Assembly: GCA_902633655.1 (NCBI GenBank)
Contig: CACPHA010000001.1
Location: 1,263-65,262, forward strand
Reading direction: 5' to 3'
Length of the DNA stretch: 64,000 bases
Origin: Paracoccaceae bacterium
Lineage (GTDB): Bacteria > Pseudomonadota > Alphaproteobacteria > Rhodobacterales > Rhodobacteraceae
Below are positions 1 to 64,000 of the stretch, in pieces (positions within the stretch are counted from its first letter, which is position 1; the number at the start of each line of letters is the position of its first letter). The position numbers and the translations under genes are program-made. The notes under the pieces are model-generated. The model was given only the letters and a program-made list of their open reading frames with translations. It ran no database searches and was not told the DNA's origin.

Positions 1-1438
1 CGATGTATTGCTGGTCATAAAGCCCTTCTTCCACGATCACATGCATGATCGCATTGAGCATTGATACATCTGCTCCAGGTCGGAATTGCAGCATGTGAGA
101 AGCGTATCGCTTGAGTGCCTGACCACGCGGATCCATGACAATCAGTTTACCACCGCGCTTGGTAAATTGCTTGAAATAGGTCGCCGCAACCGGGTGATTT
201 TCAATCGGGTTCGCACCGATCACAATCGCAACGTCCGCATTTTCAATTTCGTTGAAAGTTGCCGTCACCGCAGCTGAACCAACATTTTCCATGAGCGCAG
301 CAACAGATGAGGCATGGCATAGTCGCGTGCAGTGATCCACGTTATTGTGGCCAAAACCCTGACGGATGAATTTCTGGAAAAGATAGGCTTCTTCGTTAGT
401 GCATTTTGCGCTACCAAATCCTGCAACCGATGCACCACCAAAACGGTCTTTGAGGTTTTTTAAACCATCTGCTGCGAAGTCAAGCGCCTCATCCCAGCTG
501 GCTTCACGGAAAACCGCTTGCCAGTTCGATGGATCAACGTTCAATCCCTTTTTCGGTGCATCCTCTCTGCGAATAAGTGGTTTCGTCAACCGATGCTCAT
601 GATGGATATAGTCAAACCCAAACCGACCCTTAACGCAAAGTCGCCCTTCGTTAGCTGGACCATTAATGCCTTCAACAAATTTCACCTTATTATCTTTGAC
701 CTTCAGAGACACTTGGCACCCTACACCGCAGAAAGGACAAACGCTTTTCACCTCACGATCATAATCCGCACTATCCCCAACCTGAGCATCGTCCAGCACA
801 GTCGCAGGCATCAAAGCTCCCGTAGGACAGGCTTGTACGCACTCACCACAAGCCACACAGGTGCTGTCTCCCATAGGATCAGCAAAATCAAAGGTTGGAT
901 AGGCATCATGCCCACGGCCCGACATGCCGATAACATCATTAACTTGTACTTCACGGCAAGCACGTACGCAAAGACCACATTGAATACAGGCATCTAGATT
1001 GACCCGCATAGCTACATGGCTGTCATCGAGAAGCGGGATACGATCTTTCTCAAGTGCAGGAAGTCGGCTGTCGCTTACACCATTCAGCTCTGCCATCTCC
1101 CACAGATGGGAGGATTTATCATGGGCAGCCTGTTGTTCCGGTTGATCCGCCAATAACATTTCGACAACCATCTTACGCGCATTTTCTGCGCGTTTTGAGT
1201 TGGTCGAAACAACCATACCTTCGCTAACTTCCCGAATACAGGAGGCTACAAGCGTTCTTTCCCCTTCAACCTCTACCATACAAGCACGGCAATTCCCGTC
1301 AGGCCGGTATCCAGGCGCAGGCTTGTGGCACAAATGAGGGATCATAAGTCCACGACCATTCGATACCTCCCAAATAGTCAGACCGCGATCAACCTCAACA
1401 CTCACACCATCTAGCGTAATACTAATTGTACTAGGCAT
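1..1438 (-). CDS. Molybdopterin-dependent formate dehydrogenase alpha subunit-like oxidoreductase (N-terminal ~479 codons; gene continues beyond window start)
   Basis: Open-ended, so absent from the ORF track. Hand translation of the minus strand from ATG (complement of 1436..1438, GGGAGG 6 nt upstream) gives MPSTISITLDGVSVEV... It carries a 2Fe-2S motif (CHKPAPGYRPDGNCRAC), two CxxCxxCxxxC 4Fe-4S motifs (CIQCGLCVRAC, CVACGECVQACP), the CPFCGVGC cluster motif, and HCTRLCHASS with Cys (not Sec) at the catalytic position. Confidence 0.85.
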   Translation of the reverse strand, partial: MPSTISITLDGVSVEVDRGLTIWEVSNGRGLMIPHLCHKPAPGYRPDGNCRACMVEVEGERTLVASCIREVSEGMVVSTNSKRAENARKMVVEMLLADQPEQQAAHDKSSHLWEMAELNGVSDSRLPALEKDRIPLLDDSHVAMRVNLDACIQCGLCVRACREVQVNDVIGMSGRGHDAYPTFDFADPMGDSTCVACGECVQACPTGALMPATVLDDAQVGDSADYDREVKSVCPFCGVGCQVSLKVKDNKVKFVEGINGPANEGRLCVKGRFGFDYIHHEHRLTKPLIRREDAPKKGLNVDPSNWQAVFREASWDEALDFAADGLKNLKDRFGGASVAGFGSAKCTNEEAYLFQKFIRQGFGHNNVDHCTRLCHASSVAALMENVGSAAVTATFNEIENADVAIVIGANPIENHPVAATYFKQFTKRGGKLIVMDPRGQALKRYASHMLQFRPGADVSMLNAIMHVIVEEGLYDQQYI

Positions 1439-1680
1439 AAACTGCCTCCCAATTGCACAGTTCTCCTAGACCATAAATTAAGCTTTTCACATGGATAATC
1501 CCGGCGCATAAACACAAATTTACGCCAGAAATAATAAGGGACATCAGAATTTTTGTCTTCTAAGTAAGCAGAGGGAAATTAAGTTCTCTGTGCAGATTCA
1601 CCCCTAGAGCGCCACCAAATAGGTTTCAAATCTTGGTAAAATGTGCTCATTACAGTGTTCAAAGACAGAGGCAAATCATA

Positions 1681-2337
1681 ATGACACAGGTCATAATAAT
1701 ACGTCACGGTCAGGCCAATACTGGTGCTGCGGACCATGATATATACGATAATCTCAGCACGCTTGGGCATCAGCAAGCCAAATGGCTTGGTGAGTATTTT
1801 GACTGCATTGGACTAACTTTTGACCGCATTTATTCAGGCAATTTAAGGCGGCAGAAAGATACAACATCTGGCATAAATCGGCGTCAGGTTGAACATGTAA
1901 TAGATAAGCGTTTAAACGAATTTGATTATTTCGGTTTAACTCACGATCTAAAGCACCGCCTTGGTATCCCATACCCCACGAACCAAGATCAATTCAAAGT
2001 GCAAATATATACCTTGATGACCTACTGGAAAGAAAACAAAATTTCCTCAAGTAGAGAAACATTTGAAGATTTTTCTCAACGTACCTTAGAGATTGCGACT
2101 GAGATTTCGGGAAAAGAAGAAAAGGCCCTACTTGTGTCTTCCAGTGGCGTTATTGCATCTCTCGTCGGCAATCTATTGAGTGTTCCAGTGGAAAAAAGAG
2201 CAAGTCTTTTACTTAGTCTATCACATACAAGTCTAAACCGTTTTGAACTAATTTGTGGTGATTTGACACCCACGCTATTCTGCGCAACACCACATCTTGA
2301 CCGTCCAGATTGGGCTCTCGCACGTACATTCATTTAA
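1681..2337 (+). CDS. Histidine phosphatase (phosphoglycerate mutase-like) family protein
   Basis: ORF 1633..2337. MTQVIIIRHGQANTG places the RHG catalytic motif right after the internal ATG at 1681, which I take as the start. Confidence 0.75.
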   Translation: MTQVIIIRHGQANTGAADHDIYDNLSTLGHQQAKWLGEYFDCIGLTFDRIYSGNLRRQKDTTSGINRRQVEHVIDKRLNEFDYFGLTHDLKHRLGIPYPTNQDQFKVQIYTLMTYWKENKISSSRETFEDFSQRTLEIATEISGKEEKALLVSSSGVIASLVGNLLSVPVEKRASLLLSLSHTSLNRFELICGDLTPTLFCATPHLDRPDWALARTFI

Positions 2338-2348
2338 GAGGTGCACTA

Positions 2349-3410
2349 ATGACACATCTATGGGTTCGCTCTGAACAACGCCCCAACGAGGACAGAGTTG
2401 GTATAACGCCCGCTGGAGCTAGGGCTCTATTGAACAAAGGCTTTGCCATTACTGTGGAAGAAAGTACCAACCGCATTATTGGGATTGCCGAATATAAAAA
2501 GGCAGGCTGCAACATCGCGCTCGAGAACAGTTGGAAGGATGCGCCGAAGGACGCCATCATATTTGGACTAAAAGAATTACCTGAGATAAATACACCATTG
2601 CAACACAGACACATTATGTTCGGTCATGCCTTTAAGGGCCAGCACAACGGGCAGGCACTTTTGCAACGTTTCAAAAAAGGTAACGGGTCGCTTTATGATT
2701 TAGAATATCTCGTAGATGAAACAGGTCGGCGTGTTGCGGCTTTCGGATATTGGGCGGGTTATGTAGGTGCCGCTGTTTCCATGAAATGTTGGATTGAACA
2801 ACAAAAAGGGGGTATCTGCGGGTTTTTGTCATCTTATGCAAACCAAAGTACGCTGGTCAAAGAGCTGAAAGCCGATGTGAGACATGCGAAGGCAAAACTG
2901 CCCAACACAATTGTTATCGGTGCTTTAGGGCGTGTCGGTTCAGGGGCGCTTGACCTTTACAAAGCCCTTGGTGTTAAAGTCACTGAATGGGACATAGAAG
3001 AAACCCAACAGGGCGGACCCTTCCCAGAAATTTTGGACCATGAAATTTTGATAAACAGTATTGTAGCGCGTCCTGGGACACCAGTGTTCGTCTCACCTGA
3101 GTTTGCAAATGGTCCACGGAAATTGAGCGTGATTGGCGATATAGCTTGCGATCCGGACAGTGACTATAATCCTATCCCGCTCTATAATTCGGCTACCAAT
3201 TGGATAGAGCCGGCAGTGCGAGTAGTGGATAAACCTCCACTTGATATAGTAGCTATTGACAATCTGCCCTCACTTTTGCCTTTAGAAAGCTCCAAAGATT
3301 TTGCAGACCAGCTATTGCCTTACCTCATGGAAATCGACAATCTTGGGAAAAATGTCTGGGGGCGTGCAAGAGCCACTTTTGAAAAACATATAAAGGGGGA
3401 GGAGATATGA
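2349..3410 (+). CDS. Saccharopine dehydrogenase (NAD+, L-lysine-forming; LYS1 / lysine-ketoglutarate reductase-like, AlaDH/PNT fold)
   Basis: ORF 2310..3410. MTHLWVRSEQRPNEDRVGITPAGARALLNKGF... and IGALGRVGSGA (Rossmann motif) are typical of LYS1-type enzymes. ATG 2349 removes the overlap with the upstream gene. The stop overlaps the next start (ATGA at 3407..3410). Confidence 0.8.
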   Translation: MTHLWVRSEQRPNEDRVGITPAGARALLNKGFAITVEESTNRIIGIAEYKKAGCNIALENSWKDAPKDAIIFGLKELPEINTPLQHRHIMFGHAFKGQHNGQALLQRFKKGNGSLYDLEYLVDETGRRVAAFGYWAGYVGAAVSMKCWIEQQKGGICGFLSSYANQSTLVKELKADVRHAKAKLPNTIVIGALGRVGSGALDLYKALGVKVTEWDIEETQQGGPFPEILDHEILINSIVARPGTPVFVSPEFANGPRKLSVIGDIACDPDSDYNPIPLYNSATNWIEPAVRVVDKPPLDIVAIDNLPSLLPLESSKDFADQLLPYLMEIDNLGKNVWGRARATFEKHIKGEEI

Positions 3411-4570
3411 CTATTCACTGGTGTGGAACAGGTTTATCAGCGGTTCCAGGACTACGCAAGCTCATAGCGGATGGAAACAATGTCTGCGTTTGGAATCGAA
3501 CCGTTGAAAAAGCCGTGACAGCTGTTGGAGATGTCACAACTAATATCCACGCATTTGATATAGCGTCTCTTGAATCAACACTAGTGGCAGGCGATGTGAT
3601 CGTTTCCATGCTGCCGGGAGACTGGCACGTTCCGCTCGCAGAAATTGCTATTGAGCACAAAGTGCATTTCGTATCCTCTTCATATATTGCGCCAGAGATG
3701 CGGGCTCTTGAGAATCGCGCCAACGAAGCAGGTGTTTGCATCGTGAACGAAGTTGGGCTTGATCCGGGAATCGACCATTTGATGGCGCACATACTTGTGG
3801 AAGAATATCGAGCCGCTTCAGAAAATACTGAAGGAAATGCACTGACCTTTATTTCATATTGCGGTGGTATTCCTAAAAAGCCCAATCCATTTCGCTATAA
3901 ATTCAGTTGGTCTCCAGCTGGAGTGCTTAAAGCTCTACGTTCTCCATCAAAATCTATTCGAGATTTTTTACAATTCGATGTTGAACAGCCATGGGACGCA
4001 ATCAGTTTATACTTGGCGCCCTTACCAGAACCAGAAAGTTTCGAGGTTTATCCAAATCGTGACTCAATACCTTTCATGCAACAATACCAATTTGACCCAA
4101 AGTGGAAGGTCAAAGAATTTGTACGTGGTACGCTTCGGTTAAAAGGTTGGGCCAAAGCATGGGAATGTGTTTTTGAAGAGATGCAGGACCTTAGCGGCCC
4201 ATCCGGAGATGAACGCATTCAAGAGATGTCGGAACAGTTCTGGGCAGAAAACGCTTATGCTGAAGGTGAGCCAGATCGTGTTGTCCTTTGCGTTGGACTT
4301 AAAGCTGAGCAAGAGGGTGAACCCTGTTGGCACAAAACCTATGTAATGGATGCTTGGGGTGACGAGCGGGGTACAGCGATGGCGCGTTTAGTATCCTTTC
4401 CAGTTTCATTTGCTGTTGAGGCCATTTTGGCGGGGCGGCTTTTCCCAGGGGTGCAAGCCGCACCACGCGATATTGGGCTTGCGGCAAATTGGATGGAAGA
4501 AATCAGCAAACTCGTGCAGCATCTCGAGATTGTGGATCATACTACACCACAACTGGACAAAGTGCGTTAA
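3407..4570 (+). CDS. Saccharopine dehydrogenase (NADP+, L-glutamate-forming; LYS9 / saccharopine reductase-like)
   Basis: 387-aa ORF with N-terminal WCGTGLSA nucleotide-binding start and EVGLDPGIDHLMA, which is characteristic of the saccharopine reductase family. Translationally coupled to 2349..3410. Confidence 0.8.
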   Translation: MTIHWCGTGLSAVPGLRKLIADGNNVCVWNRTVEKAVTAVGDVTTNIHAFDIASLESTLVAGDVIVSMLPGDWHVPLAEIAIEHKVHFVSSSYIAPEMRALENRANEAGVCIVNEVGLDPGIDHLMAHILVEEYRAASENTEGNALTFISYCGGIPKKPNPFRYKFSWSPAGVLKALRSPSKSIRDFLQFDVEQPWDAISLYLAPLPEPESFEVYPNRDSIPFMQQYQFDPKWKVKEFVRGTLRLKGWAKAWECVFEEMQDLSGPSGDERIQEMSEQFWAENAYAEGEPDRVVLCVGLKAEQEGEPCWHKTYVMDAWGDERGTAMARLVSFPVSFAVEAILAGRLFPGVQAAPRDIGLAANWMEEISKLVQHLEIVDHTTPQLDKVR

Positions 4571-4589
4571 TCATTTTTGGCGCTGATCG

Positions 4590-5342
4590 TTATCGAGATT
4601 TTACGAAAGAGCTCCATATTTTATAGTGTAAGGCACTTGGTAAAAACTGAAGACTGCGAATAAAACTGGTAAATATAGTTTTTGGGTACGAATAAGAGAA
4701 TCCACTACCTGACATATATTTGAGCATTTCCTTGGCAGCAGCGACTGGTGTCATAACGTCCCTCATCTTATAATTATTTTTTGCAGATGCTTTTGTATCA
4801 ATGAACCCAGGGTTTATAAGTTGAACTTTTATTTTGGTATGTTGAAGATCAATTTGCATGCACTCTGCTAAAGTCATTAGTCCAGCTTTTGAAGCCGTGT
4901 ATCCAATTGACGAAGGCAAACCTCTAACCGCAGCTATGGTCCCAGTTATAACAATATGGCCAAAGTTATGCCGAGTAAATCGATCGACAACTGGCGCTAA
5001 AATTCTGCAAGCACCAAGTAAATTGACATTTATCATCTCAATGCATTTTTCACTGTCCCAATTCTGAGCTGACATAGGCCAATAGGCGGCAGCTAGAAAA
5101 ACAAGTCCATCAATATCACCGATCTTCTCCATCGCAGCATCGACACTTTCCTGAGAACCAACATCACAAGGGATTGCCGTTGCCTTATTGGGTAAGCTTT
5201 CGATGATAGTAACGAGTTTTTCCACATTACGCGCAGAAAGCACCAGTTCAAAGCCAGCTGCGCTCATCTCACGCGCTAAAGCTTCTCCCAAACCATCACT
5301 GGCACCGATCAGCCAATAGCGCTTTCCTTTAAACGAATTCAT
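4590..5342 (-). CDS. SDR family oxidoreductase (last gene of the FAD-oxidoreductase/DUF1365/MFS/SDR operon)
   Basis: GASDGLGEALA glycine-rich motif and YTASK (YxxxK). Its ATG overlaps the MFS stop (ATGA at 5339..5342). Confidence 0.85.
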   Translation of the reverse strand: MNSFKGKRYWLIGASDGLGEALAREMSAAGFELVLSARNVEKLVTIIESLPNKATAIPCDVGSQESVDAAMEKIGDIDGLVFLAAAYWPMSAQNWDSEKCIEMINVNLLGACRILAPVVDRFTRHNFGHIVITGTIAAVRGLPSSIGYTASKAGLMTLAECMQIDLQHTKIKVQLINPGFIDTKASAKNNYKMRDVMTPVAAAKEMLKYMSGSGFSYSYPKTIFTSFIRSLQFLPSALHYKIWSSFVKSR

Positions 5343-6571
5343 GTCTGAATATCCTCAAAACGAAGCCTCAGAAGAAACCCAATGGCGAATAATTTCAGCA
5401 AACAGGGTAGTACAGCATATCCACAAGTTAAAGCAAGCAGACCGTTTTCTGTATTTTCCATTCCTGAACGAAAACCAAACAGCTCAACCATTGGCAGCAC
5501 AATGACGGCTGCAATGGCAAGAGAAATTTTCGAAGCAAAGTTCCATAACCCAAAACCGATTTCTGCACGTCCTCCAGTTTGTGCCAAGTGCCGTGCAAAT
5601 ATTGCAGGTAAGATCGTCAGGTCAGCTCCAAGCGTTGCGCCGCTCGCCAGACAAATTATAGAAAAAATAAACGTCTGACCTTCTGTAAGGAAAAAAGCGA
5701 AAACGAACGCATGGATGGCGAATAACATGGCCAACAATAAAATACGGCGCGCTCCGTATTGGTCCGCTAAATACGCCCAAAACGGAGCGGAAAAGGCAGC
5801 CGATAGGAAAAAAATAATTAGGAGAATTCCGGTCATTTCAGGAGCCAAAAGTCTGCTTTCCACAAAAAACAAAAATAACGTTGATGAGACAGCCACTGGT
5901 GCCGTGTTCAATACTGCCAGAAAAAGCATTTGCCGTATCAACCGGTCTGACCAAATGTGTGTTGATGCTTTGTTTTGCATACCTCGCGCATCAGCCGACC
6001 AGTGAGATTGCATTACAAAAAGTGCTACTAGAGTAACGCCTAAAAATAAAAGCGCATAAAGCGAAAATGCGTTCTGCGATACATACAAAAGAAGTGTTGG
6101 TGCCATCGCAGCCAAACAGACCCCTAAAAGGCTTCCAGTTTCACGCCAGCGTGCCAAATGAAGTTGGCCAGATGAGCCAAAACTTGTCACGCCCTGGGAG
6201 TAGAATCTAATTGACAGGAAACTAAACCCAGTGAAGAGCACTGCCATTGTTACCGAGAACCAAATAACCGGTGAAATCGGCGCCGGCACGGCAAAAAGTC
6301 CGAACATTCCCAAAGACATTAAAATGCCTGAAATCCAAACCGGCTTGGATCGAAACTTCAGGGTTTTTTCGGCCAAATGCCCAAGCAACGGGTCCTGCAA
6401 CAAATCGATCAACCGCAGACCAAAAAGAGCTACTCCCAAGAGACTTAAACTTACTCCATAGGTGTCTACGAAATATTTCGGTGCGTGAATATAAATGGGT
6501 AACCCTGCCATTCCCAACATTGCGGCAAACAAGGCATAAGAAGGGAGAGAAAATGGGCGCGATACGCTCAC
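5339..6571 (-). CDS. MFS-type transporter (about 12 predicted hydrophobic segments)
   Basis: ORF 5339..6631 is strongly hydrophobic throughout. The track start is a TTG that overlaps DUF1365 by 64 nt. An in-frame GTG at 6571..6569 forms a GTGA stop/start overlap with the DUF1365 stop and is the more likely start. Confidence 0.7.
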   Translation of the reverse strand: MSVSRPFSLPSYALFAAMLGMAGLPIYIHAPKYFVDTYGVSLSLLGVALFGLRLIDLLQDPLLGHLAEKTLKFRSKPVWISGILMSLGMFGLFAVPAPISPVIWFSVTMAVLFTGFSFLSIRFYSQGVTSFGSSGQLHLARWRETGSLLGVCLAAMAPTLLLYVSQNAFSLYALLFLGVTLVALFVMQSHWSADARGMQNKASTHIWSDRLIRQMLFLAVLNTAPVAVSSTLFLFFVESRLLAPEMTGILLIIFFLSAAFSAPFWAYLADQYGARRILLLAMLFAIHAFVFAFFLTEGQTFIFSIICLASGATLGADLTILPAIFARHLAQTGGRAEIGFGLWNFASKISLAIAAVIVLPMVELFGFRSGMENTENGLLALTCGYAVLPCLLKLFAIGFLLRLRFEDIQT

Positions 6572-7323
6572 AAAGACACCCCAGATTTCGGGGGTATCGG
6601 CCGCTTTCGGTACTTTGCACCTTTGATCCAAAGCTTTAGAGCCTGCCAGTGGATTAGTCCCAATACACGGCGAGACCCAAATGGTCTTCTTACAAGGGCC
6701 TTCACGATATCAGTTGTCCTCAGAAATTTTCTTGGACCAACAAGATTCGCCATCAATCCACCACCTGGAATTTTCAAGTCAATCCAGATGCCTATCTTCT
6801 CTGGACCTACATCAAACCTGAACTCATACTCACCAGCAATGGGTTGAAATGGAGAAACGTGAAAAATTTTTTTTGCTGTTAGCTTATCCACTGGCAGAAT
6901 GGGGCGTTGATTAGCGTGATGACACAAATACGCATGTCGGTCCCCAAAGGTGTTTGTTACTTCCGCGATTACAGCGCGTAGATCACCATTGCGATGATGG
7001 CATAGCCAAAAGCTCACCGGGTTAAACACATGACCCAGTATTCGGGGCTGCGCCAAAAGCAAAATTTTTCCTTTCACCGTGATATCGTGACTTTCAAGAA
7101 CCTCTTTAACCCACTCTACGCCTTTACCGTTTTTCGGTGCCCCACCGTGGTCTTCATCATAGACCGAAAAGAGCCAACCGGTATTGCGGGTGAAAAGTGT
7201 CGGGGCCTGCGTATTTTTTTCTGCATCAAAAAGCACATAGTCGACACTGTAGCGAAAAGCATTTTCAAGATCACCCTTACGACCGTGCCATGTCCACCCC
7301 TCTATGTATTCAACCCTATTCAT
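6568..7323 (-). CDS. DUF1365 family protein (candidate UfaO-like furan fatty acid oxygenase)
   Basis: 251 aa. The GHVFNPVSFW and FHVSPF motifs are typical of DUF1365. 4-nt overlap with the upstream FAD oxidoreductase (7320..7323). Confidence 0.75.
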   Translation of the reverse strand: MNRVEYIEGWTWHGRKGDLENAFRYSVDYVLFDAEKNTQAPTLFTRNTGWLFSVYDEDHGGAPKNGKGVEWVKEVLESHDITVKGKILLLAQPRILGHVFNPVSFWLCHHRNGDLRAVIAEVTNTFGDRHAYLCHHANQRPILPVDKLTAKKIFHVSPFQPIAGEYEFRFDVGPEKIGIWIDLKIPGGGLMANLVGPRKFLRTTDIVKALVRRPFGSRRVLGLIHWQALKLWIKGAKYRKRPIPPKSGVSL

Positions 7324-8624
7324 TCGGCTGCCAGTGTCATTGCGGCACGAACTTCAAGTTGATGTACCACGTCCAAAGCACTTGCTAGACCGTCTTCGTG
7401 GAAACCGTTTTTTATCCAAGCCCCACAAAACCACGTATTATTTTCACCATTTCGAGCTGCGATTGCCTTTTGCGCTTCCAAAGCTGCTGCGTCATAAACT
7501 GGATGGCGCATTGTCGTCTGCTCATATATTAGCTCATCCTGAATATTTTTCGTTGAATTCAAAGTAACAAATAACGGATCATTTTTTGGAATCGGTTGTA
7601 GAGAATTCATCCAGTAAGTCAGATCTAAATGTTCTGACGCGCGTCCCGAGCGTTCAGTATACACCCAACTTGACCAGCATTTTCTTGAACTAGGCATCAC
7701 GGATATATCGCAATGCAATACTACGTCATTAGGTTGGTAACCAATTGCGCTTAGAGATTCTTTTTCGTGTGGTCGAGCATCTGCCAACAATCCCAAAGTG
7801 ACATCAGAATGCGTCGCAAAGATTACTTCGTCAAAACTTTCCCTTGCTCCACCTTTAGGCCTGATGTTTACTTTAGCTTCATCACGATGAACGCTGTATA
7901 CTGGTGCGCAAAGGCGAATATCTACACTTTGCGCTAATAAACGGGCTTGGAGTCGCCGCACATACTGCATGGATCCGCCGTCAACTGTATACCACTGGTG
8001 CTGACCACTGATGCCTAGAAGAGCATGATTCTGGAAAAATTGCATCATAGATTTGGCAGGGAAATTCATAATTTGCTCTTTGGGAGTCGACCAGATTGCA
8101 CCTGATAAAGGTAGAAGGTAATAATCTCGAAACCATTTGCCAGTGCCCAGCTCGGATAAAAATTCTCCAATTGTAAAATTTCCCTTTTGTGCCACTCTAA
8201 GGCCCTGAGAATTAAATTTCAAAATATCTAAGCACATTCTTAAAAATCTTGGGTCAAAAGCATTTTTTCGCTGCGCAAATACTGCGTCTACATTGGCAAG
8301 CGCGTATTCTAGACGACCAGATCGTACCGATGCACCAAAACTCATGTTACTTTTTGTTAGGGGAACGGACAATTCTTCAAACAACGATGTAAGGAGTGGA
8401 TAATTCGCATGATTGAAGACTATAAATCCCATATCAACAGGCTGTGCGCCCGACTTACCTGCAAGAACCGTTTTTGCATGGCCTCCTAACCGACTTGATG
8501 CCTCAAATAAAGTTACGCGACTATTCTTGGATAAAGCATAGGCTGCGGACATTCCGGAAATTCCTCCACCTATTATCGCAATTTTACGGGTTTTTGGATG
8601 AGCAGCTATCATATTTATGAGCAA
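7320..8624 (-). CDS. NAD/FAD-binding oxidoreductase (amine-oxidase/phytoene-desaturase-like; candidate UfaD-like fatty acyl desaturase)
   Basis: KIAIIGGGISGMSAAYAL...LFEASSRLGGH dinucleotide-binding fold. The track start is TTG at 8624. ATG at 8612 (MIAAHPKTRKIAIIGGG) is an equally good start. Confidence 0.8.
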   Translation of the reverse strand: MLINMIAAHPKTRKIAIIGGGISGMSAAYALSKNSRVTLFEASSRLGGHAKTVLAGKSGAQPVDMGFIVFNHANYPLLTSLFEELSVPLTKSNMSFGASVRSGRLEYALANVDAVFAQRKNAFDPRFLRMCLDILKFNSQGLRVAQKGNFTIGEFLSELGTGKWFRDYYLLPLSGAIWSTPKEQIMNFPAKSMMQFFQNHALLGISGQHQWYTVDGGSMQYVRRLQARLLAQSVDIRLCAPVYSVHRDEAKVNIRPKGGARESFDEVIFATHSDVTLGLLADARPHEKESLSAIGYQPNDVVLHCDISVMPSSRKCWSSWVYTERSGRASEHLDLTYWMNSLQPIPKNDPLFVTLNSTKNIQDELIYEQTTMRHPVYDAAALEAQKAIAARNGENNTWFCGAWIKNGFHEDGLASALDVVHQLEVRAAMTLAAE

Positions 8625-8693
8625 TCTCCGTTTTTTTAGAATGTGTACGCTGAACGGATGAAAGCAGATGAAAAGAAATAAAAAAACAATTTT

Positions 8694-8719
8694 TGATCCA
8701 TAAATTTAAAAACGTCGTA
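8694..8719 (+). promoter_or_regulatory. Candidate sigma-E (ChrR-paired ECF) autoregulated promoter: TGATCC-N16-CGTA
   Basis: TGATCC at 8694..8699 and CGTA at 8716..8719, directly upstream of the rpoE ORF. TGATCC is the -35 element I recall for Rhodobacter sphaeroides RpoE. The -10 assignment is from memory and uncertain. Confidence 0.4.
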
Positions 8720-8727
8720 TTTAAAGT

Positions 8728-9384
8728 ATGATGTTAGTAGAGATACAGCCGATACGACACCAAAGCTCGCCTTTGCGAAAGGCTTGTGGTACGCGTCATT
8801 CGGGCGAAACATCTAGCAATGAGTGTCGATCGGTGGGTAAAAAAACAAGAAACGAGGTTGAAACTTGGGCGCGAGACCTTGAACTAATTAAAGTTAATCA
8901 AGATGTTAAGGCTTTCGAAAGGCTCTTCAATAGTTTCGCTCCAAAGATCAAAGGTTTTTTGATGAAATCGGGAACTGACAACGCAATGGCAGAAGAGTGT
9001 GTGCAGGAAGTTATGTCAACAATATGGAATAAAGCACATTTATTTGACCCTACTCGGGCTAGTGCCTCCACTTGGATTTTCACCATAGCTCGAAACAAAA
9101 AGATTGATGCTATAAGAAAACAAAAGCGTCCTGAACCTGAAGATTTAGGTTGGGGTCCGGAACACGAGCCGGATCAGGAAGCCGTTATAGGGCTTCAACA
9201 AGAGACTGCGAAATTGGGTCAAGCCATCGAAAATTTGCCAGAGAAGCAAAGATTTTTGCTTGAGCGCGCTTATTTTAGCGACATGTCGCACAGTGAAATT
9301 GCCGCAGAGACAGGGTTACCTTTAGGGACTATAAAATCTCGCATAAGGTTAGCACTTGACCGCCTGCGCCATTCTATGAAGTGA
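8728..9384 (+). CDS. rpoE: ECF sigma factor RpoE (ChrR-paired group)
   Basis: FAPKIKGFLMKSG..., WIFTIARNKKID, and LPLGTIKSRIRLALDRLRH (region 4) closely resemble my recollection of R. sphaeroides RpoE. The true start is probably downstream of 8728 (for example GTG 8833, giving about 183 aa). Confidence 0.9.
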   Translation: MMLVEIQPIRHQSSPLRKACGTRHSGETSSNECRSVGKKTRNEVETWARDLELIKVNQDVKAFERLFNSFAPKIKGFLMKSGTDNAMAEECVQEVMSTIWNKAHLFDPTRASASTWIFTIARNKKIDAIRKQKRPEPEDLGWGPEHEPDQEAVIGLQQETAKLGQAIENLPEKQRFLLERAYFSDMSHSEIAAETGLPLGTIKSRIRLALDRLRHSMK

Positions 9385-9391
9385 TAATGAA

Positions 9392-10039
9392 ATGATAGAC
9401 AGCATAAAACACCATGTGAGTGACGATTTGTTAATGGCTTACTCAACGGGCAACCTGCCGGAAGCATTTTCTATTGCTGTCGCAACACATGTATCAATGT
9501 GTGACATCTGTAGAAGTACGCTAGAAAGTTTTAATGCGGTGGGCGGAGCGCTTTTGGAAAACAATTCTACGGTGGCGATGTCGGATAACGCCTTTGCACG
9601 AACTTTAGATAAAATTAAATCTATGCCTGTCGTGCCAGATAAACCAACGAAAATTCAATCTGATCTTCCTGCTCCTTTGACTGATTATATCGGGCGTAGC
9701 TTAGCCCAAATCAATTGGCAGCCGATTGGGATGGGTGTCAAGCAATCAATATTGACAACTTCTACTGAAGCCACCGCCCGGCTACTTTACATTCCTCCTG
9801 GAACCGAGGTTCCTGATCACAGTCACGATGGTATAGAAATGACCTTAGTTCTTGATGGGGCATTTGCGGATGAAAATGAGTATTTCGCGAAGGGCGACAT
9901 CGAAATTGCTGACGGTTCGACAAATCACACTCCAGTTGCAACGGATGGCAGACCTTGCATTTGTCTAGCGGTTACAGAGGCACCGTTGAAATTCCGAAAA
10001 GTGTTCCACCGTCTCATACAGCCGCTAATGCGCATCTGA
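9392..10039 (+). CDS. chrR: Anti-sigma-E factor ChrR (zinc-binding anti-sigma domain plus C-terminal cupin)
   Basis: N-terminal H...HVSMCDICR (HxxxCxxC zinc motif) and a C-terminal cupin-like segment (GTEVPDHSHDGIEMTLVLDG). Located immediately downstream of rpoE. Confidence 0.9.
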   Translation: MIDSIKHHVSDDLLMAYSTGNLPEAFSIAVATHVSMCDICRSTLESFNAVGGALLENNSTVAMSDNAFARTLDKIKSMPVVPDKPTKIQSDLPAPLTDYIGRSLAQINWQPIGMGVKQSILTTSTEATARLLYIPPGTEVPDHSHDGIEMTLVLDGAFADENEYFAKGDIEIADGSTNHTPVATDGRPCICLAVTEAPLKFRKVFHRLIQPLMRI

Positions 10040-10789
10040 TCGCTTTATTATGTCATTGTGAAGCAACGGAGCAGCAGCAATAGCTCCCTTTGTTAAGGGG
10101 CGTTTTTGGTTAAAACTGAGCTTTCGTCCCGTTCGATCAGACACGATTGCACCAGCCTCTGCCGCGATAAGAGCGCCGGCGCAGATGTCCCACTCCCAAC
10201 TGTTACGGAAAGTTATCATTGCATCAAACCTACCCTCTGCAACCAAAGCGAGCCGGTAAGCGAGAGAAGGCCGATGATGCCTTGTAAAACCTGGAACAGT
10301 TGCGTTCCTCCAAAATTGTGCCTGCTGTGCTGGGCGTGCAGCAAGTACATTTGCATTGTCAAGCGCTCTTTGCGTGCTGACCGAGATAGGCTTGTGATTT
10401 AAAAAAGCTCCCTTACCAAGTTGCGCTGCATAGAGGTAATCAAACGCGGGTAAGTAAACGACAGCGGCATAAGGCAGTCCATCTTTAGTCACAGCAAAGG
10501 AATGCGCCCATGTGTTGTCTCCATTCATAAAACTTCTGGTACCATCTATTGGGTCGATTACAAAGCAAGAGTGCTTTTCCAAACGTGACGGATCGTCTTC
10601 GCTCTCCTCGGACAACCAACCGTAATCTGGCCGTTCTGAACGCAAAAACGCTAACAACATTTGATTTATGGCAAGATCTGCTTCTGTGACCGGGCCTTCG
10701 TTACCTCTTTTTTCCCAAGATTTTGCTGCGCCACCGGCCAAGGGCAAGGCAATTTTTGACGCTCTTCTGGCTGCCTCAACAAGAAGCAT
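10025..10789 (-). CDS. Inositol monophosphatase / CysQ-like family phosphatase
   Basis: WLSEESEDD, VIDPIDGTRSF and WEWDICAG motifs. The track start (TTG 10807) overlaps pmbA. ATG at 10789 lies 4 nt after the pmbA stop. Confidence 0.8.
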   Translation of the reverse strand: MLLVEAARRASKIALPLAGGAAKSWEKRGNEGPVTEADLAINQMLLAFLRSERPDYGWLSEESEDDPSRLEKHSCFVIDPIDGTRSFMNGDNTWAHSFAVTKDGLPYAAVVYLPAFDYLYAAQLGKGAFLNHKPISVSTQRALDNANVLAARPAQQAQFWRNATVPGFTRHHRPSLAYRLALVAEGRFDAMITFRNSWEWDICAGALIAAEAGAIVSDRTGRKLSFNQKRPLTKGAIAAAPLLHNDIIKRSDAH

Positions 10790-10793
10790 GAGA

Positions 10794-12155
10794 TCATTTT
10801 CCAGCAATTTTCATCCCTTCGACCAGCAGCGAGGGAACCCGCCAGGAAACGTACGCACGCGCATCATTCGCAGCAACAAGACTAAGTAGCATATCATTTA
10901 AATTCCCAGCAATCGTACATTCACTTACGGGATACGAGATTTGACCATTTTCCACCCAATGGCCAGCGGCGCCTCGCGAGTAATCCCCTGTATTTGGATT
11001 GACTGTTGAACCGATCATCGATGTTACAAGTAATCCAGACCCCATTTCTACAAGCAATTCATCGCGGGATTTTGAACCACCACTTAACGTTACATTACCT
11101 ACTTGCGGGCTGGGTAGCGAACTAGGCGAACGGACTGCATTGCCAGTAGATTTCACTCCCAACTTGCGTGCCGACGAAAGGTCCAGTGTCCAGCCTTGCA
11201 AAATACCGTCCTTAACGATAACACGATTTCGTTTCGGCAACCCTTCCGCATCAAAAGGTCGCGATGCGCCGATCCGCGGACGCATTGGTTCTTCCAAGAG
11301 CGACATATCAGTTGGCAAGACTTGTTCTTTAAGTTTATCCCGGAGCCAAGAAGACCCTCTCGCTACTGAAGCGCCGTTTGAAGCAGCTAATAAATGACCA
11401 ATCAGGCTTGCTGCAACCCGTTGATCAAAAATGACTGGAAAAGAACCAGTTTCAGGCTTACGCGGTTCGAGACGAGCCAGCGCACGTTCTGCGGCTACCG
11501 ATCCAATGTCATCTGCTGATCGCAGGTCTACACCGTAAACCCGACTATCATAATCATAGTCTCGTTCCATACCAAGCTCGGTTCCAGCAATTGCAACACA
11601 GCTCAATCCCCTTGACGTTTTTGCGTAGCTTCCAGAAAATCCTGTACTGGTTGCCAGAAAGATATCGCTTTTAGAGTAGCTGGCTGATGCATCACTAACC
11701 TGCTTAATTCCACCATATTCCATGGCAGCATTTTCAACGGCCAATGCATCAGTTTTCAGTGTTTCGGCACTGGGCTCGTCTGATGGGTCGCACAAGTCAT
11801 AATCTGTAATTTCCCAAACTGTGGCAAATTCCTCTGGAGATGCCACTCCACAATAGGGGTCCTCCGGAGCCTCTTTTGCCATCGCGACAGCGCGCTCTAC
11901 CATTTTAGAAATAGTCTCCGCCCGAATGTCCGATCCAGAAACAATCGCCTGCCTTTTACCAAGAAAAACTCGCAAGCCCAAATCTAAACCTTCAGATCTT
12001 TCAGAAAGCTCTAAGGTTCCATCACGCACTGAAACACTGCTAGAAAAACCAGAAGCAACCAAAACATCTGCAAACTCCGCACCATTTTCCTTTGCAACGC
12101 TTAATAATTCAGACGCCAATTTTTCTAAGGATAAGGTTTTTGTTGATTCCAACAT
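10794..12155 (-). CDS. pmbA: PmbA/TldE family metalloprotease
   Basis: 453 aa. Overall TldD/PmbA architecture with C-terminal motifs such as GDYSRGAAGHWVENG. Confidence 0.8.
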   Translation of the reverse strand: MLESTKTLSLEKLASELLSVAKENGAEFADVLVASGFSSSVSVRDGTLELSERSEGLDLGLRVFLGKRQAIVSGSDIRAETISKMVERAVAMAKEAPEDPYCGVASPEEFATVWEITDYDLCDPSDEPSAETLKTDALAVENAAMEYGGIKQVSDASASYSKSDIFLATSTGFSGSYAKTSRGLSCVAIAGTELGMERDYDYDSRVYGVDLRSADDIGSVAAERALARLEPRKPETGSFPVIFDQRVAASLIGHLLAASNGASVARGSSWLRDKLKEQVLPTDMSLLEEPMRPRIGASRPFDAEGLPKRNRVIVKDGILQGWTLDLSSARKLGVKSTGNAVRSPSSLPSPQVGNVTLSGGSKSRDELLVEMGSGLLVTSMIGSTVNPNTGDYSRGAAGHWVENGQISYPVSECTIAGNLNDMLLSLVAANDARAYVSWRVPSLLVEGMKIAGK

Positions 12156-12279
12156 GTGACTTCCAATAAATACTTTCGAGGGGTAACGAACCGTTTACCA
12201 AAGTGCAAGTGCTCGTAACGAGCTCTTAAGTACCTTAAAAATAGCACTGCAATCTTTGTAGACGAGGAAATTTTTTAAA

Positions 12280-13029
12280 ATGTCAAAAACTGCTTTAATT
12301 ACTGGCGCTGCACGTGGCATTGGGCTTGCCACATCGCATAAATTTGCCCAAAATGGATACCAAGTATTTATGCTTGACAGAGACCGTTACGCTTTAGACG
12401 AAAAAGTCAAAGAAGTTGATGGAGCTAAAGCCTTGCATTTCGATATATCTATCCAAGAGACCGCACAGTGTGTGGTCAAACAAATCGAAAAACTCTGCGA
12501 TGGCTTAGCAGTTTTAATAAACAACGCAGGCGTTGCAGAATTTGGTGGCATTGAAACCTCTTCCGCACAAAGCTGGCGCCGGGTCATGGACACAAATCTT
12601 GATGGAATGTTCTACTTGTCTCAGGCCCTAATTCCTCACCTTAAAAAGGCGCAAGGAAGTATTGTAAACATCGCCTCCATTTCGGGCTTACGGGCTTCCA
12701 CACTGCGGGTAGCTTATGGCACTTCAAAAGCAGCTGTCATGCAGCTGAGTAAACAACAGGCAGTTGAATTGGGCGAATACGGCATACGAGCAAATTGCGT
12801 AGCGCCGGGACCTGTGCGAACTAAGTTGGCAATGGCTGTACATACTCAAGATATTATCGATGCGTACCACGATGCAATTCCACTAAATCGCTATGGAAAT
12901 GAAGAAGAAATTGCCGCAGCTATTTATTTCTTAGCATCGGATGAAGCATCATTTATCACTGGCCAAGTACTATCGGTAGATGGCGGGTTTGAAGCTGCTG
13001 GTGTAGGGTTGCCAGCTCTAAGACATTAA
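12280..13029 (+). CDS. SDR family oxidoreductase (FabG-like)
   Basis: TGAARGIGLA, NNAG and YGTSKAA motifs. Confidence 0.85.
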   Translation: MSKTALITGAARGIGLATSHKFAQNGYQVFMLDRDRYALDEKVKEVDGAKALHFDISIQETAQCVVKQIEKLCDGLAVLINNAGVAEFGGIETSSAQSWRRVMDTNLDGMFYLSQALIPHLKKAQGSIVNIASISGLRASTLRVAYGTSKAAVMQLSKQQAVELGEYGIRANCVAPGPVRTKLAMAVHTQDIIDAYHDAIPLNRYGNEEEIAAAIYFLASDEASFITGQVLSVDGGFEAAGVGLPALRH

Positions 13030-13041
13030 GTCTTATATACT

Positions 13042-14562
13042 TCATCTAATACGCTGTCCGTTGGCATAGACAACACCCGTTGGATCAATCCACAGCTCTG
13101 CTTCGAGTTCATCCATTCCTATTGGAACTGTAAACATTCCCATCAACATCCTCGCTCCCATTACTTCCTCGGACCCGATAAGGCCCGTAGTACTCATTTT
13201 CTGAAGCACATCATTCAAACCTTTGACTGAAAGCCTAATATCCCCCTCTGGGCGAGGAATGCCTTCAAATGTGACGTGATCATCATTGTCAAAAGTAAAC
13301 ATACCGTCTGCTGAAAATTCTGCGCCAAGTCCTGACACAACAAATTCATTAATGGACACCGCGAGCACTTCAGCTAAACCATCAAAATCGTTTGTGTTAT
13401 TCCAATCCACTGACATGTAGTCAGTCATCAAACGCGCAACGCCTTCTAGATCTAACATTAAACTAAATGAATTGCGGTCGAAAATTTTCAAAGGGTCAAA
13501 CATATCCCAAAAGGTTTCAGAAATTCCGAGTTCCTGTACTCCAATCCTTATACCAACCTTCTGCTCAATCTTAGAGGCAATAACCGGTAGCGTGCCATTA
13601 TAAACAAGAGACATAATTGAGAAGGCAACCGGCACCGGCACAAGACTTCCTTTAACACTAAAATCCCAAGAAGATATATCAGATAGAAATTTCAAACCAA
13701 ACTTCGATATGTCAGCTGAAATTGAGCCTCCATTTGAAGACGAGTCAATAACCACATTACCTTTGGGATGAAAGTAGTTCATTGTTGTTTGACCACTATC
13801 ATAGCCATATATTGACGAGCTGCTCATACCTCCACGTAATGCAGTGGTAATGCCCTCTGTCAAAGTCTCACCTTGGTTTTGAGTGTTTGAAGAAAATTTC
13901 AAATTAGAAAACTTTGAGTTCCAAGATACGCCAAAGTCTCTTTCCGTTGGGCTAGCAAGAGCATCTATCAAGAACTCTCCGACAGCGGCATTAGTTCTAG
14001 TACCATTCGGTTTTGCCTGAAGTGATGTCCCAACAAAATCTTTAAAACTTAAAGAAACTAGCAACTGGTCCTGCGCAATTGCTCCACTATCGTCTTCAAG
14101 CTTTAAAAATTTAAATAACAAGTTTTCGAAAGAAAACTCTTCTTTAATATGATTATTCTCCCGGCTTAAGATGAATTTACTTCCCTTCATGGACTGGCCT
14201 AAATAGACTTTAAGAAAGGCTTTATCATCGTCCTTGAGTTCTAGTCTCCAAGTGGCATCTTGGGCCATCTGGAGCGAAACAGTGCCATCACTCTCTGGCC
14301 TAAAGCGCCAGTTATCAGCAATATACTTAAGTGAATATCCATCAGAAAAGCTTTCGTTCTCAAAAATCAGTTCCGAGATATACAAGGTATCACCTTCAAT
14401 GGACTTTACCCCAGAAACAGTAAAATCTGAACCTTTGAAGCGGTCGATCATATGCTCCCAAGCTTCTTCTGGAGTAATAGCGCCAAGAGCGGCGGTCGTC
14501 AAAAAAACCCCAAACAAAAATGAAGCTATTTTGTGCCCTAGACCATTAAACATATCCAACAC
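13042..14562 (-). CDS. Large exported or membrane-anchored protein of unknown function (possibly DUF2125 family)
   Basis: 506 aa with an N-terminal hydrophobic signal/anchor (IASFLFGVFLTTAALGA). The Ser/Asn/Asp-rich body has no catalytic motifs I recognise. The C-terminal ...GARMLMGMF...ANGQRI resembles DUF2125 proteins as I recall them. Confidence 0.4.
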   Translation of the reverse strand: MLDMFNGLGHKIASFLFGVFLTTAALGAITPEEAWEHMIDRFKGSDFTVSGVKSIEGDTLYISELIFENESFSDGYSLKYIADNWRFRPESDGTVSLQMAQDATWRLELKDDDKAFLKVYLGQSMKGSKFILSRENNHIKEEFSFENLLFKFLKLEDDSGAIAQDQLLVSLSFKDFVGTSLQAKPNGTRTNAAVGEFLIDALASPTERDFGVSWNSKFSNLKFSSNTQNQGETLTEGITTALRGGMSSSSIYGYDSGQTTMNYFHPKGNVVIDSSSNGGSISADISKFGLKFLSDISSWDFSVKGSLVPVPVAFSIMSLVYNGTLPVIASKIEQKVGIRIGVQELGISETFWDMFDPLKIFDRNSFSLMLDLEGVARLMTDYMSVDWNNTNDFDGLAEVLAVSINEFVVSGLGAEFSADGMFTFDNDDHVTFEGIPRPEGDIRLSVKGLNDVLQKMSTTGLIGSEEVMGARMLMGMFTVPIGMDELEAELWIDPTGVVYANGQRIR

Positions 14563-14708
14563 ACCTATTTTTATTCCTAATCAACAGTTGTTAACATTAA
14601 ACGAAAACAGGTCACAGGCCAAATTGAATTCTAAATGAAATCTAGTCGACAAGTCAGGTCAGGTCTTTTAAACGCGAAAGTGATTTTACTGGAAAGGCTC
14701 CATAAGCA

Positions 14709-15458
14709 ATGGATTTATCGGGAAAAACCGTTTTTATTACAGGTGCGAGCCGTGGAATAGGTGAGGCCGCGGCTCAGGAGTTTGCAAATCATAACGCAAA
14801 TGTAGCACTTTTTGCGCGCGATGAAGCAGCATTAAAGCGGATTGCACTTGCGATCGGTAAAAACGCGCTTCCGCTTACCGGAGATGTGGCAAACTATGAT
14901 GATGTCAGAACGGCAATCGAGTTTACTGCCGCTACATTCGGTAGTCTTGATATCTTGATCAACAATGCTGCGGCCCTCAAACCTATTGCTCATCAGGCAA
15001 AAGCTGATCCTAAAGCTTGGGCGCAACTGATCGATGTAAACATTAAGGGTGCCTTCTATGCAAATCATTCAGCCCTTCCAATCATGGTCAAAAAAGGTGG
15101 CGGCACGATTGTAACGGTCAGTTCTGGCGCAGCAAAGTCAGCAATCGAGGGTTGGAGTGCCTACTGCACCTCAAAAGCAGGTGCAGCCATGCTGACCACA
15201 TGTACAGATCATGAATATAGGGCACAAGGAATCCGCGCTATGGGTCTTTCACCAGGTACGGTTGCAACGCGAATGCAGAAGGATATCAAAGAAAGTGGTA
15301 TCAACCCCGTCAGCAAGCTTGAATGGTCAGACCACATACCAGCGGAATGGCCTGCCAGAGCGCTGGTATGGATGTGCACAGAAGATGCTGATTCGCTGAT
15401 AGGGCAAGAAATTCAGCTGAAAGATCCCACGGTATTGAAGGCTTTGGGCCTCCCATGA
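14709..15458 (+). CDS. SDR family oxidoreductase
   Basis: TGASRGIGEA, NNAA and YCTSKAG motifs. ATGA overlap with the next gene. Confidence 0.85.
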   Translation: MDLSGKTVFITGASRGIGEAAAQEFANHNANVALFARDEAALKRIALAIGKNALPLTGDVANYDDVRTAIEFTAATFGSLDILINNAAALKPIAHQAKADPKAWAQLIDVNIKGAFYANHSALPIMVKKGGGTIVTVSSGAAKSAIEGWSAYCTSKAGAAMLTTCTDHEYRAQGIRAMGLSPGTVATRMQKDIKESGINPVSKLEWSDHIPAEWPARALVWMCTEDADSLIGQEIQLKDPTVLKALGLP

Positions 15459-16078
15459 TTAAGTTTAGCGTAAATGACGATATCTGGACTATCCGCCTGA
15501 GCCGACCAGATAAAGCTAATGCCCTAACGGCGGAGATGCTAGAAGAAATCTGTTCAATAGTAGCAAGAGCACATAAAGCTCGCGCAATGATTGTAACCGG
15601 CGAGGGACAAGTATTCAGTGCCGGTGCCGATTTAGAGGCGGTCAAGAGAGGTCTTGCGACCTCAAACGTCTGGGAGCGAGCCTCAAGAGCGATTGCAGAG
15701 CTACCATGTTTGACTATTGCAGCCCTCAACGGGACATTGGCAGGGGGCGCTTTTGGCATAGCGCTCGCTTGCGATCTGCGAATTTCTGTTCCAACGGCAA
15801 AATTCTTTTATCCGGTAATGAAACTAGGCTATCTTCCCCAACCAAGTGATCCTGCCCGAATGTCTGCTCTAATTGGGCCGGCGCGGACAAAGTTGATACT
15901 GATGGCGGGCCAAAAACTAAATGCAGATGAGGCTTTACTGTATGGACTGATCGACTGCGTCTGCCCTTATGAAGAGTTACTTGACTCAGCGCACGCACTC
16001 ACCGATAGCGTCCACACTGCATTGCCCAACCAGGTAAAAGCTATCAAACAGATGTGCACGCAAACATCAATACCCTAA
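15455..16078 (+). CDS. Enoyl-CoA hydratase/isomerase (crotonase) family protein, short form
   Basis: SRPDKANAL, GEGQVFSAGADL and GGAFGIALACD oxyanion-hole motifs. At 207 aa it is shorter than typical crotonases. Confidence 0.75.
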   Translation: MIKFSVNDDIWTIRLSRPDKANALTAEMLEEICSIVARAHKARAMIVTGEGQVFSAGADLEAVKRGLATSNVWERASRAIAELPCLTIAALNGTLAGGAFGIALACDLRISVPTAKFFYPVMKLGYLPQPSDPARMSALIGPARTKLILMAGQKLNADEALLYGLIDCVCPYEELLDSAHALTDSVHTALPNQVKAIKQMCTQTSIP

Positions 16079-16322
16079 ACTTTTCCGATTAATTCTACAC
16101 TGAACCTTCGCAAAGGTATGCAAGAAATATAAAATGTGCAATTTCTTATTTTCTCGAAAAATACGAAATTTCGATAAGACGCGCACCAGAATACCGTAAC
16201 TGCAGAAAACTGTCATCCTTAATGTCTTGTTTTTGAATTGGAATGCGGCCACAAAATGTTTTATCAGCTTTCTGATTTCAGTCAGTGAGTGTAGCCGAAG
16301 CATATTAAGGAGCTCATTACCC

Positions 16323-17510
16323 TTGGACAAAAAAGCTTTGGTTATAGGAAGCGGTCCGTCTGGCCTGATGGCCGCCGAAATGCTCGGAAGAGCTGGCGTG
16401 AAAGTCACTGTGGCTGAAGCAAAGCCCTCAGTTGCGAGAAAATTTCTAATGGCTGGTAAATCGGGATTAAACCTCACTAAAAACGAGAGCTTAGATCAGT
16501 TCATTGAAAGTTTTTACGGCAAACACAGCCATTTGCGTCCAATTTTAAAAGCTTTTGGACCAAAGGAGGTGATGGCTTGGGCAGATGGACTTGGGGCCGA
16601 TACATTTATTGGCTCTACAAAACGCGTTTTTCCAAAAGTGATGAAAGCGTCTCCTCTTGTTAGAGCTTGGGTGGGACGCCTCTTAAACCTTGATGTAAAA
16701 CTGCAAACAAAATGGCGGTGGATCGGGACGGGTGATAGAACTTTTTTTTTTGAAACTCCTTATGGCAACGAAACGTTAGAACCAGATGTGACAATACTTG
16801 CGTTGGGAGGTGCAAGTTGGCCGAAACTAGGTTCAGATGGAACTTGGGTGAAATGGTTTAAGGCCAACAACATAGAGCTTCATCCACTTGGTGCCGCCAA
16901 TGTCGCATTAAGGATCAACTGGTCACATCATATGGCCAGGCATTTTGGTCAACCTATTAAGTCGGTGAGCTTTCACACAAAGAGCCTAAAAGTGCGAGGA
17001 GAAGCAATAATTAGCGAAAAAGGACTAGAGGGTAACGGCATTTATCAAATCAGCCGTGCGATACGTTTGTCTGAAAAACTTTACATTGATCTTCTACCTG
17101 ATCGGTCAGACAAAAAACTAATTACTCTTTTAACAAAGCCACGCGGAAAAAAAAGTTATACTAACCATTTACGTAAATCTCTTAAATTTGGCCCTGAGAA
17201 ATTGGCTCTTTTGCAAGAATTTGGCAGGCCACTGCCTGCAGATCCTACCCAGATGGCACTATTGTTAAAGTCACTTCCCGTAAAACATCAGGACCTTGCT
17301 TCGATCGAAGGCGCAATTTCAACAAGCGGCGGCGTTTCTTTTAACGCTTTGACCAAAAGCCTTATGTTGAAATCCAAACCAGGTGTTTTTTGCGCCGGTG
17401 AAATGCTTGATTGGGAGGCACCAACAGGAGGCTACCTGATCACTGCAGCACTAGCGACAGGACGTTGGGCAGGAACCAAAGCCGCCCAATTCGCAAAAAC
17501 TGCTAGCTAG
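16323..17510 (+). CDS. HI0933/BaiN-like NAD(P)/FAD-dependent flavoprotein
   Basis: ALVIGSGPSGLMAAEML...KFLMAGKSGLNLT. The track start is TTG 16227. The in-frame TTG at 16323 has AAGGAG about 10 nt upstream and places the GxGxxG motif at the N-terminus. Confidence 0.7.
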   Translation: MDKKALVIGSGPSGLMAAEMLGRAGVKVTVAEAKPSVARKFLMAGKSGLNLTKNESLDQFIESFYGKHSHLRPILKAFGPKEVMAWADGLGADTFIGSTKRVFPKVMKASPLVRAWVGRLLNLDVKLQTKWRWIGTGDRTFFFETPYGNETLEPDVTILALGGASWPKLGSDGTWVKWFKANNIELHPLGAANVALRINWSHHMARHFGQPIKSVSFHTKSLKVRGEAIISEKGLEGNGIYQISRAIRLSEKLYIDLLPDRSDKKLITLLTKPRGKKSYTNHLRKSLKFGPEKLALLQEFGRPLPADPTQMALLLKSLPVKHQDLASIEGAISTSGGVSFNALTKSLMLKSKPGVFCAGEMLDWEAPTGGYLITAALATGRWAGTKAAQFAKTAS

Positions 17511-18108
17511 TTTTGTTCTGACCAAGTGCAGCAGCTTCCTGGTACGATGAGCGCGACCTCAGGTTTTTTAGATAGATTTTGAATCCCTCATTGTGGCATG
17601 GAAACTTTGCAACGTAAGCCCATCCGCCGCAGTGCCCTAACACAAAGTCAGGGATGGTAAGCTGCTTTCCCATCAAAAATGGCCCCTTAATCTTTTTTGC
17701 AAGTCTTTCGATGTTTTGTTCGTATTCCAACTCAAAAGCTTGCCGGATCAAAGAAAAATTTTCTAATTTATTTAGACCCAATGATGATCTAGAAGAAGCC
17801 CAAAGCAAGGCATCAACCTCGTCAATAATCTGATGCAATAGTGCGTCCTGATGCGCCCTCGCTATAGTTCCTGGTTTTTCAGTCATCATTCCATGTTTAT
17901 CGGCAAGATAGGTCATTATTGCGTTTGAGTCCGTGATTACGGTCTCACCATCGAGTAGGACTGGCACCTTTCCGGAAGGATTATAATCTTTAACTTCTTC
18001 ACTGTGTGGTGAGGTGCTCATGTGCTCATAAGGGATACCCATTTCTTCTAGCATCCACAAAACCCTAAAAGTTCGACTTTTGACAGACCCGATCACCTTG
18101 TACATCAA
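17503..18108 (-). CDS. Glutathione S-transferase family protein
   Basis: 201 aa. N-terminal thioredoxin-like GST fold (NPSGKVPVLLDGETVITDSNAIMTYL). Confidence 0.8.
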   Translation of the reverse strand: MMYKVIGSVKSRTFRVLWMLEEMGIPYEHMSTSPHSEEVKDYNPSGKVPVLLDGETVITDSNAIMTYLADKHGMMTEKPGTIARAHQDALLHQIIDEVDALLWASSRSSLGLNKLENFSLIRQAFELEYEQNIERLAKKIKGPFLMGKQLTIPDFVLGHCGGWAYVAKFPCHNEGFKIYLKNLRSRSSYQEAAALGQNKTS

Positions 18109-18132
18109 ATTCTCCCTGACAACCTTTAATAT

Positions 18133-18157
18133 AAAAACGCCATTTCACGGCGTTTTT
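18133..18157. terminator. A-tract/hairpin/T-tract element (bidirectional-terminator-like) in a divergent intergenic region
   Basis: AAAAACGCC (18133..18141) pairs with GGCGTTTTT (18149..18157), with a 7-nt loop. It lies between the divergent GST and mutL starts. Confidence 0.3.
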
Positions 18158-18306
18158 ATAGTGTCATTTAGTTATCTAACACAAAGTGTTTCATTTAAAA
18201 TTCACAAAGATCAGCCACTATATACAAAGCCGGTATTAATGAGGATAAAGTTTGGCATAGCAGAATCGGACTCAAGCATGCTAAACCTTGTGGTATGCTA
18301 AGCGCT

Positions 18307-20142
18307 ATGCCCCAAATATCGGAAAATCTGCCACGTATTCGTCAATTGGACGAGGCTGCAGTGAATCGAATTGCCGCCGGAGAAGTAGTCGAACGCCCCT
18401 CGTCAGCTGTGAAAGAACTAGTCGAAAATGCGCTTGATGCAGGAGCAACCAAAGTCCGAATAGACATCACAGATGGCGGTAAAACACTGATCCGCGTAAT
18501 CGATGATGGTCGTGGAATGGACCCCGACGACCTGCCGATGGCACTCTGCCGCCACGCAACCTCCAAGATTGATGGTTCTGATCTATTGAATATCCAAAGT
18601 TTTGGATTTCGTGGCGAAGCCCTTCCCTCCTTAGGTGCAGTGGGTCGCTTGAGTATCACTAGCCGCGCTAATGGATTTGATGCCTATGAAATCACTGTTT
18701 CAGGCGGCAATATTTCAATTCTCAAGCCTGCTGTACTAATATCGGGCACCCAGGTCGAATTGCGAGATCTGTTCTATGCAATACCCGCAAGGCTCAAATT
18801 CATGAGGACGGATCGGGCAGAAACGCAGAGTATTTCGGAAGTAATAAAACGCTTGGCGATGGCCTGTCCAACCGTTGGGTTTGAATTAAATGATATATCT
18901 ACCGGAAAAGTGCGATGCGTTTTCAAAGTTCTCGCTGAAAAAGATGACGTGTCTGGTGTCATGCATCGGCGGATATCCCAGATTTTAGGTCGGGAGTTCT
19001 CTGAAAACGCTGTTTCCATCACCACGGAGCGCGAAGAGTTTTTCTTAAGTGGATTTGCTGCTTTACCAACGTTTTCGCGAGGTGCTGCAGTCATGCAATA
19101 TCTTTTTGTAAATGGAAGGCCGGTACGCGACAAAATGCTGAATAGCGCCCTAAGAGCCGCCTACAGCGACTTTCTAATCAAAGGCCGACACCCAGCTGCG
19201 GCGTTATTCATCACATGTGATCCATCCTTGGTGGATGTCAATGTTCATCCGGCTAAGTCCGAAGTAAGATTTCGCCAACCCGGCATTCTGCGAGGTCTTA
19301 TAATCTCTGCCCTACGCCACAGATTGGCGGAGGCAGGACATAAGGCCTCATCAACAGTTTCTGACTCATTACTTGGAGCAGCAACACCTAGAGAACCATC
19401 GGCTACCCACACCTATCAAATCAACAAGGAAGGGAATGTTAAGGGAGCAGTTCCCTATCAAACAGGTACACCTCGATTTGCCGAAACTCAGGCCCTTTTT
19501 GCGCGTATTGACTATGCGCAAGAAGATGACACGGTGGCATTTAATGAAAACCGCGCTGAGCAGTTCCCTTTGGGAGCCCCACGAGGTCAAGTACATGAAA
19601 ATTATATTATTTCTCAAACTTTGGACGGGTTAGTCATTGTCGATCAACATGCTGCACATGAACGAATTCTATATGAAAACCTAAAGTCCCAGATTCAGCG
19701 GAATGGTGTAACCTCGCAAGCTTTGCTAATCCCTGAAATTCTAGACTTATCTCCAGATGACTTTAACCGTATTATGAGTGCAAGGGATACCCTCGAAAAT
19801 CTTGGCTTAACAATCGAAAGTTTTGGAATTGGATCGGTAGCGGTACGCAGTGTTCCCGCTATCCTTGGAGAACCAGATGTTAAAGCTCTAGTGATCGACG
19901 TGCTTGACGAGTTGAACGATCAAGATGAAACGCAGGCTCTTCAAGACAAAATAGAATCTGTCCTAAGCCGCATCTCCTGCCATGGATCAGTTCGCTCAGG
20001 TCGGCGTTTGAAAAATGAAGAGATGAATGCGCTATTGAGGGAAATGGAAACAACGCCGCATTCAGGTCAATGTAATCATGGCCGCCCCACTTATGTGGAA
20101 CTTAAGCTTGCCGATATAGAAAGATTGTTTGGCAGACGATGA
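18307..20142 (+). CDS. mutL: DNA mismatch repair protein MutL
   Basis: IRQLDEAAVNRIAAGEVVERPSSAVKELVENALDAG (GHKL ATPase N-terminus) and a C-terminal CNHGRPT motif. ATG 18307 is preferred over the track start. Confidence 0.95.
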   Translation: MPQISENLPRIRQLDEAAVNRIAAGEVVERPSSAVKELVENALDAGATKVRIDITDGGKTLIRVIDDGRGMDPDDLPMALCRHATSKIDGSDLLNIQSFGFRGEALPSLGAVGRLSITSRANGFDAYEITVSGGNISILKPAVLISGTQVELRDLFYAIPARLKFMRTDRAETQSISEVIKRLAMACPTVGFELNDISTGKVRCVFKVLAEKDDVSGVMHRRISQILGREFSENAVSITTEREEFFLSGFAALPTFSRGAAVMQYLFVNGRPVRDKMLNSALRAAYSDFLIKGRHPAAALFITCDPSLVDVNVHPAKSEVRFRQPGILRGLIISALRHRLAEAGHKASSTVSDSLLGAATPREPSATHTYQINKEGNVKGAVPYQTGTPRFAETQALFARIDYAQEDDTVAFNENRAEQFPLGAPRGQVHENYIISQTLDGLVIVDQHAAHERILYENLKSQIQRNGVTSQALLIPEILDLSPDDFNRIMSARDTLENLGLTIESFGIGSVAVRSVPAILGEPDVKALVIDVLDELNDQDETQALQDKIESVLSRISCHGSVRSGRRLKNEEMNALLREMETTPHSGQCNHGRPTYVELKLADIERLFGRR

Positions 20143-21287
20143 CCATTGCTATTGATTTTAGTAACATAACTATCCAGATTGGCTTGCTTGTAACCTGCCT
20201 TTTTATTCTTTTTTTATGGCTGGCCTTTAGAGCGACAAATAGGTCTTTAAAACTAGTGGCCCCGCTCGCAGACCAAATCAATGCTCTTGGTCAACGAGTA
20301 CATGAGCTGGGAGCTGGACAAGAGCGGCTAACAGGTGGTCTGCATCATATAGGTGATTCACAAACCAAATCGCAAAATGGCATGATGCAACTAGTAGAAA
20401 AACGTCTCGCTGAAGTTCAGGAACAGATGACAGAAAACCTTCAGGGGTCTGCCCGTCGCACGGCGCATTCCCTTGGTGAGTTACAGCAACGGCTAACCTC
20501 GATTGACAAAGCCCAAGATAATATCACCAAGCTGTCTGGTGATGTTTTAAGCCTGCAAGACATCCTAGCAAATAAACAAACCCGAGGGGCGTTTGGTGAA
20601 ATACAGCTTAATGACATAGTAACTAAAGCTCTACCAAGCGATAGCTACACTCTACAGGCTACACTGTCGACTGGTAGGCGAGCGGATTGTCTGATACACC
20701 TCCCAAATCCGCCAGGACCCATTGCTATAGATAGTAAGTTTCCGCTTGAGGCCTATGAAGCAATCCGGAAAGCAAAAACTGAACGCGATTTGAGTGAATC
20801 GGCAAGACTGCTTCGTCAGTCAGTTAAAAAGCATATCAGAGATATTTCTGATAAATATATTATTGAAGGTGAAACTGCCGATGGCGCCTTGATGTTTCTA
20901 CCTTCTGAGGCAGTTTATGCCGAATTGCACGCAAATTTTTCTGAACTTGTACGCGAAGGATTTTCGGCGCGTGTCTGGATTGTGTCGCCAACGACCTGTA
21001 TGGCGACACTCAATACAATGCGCGCGATTTTAAAAGACGCCCGTATGCGCGAACAGGCAGGCGCAATTCGAAATGAGCTTAGTTTATTATATCAAGACGT
21101 TGATCGGCTTGGGAGCCGGGTAGAAAATCTTGACCGACATTTTGGACAGGCTTCAAAAGATATTTCGGAGATCAAAATCAGCGCGGATAAAGCAGGAAGG
21201 AGAGCACGGCGTTTAGATGCCTTTGACTTTGAAGAACTTGCCGAAGAGAAACCATCAGAAAATCCTGCCATTGGAGATAATCTTTGA
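20139..21287 (+). CDS. rmuC: DNA recombination protein RmuC
   Basis: N-terminal TM segment, a coiled-coil region, and an RmuC nuclease-like C-terminus (CLIHLPNP...IAIDSKFPLEAY). ATGA overlap with mutL. Confidence 0.85.
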   Translation: MTIAIDFSNITIQIGLLVTCLFILFLWLAFRATNRSLKLVAPLADQINALGQRVHELGAGQERLTGGLHHIGDSQTKSQNGMMQLVEKRLAEVQEQMTENLQGSARRTAHSLGELQQRLTSIDKAQDNITKLSGDVLSLQDILANKQTRGAFGEIQLNDIVTKALPSDSYTLQATLSTGRRADCLIHLPNPPGPIAIDSKFPLEAYEAIRKAKTERDLSESARLLRQSVKKHIRDISDKYIIEGETADGALMFLPSEAVYAELHANFSELVREGFSARVWIVSPTTCMATLNTMRAILKDARMREQAGAIRNELSLLYQDVDRLGSRVENLDRHFGQASKDISEIKISADKAGRRARRLDAFDFEELAEEKPSENPAIGDNL

Positions 21288-21507
21288 TATCAGAACTTAT
21301 TTTGTACTTTTGCGCATTAGAGGCTCGCAGTTTTAATACTATGTCCGTACGATGCGTACAAATTCATGAAATAGTTGTTGCATGTTCGCCAATTCTGCAT
21401 CGCACGAGTAACAGAAGCTTACAAAAACACAATGGGATGCTTCACCTCTGGAAAACCAAAGCTTATAGGATAAGAGTAAACAGATTACGTTGGCGGGATG
21501 ATGCTAC

Positions 21508-22317
21508 ATGGCTCATATAATTATTATTGGAAATGAAAAAGGCGGAGCCGGCAAGTCTACTGTAACAATGCACATTGCAACAGCGCTTTCCCGCATGGAC
21601 CATAATGTGGGGGCTGTTGACCTAGACTTACGACAACAGACATTTGGCCGATATTGCATTAACCGGAGGAACCACATAAACGAAATTGGCGTTGATCTAA
21701 AAAGTCCAAAATTTTATCTGCTTCCTGAAGTAGATAAGGCCACAGTTCCAGAAGGTGAAAATGTATTTGACCACCGTCTATCTGCAGTCATTTCAGAAAT
21801 GGAGCAGTCCTGTGACTTTATTCTCATTGATTGCCCTGGTTCGCATACGCGATTAAGCCAAGTTGCGCATTCACTGGCCGATACATTGATCACCCCTCTC
21901 AATGACAGTTTTGTTGATTTTGATCTTTTGGCCCGAATCGCGCCCGATGGCGAAAGCATAGAGGGGCCATCTGTTTACTCCGAAATGGTCTGGCACGCTC
22001 GTCAGTTGCGGGCACAAGCTAGTTTAAAACCTTTTGACTGGATCGTATTGCGTAATCGCCTGGGTGCTCAACAAATGGTAAATAAGCAAAAAATGGAACG
22101 GGCCCTTAAGAAGCTGTCCAAACGTATTGGTTTTCGCATTGCGCCAGGCTTTAGTGAAAGGGTTATTTTTAGAGAACTTTTCCCACGTGGACTAACGTTA
22201 TTAGATTTGAAAGACATTGGTGTGAAACAGCTTAATATTTCAAATATTGCTGCTCGACAGGAATTGCGGGATCTCATGAAAACATTGGAACTTCCAAATG
22301 TGACAATCGAGTTTTAG
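21508..22317 (+). CDS. mipZ: ParA-like division-site positioning ATPase MipZ
   Basis: IIIGNEKGGAGKSTVTMHIATAL...VDLDLRQQT matches the deviant Walker A and the MipZ-specific DLDLRQ motif. Confidence 0.85.
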   Translation: MAHIIIIGNEKGGAGKSTVTMHIATALSRMDHNVGAVDLDLRQQTFGRYCINRRNHINEIGVDLKSPKFYLLPEVDKATVPEGENVFDHRLSAVISEMEQSCDFILIDCPGSHTRLSQVAHSLADTLITPLNDSFVDFDLLARIAPDGESIEGPSVYSEMVWHARQLRAQASLKPFDWIVLRNRLGAQQMVNKQKMERALKKLSKRIGFRIAPGFSERVIFRELFPRGLTLLDLKDIGVKQLNISNIAARQELRDLMKTLELPNVTIEF

Positions 22318-22754
22318 GCAGTCTTTAAAGTAAGAACTTTGAGTAACCGCTTTAGTGTACTTGCATCCACCGCAGACAGATGTGCAACTAAAACAGCATC
22401 ATATTCTTTAGCAGCCTGTCTAAGATCGGTATAAACAGCTTTTCCCTTTACGGTTAATTCTAGCCATTCCTTACGCCTATCTAGATTGTCCTGAACACGG
22501 GTCAGATACCCTTTTTCCTGCATTTTTTGTACTGCACGACTAATCTTAGTCTTATGCATTTTAGCCATAAAGCCTATATCTTTTGCTGTCATACATTTAT
22601 AGACGCCGAGGTGAAAGAGAACACGCCATTCTGCTCTCAACATACCATAGCGATTTTTGTAAATACGTTGGAAGGCAAGGCTACTTTCCTCACCAGCCTG
22701 GTTAAGCAGATAGGGAATAAACTCCCTAATGTCGAATTCTGCATCAGTATCCAT
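22314..22754 (-). CDS. MarR family transcriptional regulator, divergent from hmgA
   Basis: 146 aa with a winged-helix core (MTAKDIGFMAKMHKTKISRAVQKMQEKGYL). Confidence 0.85.
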   Translation of the reverse strand: MDTDAEFDIREFIPYLLNQAGEESSLAFQRIYKNRYGMLRAEWRVLFHLGVYKCMTAKDIGFMAKMHKTKISRAVQKMQEKGYLTRVQDNLDRRKEWLELTVKGKAVYTDLRQAAKEYDAVLVAHLSAVDASTLKRLLKVLTLKTA

Positions 22755-22777
22755 AAAAGACTATTAGGTCTTGTTAG

Positions 22778-22807
22778 TTACAAATGCAACTGTTATAAAT
22801 GCAACTA
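22778..22807 (+). repeat. Tandem 15-nt direct repeat (TTACAAATGCAACTG / TTATAAATGCAACTA) just upstream of the hmgA RBS; candidate operator
   Basis: The two contiguous units are identical at 13 of 15 positions. The first unit is part of an imperfect palindrome AGTTACAAATGCAACT. AGGAGG follows at 22813..22818. Confidence 0.4.
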
Positions 22808-22822
22808 ATACCAGGAGGTGTT

Positions 22823-24187
22823 ATGATGAATAAACAATCGGTTACACATAATTTCAAGCAAGCATCACGAGAGACCGGAACTACACCCGGGTATATGCCA
22901 GGATTTGGTAATGATTTTGAAACTGAGACCTTGCCTGGAGCTTTGCCGCAAGGAATGAATAGCCCACAAAAATGTAATTATGGTCTTTATGGTGAGCAGT
23001 TATCCGGCACCGCTTTTACCGCCCCGAGTCACCACAACGAGCGTACCTGGTGCTACCGCATCAGACCATCGGTCAAACATTCACACCGGTATAAAAAGAT
23101 TGATCTACCCTTTTGGCAGAGCGCGCCGAATATAATATCCAACGTAATATCCCTTGGCCAGTACAGATGGGACCCAGTTCCACATTCAAGCGAACCGTTA
23201 GACTGGCTGACAGGTATGCGCACCATGACCACAGCAGGGGACGTAAATACGCAGATAGGCATGGCGAGCCACATATACCTTGTAACCGACACAATGTTAG
23301 ATACATATTTTTACTCCGCTGACAGTGAATTTCTAATAGTACCCCAAGAAGGGAAGCTTCGCTTTTTTACAGAGCTCGGCATCATTGATCTTGAACCGCA
23401 GGAAATCGCTGTAATACCACGTGGACTTCTTTACAAAGTGGAAGTTATGAAAGGACCAGCGCGAGGTTTTGTTTGCGAGAACTACGGTCAAAAATTTAGC
23501 CTACCTTCTAGAGGACCTATCGGGGCAAATTGTCTTGCCAATAGACGTGACTTCAAAATACCTGTGGCCGCTTTTGAAGACAGAGAAGCACCATCGCGAG
23601 TAATAATCAAATGGTGTGGACAATTCCATGAAACAAAAATCGGACATTCTCCACTGGATGTCGTGGCGTGGCATGGTAACTACGCACCCTGCAAGTACAA
23701 TCTAAACGATTATTGTCCTGTTGGTGCGACACTCTTTGATCACCCAGATCCTTCTATTTATACTGTCTTGACCGCGCCTTCAGGGCTTGAAGGTACGGCC
23801 AATATTGACTTTGTACTATTCCGCGACCGATGGAATGTAGCTGAAAACACTTTTCGGCCTCCGTGGTACCACAAAAATATTATGTCGGAATTGATGGGTA
23901 ACATTTATGGTCAGTATGACGCAAAGCCGACTGGTTTTATTCCCGGTGGTATGAGCCTTCACAATATGATGTTACCACACGGACCCGATAAAGAAGCTTT
24001 TGAAAAAGCATCAAATGAAGACTTAGAGCCACAAAAACTAAATAAAACGATGTCTTTTATGTTTGAAACCAGGTTTCCGCAGCATCTAACAGAGTTTGCT
24101 GCTAAAGATGCGCCCCTTCAAGATGAGTACGTTGACTGCTGGTCGGATATTGAAAAAAAATTCGATGGGAGCCCTGGGAAGAAATAA
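22823..24187 (+). CDS. hmgA: Homogentisate 1,2-dioxygenase
   Basis: [46 protein letters not shown] is the conserved HmgA N-terminus. ATG 22823 follows AGGAGG. Confidence 0.95.
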
Positions 24188-24251
24188 TCTTTTTTGATAA
24201 TCTTACCGCCGGGGATCTCCGAAAACAGTCCGGTAAAATGAAAGGCCTCTT

Positions 24252-25508
24252 ATGACATTGCTTAAAAGCTGGGTATGCTCAGCCAATTCCTCTGATACAG
24301 ACTTTCCACTCAACAATCTGCCCTATGGTGTTTTTTCCACACAAGAAACTGAGCCACGTTGTGGCGTAGCAATTGGAAACATGATTTTTGATTGCCAGGC
24401 AGCGGAGGAAGCTGGTTTCATAAACTTTGATGAAGGCCCTATTTTTGATGTCCCCTATTGGAATGAAGTTATGGAACTCGGGCCCGATGCCTGGGCAAAG
24501 CTACGAACTAGGCTGGTGAGCCTACTCACTGAAGGGGTCGTTGAGCAAGATACATTGTCTAAAATGCTGACACCAATGTCTAGTGCAGAACTTCACCTAC
24601 CCCTCATTGTTGCCGAATACACAGATTTTTACGCCGGGAGAAATCATGCCACTAATGTTGGAACAATGTTTCGCGGAGCCGAAAATGCACTTCCGCCTAA
24701 TTGGTTACATATCCCAATCGGCTATAATGGGCGTGCCTCGTCTGTTGTAGTTTCAGGCACAGATATTAGGCGACCCTGGGGTCAATTAAAATCTGTGCAT
24801 GACAAAAAGCCCCATTTCGCGCCCTGCCAGCGCTTTGACTTTGAGCTTGAAATAGGTGCCATTGTTGGAACTTCTAGCGATGGACCTGTGAGCGTATGTG
24901 AGGCAGATGATATGATTTTTGGCTATGTAATCCTAAACGATTGGTCTGCGCGTGACATTCAGGCTTGGGAATACCAACCACTCGGTCCATTTCAGGCTAA
25001 AGCAACTGCCACCACAATCAGCCCATGGATCGTAACCAAAGCAGCACTTGAACCATTTCGATGCGATGCCCCAGAACGGGAATTTGAGCTTCTGCCTCAC
25101 CTAAAAGATAAAGGCCCGATGTTGTATAGTATTGATCTGGTTGTATCCCTAACCGCTAACGGACAACCGCCACAGAGTATAGTGAAAACAAATTACCGCG
25201 AAATGTATTATTCAAGCGCACAGCAACTAGCCCATCATAGTAGCGCTGGTTGTCCCATGAATTCCGGTGATTTGCTGGGTTCAGGTACAATTTCTGGAAA
25301 TTCACGCGGGGAATGTGGCAGTATGCTAGAACTGAGCTGGGGCGGGAAAGAGCCACTGGAAATAGATACCGGAGTAACTCGTAGTTTCCTAGAAGATGGA
25401 GATGGAATTGAAATGACAGGCTTCTCCCAAGGGAATGGTTATAAAATCGGTTTTGGGTCGTGCTTTGGCACTGTAATCAAAGCACTCAGAGATCCGTACG
25501 CAAGATGA
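24252..25508 (+). CDS. fahA: Fumarylacetoacetase
   Basis: 418 aa with FPLNNLPYGVF, IGYNGRASSVVVSG and VILNDWSARDIQAWEY motifs. Confidence 0.9.
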   Translation: MTLLKSWVCSANSSDTDFPLNNLPYGVFSTQETEPRCGVAIGNMIFDCQAAEEAGFINFDEGPIFDVPYWNEVMELGPDAWAKLRTRLVSLLTEGVVEQDTLSKMLTPMSSAELHLPLIVAEYTDFYAGRNHATNVGTMFRGAENALPPNWLHIPIGYNGRASSVVVSGTDIRRPWGQLKSVHDKKPHFAPCQRFDFELEIGAIVGTSSDGPVSVCEADDMIFGYVILNDWSARDIQAWEYQPLGPFQAKATATTISPWIVTKAALEPFRCDAPEREFELLPHLKDKGPMLYSIDLVVSLTANGQPPQSIVKTNYREMYYSSAQQLAHHSSAGCPMNSGDLLGSGTISGNSRGECGSMLELSWGGKEPLEIDTGVTRSFLEDGDGIEMTGFSQGNGYKIGFGSCFGTVIKALRDPYAR

Positions 25509-25727
25509 AAGTCTGCCATCTTCAAGTTCTACCCCATGAAGACAAAGAACTATTTTGTTGCAGTTTGTGGTTGCTTACCTTGGATTTACGTAAAAGGATA
25601 CCTGCAAACTTGTATTTAACTTGAAAAATCGGGGTTTTAAATAAGTTGGAAGAAATCAATCTTGTAAAGGATAGATTTTTACAGAAAGTTCTGATGGAAA
25701 TATGATCAATTTTTGGGGAGATATCTA

Positions 25728-26678
25728 ATGGCGAAAGCATTTGCATCGCAAGGCGATATGACGGAAAAGAAAATAAGTTTTAGCGAGATTGGAACTGGAC
25801 TTTACGCCTTTACTGCCGAGGGCGATCCAAATAGCGGAATAATCATAGGAGACGATAGTGTTATGATTATCGAAGCGCAGGCAACTCCGCGTCTTGCGAA
25901 AAAGGTAATCGATTGCGTCCGTTCAATAACCGATAAGCCTATAAGTCACTTAGTGTTGACCCACTATCATGCTGTACGTGTTCTTGGAGCCTCTGCCTTT
26001 AAAGCAAATCAGGTAATTATGTCAGATATGGCTCGTGCAATGGTTGTAGAACGCGGTCAACAGGATTGGGATAGCGAGTTTCAACGCTTTCCAAGACTTT
26101 TTGAAGGATATGAAAGCATACCCGGACTGACTTGGCCCTCAACTACATTTAAGAACAAAATGACTATCTATCTTGGCAATCGCCGGGTCGACCTTATGCA
26201 TTTGGGACGCGCTCATACAGCAGGCGACATTGTAATCAATGTGCCGGATGAAAACGTTATGTTTACGGGTGATATCGTAGAATATCGCTCCGCCTGTTAC
26301 TGTGGTGATGGACATTTTGCCGATTGGGGAGAAACCTTAGATGCCATCCGGAGTTTTAAGCCCGATGCCATTGCGCCTGGTCGGGGAGAAGCACTTATTG
26401 GCGAAGCGCTTGTAGAAGAGGCCATTGAACTTACTTATGACTTCATAGAAAGCACTTATCATCCTGCTGCCAAGGTCGCCGCTCGAAATGGAACATTGAA
26501 AGAGGCCTGGGATGCTGTTCGCACTGAATGTGATTGCAAATTTAAAGACTATGCAATTTACGAACACTGCCTACCTTTTAATGTATCGCGAGCCTATGAC
26601 GAGGCTCGCGGCATCGATTCCCCGCGAATTTGGACAGCAGAACGAGATCTTGAAATGTGGGAGGCGCTGCAGGCGTGA
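25728..26678 (+). CDS. MBL-fold protein with a non-canonical metal motif
   Basis: Beta-lactamase-fold pattern (IIIGDDSVMIIEAQ..., GRAHTAGD, FTGD). The canonical HxHxDH motif reads THYHAVR (25959..25979). Confidence 0.7.
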   Translation: MAKAFASQGDMTEKKISFSEIGTGLYAFTAEGDPNSGIIIGDDSVMIIEAQATPRLAKKVIDCVRSITDKPISHLVLTHYHAVRVLGASAFKANQVIMSDMARAMVVERGQQDWDSEFQRFPRLFEGYESIPGLTWPSTTFKNKMTIYLGNRRVDLMHLGRAHTAGDIVINVPDENVMFTGDIVEYRSACYCGDGHFADWGETLDAIRSFKPDAIAPGRGEALIGEALVEEAIELTYDFIESTYHPAAKVAARNGTLKEAWDAVRTECDCKFKDYAIYEHCLPFNVSRAYDEARGIDSPRIWTAERDLEMWEALQA

Positions 26679-28285
26679 ACAAGATTTTTGAGAGATCACT
26701 TTATCCCTATATCAGACATCCAGATCAGGATAAATCAGAGGCAACCCACCATACAATCGCCATTATTGGCGCCGGGCCAGTTGGCCTCGCAGCGGCTATT
26801 GATCTTACCCTGAGGGGCATACCCGTTGTTATTATTGATGACAATGATAAAGTCAGTTTTGGAAGTCGCGCCATCTGCTTTGCTAAGCGTACATTGGAAA
26901 TATGTGATCGTCTTGGAATAGGGGACCAACTTGTCGATAAAGGCATACAATGGAACCTAGGTAAGGTCTTTTTTAATCAGCGCAAAGTTTACGAATTCAA
27001 TTTGCTGGCTGAAGAGGGACATCAGCGCCCAGCCTTTATAAATCTCCAACAGTATTATGTAGAAGTCTACCTCTTCGAGCGACTTACTACTTTAAAAAAT
27101 AAAGGTGGTCCAGTTGACATCCGTGGAAAAACACGGGTTAACAAGATTCATCAAAATGGTAAAAAAGTACATCTAAGCCTCCAAACACCGGAAGGATCTT
27201 ATCAGATTTCAGCGGACTGGGTTATTGCCTGTGACGGTGCTAACAGCCCATCTCGCCAGATGTTGGGACAAGACTTCATAGGTCGAGTTTTTGAAGATAA
27301 TTTCCTGATTGCTGATGTCACAATGGAAGCTGACTTCCCAACAGAGCGTTGGTTTTGGTTCGATCCGCCATTCAACAAAGGCCAGTCTGCGCTCTTGCAT
27401 AAACAACCCGAAAACGTTTGGCGAGTTGATCTTCAACTGGGTCGGGATGTTGATAGGGAGGAAGAGAGGAAGCCGGAAAACGTTATTCCACGGCTTAAGG
27501 CTATGCTGGGAGAAGATATAATCTTCGAACTTGAATGGGTAAGTATCTACACCTTCCAATGCCGCCGGATGGAGCGATTTTTACACAACCGGGTTATATT
27601 TGCCGGTGACAGCGCCCATCAAGTATCACCTTTCGGCGCGCGCGGAGCCAATTCGGGAATCCAAGATGTGGACAACCTGTGTTGGAAACTGGCAGAAATT
27701 GTCAATGGTAATGCCCCAGAATTTTTTTTGGAAAGCTATAATACCGAGCGGGTGTACGCAGCAGATGAAAACATTATCAATTCAACGCGCTCAACAGATT
27801 TCATAACACCTAAATCGGATGTCAGTCGCCTGTTCCGAGATGCAGTCCTGGAGCTTTCAGCAGACCATGCATTCGCGCGACCACTCGTAAATTCAGGCCG
27901 CCTGTCCGTTCCATCATTTTACCCGGCAAGCACATATTTTTCTTATGATGTAGAAGTCCTACCTTCAATCTCCCGGCCTGGTGCAGCATGTCCAGATGCA
28001 ATTTTCGATAATGGATCATTTTTACTAAAGAACCTTGGGTTTGATTTCACGATATTGGCGATCAATGTGGAAGAATTTTTTAAAACACTTGAAACCGGCC
28101 CTTCGATAAAATTTCTAAGTATTAAAGTGACAGGTAATCAAAATAAATCGGTCAAAGATCGGTTTCTTGGAGATCAATCCAGCGCCATTTACTTGATCAG
28201 GCCCGATCAACATATCGCAGGCCGATGGTTAAAATTTGATCGCCAAGTAATCACAAAAGCTATTGATGCAGCCTTAGGCCGATAG
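26675..28285 (+). CDS. FAD-dependent aromatic-ring monooxygenase (PHBH fold with C-terminal extension; MhpA/phenol-hydroxylase-like)
   Basis: IAIIGAGPVGLAAA, ACDGANSPSR and GDSAHQVSPFGARGANSGIQD motifs. GTG 26675 gives a GTGA overlap with the MBL gene stop. Confidence 0.85.
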   Translation: MNKIFERSLYPYIRHPDQDKSEATHHTIAIIGAGPVGLAAAIDLTLRGIPVVIIDDNDKVSFGSRAICFAKRTLEICDRLGIGDQLVDKGIQWNLGKVFFNQRKVYEFNLLAEEGHQRPAFINLQQYYVEVYLFERLTTLKNKGGPVDIRGKTRVNKIHQNGKKVHLSLQTPEGSYQISADWVIACDGANSPSRQMLGQDFIGRVFEDNFLIADVTMEADFPTERWFWFDPPFNKGQSALLHKQPENVWRVDLQLGRDVDREEERKPENVIPRLKAMLGEDIIFELEWVSIYTFQCRRMERFLHNRVIFAGDSAHQVSPFGARGANSGIQDVDNLCWKLAEIVNGNAPEFFLESYNTERVYAADENIINSTRSTDFITPKSDVSRLFRDAVLELSADHAFARPLVNSGRLSVPSFYPASTYFSYDVEVLPSISRPGAACPDAIFDNGSFLLKNLGFDFTILAINVEEFFKTLETGPSIKFLSIKVTGNQNKSVKDRFLGDQSSAIYLIRPDQHIAGRWLKFDRQVITKAIDAALGR

Positions 28286-28287
28286 GT

Positions 28288-28473
28288 ATGAGCGATCTCA
28301 ATCTAACCCCAAACTTCACCAATGCAGACGACTTTTACGAATATTTACTAAATGCACACGAAGGTCTATCAAAATCTGACAGTGACGCGCTGAACGCACG
28401 TCTGATCATTTTACTCGCCAACCATATTGGGGATCTGGACGCATTGAAGCAAGCCGTTGATCTCGCAAAGTAG
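28288..28473 (+). CDS. Small conserved protein (61 aa; possibly DUF2783 / small coupling subunit of the preceding monooxygenase)
   Basis: Starts 2 nt after the monooxygenase stop and has a helical, acidic sequence. The DUF2783 assignment is from memory only. Confidence 0.5.
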   Translation: MSDLNLTPNFTNADDFYEYLLNAHEGLSKSDSDALNARLIILLANHIGDLDALKQAVDLAK

Positions 28474-28484
28474 AGGGGTTCAAA

Positions 28485-29120
28485 ATGAAAGACATCACAC
28501 TTTATGACTATTGGCGGTCCTCAGCCAGCTACCGGGTGCGAATTGCGCTTAACCTAGCAAAAATTGAGTACAAAACGGTTCCTGTAGACTTACTCAAAGG
28601 TGAACAAAGATCCGAAGTACATCTTACCCGACAACCGCAAGGGTTTGTACCAGTTCTTGAAGTCGATGGTCAGCGCTTCACACAATCGCTTGCAATAATT
28701 GAATATATAAATGAAACGTATAATCTTGGCCTCTTACCAGAGAAAATTGCTGACAGGACAAAAGTAAGGGCGCTCGCGCAAACACTCGCCATCGATGTCC
28801 ACCCCGTATGTAATCTGGCGGTAACAAATTTTGCAGTCGAGCTTTCAGGATCACAAGAAACGCGACCAATCTGGATCAAAAGTTTCATTGAACCAGGGTT
28901 GAAGGCTTTTGAAACATTACTAGGTGCATTTGAACAATCACCGTATTGCACGGGTTCTGATATTTCAGTTGCTGATGTCTGCTTGATGCCACAGATATAT
29001 AATGCCAATCGCTGGGGAACTTCAATTGATAAATATCCCAGAATAGTTTCTGTCGTGAAAGCTTGTAATGCGGATTCTGCTTTTGTCGCAGCACATCCAG
29101 ACAATGTTAAAGCCAATTAG
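28485..29120 (+). CDS. maiA: Maleylacetoacetate isomerase (GST zeta class)
   Basis: LYDYWRSSASYRVRIALNL is the zeta-class signature. The gene sits within the hmgA/fahA cluster. Confidence 0.9.
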   Translation: MKDITLYDYWRSSASYRVRIALNLAKIEYKTVPVDLLKGEQRSEVHLTRQPQGFVPVLEVDGQRFTQSLAIIEYINETYNLGLLPEKIADRTKVRALAQTLAIDVHPVCNLAVTNFAVELSGSQETRPIWIKSFIEPGLKAFETLLGAFEQSPYCTGSDISVADVCLMPQIYNANRWGTSIDKYPRIVSVVKACNADSAFVAAHPDNVKAN

Positions 29121-29132
29121 AAAGATTAAAAA

Positions 29133-29900
29133 ATGAAAGCTCCACAAAATCATTTAAAACACGCCCTTAAAGCTGGTCGTAAACAGTTTGGGTGCTGGCT
29201 GAACTTGGCCGATAGTATAGGCGCGGAAATTGTGGGCCGAGCTGGATTTGACTGGGTTCTGGTCGATGCAGAACATGGGCCCAACGGAATTCGCGATGTA
29301 ACGACTCAGTTACAAGCGTTGGAAGGTCTTAATACATCTAGCATTGTACGCGTGCCAATTGGAGAGACCTGGATCATCAAACAAGTGCTTGATGCAGGCG
29401 CTCAGTCGCTTTTGATTCCGATAGTTGAAAGCGCACAAGAAGCGCAAAAGCACGTTGATGCCGTTCGCTACCCGCCCAATGGCAATCGTGGTGTTGGCGC
29501 TTTCGTTGCTCGTGCTGCCCAATTTGGGACTCTAACAGATTACCTTACGAGCGCGGATGAGCAAATTTGCCTGATAGTTCAACTTGAAACAAAGGCCGGC
29601 CTTGAGGCTTTGGATTATATGCTTGCTATAGATGGCATCGATGGCGTTTTTGTTGGGCCATCTGATCTTGCAGCTGACATGGGCTTTCTTGGCAACCCAA
29701 AGTCTCCACAGGTGCAAAAGGCTATCGCCAATGCCCTAACGCGCATTTCTGCCTCCGGTAAAGCCGCCGGTATTTTGTCTTTGGACGATTCTGACACTAA
29801 AAAATATCTCGAACATGGTGCGCGCATGGTCGGTGTTGCTTCAGATGTACTAACCCTTAATCATACCTTAAGGGAAAAAGCCCAAAAATGGCGTAGTTAA
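29133..29900 (+). CDS. HpcH/HpaI family class II aldolase
   Basis: GCWLNLADSIGAEIVGRAGFDWVLVDAEHGPN and VRYPPNGNRGVG motifs. Confidence 0.85.
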   Translation: MKAPQNHLKHALKAGRKQFGCWLNLADSIGAEIVGRAGFDWVLVDAEHGPNGIRDVTTQLQALEGLNTSSIVRVPIGETWIIKQVLDAGAQSLLIPIVESAQEAQKHVDAVRYPPNGNRGVGAFVARAAQFGTLTDYLTSADEQICLIVQLETKAGLEALDYMLAIDGIDGVFVGPSDLAADMGFLGNPKSPQVQKAIANALTRISASGKAAGILSLDDSDTKKYLEHGARMVGVASDVLTLNHTLREKAQKWRS

Positions 29901-29957
29901 ACACAATGCTGTGGCTTGCAACCCTTCACCAAAGAAACGAATACTGCAATAGACTAA

Positions 29958-32802
<2,845 letters not shown>

Positions 32803-32806
<4 letters not shown>

Positions 32807-33633
32807 CCAGGCCGCAAATCAAGCATTCTGCGTGCTTCCTCCCAAGTAGCTACTGGCCGTTCATATTTTTCACAAAGTGTCACAAGCCTATCTACAAGTG
32901 CCGCATTTGATGGTGCTAGTGTCCATTTATCTAGCTTGACATTGTCCTCTAGTCCGGTGCGGGCGTGCCCGCCTAGTGCAACACACCATTCATTTAAAAC
33001 AATCTGACTAGCGCCGATTCCGGCCGCGCACCAATCTGCATCGGGCAATAGACGTTCAACTGTTTTGATGTAATAGTCAAACACATCTTTATCCACTGGC
33101 ATAGCATTTTTGACACCCATAACGAATTGCACATAAAGCCGTCCTTTTAGCCTACCGTCTCGATGCATAAGCGCCGCGTTGTGGATGTGTGAGAGGTCAA
33201 ATGCTTCAATTTCAGGCTTAATATCATACTTCGTCATTTCATTAGCCAACCAGGCAATTAAATTAGGTGAGTTTTCGTAAACTCGCGCTGGGAAGTTATT
33301 GGATCCGACCGTTAGAGAAGCCATATCAGGTTTCAATGGTAACATACCACCCCGTTCTTCCCCAGCACCCGAACGTCCACCAGTTGACAGTTGGATGATC
33401 ATACCAGGGCAGTGGCACTTTAAACCTTCCATCAAGAGTGCAAATCGGTCTGGATCAGAGGTCGGAGTGCCATCGTCCAGCCGTACATGACAATGCACGA
33501 TAGAGGCTCCTGCCTCAAAAGCTTCTTGAGCACTTTCTACCTGCTCAGCAATCGATATTGGCACTGATGGATTATCGGCTTTTTGCGGTACTGACCCAGT
33601 AATAGCGACACAGATGATACAGGGTTTTGTCAT
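32803..33633 (-). CDS. Beta-keto acid cleavage enzyme (BKACE/DUF849; 3-keto-5-aminohexanoate cleavage enzyme family)
   Basis: 276 aa. PCIICVAITGSVP, HCHVRLDDG and a TIM-barrel pattern typical of DUF849. Confidence 0.8.
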
Positions 33634-33745
33634 TCGAATTTGACCTTAAAATATTCCTAATGGTCTTGTGCAAAAAGCTTTGCAGTTTCCAGACTGAGTT
33701 CTGTCGTTTTTACCCAAACAATAATTCCACTGGTAGTCAACAAGT

Positions 33746-34057
33746 TCAATGTGTCCATACGACCTTTCGATCAGTTGCAAAATTTTCCCCATATCCGCGA
33801 GGCCTAATATTTATTTTTCGCACTTTAGATTCTAAGACTACTGCCTCAATTCCTTCATCCTTAGCATAGGACAAAGCAGCTTCTTTGGTTTCAAAACGCA
33901 GCTTTACCTGGCTTTGAGTATCATCACTGGAAGTCCAGCCCATCAAAGGGTCTACTTCGCGTGCAGAGCGCGGCGGATATTCTAGGATCCATTCCCGTGT
34001 TTTTGCGGTACCAGAGGACATGGCTGTTCGAGACGGGCGATAAATACGTGCACGCAT
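33746..34057 (-). CDS. ETC complex I NDUFS4-like small protein
   Basis: [27 protein letters not shown]...[12 protein letters not shown]...[10 protein letters not shown] matches the alphaproteobacterial NDUFS4 (18 kDa subunit) homologue pattern. Confidence 0.8.
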
Positions 34058-34247
34058 TGTGAGAGCTCCTCATAATTTCTTATAGGCAGTGATTAAATCC
34101 ATGTAAACAGAAACCATTTCCAGAAAACTGCAACTTCTTATTGCGAAGATAATTTTAAGAAACTGCGATTTCGAAATGTACGGACCCTTTCATGCCGTTG
34201 AAACTTTTGTGGTGCCACCTATAATTAGTGTTCAGCAAGGATACAAC

Positions 34248-36425
34248 ATGCCTGATGAAATCTTTGGACATACCACTGAAGAAGTAAGACAACGTACGAA
34301 ACTTGAGGGCGGTGTAAGTTTCAAAATGCATACAGAATTTGTACCCGCCGGTGACCAACCTCCTGCAATAGAAGAGCTTACCGCAGGTATAAATGACGGG
34401 GAGCGTGATCAGGTACTATTGGGTGCTACAGGTACTGGAAAAACCTTTACGATGGCCAAAGTCATCGAAGAAACACAGCGGCCGGCAATTATTCTTGCTC
34501 CAAACAAAACACTCGCAGCGCAGCTTTTTGGAGAGTTTAAGGGCTTTTTCCCCGAAAACTCAGTTGAATACTTTGTTAGTTTTTATGACTACTATCAACC
34601 CGAGGCTTATGTGCCGCGCTCAGACACGTACATTGAGAAAGAAAGCCAGATTAATGAACAAATCGATCGCATGCGACATTCGGCGACGCGGGCACTTTTG
34701 GAACGCGATGATGTGATCATTGTGGCTTCTGTATCCTGTATTTACGGCATAGGCTCAGTCGAAACTTATGGAGCGATGACACAAGATCTAAAAGCCGGTA
34801 AGTCCTATAATCAGAGACAAGTTATGGCAGACCTTGTAGCACAACAATATCATCGTAATGATCACGCCTTTCAACGAGGGTCCTTTCGGGTTCGTGGTGA
34901 CAGTCTTGAGATTTTTCCAGCGCATTTAGAAGACCGCGCATGGAAATTATCTTTTTTCGGAGATGAACTTGAATCTATAAGCGAATTTGATCCTCTGACC
35001 GGCGAGAAAACTAACACATTCGAACAAATCAGAGTTTATGCCAACTCCCATTACGTCACTCCAAAACCGACTATGCAACAGGCAATAATAAACATTAAAA
35101 AAGAGCTCCGCCATAGGCTAGATCAGCTTATTGATGAAGGTAAACTCTTAGAGGCGCAACGACTGGAGCAACGCACCAATTTCGATATTGAAATGCTGGA
35201 AGCAACTGGTGTTTGTAATGGTATTGAAAACTACTCCCGTTATTTGACAGGTCGCGCACCCGGCGAGCCACCGCCAACACTCTTCGAATTCATCCCAGAC
35301 AATGCAATCGTTTTTGCCGATGAAAGCCATGTATCCATCCCACAGATTGGTGGTATGTACAGAGGAGACCATAGGCGCAAATTTACTCTAGCAGAGCATG
35401 GTTTCCGCCTTCCATCTTGTATGGATAACCGCCCACTGAAATTTGAAGAGTGGAACGCCATGCGCCCGCAATCAGTTTATGTCAGTGCAACTCCATCAAG
35501 ATGGGAGCTTGAACAGTCAGGAGGAGTATTTATCGAACAGGTGATCCGCCCAACTGGTCTACTTGATCCAAACGTTGAAATCAGGCCTGTCGACATGCAG
35601 GTAGATGATCTTTTGGACGAAGTGCGCAAAGTTTCCAAATTAGGGTTCCGAACCCTTGTGACAACGCTTACAAAGCGAATGGCCGAGGATTTGACTGAGT
35701 ATATGAACGAACAGGGCATCCGCGTGCGCTATATGCACTCAGATATTGATACGTTGGAACGGATCGAAATTTTGCGGGATTTGCGACTTGGAGCATTTGA
35801 TGTATTAATTGGGATTAACCTGCTGAGAGAAGGCCTCGACATTCCAGAATGTGGACTAGTCGCAATTCTTGATGCTGATAAAGAGGGCTTTCTACGCTCC
35901 GAAACGTCTCTTATTCAAACAATTGGACGGGCCGCTAGAAACGCAGACGGGCGCGTGATTATGTACGCAGATCGCATCACTGGTTCTATGCAACGGGCAT
36001 TGACCGAAACGGACCGGCGGCGCGCGAAACAAATCGCCTATAACTCAGAGCACGGTATCACGCCAGAAACTGTGAAAAAAAATGTCGAGGATATCCTGGC
36101 TGGCCTGTATCGAGGGGATACAGATCAATCTCGGGTTACAGCAAAAATTGATAAGCCGTTGGTCGGTGCTAATCTTCAATCTGTTTTGGATGGGCTCCGT
36201 ACAGACATGCGCAAAGCAGCTGAAAACCTTGAATTTGAAGAAGCCGCGCGGTTGCGTGATGAACTCAAGCGCCTGGAAGCAGTAGACTTGGCCGTGGCAG
36301 ATGACCCACTTGCACGGCAATCTGCGATTGAGGCTGTTAGCAACACATCGAATACTAAGGGTCGATCCACTGCTGGTCGTGGAGGTACTAGGGCCTATCG
36401 CGGTAAATCTCAAAAGAAATTTTAA
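34248..36425 (+). CDS. uvrB: Excinuclease ABC subunit B
   Basis: [24 protein letters not shown], the helicase motifs and a C-terminal UVR domain ([16 protein letters not shown]). ATG 34248 is preferred over the track start 34176. Confidence 0.95.
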
Positions 36426-36552
36426 TTTTTTCTATTTTCTCATTTTGTTACTGAGGTTTACGAAAACGAACAGGTTGTCTTTGAGAAAAATCTCGGTGAA
36501 GTCATTAGCTCTGGATATAAATAGCTGGTACTTTCGTATATGGTTCACCCGA

Positions 36553-37632
36553 TCACAGTTGATAGCCAGGTGTGCTCTTCGACAGAGCAATTTCGTCTTC
36601 AGACATTTCCTCCTCTATACCATCAAACAAAGGCGTTGATAAATACCTTTCACCTGTGTCGGCAAGCATGCAGAGTATATTGGAAGCTTCTGGGGCTGAT
36701 TTAGCCACTTCCATAGCAACGGCGAGGCTTGCACCACCGGAAATACCTGTAAAAATCCCCTCTTTGCTTGCCAACTGTTTAGCCATAATCATGCCCTCAG
36801 AACCCGATACTTTCAGAAGATTATCGTAAAATCCACCATCAATGGCTTCTTGTAGTACAAGCGGAATGAAATCTGGCGTCCAGCCCTGGATAGGATGCGG
36901 CTCCCAATGGGGATGACTGGCTACTGGCTCACCATCTTCATTACGATCCTGAGCATGGTTAGAAGTCAGAAGAGCCGCATTGGCAGGCTCACTTAGAATA
37001 ATCTTTGTCTCAGGACTTTTTTGGCGCATGACTCGAGCCACACCCGCAATCGTACCACCCGTTCCATAACCCGTGACAAAATAATCCAATTTGATGTCTG
37101 AAAAATCAGCCAAAATTTCCTGGGCCGTTGTTGCGGCATGAATATCGGCGTTCGCACTCGTCTCAAACTGACGTGCCAGAAACCAACTATTCGCTTTCGC
37201 CAACTCTTTAGCCTTTTGATACATGCCAAAGCCCTTTTGAGACCTTGGTGTCAAAACAACCTTTGCACCCAAGAACCTCATGAGCTTGCGTCGTTCAATT
37301 GAGAAACTGTCAGCCATAGTAACAACAAGCGGATAACCCTTAGCCGCACAAACCATAGCCAAACCGATGCCGGTATTTCCACTTGTAGCCTCTACTACAG
37401 TTTGACCTGGACGAAGCGCACCTGAACGTTCCGCTGCCTCAATGATGTTAAGCGCAAGCCGATCTTTAACGGAAGCTGCCGGGTTAAACGCTTCGACTTT
37501 AACATACATATTTACATGTTCGGGCGATATGCGGTTGAGCTTTACAATAGGCGTATTTCCAACAGTTTTGGTGATTGAGTCGTATAGCACACCTCGACCT
37601 GAGGTAGTGAAAATTTCATTAGAAAACGGCAT
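36553..37632 (-). CDS. cysK: Cysteine synthase family PLP enzyme (CysK-like) with an acidic C-terminal tail
   Basis: GNTPIVKLNR, NPAASVKDR (PLP lysine) and TSGNTGIGLA. ATG at 37632 (MPFSNEIF...). Confidence 0.8.
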   Translation of the reverse strand: MPFSNEIFTTSGRGVLYDSITKTVGNTPIVKLNRISPEHVNMYVKVEAFNPAASVKDRLALNIIEAAERSGALRPGQTVVEATSGNTGIGLAMVCAAKGYPLVVTMADSFSIERRKLMRFLGAKVVLTPRSQKGFGMYQKAKELAKANSWFLARQFETSANADIHAATTAQEILADFSDIKLDYFVTGYGTGGTIAGVARVMRQKSPETKIILSEPANAALLTSNHAQDRNEDGEPVASHPHWEPHPIQGWTPDFIPLVLQEAIDGGFYDNLLKVSGSEGMIMAKQLASKEGIFTGISGGASLAVAMEVAKSAPEASNILCMLADTGERYLSTPLFDGIEEEMSEDEIALSKSTPGYQL

Positions 37633-37735
37633 AGAATGTTCCTTTATTTTAAACAAAAATCACAAAGCATGTCCTGGGGACCAGGCTAGGAATTCAATCG
37701 CCAATGTCTAGAGGTAATTTTTCTCAAAAAACCAC

Positions 37736-39355
37736 CTAGCCCGAACTCCTACCCACGTTCAGATTTGTCAACCAGTCCGGATCCATCTCTGGCACAGATG
37801 ACAGCAAGAGTTCGGTATACTCTGGATGCGGGGGCTTAAAGACATCGGTCTTCTGACCCTGCTCCACAACTTCACCTTTGTTCATTACAACCACTTGATC
37901 GGAGATTGCCTTAACAGTTGAAATATCATGGGTGATGAAGAGATAGGTCAGACCAAGCTCTTTCTGTAGGCGCATCAAAAGCTTAAGTATGCCTTCCTGC
38001 ACGATCTGATCAAGGGCGGATGTCACCTCGTCACAAATAATAAAATCCGGCTCAGCTGCTAAAGCGCGCGCGATACAAATCCTCTGTTTTTGCCCTCCTG
38101 AAAGTTCACTTGGCAAACGCTGCATGAATTCTTCATCCAATTCAATCATTTCTAGCAGCTCAATGGTGCGCGCCGTTTTTTTACTCCCTCGCATCCCAAG
38201 GTAAAACTCAAGCGGACGGCCAATGATCTCACTCACTGTTTGACGAGGATTCATCGCAGTATCCGCCATTTGATAAATCATCTGTATACGACGTTTTTCT
38301 TCTTTGGATCGATCACAAAGTTCTTTCGGCAAAGCCTTACCGTCAAACTCGACAGTCCCTGCAGTTTGTGGCAGAAGACCCGTGATTACCCGCGCAGCCG
38401 TGGATTTACCAGAGCCTGACTCTCCAACAACAGCTACCGTAGTTCCTTTGGCAACTTCGATATTGACGTTATACAATACTTTGGCTTTTCCGTAGCTAGC
38501 ATTAATGCCATTTAACGACAGGATGCTATCACCGCCTTGATGCTCTTTCTTCTTCAGAGATCGTACAGACCAAAGCGATTTGGTATACGCTTCTTTAGGA
38601 TCCGAGAGCATCTGACGTGTTGGTGCTTCTTCAACTTCTTTTCCATATCGAAGTACTTTGATAAAATCCGCCATCTGTGCCACTACAGCCAGATCATGGG
38701 TGATGTAGATTGCTGCCGTATTAAAGTTTTCAACAATCCGGCGCATGGCAGAAAGCACTTCAACCTGCGTTGTCACATCAAGTGCAGTTGTGGGTTCATC
38801 AAATACAATAAGATCAGGACGCGGTGATATCGCCATTGCTGTCATAACGCGTTGGAGCTGACCACCTGAGACCTGATGCGGATAGCGTTCCCCAATATTG
38901 TGGGGGTTTGGAAGATTAAGCGCCTCGTAAAGCTCACGCGCATCACCATAGGCCTCTTCTTTGGAGAAATTACCAGAACGCAGGGTTGCTGCGGTTGTTT
39001 GAGCTATAAGCCGATGCGCTGGATTAAAAGAAGCTGCTGCTGATTGCGCTACATATGTCATGCGGTTGCCCCAATAGCTACGCATTTTAGCATCAGATAA
39101 CTTCACGAGGTTCACACCATCAAAATTCACCTCACCAACTTTAATCCGGCACCCTGGCTGAGTATAACCCATTGCGGCAAGTCCCAGCGTTGACTTTCCT
39201 GCACCCGACTCACCAATCAAACCCATTATTTCACCACGGCGGAGTGTTACATCCACGCCCTTGACAATGTCATGCCATTTCTCATCAGAGAACCCTTCAA
39301 CCTCAAGACCTTTTATGTCTAAAAGAACTTCTCCTTTTTCCGATTTAATGCTCAT
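37736..39355 (-). CDS. Fused double ATPase of a peptide/nickel-type (Dpp/Opp) ABC importer
   Basis: Two Walker A motifs (GESGAGKST, GESGSGKST) and two signature motifs (VSGGQLQR, LSGGQKQR). ATG 39355 is preferred. Confidence 0.9.
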   Translation of the reverse strand: MSIKSEKGEVLLDIKGLEVEGFSDEKWHDIVKGVDVTLRRGEIMGLIGESGAGKSTLGLAAMGYTQPGCRIKVGEVNFDGVNLVKLSDAKMRSYWGNRMTYVAQSAAASFNPAHRLIAQTTAATLRSGNFSKEEAYGDARELYEALNLPNPHNIGERYPHQVSGGQLQRVMTAMAISPRPDLIVFDEPTTALDVTTQVEVLSAMRRIVENFNTAAIYITHDLAVVAQMADFIKVLRYGKEVEEAPTRQMLSDPKEAYTKSLWSVRSLKKKEHQGGDSILSLNGINASYGKAKVLYNVNIEVAKGTTVAVVGESGSGKSTAARVITGLLPQTAGTVEFDGKALPKELCDRSKEEKRRIQMIYQMADTAMNPRQTVSEIIGRPLEFYLGMRGSKKTARTIELLEMIELDEEFMQRLPSELSGGQKQRICIARALAAEPDFIICDEVTSALDQIVQEGILKLLMRLQKELGLTYLFITHDISTVKAISDQVVVMNKGEVVEQGQKTDVFKPPHPEYTELLLSSVPEMDPDWLTNLNVGRSSG

Positions 39356-40265
39356 CACGCAACCCACTTGTTTTGTGCAAGAACCAGTCCACGACGAAAT
39401 TCACCGCTACCGTCAATAGGGCAATCGCAGTTGCTGGCAGTAGAGGTCTCAAAACAACATTTGGATCGAATTGAGCATATATCATCATTTTTGCGTTTTC
39501 CCGAACCATAGACCCCCAGTCTGCGCTAGGTGGCTGGATACCAACCCCGAGAAAAGACAATGCGGCAATCGATAAAAAAACAAAACAGAAACGCAAACCA
39601 AATTCAGCTATGAGCGGGGGCATGATATTTGGCAATATTTCTTTGCGCATGATCCAACCAAGCCCTTCACCCCTTAAGCGCGCCGCCTCTACGTAATCCA
39701 TTACGACAACGTTGATCGCAACCGCGCGGGTCAGACGGAAGACACGGGTCGAGTCCAGTACTGCGATGATTATAATTAGATTTAGTATCGTTGAGCCAAA
39801 AATGGAAAGAAGAACCAAAGCAAAGATAAGGCTTGGAATAGCCATCAAAACATCAACCATTCGGCTCAGAGCCTGATCAAAATAAGAACGGTCAATAGCT
39901 GCAGCGAGGCCCAAAGCACCTCCTATGAGAAATGCCAATAGTGTTGTGGCAACGGCGATACCTACTGTATTGCGTGCACCGTAAATCATCCTAGAAAAAG
40001 TATCACGGCCAATTTGATCAGTTCCAAAAATAAATTCAGAACTCCATGGTGCATAAGGGGTAGGGAAAACCTCTGCCTGGCCATACGGTGCAATCAGAGG
40101 CGCAAATAGTGCAACGAAAGCGTAGAAAAAAATAATCAACATGCCAATGCGGGCTGTCCAGGGGGATTTTTTAAGATCAATTTTTAGGCGTGTCCAAAAC
40201 GTCCGCTTTTCACGAACGGAGCCAACCTCGCCGGTAGCGGAATATGTGTCAGAACCTTGTGTCAT
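39345..40265 (-). CDS. ABC importer permease (DppC/OppC-like)
   Basis: 306 aa, hydrophobic, with an EAA-loop region (YVEAARLRGEG). Confidence 0.85.
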   Translation of the reverse strand: MTQGSDTYSATGEVGSVREKRTFWTRLKIDLKKSPWTARIGMLIIFFYAFVALFAPLIAPYGQAEVFPTPYAPWSSEFIFGTDQIGRDTFSRMIYGARNTVGIAVATTLLAFLIGGALGLAAAIDRSYFDQALSRMVDVLMAIPSLIFALVLLSIFGSTILNLIIIIAVLDSTRVFRLTRAVAINVVVMDYVEAARLRGEGLGWIMRKEILPNIMPPLIAEFGLRFCFVFLSIAALSFLGVGIQPPSADWGSMVRENAKMMIYAQFDPNVVLRPLLPATAIALLTVAVNFVVDWFLHKTSGLRDEH

Positions 40266-41242
40266 TTCGGATGCAGAAGCCTTGGGTTCGTTATAATGCC
40301 TATGATATCAGCAATGAGATTAAGTAGAATATATGTCATAGCAAAAATTAATGCGCAGCCTTGCACAACAGGAATATCGCGGCTGGTAACTGCATCTACC
40401 ATAAGTTGCCCAACTCCTGGATATACAAATACGACTTCAACGACCACGACACCCACCACAAGGTATGCCAGGTTAAAAGCAATAACTGTGGCAATAGGTG
40501 CCCAAGCATTTGGAAGGGCGTGTTTGACAATCACCTCGGTCTGCGAAGCACCCGAAAGCCGTGCCATTTGAATGTAGGGGCTTGCGAGGAGATTAATGAT
40601 TGCAGCACGCGTCATGCGCATCATGTGTGCTACAATTACCAAAGTAAGTGTAAGCGCGGGTAGAGCAGTTCTAAAAATTCGCTCACCTACAGGGGTAGAA
40701 TCATCAACGTTGGCAAGTGATGGAAAGACTGGATAAAGTGACGCTAAAAGTAGAATGAGGATATAAGCCACAAAAAACTCTGGAAAGGAAATAGTCGTTA
40801 ATGTGGCTGTATTCACCGACCTGTCATAAAAAGAATTTCTATAAAGCGCGGTTGTGATACCCAGTGCCAATGAAATCGGAACAGCAATGACTGCCGTCAT
40901 CCCAGCAAGAAACAAGGTATTCCATAGACGAGGTGCGATCAGATCCACAACAGCCCTGGAGCGATCGATGCCTGAGGCATTACGACCAGAAAAAGAGGTC
41001 CCTAAATCACCTTGTATGGCTCCACCAACCCACTGCAAATAACGGAGATAGGGGGGCTGATCCAAGCCTAGCTCTCGGCGAAATGCAGCGACCGTCTCTT
41101 CGGTTGCCGCCTGACCTAAGATGGCCTGCCCAAAGTCGCCAGGCAGCATTTCTATAGCAGAAAAAATAATGATGGAGACAACAAACAAGGTCGCAAGCCC
41201 CAATCCCAATCTCTGAAGGACTGTTTTTGTTACTGGGTGCAC
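40262..41242 (-). CDS. ABC importer permease (DppB/OppB-like)
   Basis: 326 aa with a GTG start. N-terminal RLGLGLATLFVVSIIIF and an EAA-like region (YIQMARLSGAS). No binding-protein gene lies upstream. Confidence 0.85.
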   Translation of the reverse strand: MHPVTKTVLQRLGLGLATLFVVSIIIFSAIEMLPGDFGQAILGQAATEETVAAFRRELGLDQPPYLRYLQWVGGAIQGDLGTSFSGRNASGIDRSRAVVDLIAPRLWNTLFLAGMTAVIAVPISLALGITTALYRNSFYDRSVNTATLTTISFPEFFVAYILILLLASLYPVFPSLANVDDSTPVGERIFRTALPALTLTLVIVAHMMRMTRAAIINLLASPYIQMARLSGASQTEVIVKHALPNAWAPIATVIAFNLAYLVVGVVVVEVVFVYPGVGQLMVDAVTSRDIPVVQGCALIFAMTYILLNLIADIIGIITNPRLLHPK

Positions 41243-41556
41243 GTCAAGTCACCGTATTCTTCTTAATAATAAGCTTCACCACTGATGTTTGCCTGAATAC
41301 AAGAAACAAATATGTCTTTTTAGCCCGGCGCGCGAGGACCATTTCCGAGCCATGGTTGTCTCCCTATTTTCCATTTTTCTTTTTTATACGCTACGTAAGG
41401 CGGCCGCTATAGAAAGATCAAGTAAAAACCATACCAACGGAGGCTTAAACATGAATAATTAGTTAATCGGTTACGTAAGCCAAGTTACTTAAATCTGAGC
41501 CTAATGACTTTTGCCTTGAATGTGAATAAAGTCCATCGTAAATACGCCCCACCTGC

Positions 41557-41631
41557 TGGGATGTAGCCAAGTGGTAAGGCAACTGTTTTTGGTACAGTGT
41601 ACCGTAGGTTCGAATCCTACCATCCCAGCCA
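41557..41631 (+). tRNA. tRNA-Gln (anticodon UUG)
   Basis: Hand-folded cloverleaf. Acceptor stem is TGGGATG/CATCCCA with U1-A72. Anticodon stem is ACTGT/ACAGT with loop TTTTGGT (anticodon TTG). T arm is GTAGG-TTCGAAT-CCTAC. Discriminator G and an encoded CCA are present. Confidence 0.9.
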
Positions 41632-41664
41632 GGTTGATTTTACTCTAAAATGCTTTTTAATGTG

Positions 41665-42799
41665 CTAAAGCAACCTCTCCAGAGTATTTATAAGTTGATC
41701 AAAATCCTGATCATCATTCCAAAGATGCGGTGTAATGCGAAGCGACCCATTTCGTACAGACAGAAAGACGTTATCTTTTGCTAAAGCGATTAAAAGATCG
41801 TCTCTTGTTTTCTCTGGAATTTGGGCTCCTATAAAATGCGCGCCACGATTTGCAGCTTTGGTCGTTTTTAATCCGAGCGCATCCAACCTCTCACATAGTA
41901 TTGCGTTACGCGATCCTAATGTCTGCTCAATGTTTTCCACCCCCCCAATCAAGCAACTGTTCCAATGCTCGATTAACACCAGGGTTCAGCGCAAAATTTG
42001 CGCGTTCTCCCATATCATAGCGTACAGCACCCAGTTCAAACGTTTCTGGGTTTTCAGTTAGACTTGAAAAATTTCTCCCACCTTTGCGCGTTACCCAACC
42101 TTCTTCCAATGGCCGACCATCCAAATGTTCATCACCCACATAAAGAAATCCCGTTGTATAAGGACACAACATCCATTTGTAATTTGCAACAGCCGCAAAA
42201 TCGGGGCGAATTTTTTGAAAATCGGTAACAAGCGCACCAGCTGACTGTGTTAGGTCCAAAACAAGTGCAGCCCTTACCTCATCGCAATGCCTGCGAATTT
42301 GGATCAGGTCCACATAGGCTCCACTCGTCCATAAAACATTTGGAACAGCAACAATTGCTGTACGGTCATCTATAGATGCAATAAGAACTTCGGTTGCAGC
42401 TTGTCCTTCTGGCACCTCAATTTCATGGAACACACCACCCGTCTCGCGCGCCTTCCGCTTCCAGGGATACGTGTGAGAGGGAAACTGATGGCGCAACGCA
42501 ATAATGCGCTCTCCTGCTTTCAACGATAAATTGTTGGCGGCGGTAGTCAAACCATAGGATGCTGAAGGAGTGATAGAAATATTTTCTGCCGGAACGTTCA
42601 TCATGCGGCCAAAAAGTCTTTTGGACTTATGAACATCCTCAAAAAAATGATCAATGGTTAGGGTCCATGGTCTCGCTTTAAGCCGCACTCCTTCCTCAAC
42701 TGCCTCAACGACAGAATTCATCAAAGGCGACATGTATGCCGTGTTTAAGTAGGCTATACCTTCAGGTAAATCGAAAAGGTGTTTCTGAGATTTTAGCAT
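41665..42799 (-). pseudogene. Class V aminotransferase / cysteine-desulfurase-like gene split by a frameshift in a C7 (G7 on the coding strand) run
   Basis: ORFs 41927..42799 (…NRALEQLLDWGG) and 41665..41979 (…GGVENIEQTLGSRN…) are consecutive parts of one roughly 376-aa protein in different frames. The junction is at the homopolymer 41941..41947. The PLP-lysine region is ANYKWMLCP. Confidence 0.75.
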
Positions 42800-42921
42800 G
42801 GGTGGTAAAGATAATCCAAAATGTTAAGACCATAGTAAATTGACTGGTTAAAGGAATCTAAAAATTTTTTCTATATTAACCACTTGAAGTGCATAAAGAA
42901 ATATTTTTAGGGCACCAAAAC

Positions 42922-44607
42922 TCAAACACCCAAATTGGTTACGTTTGGAGCTTCAAAATCAAATGTCATTTTTGGGCCCTGAGTTGTTTTTTGATCAAGC
43001 AGGAAGCCCTTATAACCGTCTCGTACAATTGAGTTGCAGATCTTGCGGTATGTGACCAGACCTCCGGCATAAGGTGTGAAGACGCGGGGTTTTCCTGGAA
43101 TATTTGCTCCTAAATACCAACTATGCTTCACCTTCGCTAGTAAAGTCGCCTCAGCCGTAGAACGTACATGTTCTGTCCAGTTTTGGGCGGCATGTTCCTC
43201 CGCCTCAATGCGCATATAACCACCTGAAACACAGTACTTGATGCAATCGGTAATCCAATCCACATGCTGTTCAATCGATACCGGCATATTTGACAGCACA
43301 GAGGGACTACCAGGTCCAGTTATTGTGAACAGATTCGGAAACCCGGGAATGGCTAGGCCAAGATAATTCCTCGGACCTTCGGCCCAATACTCCTTTAACG
43401 ATAAGCATGACCCCTCAATATCCAACGACAGTAAAGGACCGGTCATTGCGTCAAATCCCGTTGCAAAAATTATAACATCCAGATCGCGTACATCTCCGCT
43501 TTTCAAGCTGATACCACCAGGAATAATCTCTTTGATGGGATCTGCTTTTAAATTTACGAGTGAAACATTTTCTCTATTAAAGGTTTCAAAATAATTTGTG
43601 TCTATCGGAGGCCTTTTAGCTGCATAGGGATGATCTATATCCGATAGAATTTCGGCTTTATCCGGATCCGTTACTTTCTGACGAATTTTTGATTTTATGA
43701 AGTTTGCAGCTGCTTCATTAGATTTTTCGGACGTCAGAAGATCACTAAAAACACCACGAAATCGCAAACCGCCTTTAGCCCAAGCTGCTTCGAACATATC
43801 GTTACGTTCCTCCTCAGAGACCTCCATAGCTAAATTTCCCGATATTCTAAAAGGGTGCCCATTAGGGGTGGAACGGACTAAAGCTTTTAACTCTTCATAA
43901 TGATTCCGGACCCAGTCTGCATATGTATTGTCCCAAACAGTATTACGTGCCGGGATGGAGTAATTAGCTGTTCTTTGAAAAACGGTAAGATGTTTGCAGG
44001 TCTTAGCTATTTCTGAAGCAACTTGAATCCCGGTTGACCCGGTCCCGATTTGCCCAACTCTTACCCCTGAAAAGTCAACACCTTCCTTTGGCCATTTGCC
44101 GGTATGATAGCAATCACCTTTAAATGAAGCCAATCCTGGAATTTCGGGTACATTTGCTGCAGAAAGGCAGCCTACAGCACTTATTAGCCACTTGGCATAA
44201 AAAACCCTTCCATCTTCGATCCGCACCTGCCAAATTTTATCATCGTCAAAAAAGCGGCAGGCGCTAACCTTAGTATCGAACATTATATCTTTTTTCAGGT
44301 TAAGGGAATCGGCAACATAATTTAAGTATTTTCTTATTTCAGTATGGGCTGGATATCTCTCGGTCCACTGCCATTTTTCATGAAGTTCGCGTGAAAAAAA
44401 ATAGGCATATCCTTGGCTTTCACTGTCACATCTTGCACCTGGGTATCTGTTCCAAAACCAAGTTCCCCCAACACCGCTACCTTTTTCGATCACTAAAGTG
44501 CTCAAACCAAGATCATCGCGTAATCGATGCAACTGATAGAGTCCTGAAAACCCTGCACCAATTACTAGCGCGTCAAAAAAAGTATCTGTTACATTCGTTT
44601 CCATCAT
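42922..44607 (-). CDS. Baeyer-Villiger (flavin-containing, NADPH-dependent) monooxygenase
   Basis: VIGAGFSGLY, GGTWFWNRYPGARCDSES, the BVMO fingerprint FKGDCYHTGKWP, and GTGSTG. Confidence 0.9.
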   Translation of the reverse strand: MMETNVTDTFFDALVIGAGFSGLYQLHRLRDDLGLSTLVIEKGSGVGGTWFWNRYPGARCDSESQGYAYFFSRELHEKWQWTERYPAHTEIRKYLNYVADSLNLKKDIMFDTKVSACRFFDDDKIWQVRIEDGRVFYAKWLISAVGCLSAANVPEIPGLASFKGDCYHTGKWPKEGVDFSGVRVGQIGTGSTGIQVASEIAKTCKHLTVFQRTANYSIPARNTVWDNTYADWVRNHYEELKALVRSTPNGHPFRISGNLAMEVSEEERNDMFEAAWAKGGLRFRGVFSDLLTSEKSNEAAANFIKSKIRQKVTDPDKAEILSDIDHPYAAKRPPIDTNYFETFNRENVSLVNLKADPIKEIIPGGISLKSGDVRDLDVIIFATGFDAMTGPLLSLDIEGSCLSLKEYWAEGPRNYLGLAIPGFPNLFTITGPGSPSVLSNMPVSIEQHVDWITDCIKYCVSGGYMRIEAEEHAAQNWTEHVRSTAEATLLAKVKHSWYLGANIPGKPRVFTPYAGGLVTYRKICNSIVRDGYKGFLLDQKTTQGPKMTFDFEAPNVTNLGV

Positions 44608-44872
44608 GAATTATAATGTAGGGCAAAATCAAATTTTACACGAATGTTATTTTCTTAAATTCTTAGTAAATTTTTGAAAATAAAAATAGCTTTACAAACA
44701 AATCTTCTAACGTCTGTGTTGCTGCATTTCGGTTGTCAATAAGGTAGCACCTTGATTTTTTCATGCATTATGCTGACAAATTAAAGATCTAGTTTTCAGA
44801 ACAAAAAGATTAGCACTTTGCCAGCACTCGCAAAAAAAATTTGCAAGTACAGTCAAGTGGTATGGTTTGTTC

Positions 44873-44900
44873 AAAAAAAGCCAGAAGATTCTCTTCTAGC
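44873..44900 (-). terminator. Rho-independent terminator downstream of pepT
   Basis: The minus strand reads GCTAGAAGA-GAA-TCTTCTGGC followed by TTTTTTT. That is a 9-bp stem with one G-U pair and a 3-nt loop, about 70 nt after the pepT stop. Confidence 0.7.
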
Positions 44901-44971
44901 CATGTCAGTGGCCTAACTAGAAGGGGATTTTGCAAACGCAGTGCACCATTTAGGTGACTTGGTATATTTGA

Positions 44972-46195
44972 TCAACCTTCAGCAATCTTCAACATTAGTT
45001 GAGTGGCAAGGCGCATATCCTGAACCGAAATCCATTCCAACGGTCCATGAATATTTTGCATTCCAGTGAAAAGGTTGGGGGTGGGCACACCAAGCTCCGT
45101 GAGGCGCGATCCATCCGTACCACCGCGGATAGGTGCCGAAACAGTTTCTATTCCCAGAGCCTCTGCTGCATCGCGTGCCTTTTCTACAGGTGTCATATTT
45201 TCCTCCAACCAATAACGCATATTGCGATATTGAGGCGATATTTCGCAAACTATTTCAGCACGAGTCTCAGTTGCTTGCACGGCATCACAAACTGTACGTA
45301 AAAGCTCTCCTTTTTGGACCAATCCGTCCAGTTCAAAGTCTCTTATTATGAATTTAAGTTCCATTTCCGAAGAGCCCCCGTTCATATCCGTGAGGTGGAT
45401 AAACCCTTCTCTACCTGACGTTGTTTCCGGTGTCATTGTCGTCTGAGGTAGTGTTTGTAGGATTTTTGCTGCCAGATGCGCAGCATTCACAAGTTTTTCT
45501 TTGGCTAATCCAGGGTGTACTGATACACCTCTAATTTTAACAACTCCACGGTCAGCTGAGAACGTCTCGTATTCAATCTCACCCACTGCGCCTCCATCGA
45601 AGGTATAAGCGAAATCAGCTTTCAAATCTTTGGGTAAATCTTCATTGACCCCACGGCCAATTTCCTCATCAGGGGTGAAAGCGATCCGGATAGGCCCTCG
45701 GATATTACTAGGCTTACTCAATAAATGTCTTGCAGCGGCCATAATAATTGATACGCCGGCCTTATCATCGGCCCCAAGAAGAGTAGTGCCAGAAGCAGTC
45801 ACAATGTCATGGCCTTGCTTAGTAGCAAGATAAGGGTTTTCCTCCGGACTGAGTGTCAAGTCAGGCGCATCCGGAAAAGAAATATCACCACCGTTGTAAC
45901 CTTTTACAACACGAGGCTTTACACCGCTAGCAGCAAACTGCGGAGCTGTATCAACATGAGCTAGGAATGCTATAGTCGGTTTATCAATGTTGCCAGGGAT
46001 CGTTGCCAGAACAGTTCCATAATCCGTCAACTCAACATCACTTGCACCTATATCCTCTAACTCTTTTTGAAGAAGTTCCAGAAGGTCTAACTGGACGGTT
46101 GTACTTGGTTTCGATTGCGAGTTTTCTTCACTTTGTGTTTCGATGGCAGTGTATCGCACGAGACGTGCCTGTAGCTCTGAGTCTAACTCTTTCAC
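44972..46195 (-). CDS. pepT: Peptidase T (tripeptide aminopeptidase, M20B)
   Basis: RLVRYTAIETQS, AHVDTAP, GADDKAG and FTPDEEIG motifs. GTG 46195 has AAGGAG 5 nt upstream and gives 407 aa. The longest ORF starts at ATG 46246. Confidence 0.9.
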   Translation of the reverse strand: MKELDSELQARLVRYTAIETQSEENSQSKPSTTVQLDLLELLQKELEDIGASDVELTDYGTVLATIPGNIDKPTIAFLAHVDTAPQFAASGVKPRVVKGYNGGDISFPDAPDLTLSPEENPYLATKQGHDIVTASGTTLLGADDKAGVSIIMAAARHLLSKPSNIRGPIRIAFTPDEEIGRGVNEDLPKDLKADFAYTFDGGAVGEIEYETFSADRGVVKIRGVSVHPGLAKEKLVNAAHLAAKILQTLPQTTMTPETTSGREGFIHLTDMNGGSSEMELKFIIRDFELDGLVQKGELLRTVCDAVQATETRAEIVCEISPQYRNMRYWLEENMTPVEKARDAAEALGIETVSAPIRGGTDGSRLTELGVPTPNLFTGMQNIHGPLEWISVQDMRLATQLMLKIAEG

Positions 46196-46318
46196 CTTAG
46201 CTCCTTTCAGTTTTTCCAATTCAAAGTCGATAAAACTAAGCAACATTTAACAAAGTTGACAGATGTCCCAACATGCATAACATTTTATAAATCGAATTTA
46301 AAATTTTTTAGGAATATT

Positions 46319-48424
46319 ATGTCAATTCAGCTCATAGGCTACTCTGATAAATTATCAGGTCGTGCAGGGGATACAATAAATTTTAAAGTCTCCAACAAAT
46401 TATCAAAACCCGTCACGGCTTCGCTAAAACGCTCCATATCAGCTGACCCAAACCCTAAAGGCCTAGGCATTTTAGAAACAGCGTGTGATCACTTATTTCC
46501 GGAACTTACCTTTTTAGCAGAACATCAAACTTTTCATCCAGGGTCTTTTGCCCAAACCGAAGAAAGATTAAAAACAAAAGAACTTAAAGAACTTGATATT
46601 TCAATTAGTCTCTATCCCACGATTTTACGACATAACTCTCAAACAATAGTCGCTTGGGGAGATATAGAAATAGAATTGACTTCCAGTGGGGAAATAGAAT
46701 TCTCCGTAAGTGACCGAAAAGTAATCAGCTCTCGACCACTATCTCTCAATCGTTGGTATAGGCTGAGTGCTAATCTGAGAGCCCATGATGTATTAACACT
46801 TTGCATAACTGAACTTCGAGGAGATCCAAGCGAAAAAAAATTAACAAGCAGCGTTACTGATGGGTTTCCAACGAAAGTCCCTGTAATTAATGCTCACTTT
46901 TGTTTAGCTGCATCCAGAAAAAACGGTATCGCAAGCCACCATTTCAATGGTAGACTTGAGGCACCACGCATAAGTTTTGACGGCCTAAAGACTTTTGAAT
47001 GGGATTTCTCAAAAGACATCCATCGCAAAGAAATTAAAAGTCATTTTGGACCATGTCTCAGGTTAATAAATGAACCTACTAGAGCTGTTTGTGGCAGCAC
47101 ATGGAATGGAAGCGAGTTCAATTGGAAACATAAACCTGACCATTATGCAGCAATACATTTTAATGAAGATGATATTTATGATTTTGGTTGGAAGGATAAT
47201 TTCTCCTGGAAAATTCCAAACCAAACACCTTCGGGAATTTACGTAATGCGAATTGAAAGTAACGGGCACGAAGACGCAATGCCAATATTTGTTTGTCCAC
47301 CTAAGGGTTTCAAGCAATCTAAACTTTGCCTGTTGGTATCAACTTTTACCTACGCGATTTACGGCAATCATGCACGTCCAGATTATGACTCTTCTTGGCA
47401 AAAACGTATTGAAGAATGGAAGGCATATCCACATAATCCGGCAGAAAACCCCGAATACGGGTTATCAACCTATAATACGCATCCTGATGGAAATGGCATC
47501 TGCCATGCATCACATAAAAGACCGCTTTTTAATCTCAGACCTGGTTATATCACATTTGGAGCTGCATCGTGTTCAGGTCTTCGCCATTTTCAAGCAGATA
47601 GCCATCTTGTTTCATGGCTTCACAATTATGGAATTGATTACGATGTTATTACGGATGATGAATTAGATAGAGAGGGTATAGAAGTAATCTCGGGTTACTC
47701 AGCAGTAGCAACAGGTTCTCACCCTGAATATCATACAGCTAACACCCTTGACGCCTTAACGGCTTACAGAGACTTGGGCGGAAACTTAATGTATCTAGGT
47801 GGGAATGGCTTTTACTGGCGCATAGCAAGACATCAACAGGATCCGGATCTTTTAGAAATTCGTAGAGCGGAAGATGGCTTGAGAGCCTGGGCCTCTAAAC
47901 CAGGTGAGTATTACCATGCTTTTGATGGCGCTTACGGTGGGCTTTGGAGAAGAAATGGCCGAGCGCCACAAAAGCTTGTAGGCATTGGTTTTACGGCACA
48001 GGGAGTTTTCGAGGGCATGCCTTACAAACGTGTATGCTTTGATGCCGACTTCGATTGGGTCTTTGAAGGTATCGAAGATGGACCAATTGGTGATTTTGGC
48101 TTTAGTGGCAATGGTGCAGCAGGGTTTGAGCTTGATCGTGTTGACGCCACTTTATCAAGCGATCATGAGATCACAATCTTGGCTCAGGCGTATGGAAACA
48201 GCTTTATGCTCGTTCCAGAAGAACAACTGACACATCTTACGAATTTATCAGGAGGCGATGAAGTAGACGCTAAACGATCGGACATGGTCTATTTTCGTAC
48301 CGAAACAGGTGGGCAAGTATTTTCGGTTGGATCCATTACATTTTGCGGTAGCTTACCGTGGAATCAATTTGATAATAACGTGTCTCGCCTACTCTATAAT
48401 GTGATGAAAAGGTTTATGTTGTAA
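46319..48424 (+). CDS. N,N-dimethylformamidase large (beta) subunit family protein, substrate unknown
   Basis: 701 aa from ATG 46319 (MSIQLIGYSDKLSGRAGDTINFKVS). The central and C-terminal segments (GSHPEYHT, GAAGFELDRVD, FSVGSITFCGSLPWNQFDNNVSRLL) resemble the DMFase large subunit as I recall it. Family call is from memory, not a search. Confidence 0.6.
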   Translation: MSIQLIGYSDKLSGRAGDTINFKVSNKLSKPVTASLKRSISADPNPKGLGILETACDHLFPELTFLAEHQTFHPGSFAQTEERLKTKELKELDISISLYPTILRHNSQTIVAWGDIEIELTSSGEIEFSVSDRKVISSRPLSLNRWYRLSANLRAHDVLTLCITELRGDPSEKKLTSSVTDGFPTKVPVINAHFCLAASRKNGIASHHFNGRLEAPRISFDGLKTFEWDFSKDIHRKEIKSHFGPCLRLINEPTRAVCGSTWNGSEFNWKHKPDHYAAIHFNEDDIYDFGWKDNFSWKIPNQTPSGIYVMRIESNGHEDAMPIFVCPPKGFKQSKLCLLVSTFTYAIYGNHARPDYDSSWQKRIEEWKAYPHNPAENPEYGLSTYNTHPDGNGICHASHKRPLFNLRPGYITFGAASCSGLRHFQADSHLVSWLHNYGIDYDVITDDELDREGIEVISGYSAVATGSHPEYHTANTLDALTAYRDLGGNLMYLGGNGFYWRIARHQQDPDLLEIRRAEDGLRAWASKPGEYYHAFDGAYGGLWRRNGRAPQKLVGIGFTAQGVFEGMPYKRVCFDADFDWVFEGIEDGPIGDFGFSGNGAAGFELDRVDATLSSDHEITILAQAYGNSFMLVPEEQLTHLTNLSGGDEVDAKRSDMVYFRTETGGQVFSVGSITFCGSLPWNQFDNNVSRLLYNVMKRFML

Positions 48425-48701
48425 TCAGTCGCACTATTCTTGTTACTTAGCATTCCCGTTTGACTTCAATCGCTTTTAGCCCTGACGGGGTGGGTGTTTG
48501 CAAAACAAAAATTTTCAAAAACACTGACTTCTTAGATTTTATCGTCTTGCTATTGCTTTGAACGCAAAAATGCGGAGTTATCATTCCAAAGTACGAAATT
48601 TTTCTGGTGCCTTCAGAATAATGAATGCACAGTTTGGATGCAAAATACGATTCGCCCAGACAAAGCTTGTCCGGACTTAAATGAAAATAAGGGAGGTTAT
48701 C

Positions 48702-49892
48702 ATGATTAGAAGGTCAGTTTTAGCGCTGGCATCAGCGGTTATTTTGGCTACTACTTCTGCGTTTGCAGAAGGCGTCATTAAACTCGGAGCTATTTCTCCG
48801 AAAACCGGGCCACTTGCCGGTGGTGCAGTTGTAACACAATGGCCGAACATTCAGCTTTGGGTCGAACAGGTAAACGCTGTCGGTGGGCTAAATGTTGGTG
48901 GTGAAATGATGACCATCGATTTGATCGAATATGACGATAAGACCAACCCAGGTGAACATATCAAATTAGCCCAGCGCCTGGCGACTCAAGATAAAGTTGA
49001 TTTTGTTGTGGCCCCTTACGGAACGGGCTTCAATATAGCAAGTGCTCCTATTTACGGAAAATTTGGCTATCCAATGATCGCCGTTTCTGCAATTACCGAT
49101 AAGGTGGATGAACTGACAGGCCGCTATCCAAACCTTTTTTTCACGCTCGGCACCACGACCGCTTTTGTTGAAGGGGTTAAGTCAATTCTGATGGAACAAC
49201 GTGACGCAGGCGCAATTGGCAACGAAATAGCAATGGTTAATGTTGCTGATGCGTTTGGCATTGAACTCGCGGATAAGGCACGTGAACTTTTCACCGCAGA
49301 AGGTTTCAAAATAGTCTACGATAAATCTTATCCACTTGGCACGCCTGACCTTTCACCGGTTATGAAAGGGGCAAAAGACAGCGGTGCAAAAGCTTTTATT
49401 GCTTGGTCTTACCCGCCTGACAGCTTTGGCCTTGCAGAACAGGCTATAATCGAAGACCTGGATGTGAACGTATACTACTCCGCCGTTGCAACCAGCTTCC
49501 CTGCATTTAGTAATGCGTTTGGGTCCAAGATTAATAATGTCCTTGGAGCAGGTGGTACCAATGTAGATGATCCAAAGATTGCAGAATATCGCGAGGCCCA
49601 CTTGAAAATTACTGGTAAAGTTGCTGATTATTGGGCTTCAGCCAACACCTATGCAGCCTTACAGATACTCGAACAGGCAATTGTTGGAGCTGCAACTTTG
49701 GATCGCGAAGTAGTGACGCAATATATTAAGGACAATACTTTCGATACAGTCATGGGTGACCTCAACTTCAAGAACAACTTTTCCAATACCTTCTGGTCTG
49801 TGGGCCAGTGGCAGGATGGCGTCTTCCGCGGTGTGAAAGGCTCTAACGTTGATGGCGCAGTTGATGTCCGTCTGAAAGACGGATGGAAATAA
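48702..49892 (+). CDS. ABC importer substrate-binding protein (LivK/AmiC type 1 periplasmic binding fold)
   Basis: Signal peptide MIRRSVLALASAVILATTSAFAEG, then IKLGAISPKTGPLAGG. GGGAGG lies 5 nt upstream of ATG 48702. Confidence 0.85.
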   Translation: MIRRSVLALASAVILATTSAFAEGVIKLGAISPKTGPLAGGAVVTQWPNIQLWVEQVNAVGGLNVGGEMMTIDLIEYDDKTNPGEHIKLAQRLATQDKVDFVVAPYGTGFNIASAPIYGKFGYPMIAVSAITDKVDELTGRYPNLFFTLGTTTAFVEGVKSILMEQRDAGAIGNEIAMVNVADAFGIELADKARELFTAEGFKIVYDKSYPLGTPDLSPVMKGAKDSGAKAFIAWSYPPDSFGLAEQAIIEDLDVNVYYSAVATSFPAFSNAFGSKINNVLGAGGTNVDDPKIAEYREAHLKITGKVADYWASANTYAALQILEQAIVGAATLDREVVTQYIKDNTFDTVMGDLNFKNNFSNTFWSVGQWQDGVFRGVKGSNVDGAVDVRLKDGWK

Positions 49893-49907
49893 TCCTCTAA
49901 ACTCTCC

Positions 49908-49926
49908 CGGCGCGCGTGCCGCGCCG
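49908..49926 (+). promoter_or_regulatory. GC-rich intercistronic hairpin between the binding-protein and permease genes
   Basis: CGGCGCG (49908..49914) pairs with CGCGCCG (49920..49926), with a 5-nt loop. It overlaps the longest-ORF GTG start of the permease. Confidence 0.4.
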
Positions 49927-49943
49927 TGAGCTGGCTACTACCC

Positions 49944-50810
49944 ATGATAGATATTCTTATTTCTGGCCTGCTTTTGTCCGGCACTTATGCACTTGTAGCC
50001 ATGGGCTTAAATTTGCAGTACGGCGTTGCCCGGATTATGAACCTAGCCAACGGAGAGGTTTTGGTCTTAGGCGCGCTCGCAGCCTTCTGGCTTTATACCA
50101 CTAGCCAAGTGAGCCCACTTTTAACAGTAATCCTTGTGATCCCTGTCAGTTTTACAGGTAATTGGATAATCTATCGATTTTTGCTAACTCCGTTAGTTAA
50201 GCGTTCAAAAACTCAAGGCGCTCTCGAGGTTGATAGCATCCTTGCAACATTTGGACTGTCCTTTATCATAATTGGGATCATAGTTTCGATAGAAGGCGGT
50301 TTCTTTGCTTATAAATACCTTTCAGAACCCATACGAATCCTTGGATCAACAACTTCATTAAACCGCTTATTGGCTTTCCTAGTAGCAGCCCTTATCGGAG
50401 TGGCACTTTACCTTTGGCTTAATTTTTCGCGCCCCGGCGTTGCGGTCCGGGCAGTTGCCGTTTCAACCGAGGCTTCCGGTCTCGTTGGCATCAATGTGCC
50501 CCGCGTATCAGCTATTGCATTTGCCCTTGGCGGCACCATTACGGCGGTTGGTGGTGCACTTATTTCAACATTCATCACACTTGATGCTTCAATGGGTGTC
50601 GTCTTTACCCTGAAAGCGCTAATAATCGTAATTATGGGAGGCGTGGGTGAGATTCGTGGATCAATAATCGCGGCAGGTATTCTTGGTGTTGTTGAAACAG
50701 GTGTAGCTACTTTGGTCGATCCAGGCTTAACATTGGCATCAGCATACTTAATTTTTGTTTTAATTCTTCTTTTCCGCCCACAAGGGTTGTTTGGGAAGCA
50801 CACCACATGA
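49944..50810 (+). CDS. Branched-chain-amino-acid-type ABC permease (LivH-like)
   Basis: MIDILISGLLLSGTYALVAMGLNLQYG is a typical LivH N-terminus. The track start GTG 49926 lies inside the hairpin. Confidence 0.85.
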   Translation: MIDILISGLLLSGTYALVAMGLNLQYGVARIMNLANGEVLVLGALAAFWLYTTSQVSPLLTVILVIPVSFTGNWIIYRFLLTPLVKRSKTQGALEVDSILATFGLSFIIIGIIVSIEGGFFAYKYLSEPIRILGSTTSLNRLLAFLVAALIGVALYLWLNFSRPGVAVRAVAVSTEASGLVGINVPRVSAIAFALGGTITAVGGALISTFITLDASMGVVFTLKALIIVIMGGVGEIRGSIIAAGILGVVETGVATLVDPGLTLASAYLIFVLILLFRPQGLFGKHTT

Positions 50811-51739
50811 AACGGTCAAATTGGCAAGAACTGATTTGGGCAGCGGTTATCACCATCCTGGCTGCCTTTTGGCCTATGCTTGCTAACGGATACTGGCTCG
50901 GAATCGGGGTCGATGTGATGATGTATGTTGCTCTGGCTACTTCGTGGGTACTGTTCTCCGGGCCTACTCATTATATAAGCCTCGCTTCGGCTGCTTTCTT
51001 TGGTGTTGGCGGTTTCATTGTTGGAACTGGAATGAGCGACTACGGCACTTCTTTTTGGTCGATGCTCGCGCTTTCAGCTGTGGTTGGAGCAATACTTGCT
51101 GCACTTATCGGACTTGCGACCCTACGCCTTTCGGGGGTCTACTTTGTCATTTTTACTCTTGGTCTAGCTGAGATGATTCGCAATCTCGTCTCCTGGGTTC
51201 AAAACAATTTTCTCGGCTCGCGCGGCCTTTACGTACTGACAGATTTTAGCGACGAACATCTTTTCTGGATGTTGTTAGTCACTTCTTGCTCAATATATCT
51301 GGTAGGTTGGATAATCTCACGCTCCCGATTGGGCTTTGCAATGCGCATTATTGGGGGTAATGAAACTGTAGCGCGTCACGTTGGCATCAACACATCCATG
51401 GCAAAAGTGATCCTTTTCACCACCACGGGTCTCTTTGGAGCTATCGTTGGCGCAATCATTGCCCCACGCTGGAGTTATATCGAACCTAACCAGGTCTTTT
51501 CACCGCAACTGAGCTTTTTCGTCGTAATAATGGCCCTCCTCGGTGGATCAGGCCGTCTTTGGGGCCCAGTAGTTGGCGTTATTCCCTTCCTTCTCATCTG
51601 GAATTGGGTTGACGCAAATTTCCCCAACCAATCAATCCTAGTATTAGGTCTCGCTTTCCTATTGATCGTTTACGCATTACCGAATGGTTTTGTGGGCAGA
51701 ATTGAGGATCTTCATAATAAAATGAAAAGGCACTCATGA
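50807..51739 (+). CDS. Branched-chain-amino-acid-type ABC permease (LivM-like)
   Basis: 310 aa, hydrophobic. ATGA overlaps at both ends. Confidence 0.85.
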   Translation: MKRSNWQELIWAAVITILAAFWPMLANGYWLGIGVDVMMYVALATSWVLFSGPTHYISLASAAFFGVGGFIVGTGMSDYGTSFWSMLALSAVVGAILAALIGLATLRLSGVYFVIFTLGLAEMIRNLVSWVQNNFLGSRGLYVLTDFSDEHLFWMLLVTSCSIYLVGWIISRSRLGFAMRIIGGNETVARHVGINTSMAKVILFTTTGLFGAIVGAIIAPRWSYIEPNQVFSPQLSFFVVIMALLGGSGRLWGPVVGVIPFLLIWNWVDANFPNQSILVLGLAFLLIVYALPNGFVGRIEDLHNKMKRHS

Positions 51740-52473
51740 GGGTCTCTAAAGCAATCCTATCGGTCAAGGGCGTCTCCAAACGCTTCGGTGGATTAGTAGC
51801 AGTATCAAATCTGTCTTTTGATGTGGCAGAACACGAAATGGTGGGCATTATTGGCCCAAACGGATCTGGCAAGACAACTATGATGAACATGATCTCAGGT
51901 GTTTTCAAACCAACGGAAGGACGGATCTCCCTACGTGGTCAATTGATCTCAGACTTACCAGCCCAAATTATTTCTCGCTCTGGTGTGGGGCGTACCTTCC
52001 AATTGGTTCGTCTTCTCCCAGGTTTGACCGTTTTAGAAAACGTAATTGCCGGAGCCGTATACGGTCATCGTCGCCGATGGGGAAGTGACGCAGAAGGCTT
52101 TGCGCATGATATGTTAGAACGAGTTGGCATAGATGCTATGAGCTACTCCCCTATTTCTTCACTAACCTACATTGACCAAAAACGAGTGGAACTTGCTCGG
52201 ACGCTCGCAGGAGAACCAGAGGTCCTTTTGCTAGATGAGTGGCTGGCCGGATTGAACCCTACCGAATTGGCAACCGGAATAAAACTAATTCACGCCCTGC
52301 GCGATGAGGGTATAACGGTTGTTTTGGTAGAACACGTTATGGACGCTATACGTTCGTTGTGTGACCGTTGTGTGGTTATATCATCAGGTGCAAAAATTGC
52401 TGAGGGCGCGCCTGATGAGGTGCTTTCAGACAGCGAAGTCATCCGCGCCTATTTGGGAGATGATGATGCTTGA
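51736..52473 (+). CDS. ABC ATPase (LivG-like)
   Basis: GPNGSGKTT Walker A, LLLDEWLAGL Walker B region, and a C-terminal IRAYLG. Confidence 0.9.
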   Translation: MRVSKAILSVKGVSKRFGGLVAVSNLSFDVAEHEMVGIIGPNGSGKTTMMNMISGVFKPTEGRISLRGQLISDLPAQIISRSGVGRTFQLVRLLPGLTVLENVIAGAVYGHRRRWGSDAEGFAHDMLERVGIDAMSYSPISSLTYIDQKRVELARTLAGEPEVLLLDEWLAGLNPTELATGIKLIHALRDEGITVVLVEHVMDAIRSLCDRCVVISSGAKIAEGAPDEVLSDSEVIRAYLGDDDA

Positions 52474-53602
52474 GGTAAAAAATCTCTCTGCAGCTTACAG
52501 CCAACATCCATCGCTGAATGACGTATCGATAAATGTCTTACCTGGTGAAATCGTCGCTATTTTAGGGGCAAATGGCGCAGGTAAATCTACACTTCTGCGT
52601 GCGATAGCGGGAATTTGCGAGGGAACGGTTTCGGGTAAAATAAACTTTGGGGACATCTCACTGGTAGGTCTGTCTTCAGATGAAATCGTTGAAAAAGGCT
52701 TAGCTCTAGTGCCTGAGGGACGTGGTATTTTTGCAGATCTGACAGTCAAGGAAAACCTACTTTTGGGAGCCCACCCAGCCCGAGCGAAGGCAAAGGAAAA
52801 TGAAAACTTACATCGTGTTTTTGAACTATTCCCGAAACTTCAAGAACGCCAACGGCAGGTTGTCCGCACAATGTCAGGCGGTGAACAACAAATGGTTGCT
52901 ATTGGGCGAGCTATGATGTCAGCGCCAATAATACTAATGCTGGACGAACCCTCACTCGGTCTATCGCCGCTTTTGTGCAAAGAACTTTTTCGAAACCTTG
53001 CTCAAATAAAAACCATTGGCATTGGTGTTTTGCTTGTTGAACAAAATGCAAAACAAAGTTTGGCAATCGCCGACCGCGGGTACTTGCTAGAAAACACGCG
53101 TATAACCCATAAAGACTCAGCAGAGCGCCTATTGAATAACCCGGTAGTACAAAAGGCGTATCTTGGTGCCAGTGGCAATATCAAGAAGATCGGCACAACC
53201 ACTGAAATAAAAGCCACGCCAGCCGCGCCTCGGTTCGATACAATGCCAATACCGCAACGCTCTGCCGATCAATATATTGATGGCTCAGTCGATGATTTAG
53301 TTGAGATCGCTGCCAAAATCTCTGCTGAAGTTTCACGGCAGCCTAATGCCGAAACTGTCAATACCGTGGGAAAACTTACGCAATCAAGGATCAAAATCAT
53401 TATCAAAAACATCGAAACCGCTGCTGCTGCTGCCCGAATCCGTCCTAGAGAAGTAGAAAAATCATCGGCCGAAACCGCAAATGCAATACCCACGCAATCT
53501 GGAAGTGATGCCGGCGCCTCCCCAGTATCTATCGAAATCTATAAGAAACCTATAGTCGAAGTTTACCGCCGCCGTCCCACTGGCCAATTCGAAAGAGATT
53601 GA
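52466..53602 (+). CDS. ABC ATPase (LivF-like) with a ~144-aa C-terminal extension of unknown function
   Basis: MLEVKNLSAAY..., GANGAGKST, MSGGEQQM and LMLDEPSLGL. The canonical end ...VQKAYLG falls at 53167, but the frame stays open to 53602. The start is one of the ATGs at 52460, 52463 or 52466, overlapping the livG-like stop. Confidence 0.85.
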   Translation: MLEVKNLSAAYSQHPSLNDVSINVLPGEIVAILGANGAGKSTLLRAIAGICEGTVSGKINFGDISLVGLSSDEIVEKGLALVPEGRGIFADLTVKENLLLGAHPARAKAKENENLHRVFELFPKLQERQRQVVRTMSGGEQQMVAIGRAMMSAPIILMLDEPSLGLSPLLCKELFRNLAQIKTIGIGVLLVEQNAKQSLAIADRGYLLENTRITHKDSAERLLNNPVVQKAYLGASGNIKKIGTTTEIKATPAAPRFDTMPIPQRSADQYIDGSVDDLVEIAAKISAEVSRQPNAETVNTVGKLTQSRIKIIIKNIETAAAAARIRPREVEKSSAETANAIPTQSGSDAGASPVSIEIYKKPIVEVYRRRPTGQFERD

Positions 53603-53603
53603 A

Positions 53604-55079
53604 ATGCTTGATCCACTAAATTCGACCCCAGAAATCAAAGGCCTTTACATCAACGGTCAATGGCAGAGAACCCAGGATCAGTTTGATAGTACAAATCCTT
53701 TTGACGGATCCCTTTGGTCTCGTATTCCAGATGCCGGGCGCACTGAGACGGGACAAGCAATCGAAGCCGCCAATAGTGCTTTTCCAAAATGGTCGAGGTT
53801 AAAGTTTCAGGAACGTGCAGAAATGATGTTAAAAATTGCTGAAGTCATATCAAAACGTGCGCCAGATTTCATTGTCGCCGCGCAGATGGAAGGCGGTGGC
53901 TGGTATGGTAAAGGCGCTTACGAGGTTAAAGCGTTGTCGGAAATTTTCAAATCTGCTGCCGCCGCTTGTTATGCACCAATCGGTGAGGTATTGCCCTCGC
54001 TAAACGGCAAGGTTTCGACTGCAGTTCGAGTGCCGCTGGGTGTTGTGGCGGTTCTGAGCCCATGGAATTTCCCCGGTATTTTGGCAGCGCGACCCTTTTC
54101 TTTCATAATGGCAGCTGGGAACACTGTTGTTCTAAAACCTTCAGAAGAAACACCTTATATGGGTGGAGTTTTCTTTGCAGAGGTGATGGAAGAGGCCGGG
54201 GTTCCACCTGGCGTTTTTAACGTAGTAACCTGTTCACGAGATAAAGTCACTGAGGTCGGTGACGAACTGATCGACAATCCATTGGTGAAAGGTGTTGCAT
54301 TTACTGGATCTACGGCCGTTGGCCGAAGAATTGCAGCTAAGTGCGGCGCTCATCTGAAGAAAGCCTGTATCGAGCTAGGAGGCAAAGACAGTCTAATAGT
54401 GCTGGAAGATGCAGATATGGAGCGTGCTACTAGCGCTGCTAGTTTTGGAGCATTCTTGCATCAGGGTCAAGTTTGTATGAGTGTTGAGAAAGTCCTTGTC
54501 CAAGAAAAAATTTATGATCAATTTCTGCAGGATTTTGTTGCTCGGGCCAGAAAACTGAAAACCGGCAATGTAACCGATAAATCCAATGTTATAGGTCCAT
54601 TAATCAATGATCGCCAAGCAGAGAACGTAAAACATCAACTAGAAGACGCCATAGCAAAAGGTGCTAATTTCGCACTTGGAGGTAACGTGAACGGCCGCTT
54701 TGTTGAACCAACTATCGTTACCCATGTCACACCTAATATGAATATCTGGCGTGATGAAACTTTCGGTCCAGTAGCTGTTGTGGTTCCGTTTCAAACCGAT
54801 GCAGAAGCTATAGCGATGAACAACGACACAGAATACGGCTTATCATCTGGCATAATTACAGCTGACGAATATCGCGCTATGGAAATTGCCCAACGCCTTG
54901 AAACAGGTATGTGTCATGTAAATTGTGCCACTATAAATGATGAGGCTCATGCCCCATTTGGTGGAGCAAAGGCCAGTGGGCAAGGCCGTTATGGTGGTCG
55001 CTGGTCGTTTGAAAATTTTTCCGAAACACGCTGGATCACGATGGATCGTGGCCAGAAACCTTTCCCACCGGTATTTTAA
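53604..55079 (+). CDS. NAD(P)-dependent aldehyde dehydrogenase
   Basis: VLSPWNFP, ELGGKD (catalytic Glu) and HQGQVCMS (catalytic Cys) motifs. Confidence 0.9.
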   Translation: MLDPLNSTPEIKGLYINGQWQRTQDQFDSTNPFDGSLWSRIPDAGRTETGQAIEAANSAFPKWSRLKFQERAEMMLKIAEVISKRAPDFIVAAQMEGGGWYGKGAYEVKALSEIFKSAAAACYAPIGEVLPSLNGKVSTAVRVPLGVVAVLSPWNFPGILAARPFSFIMAAGNTVVLKPSEETPYMGGVFFAEVMEEAGVPPGVFNVVTCSRDKVTEVGDELIDNPLVKGVAFTGSTAVGRRIAAKCGAHLKKACIELGGKDSLIVLEDADMERATSAASFGAFLHQGQVCMSVEKVLVQEKIYDQFLQDFVARARKLKTGNVTDKSNVIGPLINDRQAENVKHQLEDAIAKGANFALGGNVNGRFVEPTIVTHVTPNMNIWRDETFGPVAVVVPFQTDAEAIAMNNDTEYGLSSGIITADEYRAMEIAQRLETGMCHVNCATINDEAHAPFGGAKASGQGRYGGRWSFENFSETRWITMDRGQKPFPPVF

Positions 55080-55081
55080 CA

Positions 55082-55870
55082 ATGCGCAATCTAGTCAAAG
55101 GTAAACGTATTGTGGTAACTGGATCTGCTTCGGGGATCGGTTGGGAAACATCAAGAATTCTGGCAGAGCAAGGTGCCGAAGTTCTTGGCGTAGACGTGAA
55201 CAAAAACTTCGATAACGTAGAAGAATTTTATCGCGCAGACCTTAGCGATCCGCGCGCAATAGATGCTCTGATTGATGTTATGCCTGAAGGTATTGATGGT
55301 TTGGTCAATAACGCAGGTTTACCACCCACAAAAGATGCCAACCTTTTGTTGCGAGTCAACCTTGTCGGACTAAAACGTCTGACTTATGGCATGATAGGTA
55401 AGCTCTCAGATGGCGCTAGTATAGTAAATGTAGCCTCACTTGCAGGCATCGGTTGGCCTCAAGCAGTAAACGCTATAAAAGCATCAGAACATTTGGACTT
55501 TAATAATCTGGATCAGTTCATTGAACAATGGCGAGTATCCTCAGAAGGGGGGCGTAGCTACTTTTTCTCAAAAGAAGCACTCATAGTCTGGACTATGCAA
55601 AACCGCTGGACTTGGCGCGAGCGGGGTATTCGGATGAACGCAGTTAGCCCTGGTCCAGTGGATACGCCAATCCTCAAGGATTTCTTGGAAACGCTTGGCC
55701 AGCGGGCTGAGGAGGATAGAAAAGCAATGGACCGGCCAGGTACGGCCGAGGACATAGCGCCAATTATAATGTTTTTATTATCAGATATGACCACTTGGAT
55801 CCGGGGAGCTAATATTCCTTCAGATGGTGGTATGTCTTCAAACATTCTATGCAACATGCAGGGACTTTAG
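55082..55870 (+). CDS. SDR family oxidoreductase (3-alpha-HSD / coniferyl-alcohol-dehydrogenase-like subgroup)
   Basis: VTGSASGIGWET, NNAG and YFFSK (YxxxK). Starts 2 nt after the ALDH stop. Confidence 0.8.
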   Translation: MRNLVKGKRIVVTGSASGIGWETSRILAEQGAEVLGVDVNKNFDNVEEFYRADLSDPRAIDALIDVMPEGIDGLVNNAGLPPTKDANLLLRVNLVGLKRLTYGMIGKLSDGASIVNVASLAGIGWPQAVNAIKASEHLDFNNLDQFIEQWRVSSEGGRSYFFSKEALIVWTMQNRWTWRERGIRMNAVSPGPVDTPILKDFLETLGQRAEEDRKAMDRPGTAEDIAPIIMFLLSDMTTWIRGANIPSDGGMSSNILCNMQGL

Positions 55871-55883
55871 GGAGGGAGAAAAG

Positions 55884-57404
55884 ATGGGCGTTACAGGCTG
55901 GATCATTCTCATAGTTGTAGTTTTTGCGGTAATCATCGCATTGGCTGCCTGGTGGTACGAGAGAGCTACCAATGAGGTATCTTTACTGAGGACTGGGGTG
56001 GGCGGAAAGCGCGTAGTTATTGACGGTGGCTTGCTTACAGTACCATATTTCCACGAAATTAGCCGAGTCAATATGCAGACTTTGCGTCTAGACATAGATC
56101 GGCGTGGGGAAAGTTCCCTTATCACGCAAGACCGTTTGCGAGTTGATATTGGTGCAGAATTCTATGTCTCCGTCTCACCCAATGAGGAAGCAATCACGCG
56201 AGCAGCTCAAACACTTGGAAAACGTACCTTCAATAGAGATGAGCTTCGAAACTTAATTGACGGGATGATGGTTGATTCTTTGCGCTCGGTCGCCGCTCGC
56301 ATGTCTATGGATGAACTCCACGAAAACCGGACTGAGTTTGTGTCGGAGGTTAGCGATGGCTTGAAAGAAACCCTATCTCGCTATGGTTTACAACTCGACA
56401 GCGTATCTCTGACAGGGTTGGATCAGACACCCTTTTCGGCTTTGGACGAAAATAATGCATTCAATGCGGTTGGCATGCGTAAATTGGCAGAGGTAATTGC
56501 AAAATCTAAGAAAGAAAGAGCAGAGATTGATGCCGATAGCGAAGTGTCAGTTCGTCGGGCATCAATGGAGGCATCGCGTAAGAGACTTGAAATTGATCTG
56601 GAAGAAAGGCGCGCCGAAATAGCTCAACAACAAGAAATCGAAACGCTCGCAGCTGCACAGATCGCAGAAGTTGCAAAGCGAAAAGCAGATAGCGAACGGG
56701 CAGCAACCGAGGCCAAAATTGATATGGAACGCTCCATACAGGCAGCAGAAGTTGAACGAGAGCAGGCCCTGGCCATCGCCGAACAGGACCGGCAGATTGC
56801 CATTTCAGCCAAAAGCCAAGATGAAAGCAAAGCTCAAGCTCAGGCGGATGTAGCGCGGGCAGAGGCCGTTAAATCCGCTCAAGCTGTTGAGACCGCCCGC
56901 GCTTTGGCAGAAGCAGAACGTTTTGCTGCACTCGCTGAAATCTCGGCGCGTTCGGATGCAACAGCTAAGGCTGCACGCGCCGCAATTGAAGCCGAAAGCG
57001 AAAAGGCCACAGCCAGAGACAAAGCCGATGCACGTCGAGAGGAAGCAGAAGCGGAGAAGGCGGTCAAAATGGCAGAGGTGGCAGCTAGCCGGGCAAGAAT
57101 TGATGCCGAAAATACGCGTACGGATGCTCTGGTCGCTCTAGAATTTGAAAAGGTGCGGCTTGAAGCTATGCCAAAAATCATGAGCGAGATGGTAAAGCCG
57201 GCAGAGAAGATAAAATCGATAAACGTTAACCATGTTACTGGTTTAGGTGGTGGAATTGGTGATGGTTCTCCAAAATCCCCTGTAACAACTGCAATGGACT
57301 CCATAATGGAAATGGCAGTGCAATATCCACTTCTTAAAAAAATTGGCGACCAAATGGGCGTCTCTTTTGACGAGGCCTCTGGAAAGAAAAAAGAGGGTGA
57401 ATGA
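55884..57404 (+). CDS. Flotillin / SPFH (band 7) domain membrane protein
   Basis: ATG 55884 follows GGGAGGGAG. It has an N-terminal TM segment (GWIILIVVVFAVIIALAAWW), an SPFH core, and a long Ala/Glu/Arg-rich coiled coil. Confidence 0.85.
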   Translation: MGVTGWIILIVVVFAVIIALAAWWYERATNEVSLLRTGVGGKRVVIDGGLLTVPYFHEISRVNMQTLRLDIDRRGESSLITQDRLRVDIGAEFYVSVSPNEEAITRAAQTLGKRTFNRDELRNLIDGMMVDSLRSVAARMSMDELHENRTEFVSEVSDGLKETLSRYGLQLDSVSLTGLDQTPFSALDENNAFNAVGMRKLAEVIAKSKKERAEIDADSEVSVRRASMEASRKRLEIDLEERRAEIAQQQEIETLAAAQIAEVAKRKADSERAATEAKIDMERSIQAAEVEREQALAIAEQDRQIAISAKSQDESKAQAQADVARAEAVKSAQAVETARALAEAERFAALAEISARSDATAKAARAAIEAESEKATARDKADARREEAEAEKAVKMAEVAASRARIDAENTRTDALVALEFEKVRLEAMPKIMSEMVKPAEKIKSINVNHVTGLGGGIGDGSPKSPVTTAMDSIMEMAVQYPLLKKIGDQMGVSFDEASGKKKEGE

Positions 57405-57459
57405 AGGCTACCAAAAGAACTTATAGCTTATGCCAAGTTGTGTCACCACGACTTAACTC

Positions 57460-57489
57460 ATGATCTAACTTGGTTAATAATTAGATCAT
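57460..57489 (+). promoter_or_regulatory. Perfect 9-bp inverted repeat (ATGATCTAA-N12-TTAGATCAT) upstream of the ACP/ligase/PKS operon
   Basis: Read directly from the sequence. It lies about 150 nt upstream of the ACP start and about 55 nt after the flotillin stop. Confidence 0.3.
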
Positions 57490-57636
57490 CGACCTATAGA
57501 ATATTTTGCAAACTAACGGCATTATAAACCGAAATCTTCGCATTGCGGACTAGACATTTAATTCACACATAGGCTAATCATATTGTCGGTCATAATTTGG
57601 CCGGTAAGACGAGTTAAACACCCTATAGGGAAAAGT

Positions 57637-57885
57637 ATGGACTTACGAAACATTGTTCTTGCCAGACTTGAAAAGGCAGTTGCCGAGCATTCACCGATGC
57701 CGTTTCCCCAAGATATGGAGGACGAAGATGAGTTGGACGTGTTCGGCTTAGATTCATTGGCTTTTATGGGTTTGCTAACAGGCATTGAGAAAGATGTTGG
57801 TTTTATCCCTCGCGCAATCCTGGAAGGTGACCTTTATCCAGAAACTTTCGGCGAGCTTGTTTCTGCTTACGAAAAAGCCGGATGA
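57637..57885 (+). CDS. Stand-alone acyl/aryl carrier protein
   Basis: 82 aa from ATG 57637. FGLDSLAFMGL carries the phosphopantetheine attachment Ser (57754..57756). The stop overlaps the ligase start (ATGA). Confidence 0.75.
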   Translation: MDLRNIVLARLEKAVAEHSPMPFPQDMEDEDELDVFGLDSLAFMGLLTGIEKDVGFIPRAILEGDLYPETFGELVSAYEKAG

Positions 57886-59438
57886 CGATGAAAGCCAGAG
57901 ACTTGCCGACCTATTACAACATGTGTGACATACTCGAGCACAACTTAAAGCATCGCGCAGATAAGACTGCTTTATTGAGCGAGTATGCCTCGCTGACCTT
58001 TCAAGAGGTATCAAACCAAGTGAACCAGGTCGGAAATGCTCTTATCCGAATGGGTGTCCGGTTTGGCGAGTGCGTGGCAATCCTTTGTCCAGATCGGCCA
58101 GAATGGATAACCACTTTCTTTGCAACAGCAAAGATTGGAGGGATTGCTCTTGGAATTAACACATTACTTAAGTCGGAGGAATATGACCACATCCTTAGGG
58201 ATGCGCGTGTCCGGGTGCTGGTTGTCCATGATAGTATGTTGGCTTTAGTCGAACCTATTTTAGGCCTAAACAACACCTTAACCAAGGTTATCGTTGTCGG
58301 AGTGAATGAAGACGCCAATTATAAGAACTTTTCCGACTGGATCGCTCCAGAAACCACCAATCTTGACGCCGAAAAGACGCATCGTGATGATTTTTGCTCA
58401 CTTCATTACTCTAGTGGTACAACGGGTCTACCAAAGGGGGTCTTTCACTCTCACAAAGATTATCCATTAATTGCACAGTTATCAGGCGTGGACCTCTTTG
58501 GTTTAAGTGAAAATGACCGTACATTCTCAGTCGCTAAGCTATTTTTCGTTTATGGGATTGGCGGCAACCTTATCTTTCCTTGGTATGTAGGTGCGAGCTG
58601 TGTCCTGTATGCCGGTGCGCCTCGTCAGGCAGCTGCAGTGCTCAAAACGATTGACAAATTTAAACCAACTATATTTGTTTGTGTTCCAACAGTATATGGG
58701 GCAATTCTTTCTTTGCCTAATTTCGATGAACGCTATGACGTCAGGTCGCTAAGGTTATGCATGTCTGCAGGCGAACCTCTTCCCAAGCGGCTTTGGTATG
58801 CTTGGAAAAATGCGACCGGGATTGAAATCCTTGACACGATTGGTTGCACAGAAACCTATCACACATTTATGGCTAATCGACCGGAGGAATTGCGTCCTGG
58901 CAGCAGCGGTAAGCCAATTGGGGGCTATAATGTAAGGCTTGTTGACGATAACGGTGAAGATGTCCCTCAGGGGGTGGTTGGCAATCTTATGGTGCGTGGG
59001 GAAACAACAGCACTTTTTTACCTTCATCAATCGGAAAAAACACGCCAGACCTTTCGAGGGGAATGGCTCTTAACGGGCGATCAGTATCTGAAAGATGAAA
59101 GTGGGTATTATTGGCATCAGGGACGGGCCGATGATATGCTAAAAGTCGGCGGGCTCTGGGTCTCGCCTTTGGAAATCGAAGAGGTGTTAAACGGGCATGA
59201 ATTTGTCACTGATTGTGCAGTAGTTGGGCATTATGACGATGCAGGACTTGTAAAACCAAAGGCTTTTGTTTGTCTCCGGAATGGCATTACCCCTTGTGAT
59301 CATGTGCTAGGACAACTTCTTAAATTATGTGCCAAAAAACTCGATGCTCATAGTCGCCCAAGGTGGCTTGAATTTATTGATGATCTACCGCGGACTGCAA
59401 CAGGCAAAATACAGCGTTTCAAACTGCGAGAGCATTAG
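57882..59438 (+). CDS. AMP-dependent adenylating enzyme (benzoate/4-hydroxybenzoate-CoA-ligase-like)
   Basis: YSSGTTGLPKGV (A3), GEPLP, GDQYLKDESGYYWHQGRADDMLKVGGLWVSPLEIE (A8) and PRTATGKIQRFKL (A10). Confidence 0.85.
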   Translation: MTMKARDLPTYYNMCDILEHNLKHRADKTALLSEYASLTFQEVSNQVNQVGNALIRMGVRFGECVAILCPDRPEWITTFFATAKIGGIALGINTLLKSEEYDHILRDARVRVLVVHDSMLALVEPILGLNNTLTKVIVVGVNEDANYKNFSDWIAPETTNLDAEKTHRDDFCSLHYSSGTTGLPKGVFHSHKDYPLIAQLSGVDLFGLSENDRTFSVAKLFFVYGIGGNLIFPWYVGASCVLYAGAPRQAAAVLKTIDKFKPTIFVCVPTVYGAILSLPNFDERYDVRSLRLCMSAGEPLPKRLWYAWKNATGIEILDTIGCTETYHTFMANRPEELRPGSSGKPIGGYNVRLVDDNGEDVPQGVVGNLMVRGETTALFYLHQSEKTRQTFRGEWLLTGDQYLKDESGYYWHQGRADDMLKVGGLWVSPLEIEEVLNGHEFVTDCAVVGHYDDAGLVKPKAFVCLRNGITPCDHVLGQLLKLCAKKLDAHSRPRWLEFIDDLPRTATGKIQRFKLREH

Positions 59439-59441
59439 CCA

Positions 59442-62400
59442 ATGTCAAACGAGATGTGGCTCGATGGAGGCCGACCCCAAACGCTAGAAGACGCCAATGC
59501 TGAAATATTGCGCTTGCAGGATGAGCTTGCAGCTCGCGAGATCGATGACACTTCGCGAGAACCCATCGCCATAATCGGTATGGGGTGTCGCTACCCCGGT
59601 GGTGTGCGCAATCCGAACGAATTCTGGAATCTCTTAAGCTCCGGACAGGATATCTTGAGTGATATTCCTGGGACTCGTTGGAATGTCGATGAGTACTACG
59701 ATCCTGAAATAACTGTTCCAGGAAAAGTGTATGTCAGGCAAGGTTATTTCTTGGACGATATAGACAAGTTTGACCCACAATTTTTTGGCCTGTCGCCCCG
59801 AGAAGCAGAAAGCCTTGATCCACAGCAACGCCTGGTAATGGAAGTCAGTTGGGAGACGTTGGAACATGCGGGTATCCCCCCCACCTCACTAAAAGGCGAG
59901 AAAACTGGGGTTTTCATCGGTCAATACTGGGATGATTACTCTTCACAGCGGATTTATTCCGCCGATAATCGAGAGATTGACCGCTACGCCCAACTTAGCG
60001 CTCTGCGAGGCCTTACAGCTGGCCGGATCTGTCATGTTCTAGACTCTCGCGGCCCAGCAATTCAGTTGGATACAGCCTGTTCTTCTTCATCTCTTGCCGT
60101 ACATCTCGCATGTCAGTCCTTGCGAAATGGTGAAAGCAATCTGGCCTTAGCAGGCGGCGTGAGCTTAGTACTCGCTCCTGAGCATTTGATTGGCATCTGT
60201 CAAATGACCGCTCTGTCTCCCGATGGGCGGTGCAAGACCTTTGATTCCAGCGCTAATGGCTTCGGGCAGGGTGAAGGCTGTGGTATAATCGCGTTAAAGC
60301 GCCTAAGCGATGCACAGTCTAATGGGGACACAGTTCTTGCCATAGTTCAAGGCTCTGCGGCCAATCACGATGGCCAGGCCCGCACGGTTACAACGCCAAG
60401 TGGGCCAGCCCAGCGTGCAATGCTACGAGATGCACTTGCTGATGCAGGCCTGAAAGCGGATCAGATCGATTTTGTTGAAACTCATGGCACCGGCACACCA
60501 CTTGGCGATCCTATTGAGGTAAGCGCAATCGCGCGGGTACTTTGCCAAGATCGAACCAAGCCTCTTTATTTGGGAGCGGTGAAGGCCAATGTTGGGCACC
60601 TTGATTCGGCCGCTGGGATCGCGGGACTTATGAAAGTTGTTTTGTCTCTTCAACATGAAACAATTCCACTGCATATAAATTTTTCAGAGCCTAACCGACA
60701 TATTCCATGGGACGAGTGGCCAATAAAAATTCCCATGAAAAATACAGCATGGCAGGGCAAAGAACGCTTTGCAGGGATCAGCGCATTTGGGATGAGTGGA
60801 ACTAATGTGCATTTAATTATTGGGCAGGCACCCGAACCGGTAAAACGGAGCCAGCAGCAATCTGTAGATAACTTTTCAGAACAAATATTGACGCTATCTG
60901 CCAAGGCCCCAGGAGCTTTGTCTGAATTAGCCAAACGCTTCTCCCAATTTTTGGATCACGAAGACTCCGGTAAGGAAGTTAATCTTTCTCAGCTCTGTTT
61001 TTCAGCGGCGACTAGTCGGTCCCATTTTCCACACCGTGCGGCGTTTCTGGCCAGAAACCAATTGGACCTTTCGCAAGCTGTGAATGAGTTTGCGGCTGGT
61101 AACTCCAGCGTTAGCGCAGCAAGCGGAGTTGCTGAGCGACGCTCGCCCAAATTGGCATTCCTATTCACCGGTCAGGGGGCCCAATATGTCGGAATGGGTA
61201 AGGAGCTATACGAGAGATACCCAGTTTTTCGCGCAACCATGGATCAATGCGCTAAGCTCTTGGAACCGCATCTTGACTTACCTCTACTTGAGGTCATGTG
61301 GACAGGTGAGGCCTTGCATCAAACGGCCTATACGCAATCTGCCCTTTTTGCGATTGAATATTCTCTTACTAAACTCTTCGAGGAATGGGGTATCTTACCT
61401 GATTTGCTTTTAGGTCACAGTATCGGCGAATACGCGGCCGCTTGCGTCGCCGGGGTCTTCCCGCTTGAGGAAGCGCTTCGCTTAGTAGCTGCGCGGGGGC
61501 GTTTAATGCAATCCTTGCCTCCAGGTGGAATGATGGTGAGTGTTGCCGCAGATGAAACCACGGTTCTTAGTGCTATTGCTGATGATCCTCTCGTTTCAAT
61601 TGCCGCTGTTAACGCACCACAAAGTACTGTTTTCTCAGGTGATGGATCTAGGCTGGCTGCAATTGTTGCACGTTTGGAAAGTCAGAGGGTCAAAACAACT
61701 ACGCTGAAGGTTAGCCATGCGTTCCATTCACCCATGATGGATCCGATACTTGACCAATTCCGGGAAGTTGCGGAAAGCGTGTGTTTTACGGCACCAAAAA
61801 AGACTTTGATCTCTAATGTTACAGGCAAACCGTGGGATGATACAGAAATTTCGGCGGACTACTGGGTAGACCACCTACGCGGTGCAGTCAGGTTTTCCGA
61901 TGGTATTACTTTCGCGCAATCGCAGAAGTTTCAAACTTTTTTGGAAATTGGCCCAAAGCCCACACTCCTCAGCTTGGGTCGAGCAAGCGTTTCACCTAAA
62001 TTTGGGACATGGCTTCCAAGTATTAAACCAGCCGTTGAGAGCTCGACTCTGTTAAACAGCCTTGCGCAGCTTTATGTATGCGGGGTTAATATAAATTGGA
62101 AAGGTTTTTATGATCAGTCCAATTTGCAACGTATACATCTACCAAATTATCCATGGCGCTATCAACGCTGTTGGACGGACTTTGTTTCCACCAGAGGTAA
62201 CGGGCAAAGGCTTCATCCATTGGTCCATCGGCGAATACAGAACGCCAGCAAAAGCGCTATATTCGAGTCGAACTTAAGCACCTCAAGTCCTGCCTATCTG
62301 GACGATCATAGGGTCTTTGGCAATGTCGTTTTCCCCGCCAGTGCGTTTTTTGAAATGGCGATGGTCGTTGCACGTTCAATTTTTGGGCAAGATGAAGTTG

Positions 62401-64000
62401 CGTTGACCAATGTCACGATCAGACACGCCTTGTTACTATCAGACGTTGCGACTACGGTGCAGATGATAGCCACACCAAACGGTGATCGTTTCGATTTCGA
62501 GATCTGTAGCCTATGCACCAAAGAGACCAGTGTTGAATGGCTTCAGCACACGACTGGAACACTTGAACGCAGACTACCCAGCCCGGCAGCTTCAATCGAT
62601 ATCGAAAAAGAATTAGCACACTTTATACAGCCGGTTGACACCGAAGAGCTCTCCGCTCGATTTGAGGCACGCGGTCTGGAATATTTTCCACGCTTCCGTG
62701 CAATCGAAGCTATCTTTAAGCCGGCCGGTGCATTGGATGATGATTTCGGAACTGCGTTAGCTCGCATTGAACTTCCAAAAGAAGCTGTTTTGCCTGGCGA
62801 TAGTTATCGCCTGCATCCAGTAATTACGGATGCAAGTTTCCGAATTGCAGAGGCTATTTTTCGAGATAAAGACGCCGAGCAGATCTACTTACCGTTTGGT
62901 ATATCGGGTTTCAGCTGCGACCACGCAGCTAGCGGAACGGTCTGGGTCAAAGCAACGGCACGCCAGCAAGATCGAACACGCGTTGTGGACCTGGAACTAT
63001 TTGACGAGACCGGCGAACGGGTTGCCTTCGTTGAACAACTTACTCTGCGCTCAGTTCCGATTTTTAGTCTAAAGCGCACCATTTCCAAACCACTCGCAAC
63101 AAAGGATGTCCTGAACGATTGGCTATATCAGCTGGTGTGGGAAAATAAACAATCGAAAGAAGTCACTGCTGCTGCAAACCCAGGTACATGGCTGTTGTTG
63201 GCAGACAATAGCGGCATTACATCTTCAGTCCTTGCTATAATGAAAGAGGCAGGTCAAAAAGTACAAGTTGCTAAATCGACAGACACCGCCTGCGAATTTT
63301 TAAGTTCTAAAAAAGCTCAAAACCTTAGTGGCATCCTTCACCTTTGGGCAATAAACAGCAGCGAAAAAAGCCCGAATGCCTCACTTTTGGCTAGCCTAAA
63401 AGTTGTCCAAAGGCTAAGTAAAGTTAACGGGACCGGGAAGCACTGGTTTGTTACAAAAGGCTCGCAAGCAATTGATTCCAGCGATTTGGTTTCGCCCTGG
63501 CAAAGCCAATTTTGGGGCTTTGGACGGACGCTTCAAGTCGAGCAGCCAGAAATTTTAGGCGGATGTATTGACCTAGATCCCGCTTCGAGTGACATCCAAA
63601 AAGATCTTAACTTGCTTGTGTCAGAACTTTTCAACCCTGAACGTGAAACTGAGGTAGCCTTTCGTCAAGGAATCCGTTGGGTGGCGAGGCTAACCAAAGC
63701 TGGCGTAGTCGAGGGTATGCGCGACCCTCTGACACTTGATTCTAACGCATCTTATTTAATCACGGGCGGAGTTGGCGCACTTGGATTACAGGTTGCACAA
63801 TATCTGGCATCTCAAGGCGCCTGTCACCTAGTACTAACTGGACGCAGTGGTGTTTCAACCGATGACCAACGCACATCACTTCAAGCTCTGCAGGATGCGG
63901 GTGTCAAAGTTGAAATTGTTGCTGCCGATATCAGTGATGAAAAGGATGTCAAAAAGGTACTTGCAACGGCACCACATCTCCGTGGGATCGTACATGCAGC
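59442..64000 (+). CDS. Modular type I polyketide synthase, N-terminal 1519 codons (docking-like helix, KS, AT, DH, start of KR); continues beyond window end
   Basis: Open-ended, so absent from the ORF track. Hand translation from ATG 59442 (MSNEMWLDGG...) has no stop to position 64000. The frame was spot-checked at 60060 and 61080. Confidence 0.9.
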   Translation, partial: MSNEMWLDGGRPQTLEDANAEILRLQDELAAREIDDTSREPIAIIGMGCRYPGGVRNPNEFWNLLSSGQDILSDIPGTRWNVDEYYDPEITVPGKVYVRQGYFLDDIDKFDPQFFGLSPREAESLDPQQRLVMEVSWETLEHAGIPPTSLKGEKTGVFIGQYWDDYSSQRIYSADNREIDRYAQLSALRGLTAGRICHVLDSRGPAIQLDTACSSSSLAVHLACQSLRNGESNLALAGGVSLVLAPEHLIGICQMTALSPDGRCKTFDSSANGFGQGEGCGIIALKRLSDAQSNGDTVLAIVQGSAANHDGQARTVTTPSGPAQRAMLRDALADAGLKADQIDFVETHGTGTPLGDPIEVSAIARVLCQDRTKPLYLGAVKANVGHLDSAAGIAGLMKVVLSLQHETIPLHINFSEPNRHIPWDEWPIKIPMKNTAWQGKERFAGISAFGMSGTNVHLIIGQAPEPVKRSQQQSVDNFSEQILTLSAKAPGALSELAKRFSQFLDHEDSGKEVNLSQLCFSAATSRSHFPHRAAFLARNQLDLSQAVNEFAAGNSSVSAASGVAERRSPKLAFLFTGQGAQYVGMGKELYERYPVFRATMDQCAKLLEPHLDLPLLEVMWTGEALHQTAYTQSALFAIEYSLTKLFEEWGILPDLLLGHSIGEYAAACVAGVFPLEEALRLVAARGRLMQSLPPGGMMVSVAADETTVLSAIADDPLVSIAAVNAPQSTVFSGDGSRLAAIVARLESQRVKTTTLKVSHAFHSPMMDPILDQFREVAESVCFTAPKKTLISNVTGKPWDDTEISADYWVDHLRGAVRFSDGITFAQSQKFQTFLEIGPKPTLLSLGRASVSPKFGTWLPSIKPAVESSTLLNSLAQLYVCGVNINWKGFYDQSNLQRIHLPNYPWRYQRCWTDFVSTRGNGQRLHPLVHRRIQNASKSAIFESNLSTSSPAYLDDHRVFGNVVFPASAFFEMAMVVARSIFGQDEVALTNVTIRHALLLSDVATTVQMIATPNGDRFDFEICSLCTKETSVEWLQHTTGTLERRLPSPAASIDIEKELAHFIQPVDTEELSARFEARGLEYFPRFRAIEAIFKPAGALDDDFGTALARIELPKEAVLPGDSYRLHPVITDASFRIAEAIFRDKDAEQIYLPFGISGFSCDHAASGTVWVKATARQQDRTRVVDLELFDETGERVAFVEQLTLRSVPIFSLKRTISKPLATKDVLNDWLYQLVWENKQSKEVTAAANPGTWLLLADNSGITSSVLAIMKEAGQKVQVAKSTDTACEFLSSKKAQNLSGILHLWAINSSEKSPNASLLASLKVVQRLSKVNGTGKHWFVTKGSQAIDSSDLVSPWQSQFWGFGRTLQVEQPEILGGCIDLDPASSDIQKDLNLLVSELFNPERETEVAFRQGIRWVARLTKAGVVEGMRDPLTLDSNASYLITGGVGALGLQVAQYLASQGACHLVLTGRSGVSTDDQRTSLQALQDAGVKVEIVAADISDEKDVKKVLATAPHLRGIVHA
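59559..60827 (+). other. PKS ketosynthase domain
   Basis: EPIAIIGMGCRYPG. Active-site DTACSSS (Cys codon 60078..60080), ETHGTGT, NVGHL, and GMSGTNVHLII at the end. Confidence 0.85.
61149..62081 (+). other. PKS acyltransferase domain (malonyl-type signature)
   Basis: FLFTGQGAQY, GHSIGE (Ser codon 61419..61421), and HAFH at 61716..61727. Confidence 0.8.
62208..63056 (+). other. PKS dehydratase domain
   Basis: HPLVHRR..., HRVFGNVVFP (HxxxGxxxxP, His codon 62307..62309), GLEYFPRF, HPVITDASFR and LPFGI. Confidence 0.75.
63114..64000 (+). other. PKS ketoreductase region (structural subdomain plus start of the catalytic Rossmann fold; truncated)
   Basis: WLYQLVWE marks entry into the KR region. 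YLITGGVGALGLQVAQYL lies at 63762 onward. No ER-like domain sits between DH and KR. Confidence 0.7.

Follow-up and report, generated by a model that had tools for sequence, protein, structure and literature searches.

A conserved carrier protein, ligase and type I PKS cassette of SAR116 bacteria that probably makes a small aromatic acid

Carrier-bound aryl acids are extended by polyketide synthases (PKSs) in the FadD22/Pks15-1 system, in which an adenylated acid is bound to a carrier and a reducing type I PKS elongates it with malonate. FadD22, an enzyme of the FAAL/FadD lineage, has its ArCP fused to it, and Pks15/1 is iterative and includes an ER domain. In the jamaicamide (JamA/JamC) and antimycin (AntF/AntG) systems a stand-alone adenylating enzyme and a carrier are encoded upstream of a KS-first or C-first megasynthase, and AntHIJKL tailors anthraniloyl-AntG while it is on the carrier. 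In the aurachin pathway of Stigmatella aurantiaca (AuaEII/AuaE/AuaB, with the single-enzyme versions RauF and SauE) the starter is activated by a member of the benzoate-CoA ligase family and a discrete ACP primes the ketosynthase (PMC10295502). AuaEII itself is a CoA ligase, and a second enzyme, AuaE, is required to load its ACP (PMC10295502).

A locus that probably shares this activation and priming was found at the end of the window, by which we mean the whole 64,000-nucleotide stretch of DNA that was analysed. An 82-aa carrier-protein ORF, a ligase (516/518 aa) and a type I PKS are tightly packed there in that order, with the following features.

57540..57636, + strand: putative conserved promoter/leader region, about 100 nt directly 5' of the ACP gene
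57637..57885, + strand: stand-alone acyl/aryl carrier protein (ACP), 82 aa, with GLDSL and phosphopantetheine Ser40 (codon 57754-57756)
57888..59438, + strand: aryl-acid adenylating ligase of the benzoate-CoA ligase family, AuaEII-like, 516 aa (518 aa from the ATG at 57882)
59442..59558, + strand: PKS N-terminal helix, putative docking/dimerisation element, aa 1-39
59559..60836, + strand: condensing KS domain, Cys213-His348-His386, aa 40-465 (Pfam ketoacyl-synt 4e-89, Ketoacyl-synt_C 1e-39)
61152..62096, + strand: AT domain with malonyl-specific motifs, aa 571-885 (Pfam Acyl_transf_1 2e-62)
62199..63071, + strand: DH domain, His956 in HxxxGxxxxP, aa 920-1210 (PKS_DH_N 2.5e-24, PS-DH 9e-21)
63114..64000, + strand: KR, structural subdomain (NF047870, aa 1225-1280) and start of the catalytic subdomain (PF08659, aa 1436-1519), cut at the window end

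A first-pass annotation had read the three genes as one operon, and in the window as well as in orthologous loci they were indeed found 0-5 nt apart. The 3-nt gap that it placed between the ligase stop (TAG at 59436-59438) and the PKS ATG (59442) is real, as is the PKS frame that stays open for 1519 codons to the window end (59442-64000). The ATGA overlap of the ACP and ligase genes at 57882-57885 also exists, but translation of the ligase probably begins elsewhere. Because AuaEII and all 516-aa orthologs begin at the conserved ATGAAAGC (MKA...), which corresponds to window position 57888, the ligase probably starts there, 2 nt past the ACP stop, rather than at 57882; under either start the two genes are tightly coupled. 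Both the domain scores and an open frame of 1519 codons at 45.6% GC are far beyond chance. In the putative leader the blocks GAC(A/T)TTTAATT ... GG(C/T)TAATCAT ... TAAG ... RBS are kept in orthologous loci despite unrelated genes farther upstream. No Rfam family matched at the leader in the two loci searched (L004 and L001), and a consensus promoter scan of the region gave nothing above chance. Aromatic-catabolism genes (PobA and the homogentisate pathway) are present in the window 27-35 kb upstream of the cassette.

The ligase scored 499.3 bits on TIGR02262, the benzoate-CoA ligase family (curated cutoff 375.25), with residues 12-517 of 518 covered, and the catalytic Lys509 is present. The likeness to benzoate/4-hydroxybenzoate-CoA ligases proposed from the sequence therefore stands at the level of the family, but among characterised enzymes it is the anthranilate-CoA ligase AuaEII (4WV3) that comes closest, not BadA or HbaA. 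The alignment with AuaEII runs end to end (711 bits, 58.6% identity over 514 aa), roughly double what any other solved ligase scores (BCL-M 349 bits, BadA 336 bits). BadA and BCL-M share with the cassette ligase TIGR02262, 37-38% identity and the F..Y, A, G and H pocket positions, whereas their context is catabolic and that of the cassette ligase biosynthetic. A fatty acyl-AMP ligase (FAAL) identity was rejected, as no FAAL was among the 41 PDB sequences matched at E<=1e-40 and the AuaEII and BadA alignments run full length; since the ligase aligns end to end with both, a FAAL-type insertion is absent. The preference for an aryl over a fatty-acyl ligase was thus borne out, and the grouping with FAALs that the first-pass annotation had named as its refutation was not seen. 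In the nearest outgroup (P0136) ligase and carrier are naturally fused, and the gene that follows is, by motif, NRPS Cy-like; the ligase of another outgroup (P0137) adjoins PaaABCD-like oxygenase genes.

It was in the substrate pocket that the ligase departed from both described enzymes. In AuaEII the anthranilate contacts are F220, T221, F222, A293, G318, C319, H324 and I325, of which T221 binds the 2-amino group (PMC11253843), and the narrow benzoate pocket of BadA is formed by F226 A227 Y228 ... G327 S328 ... H333 I334 (PMC7277991). The corresponding residues of the ligase, F222, V223, Y224, A296, G321, C322, H327 and T328 (518-aa numbering), were invariant in 120/120 relatives. Five of the eight AuaEII contacts are kept, the changes being T221V, F222Y and I325T; relative to BadA, 3/8 positions are changed (A to V, S to C and I to T). 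An F-V-Y-A-G-C-H-T pocket was not found in the 57 nearest 50%-cluster representatives. Because the outgroup P0137 keeps the FTF pocket, the change in SAR116 is a derived, fixed difference. As read from these alignments, the pocket matches neither AuaEII nor BadA, and the starter can be specified as a small aromatic acid at most. An AuaEII-type anthranilate pocket was rejected on the position of T221, which is Val in 120/120 relatives, and a BadA-type benzoate-CoA ligase on its pocket, which differs at 3/8 positions, and on a context of ACP and PKS rather than a catabolic operon.

The carrier protein is the weakest element of the confirmed gene set. The window ACP reached 17.9 bits on PF00550 (PP-binding), below the gathering cutoff of 20.8, and its ortholog in locus L004 scored 25.3 bits, over that cutoff; a family profile searched against the PDB gave a best ACP match of E=0.026. 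Among 6 orthologs 58 columns are invariant, D39-S40-L41 included, dN/dS is 0.07, and in orthologous loci the gene always lies directly upstream of the ligase gene. A low-confidence AF2 model (pLDDT 61) reproduces the four-helix order and puts Ser40 at the start of helix II, and carrier proteins made up 46/49 of its Foldseek matches, none of them individually significant.

In the PKS, motifs and Pfam together upheld the domains read earlier from the translation, with their catalytic residues intact: a KS with Cys-His-His (DTACSS with C213, HGTGT with H348, NVGH with H386), an AT of malonyl type (GHSIG with S660, HAFH at 759-762, the predicted GHSIGE/HAFH), a DH with HRVFGNVVFP (H956) and a KR with no ER. 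The window part of the KR (Pfam KR 5e-21) covers PF08659 profile positions 1-88 of 180 and has the NADPH site GGVGALG near residue 1442; no ER domain was found by Pfam in the window or in full-length orthologs. The motif TLE(E/D)ANAEI.RLQ.EL of the N-terminal helix is kept in 10/10 orthologs, and a docking role for this helix may be proposed. What follows the cut end was read from other contigs. One of these (L008) has 95.8% DNA identity to the window over 12.7 kb and the same upstream synteny, and on it the PKS is 2048 aa long and is followed by a 426-aa flavoprotein monooxygenase (FMO). In orthologs the rest of the PKS comprises a KR LDD motif (B-type), the catalytic Tyr/Asn, an ACP (LGVDSL) and a TE (GHSMG). 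We conclude that the PKS consists of one module of 2048 aa, KS-AT-DH-KR-ACP-TE, the KR-ACP-TE end being taken from the 96%-identical contig and the orthologs. It is a modular cis-AT type I PKS, with a condensing KS, an integrated AT and a carrier domain, the last seen in the orthologs and L008. The TE is closest to hydrolytic type II thioesterases (RifR 151 bits, RedJ, human TE2 and SrfA-D). A multi-module assembly line was rejected because the orthologous PKSs are 2046-2078 aa long with one module each, end in a TE and have the monooxygenase next to them. The first-pass annotation had left the rest of the assembly line downstream and had seen no thioesterase or tailoring genes upstream; near-identical and orthologous contigs indicate that the remainder is just KR-ACP-TE and a PhzS-like monooxygenase, so that a TE and a tailoring enzyme do exist, just past the window edge.

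The FMO, which lies outside the window and was tested on L004 and L008, scored 535 bits on the NCBIfam subfamily PRK07538 (curated cutoff 400). Its nearest structure is PhzS, the flavin hydroxylase of pyocyanin (PDB 2RGJ/3C96; 258 bits), then salicylate hydroxylase and NicC, and by these matches it is assigned as a PhzS-like group A flavoprotein monooxygenase. No phenazine gene is nearby, unlike the setting of PhzS, and the FMO must act on another substrate. PhzS and several close relatives of the FMO hydroxylate ring carboxylates with decarboxylation. This reaction is not easily mapped onto an arylacrylic acid, which we count against the pathway proposed below. None of the window ORFs of at least 150 aa was identified as a PPTase, and the cassette has no AuaE-like second ACP-loading enzyme.

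Of 8000 candidates scored in the ligase search, 4828 matched significantly; the best 120 of the 4828 are all at least 79% identical, and metagenome collections, including Tara Oceans, account for nearly all of these. The FMO was present in 12/12 distinct loci that extend past the PKS, and strict four-gene synteny was seen in all marine loci that are long enough and whose ligase is at least 67% identical. The flanks of the cassette are unrelated, with at least six contexts, and host GC ranges from 36-57%. At dS of about 1, dN/dS was 0.05-0.25 across all cassette genes and domains (KS 0.05, DH 0.10, ligase 0.10), and the cassette is under strong purifying selection. It was suggested earlier that such a system would be unusual in an alphaproteobacterium; instead the cassette is conserved and widespread, being very common in the SAR116 group (Puniceispirillales) of marine metagenomes. 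In two loci (L041 and L019) a catabolic operon that adjoins the cassette encodes a canonical ligase of BadA type (49% to BadA, pocket FAY/GSTEMLHI), and thus the BadA-type and cassette ligases coexist as distinct enzymes. The literature searched contains no description of the cassette.

Set against the systems described above, the cassette follows a familiar pathway design (starter ligase, carrier, PKS module and hydroxylase) and is itself uncharacterised. From aurachin it differs in that a modular type I PKS with KR and DH replaces the KSalpha/KSbeta type II PKS, and it lacks both a prenyltransferase and an AuaE-like transferase; as its beta-keto group would be reduced and dehydrated, the chemistry after priming differs. 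The analogy to FadD22/Pks15-1 drawn from the sequence is sound in functional logic but not in architecture, as the cassette has a benzoate-CoA-ligase-family enzyme, a separate carrier gene, no ER and a fused TE; a FadD22/Pks15-1-type system was rejected on ligase family, separate carrier and missing ER domain. JamA/JamC and AntF/AntG use other ligase families and substrates, whereas the cassette has one extension module, a fused type-II-like TE and a PhzS-like hydroxylase. On-carrier tailoring, as by AntHIJKL, is likewise possible in the cassette.

We favour, with moderate confidence, the reading that the three genes in the window are the first of four in a self-contained SAR116 cassette in which an aryl acid is extended once, released as an arylacrylic acid and ring-hydroxylated. 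The AuaEII-like ligase would adenylate a small aromatic carboxylic acid (a benzoate with a hydroxy or amino substituent, drawn from primary metabolism or the environment, is most likely) and would pass it, directly or via a CoA thioester, to the phosphopantetheine arm of the 82-aa carrier. The aryl-S-ACP would then prime the KS of the single cis-AT module, probably with the help of the conserved N-terminal helix. After malonate is loaded by the AT, we infer one decarboxylative condensation; from the beta-keto group the B-type KR and the DH would generate a trans double bond, and the type-II-like hydrolytic TE would free an (E)-3-arylacrylic (cinnamate-type) acid. The electron-rich ring may be hydroxylated by the PhzS-like FMO on the free product, the starter acid or the ACP-tethered starter. 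By sequence, then, the product is probably a small aromatic acid. The discrete carrier, the tight coupling and the KS-first PKS with its conserved N-terminal helix fit the route first suggested, of aryl activation, loading on a discrete carrier and type I extension.

It is unlikely that the single KS-AT-DH-KR-ACP-TE module works iteratively, as polycyclic tetramate macrolactam (PTM) synthases or Pks15/1 do, and makes from the aryl starter an aryl-polyenoic acid, a pigment or lipid of aryl-polyene type. KS-AT-DH-KR-ACP without ER, observed in the cassette PKS, is the set of iterative polyene-forming type I PKSs, only one module with a hydrolytic TE is present, and the analogue named in the first-pass annotation, Pks15/1, iterates. 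The KS-AT didomain, however, is nearest to non-iterative, modular CurL (902 bits) and DEBS (620-715 bits), ahead of MAS (~580 bits) and fungal iterative PKSs (380-460 bits), and the cassette has no genes like the lipid-attachment genes of aryl-polyene clusters. An anthranilate starter, as for AuaEII or PqsA, leading to a quinoline/quinolone-type alkaloid in a marine analogue of aurachin/PQS chemistry, is in our estimate improbable; in one version 2-aminocinnamoyl-ACP would cyclise to a 2-quinolone that is then hydroxylated. Anthranilate is a primary metabolite, so that supply genes would be unnecessary, and group A flavoprotein hydroxylases such as PqsH and AuaG serve quinolone pathways; AuaG and AuaJ are both listed in PMC10295502. 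AuaEII is also the closest characterised ligase, and the five kept contacts include C319, which is absent in BadA (PMC11253843). The loss of T221, the hydrogen-bond partner of the 2-amino group, together with F222 to Tyr and I325 to Thr in a pocket change that is derived and fixed, argues against this starter, but the loss of T221 is not decisive as PqsA binds the amine differently from AuaEII (PMC11253843). Chemical reasoning also speaks against it: a B-type KR with a DH would give a trans double bond, which would not lactamise spontaneously, and in known quinolone routes the beta-keto group is retained.

That an ordinary catabolic benzoate/aryl-CoA ligase simply stands beside the PKS, the small ORF being no carrier, is very improbable. 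The score above the TIGR02262 cutoff, the PobA and homogentisate genes upstream in the window and the window ACP under the Pfam threshold would agree with it, yet the 0-5 nt adjacency of ACP, ligase and PKS holds in every locus across the 36-57% GC hosts while the surroundings change, and the small ORF shows selective constraint, the invariant DSL and orthologs over the Pfam cutoff. A separate, true BadA-type ligase next to the cassette in two loci, and a cassette that lacks benzoyl-CoA reductase or box genes, point the same way. The FAAL-ACP-PKS arrangement is common, and the PKS is weakly similar to mycobacterial Pks2 and Pks13 (NCBIfam, sub-cutoff), but a FAAL-type ligase with a lipid product, as in olefin synthase or mycobacterial Pks systems, is already contradicted by the data and has a negligible chance of being right: the top matches are aryl-CoA ligases, no FAAL-type insertion occurs in the full-length alignments, no FAAL is among the PDB matches at E<=1e-40, and long-chain ligase models fall under cutoff (NF004837, 385 vs 476 bits).

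For SAR116, the small genomes of which retain this cassette of about 10 kb, with its 6-kb PKS, under strong purifying selection in lineages of 36-57% GC, the product probably matters. The fixed pocket, distinct from those of AuaEII and BadA, offers a clean case for studies of aryl-CoA ligase specificity, and a small, self-contained set of four genes that comes with a conserved leader makes heterologous expression practical. We suggest, tentatively, that a new aryl-acid specificity lies behind the pocket and that the cassette may make an unrecognised small aromatic metabolite throughout SAR116, for example a hydroxycinnamate- or quinolone-like infochemical or an aryl-polyene pigment. If this reading were true it would amount to an ocean-scale chemical-ecology signal, SAR116 being among the most abundant surface-ocean heterotrophs.

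The genes at the 3' end of the window were found, in the ORF list and in the sequence, to be three tightly spaced plus-strand ORFs, as the first-pass annotation had claimed, and the 3-nt gap that it gave between the ligase stop and the PKS ATG was also recovered.

57637-57885, plus strand, ACP ORF, 82 aa
57882-59438, plus strand, ligase ORF
59442 (ATG) to the window end, plus strand, PKS frame, open for 1519 codons

The same annotation had taken the ATGA overlap as the ligase start. While the tight coupling of ACP and ligase holds, the ACP stop lying within a few nt of the ligase start whichever start is used, the overlap is probably not the real start, because in AuaEII and in every 516-aa ortholog the protein starts at the conserved ATGAAAGC (window 57888) and some orthologs lack the upstream ATG.

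In the PKS, Pfam recognized ketoacyl-synt (4e-89), Ketoacyl-synt_C, Acyl_transf_1 (2e-62), PKS_DH_N, PS-DH and the first half of the KR, and the motifs named earlier were all located (KS DTACSS, HGTGT and NVGH; AT GHSIG and HAFH; DH HRVFGNVVFP). The KS-AT didomain was nearest to CurL (902 bits), with DEBS modules next, which assigns the PKS by similarity to the ordinary modular cis-AT lineage. The part lying beyond the window (KR-ACP-TE and a monooxygenase) was inferred from orthologs and from L008, a fetched contig which shares 95.8% DNA identity with the window over 12.7 kb, as well as the upstream ABC-ALDH-SDR-flotillin genes. In L008 the PKS is 2048 aa long; a gene for a 426-aa FAD_binding_3 protein comes 18 nt later, and the next gene is convergent and unrelated. 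The same arrangement is seen in orthologs with 67-84% ligase identity. Full-length PKS orthologs read KS-AT-DH-KR-ACP-TE, and no ER domain or second module was found in them. In L008 and the orthologs the KR, having an LDD motif and the catalytic Tyr and Asn, is predicted to be B-type, the internal ACP carries LGVDSL, and the TE carries GHSMG with Asp and His. The TE was nearest to hydrolytic type II thioesterases (RifR, RedJ, human TE2, SrfA-D) and not to macrocyclising TEs.

The cassette is a self-standing unit of four genes. Fifty loci, 49 of them distinct (L035 repeats L008), were fetched and scored for the four cassette proteins. In loci with at least 67% ligase identity the ACP lies directly upstream and the PKS directly downstream of the ligase wherever the contig reaches, and each of the 12 distinct loci that run on beyond the PKS has the flavoprotein. 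Around the four genes the neighbours fall into at least six unrelated contexts, the block beside the window cassette is inverted in the related locus L004, and the GC content of the host loci ranges from 36 to 57%. Every cassette gene and catalytic domain had a dN/dS of 0.05-0.25, with dS near 1. Furthermore, about 100 nt 5' of the ACP are conserved even where the upstream genes differ, which suggests that the unit carries its own leader or promoter.

Window 57540-57636 (about 9650-9750 in the orthologous loci L001, L002, L004 and L005), putative cassette-specific promoter or leader, with blocks GACNTTTAATT, GGYTAATCAT and TAAG
Window 57460-57489, intergenic, 5' of the ACP, 9-nt perfect inverted repeat, ATGATCTAA-N12-TTAGATCAT

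An Rfam scan of two ortholog loci (L004, L001) gave no match, a scan for consensus promoters and terminators was not above chance, and conservation of the inverted repeat was sought in the orthologs and found absent. At the other end of the cassette, five independent contigs (L001, L002, L005, L011, L017) stop within the monooxygenase gene or at most 350 nt after it, and in L004 this gene is followed by about 1 kb without genes, suggesting that the downstream edge is a variable or hard-to-assemble region.

The ACP is the weakest of the three gene calls. The window protein scored 17.9 bits against PF00550, below the cutoff of 20.8; its L004 ortholog scored 25.3 bits, above it. A profile built from six ACP orthologs matched solved ACPs marginally (best E=0.026). 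D39-S40-L41 and 55 other positions are invariant, the dN/dS of the gene is 0.07, and the ORF is always found directly 5' of the ligase. A low-confidence, single-sequence AF2 model (pLDDT 61) gave the canonical helix order with Ser40 starting helix II, and with this model 46 of 49 Foldseek matches were ACP or PCP chains, no individual match being significant. P0136, the nearest outgroup ligase, has a PP-binding domain fused to it. The 82-aa ORF was accepted as a carrier protein.

The ligase contains AMP-binding and AMP-binding_C domains and scored 499 bits against the benzoate-CoA ligase family TIGR02262, over a curated cutoff of 375. Among solved structures the best match was the anthranilate-CoA ligase AuaEII (4WV3; 711 bits, 58.6% identity); benzoate-CoA ligases reached 335-349 bits, with 37-38% identity to BadA and BCL-M, and no FAAL was among the matches at E<=1e-40. 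Anthranilate is contacted in AuaEII by F220, T221, F222, A293, G318, C319, H324 and I325, with T221 hydrogen-bonded to the 2-amino group (PMC11253843). The corresponding residues of the window ligase are F, V, Y, A, G, C, H and T, identically in 120 of 120 relatives compared, and those of BadA are F, A, Y, A, G, S, H and I. In BadA, the pocket volume is set by H333 and I334 (PMC7277991). The SAR116 (Puniceispirillales) pocket signature did not occur in any of the 57 nearest 50%-cluster representatives. Moreover, the related loci L041 and L019 hold a canonical BadA-type ligase (49% identity to BadA, pocket FAY/GSTEMLHI) as part of a catabolic operon next to the cassette, so the two types coexist as distinct enzymes. 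This coexistence and a fixed pocket that is unlike AuaEII and BadA, and unseen in the representatives, argue that this aryl-acid ligase, though it belongs to the AuaEII branch, has a fixed specificity of its own. The enzyme was rejected as an anthranilate ligase, since the Thr221 position is Val, and as a plain benzoate-CoA ligase, in view of the three differing pocket residues and of the BadA-type paralogue found alongside it.

The surroundings of related ligases were also noted. In L041 (7118-9477) and L019 (7051-9476), which represent one lineage, the BadA-type ligase lies immediately 5' of the cassette and is followed by a 270-aa ORF; before it, thiolase-, enoyl-CoA hydratase- and ABC transporter-like ORFs were read by eye. 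The contexts of the nearest outgroup ligases, P0137 and P0136, are as follows.

L053 8095-15850 and L054 1941-6028, outgroup ligase contexts (P0137, P0136)

P0137 joins a condensation-like domain to a ligase whose FTF pocket is AuaEII-type; its gene is flanked on one side by a second AMP-ligase and on the other by PaaA/B/C/D-like oxygenase genes, a neighbourhood that recalls AntF/G and AntHIJKL of antimycin. P0136 is a ligase-carrier fusion, and the gene after it begins with an NRPS heterocyclisation-type motif, FPLTDIQQAYWVGR, read by eye.

The cassette monooxygenase, read outside the window, scored 535 bits against PRK07538 (cutoff 400). Its nearest structure was PhzS (258 bits), followed by tropone 2-monooxygenase, salicylate hydroxylase and 6-hydroxynicotinate 3-monooxygenase, and several of its nearest structural relatives catalyse decarboxylative hydroxylation. 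Its target could be the free product, the starter acid or the ACP-bound starter, the last of which would explain the separate carrier protein. That one of the four genes encodes a group A flavin hydroxylase suggests that the ring may be electron-rich, with a hydroxy or amino substituent. The cassette has no genes for precursor supply, and the acid would therefore be one that primary metabolism or seawater provides.

We consider it probable that the cassette converts an aryl acid into a single-extension (E)-3-arylacrylic acid with ring hydroxylation. The ligase would form the aryl-AMP, the aryl group would pass to the ACP as aryl-S-ACP and prime the KS, and one malonyl extension, B-type ketoreduction and dehydration would precede hydrolytic release of the (E)-3-arylacrylic acid; the scheme would also include one ring hydroxylation. 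It was reported that AuaEII requires AuaE for loading its ACP, and that RauF and SauE each perform both steps (PMC10295502). As the cassette holds one ligase only, we infer that this enzyme may do both steps, or that the KS may take the CoA thioester.

Iterative use of the module, which would give an aryl-polyenoic acid, is unlikely though conceivable, and a pathway that starts from anthranilate and ends in a quinolone-type product is about as unlikely. That a catabolic ligase lies beside the PKS by chance is very improbable. The absence of FAALs from the solved-structure matches at E<=1e-40 led us to reject the ligase as an FAAL, and an FAAL/lipid system is hardly credible.

Several other features were recorded in the window.

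8728-10039, ECF-type sigma factor gene, then ChrR-like cupin (anti-sigma) gene
13042-14562, minus strand, 506-aa ORF, no Pfam match
22799-24187, homogentisate 1,2-dioxygenase
24252-25508, fumarylacetoacetase
26657-28285, PRK08132-type FAD hydroxylase
29961-31136, PobA, bona fide 4-hydroxybenzoate 3-monooxygenase (TIGR02360, 662 bits, cutoff 539)
42922-44607, minus strand, Baeyer-Villiger-type, FMO-like flavin monooxygenase (PtlE model 210 bits, far below cutoff)
46256-48424, plus strand, 722-aa protein with N,N-dimethylformamidase beta-subunit-like C-terminal domain (DMFA2_C, 301 bits)

The aromatic-catabolism block (22799-31136) also has a metallo-beta-lactamase-fold protein, a GST and an HpcH/HpaI aldolase, and together with PobA it indicates that the organism handles 4-hydroxybenzoate. 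Between the block and the cassette lie 27 kb, and in other genomes the two are not linked. A functional link of the cassette to the PobA/homogentisate genes was rejected for this want of synteny, as was one to the adjacent ABC-ALDH-SDR-flotillin block, which is not syntenic elsewhere and has the inverted orientation in L004. The ECF sigma factor with a ChrR-like anti-sigma factor is a classic singlet-oxygen stress pair; a divergent DUF1365/amine-oxidase/MFS cluster lies upstream of the sigma gene. None of the window ORFs of at least 150 aa was identified as a PPTase.

The architecture of the cassette is ordinary, priming by a discrete ligase and carrier being well known: FadD22/Pks15-1, JamA/JamC and AntF/AntG also prime megasynthases in this way, and the aurachin AuaEII/AuaE/AuaB system shares the logic. 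The AuaEII system primes a type II PKS, however, where the cassette primes a type I PKS, and the cassette ligase, related as it is to AuaEII, departs from it in the anthranilate pocket. The analogy to FadD22/Pks15-1 drawn in the first-pass annotation is sound as to how the cassette works but does not extend to family membership, as the ligase lineage differs, the carrier is unfused and there is no ER. Nor is there support for the supposition that the cassette is unusual in an alphaproteobacterial context, since one relative is named Candidatus Puniceispirillales, an order within the Alphaproteobacteria, and of the 8000 candidates that were scored in the ligase search 4828 were significant matches, Tara being one of the sources. 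A literature search (SAR116/Puniceispirillum PKS or BGC; benzoate-CoA ligase with ACP, PKS and monooxygenase) found no published description of the cassette. The ligase family is very common in marine metagenomes, and what makes the cassette interesting is its ecological reach, together with the unexplained specificity of its ligase.
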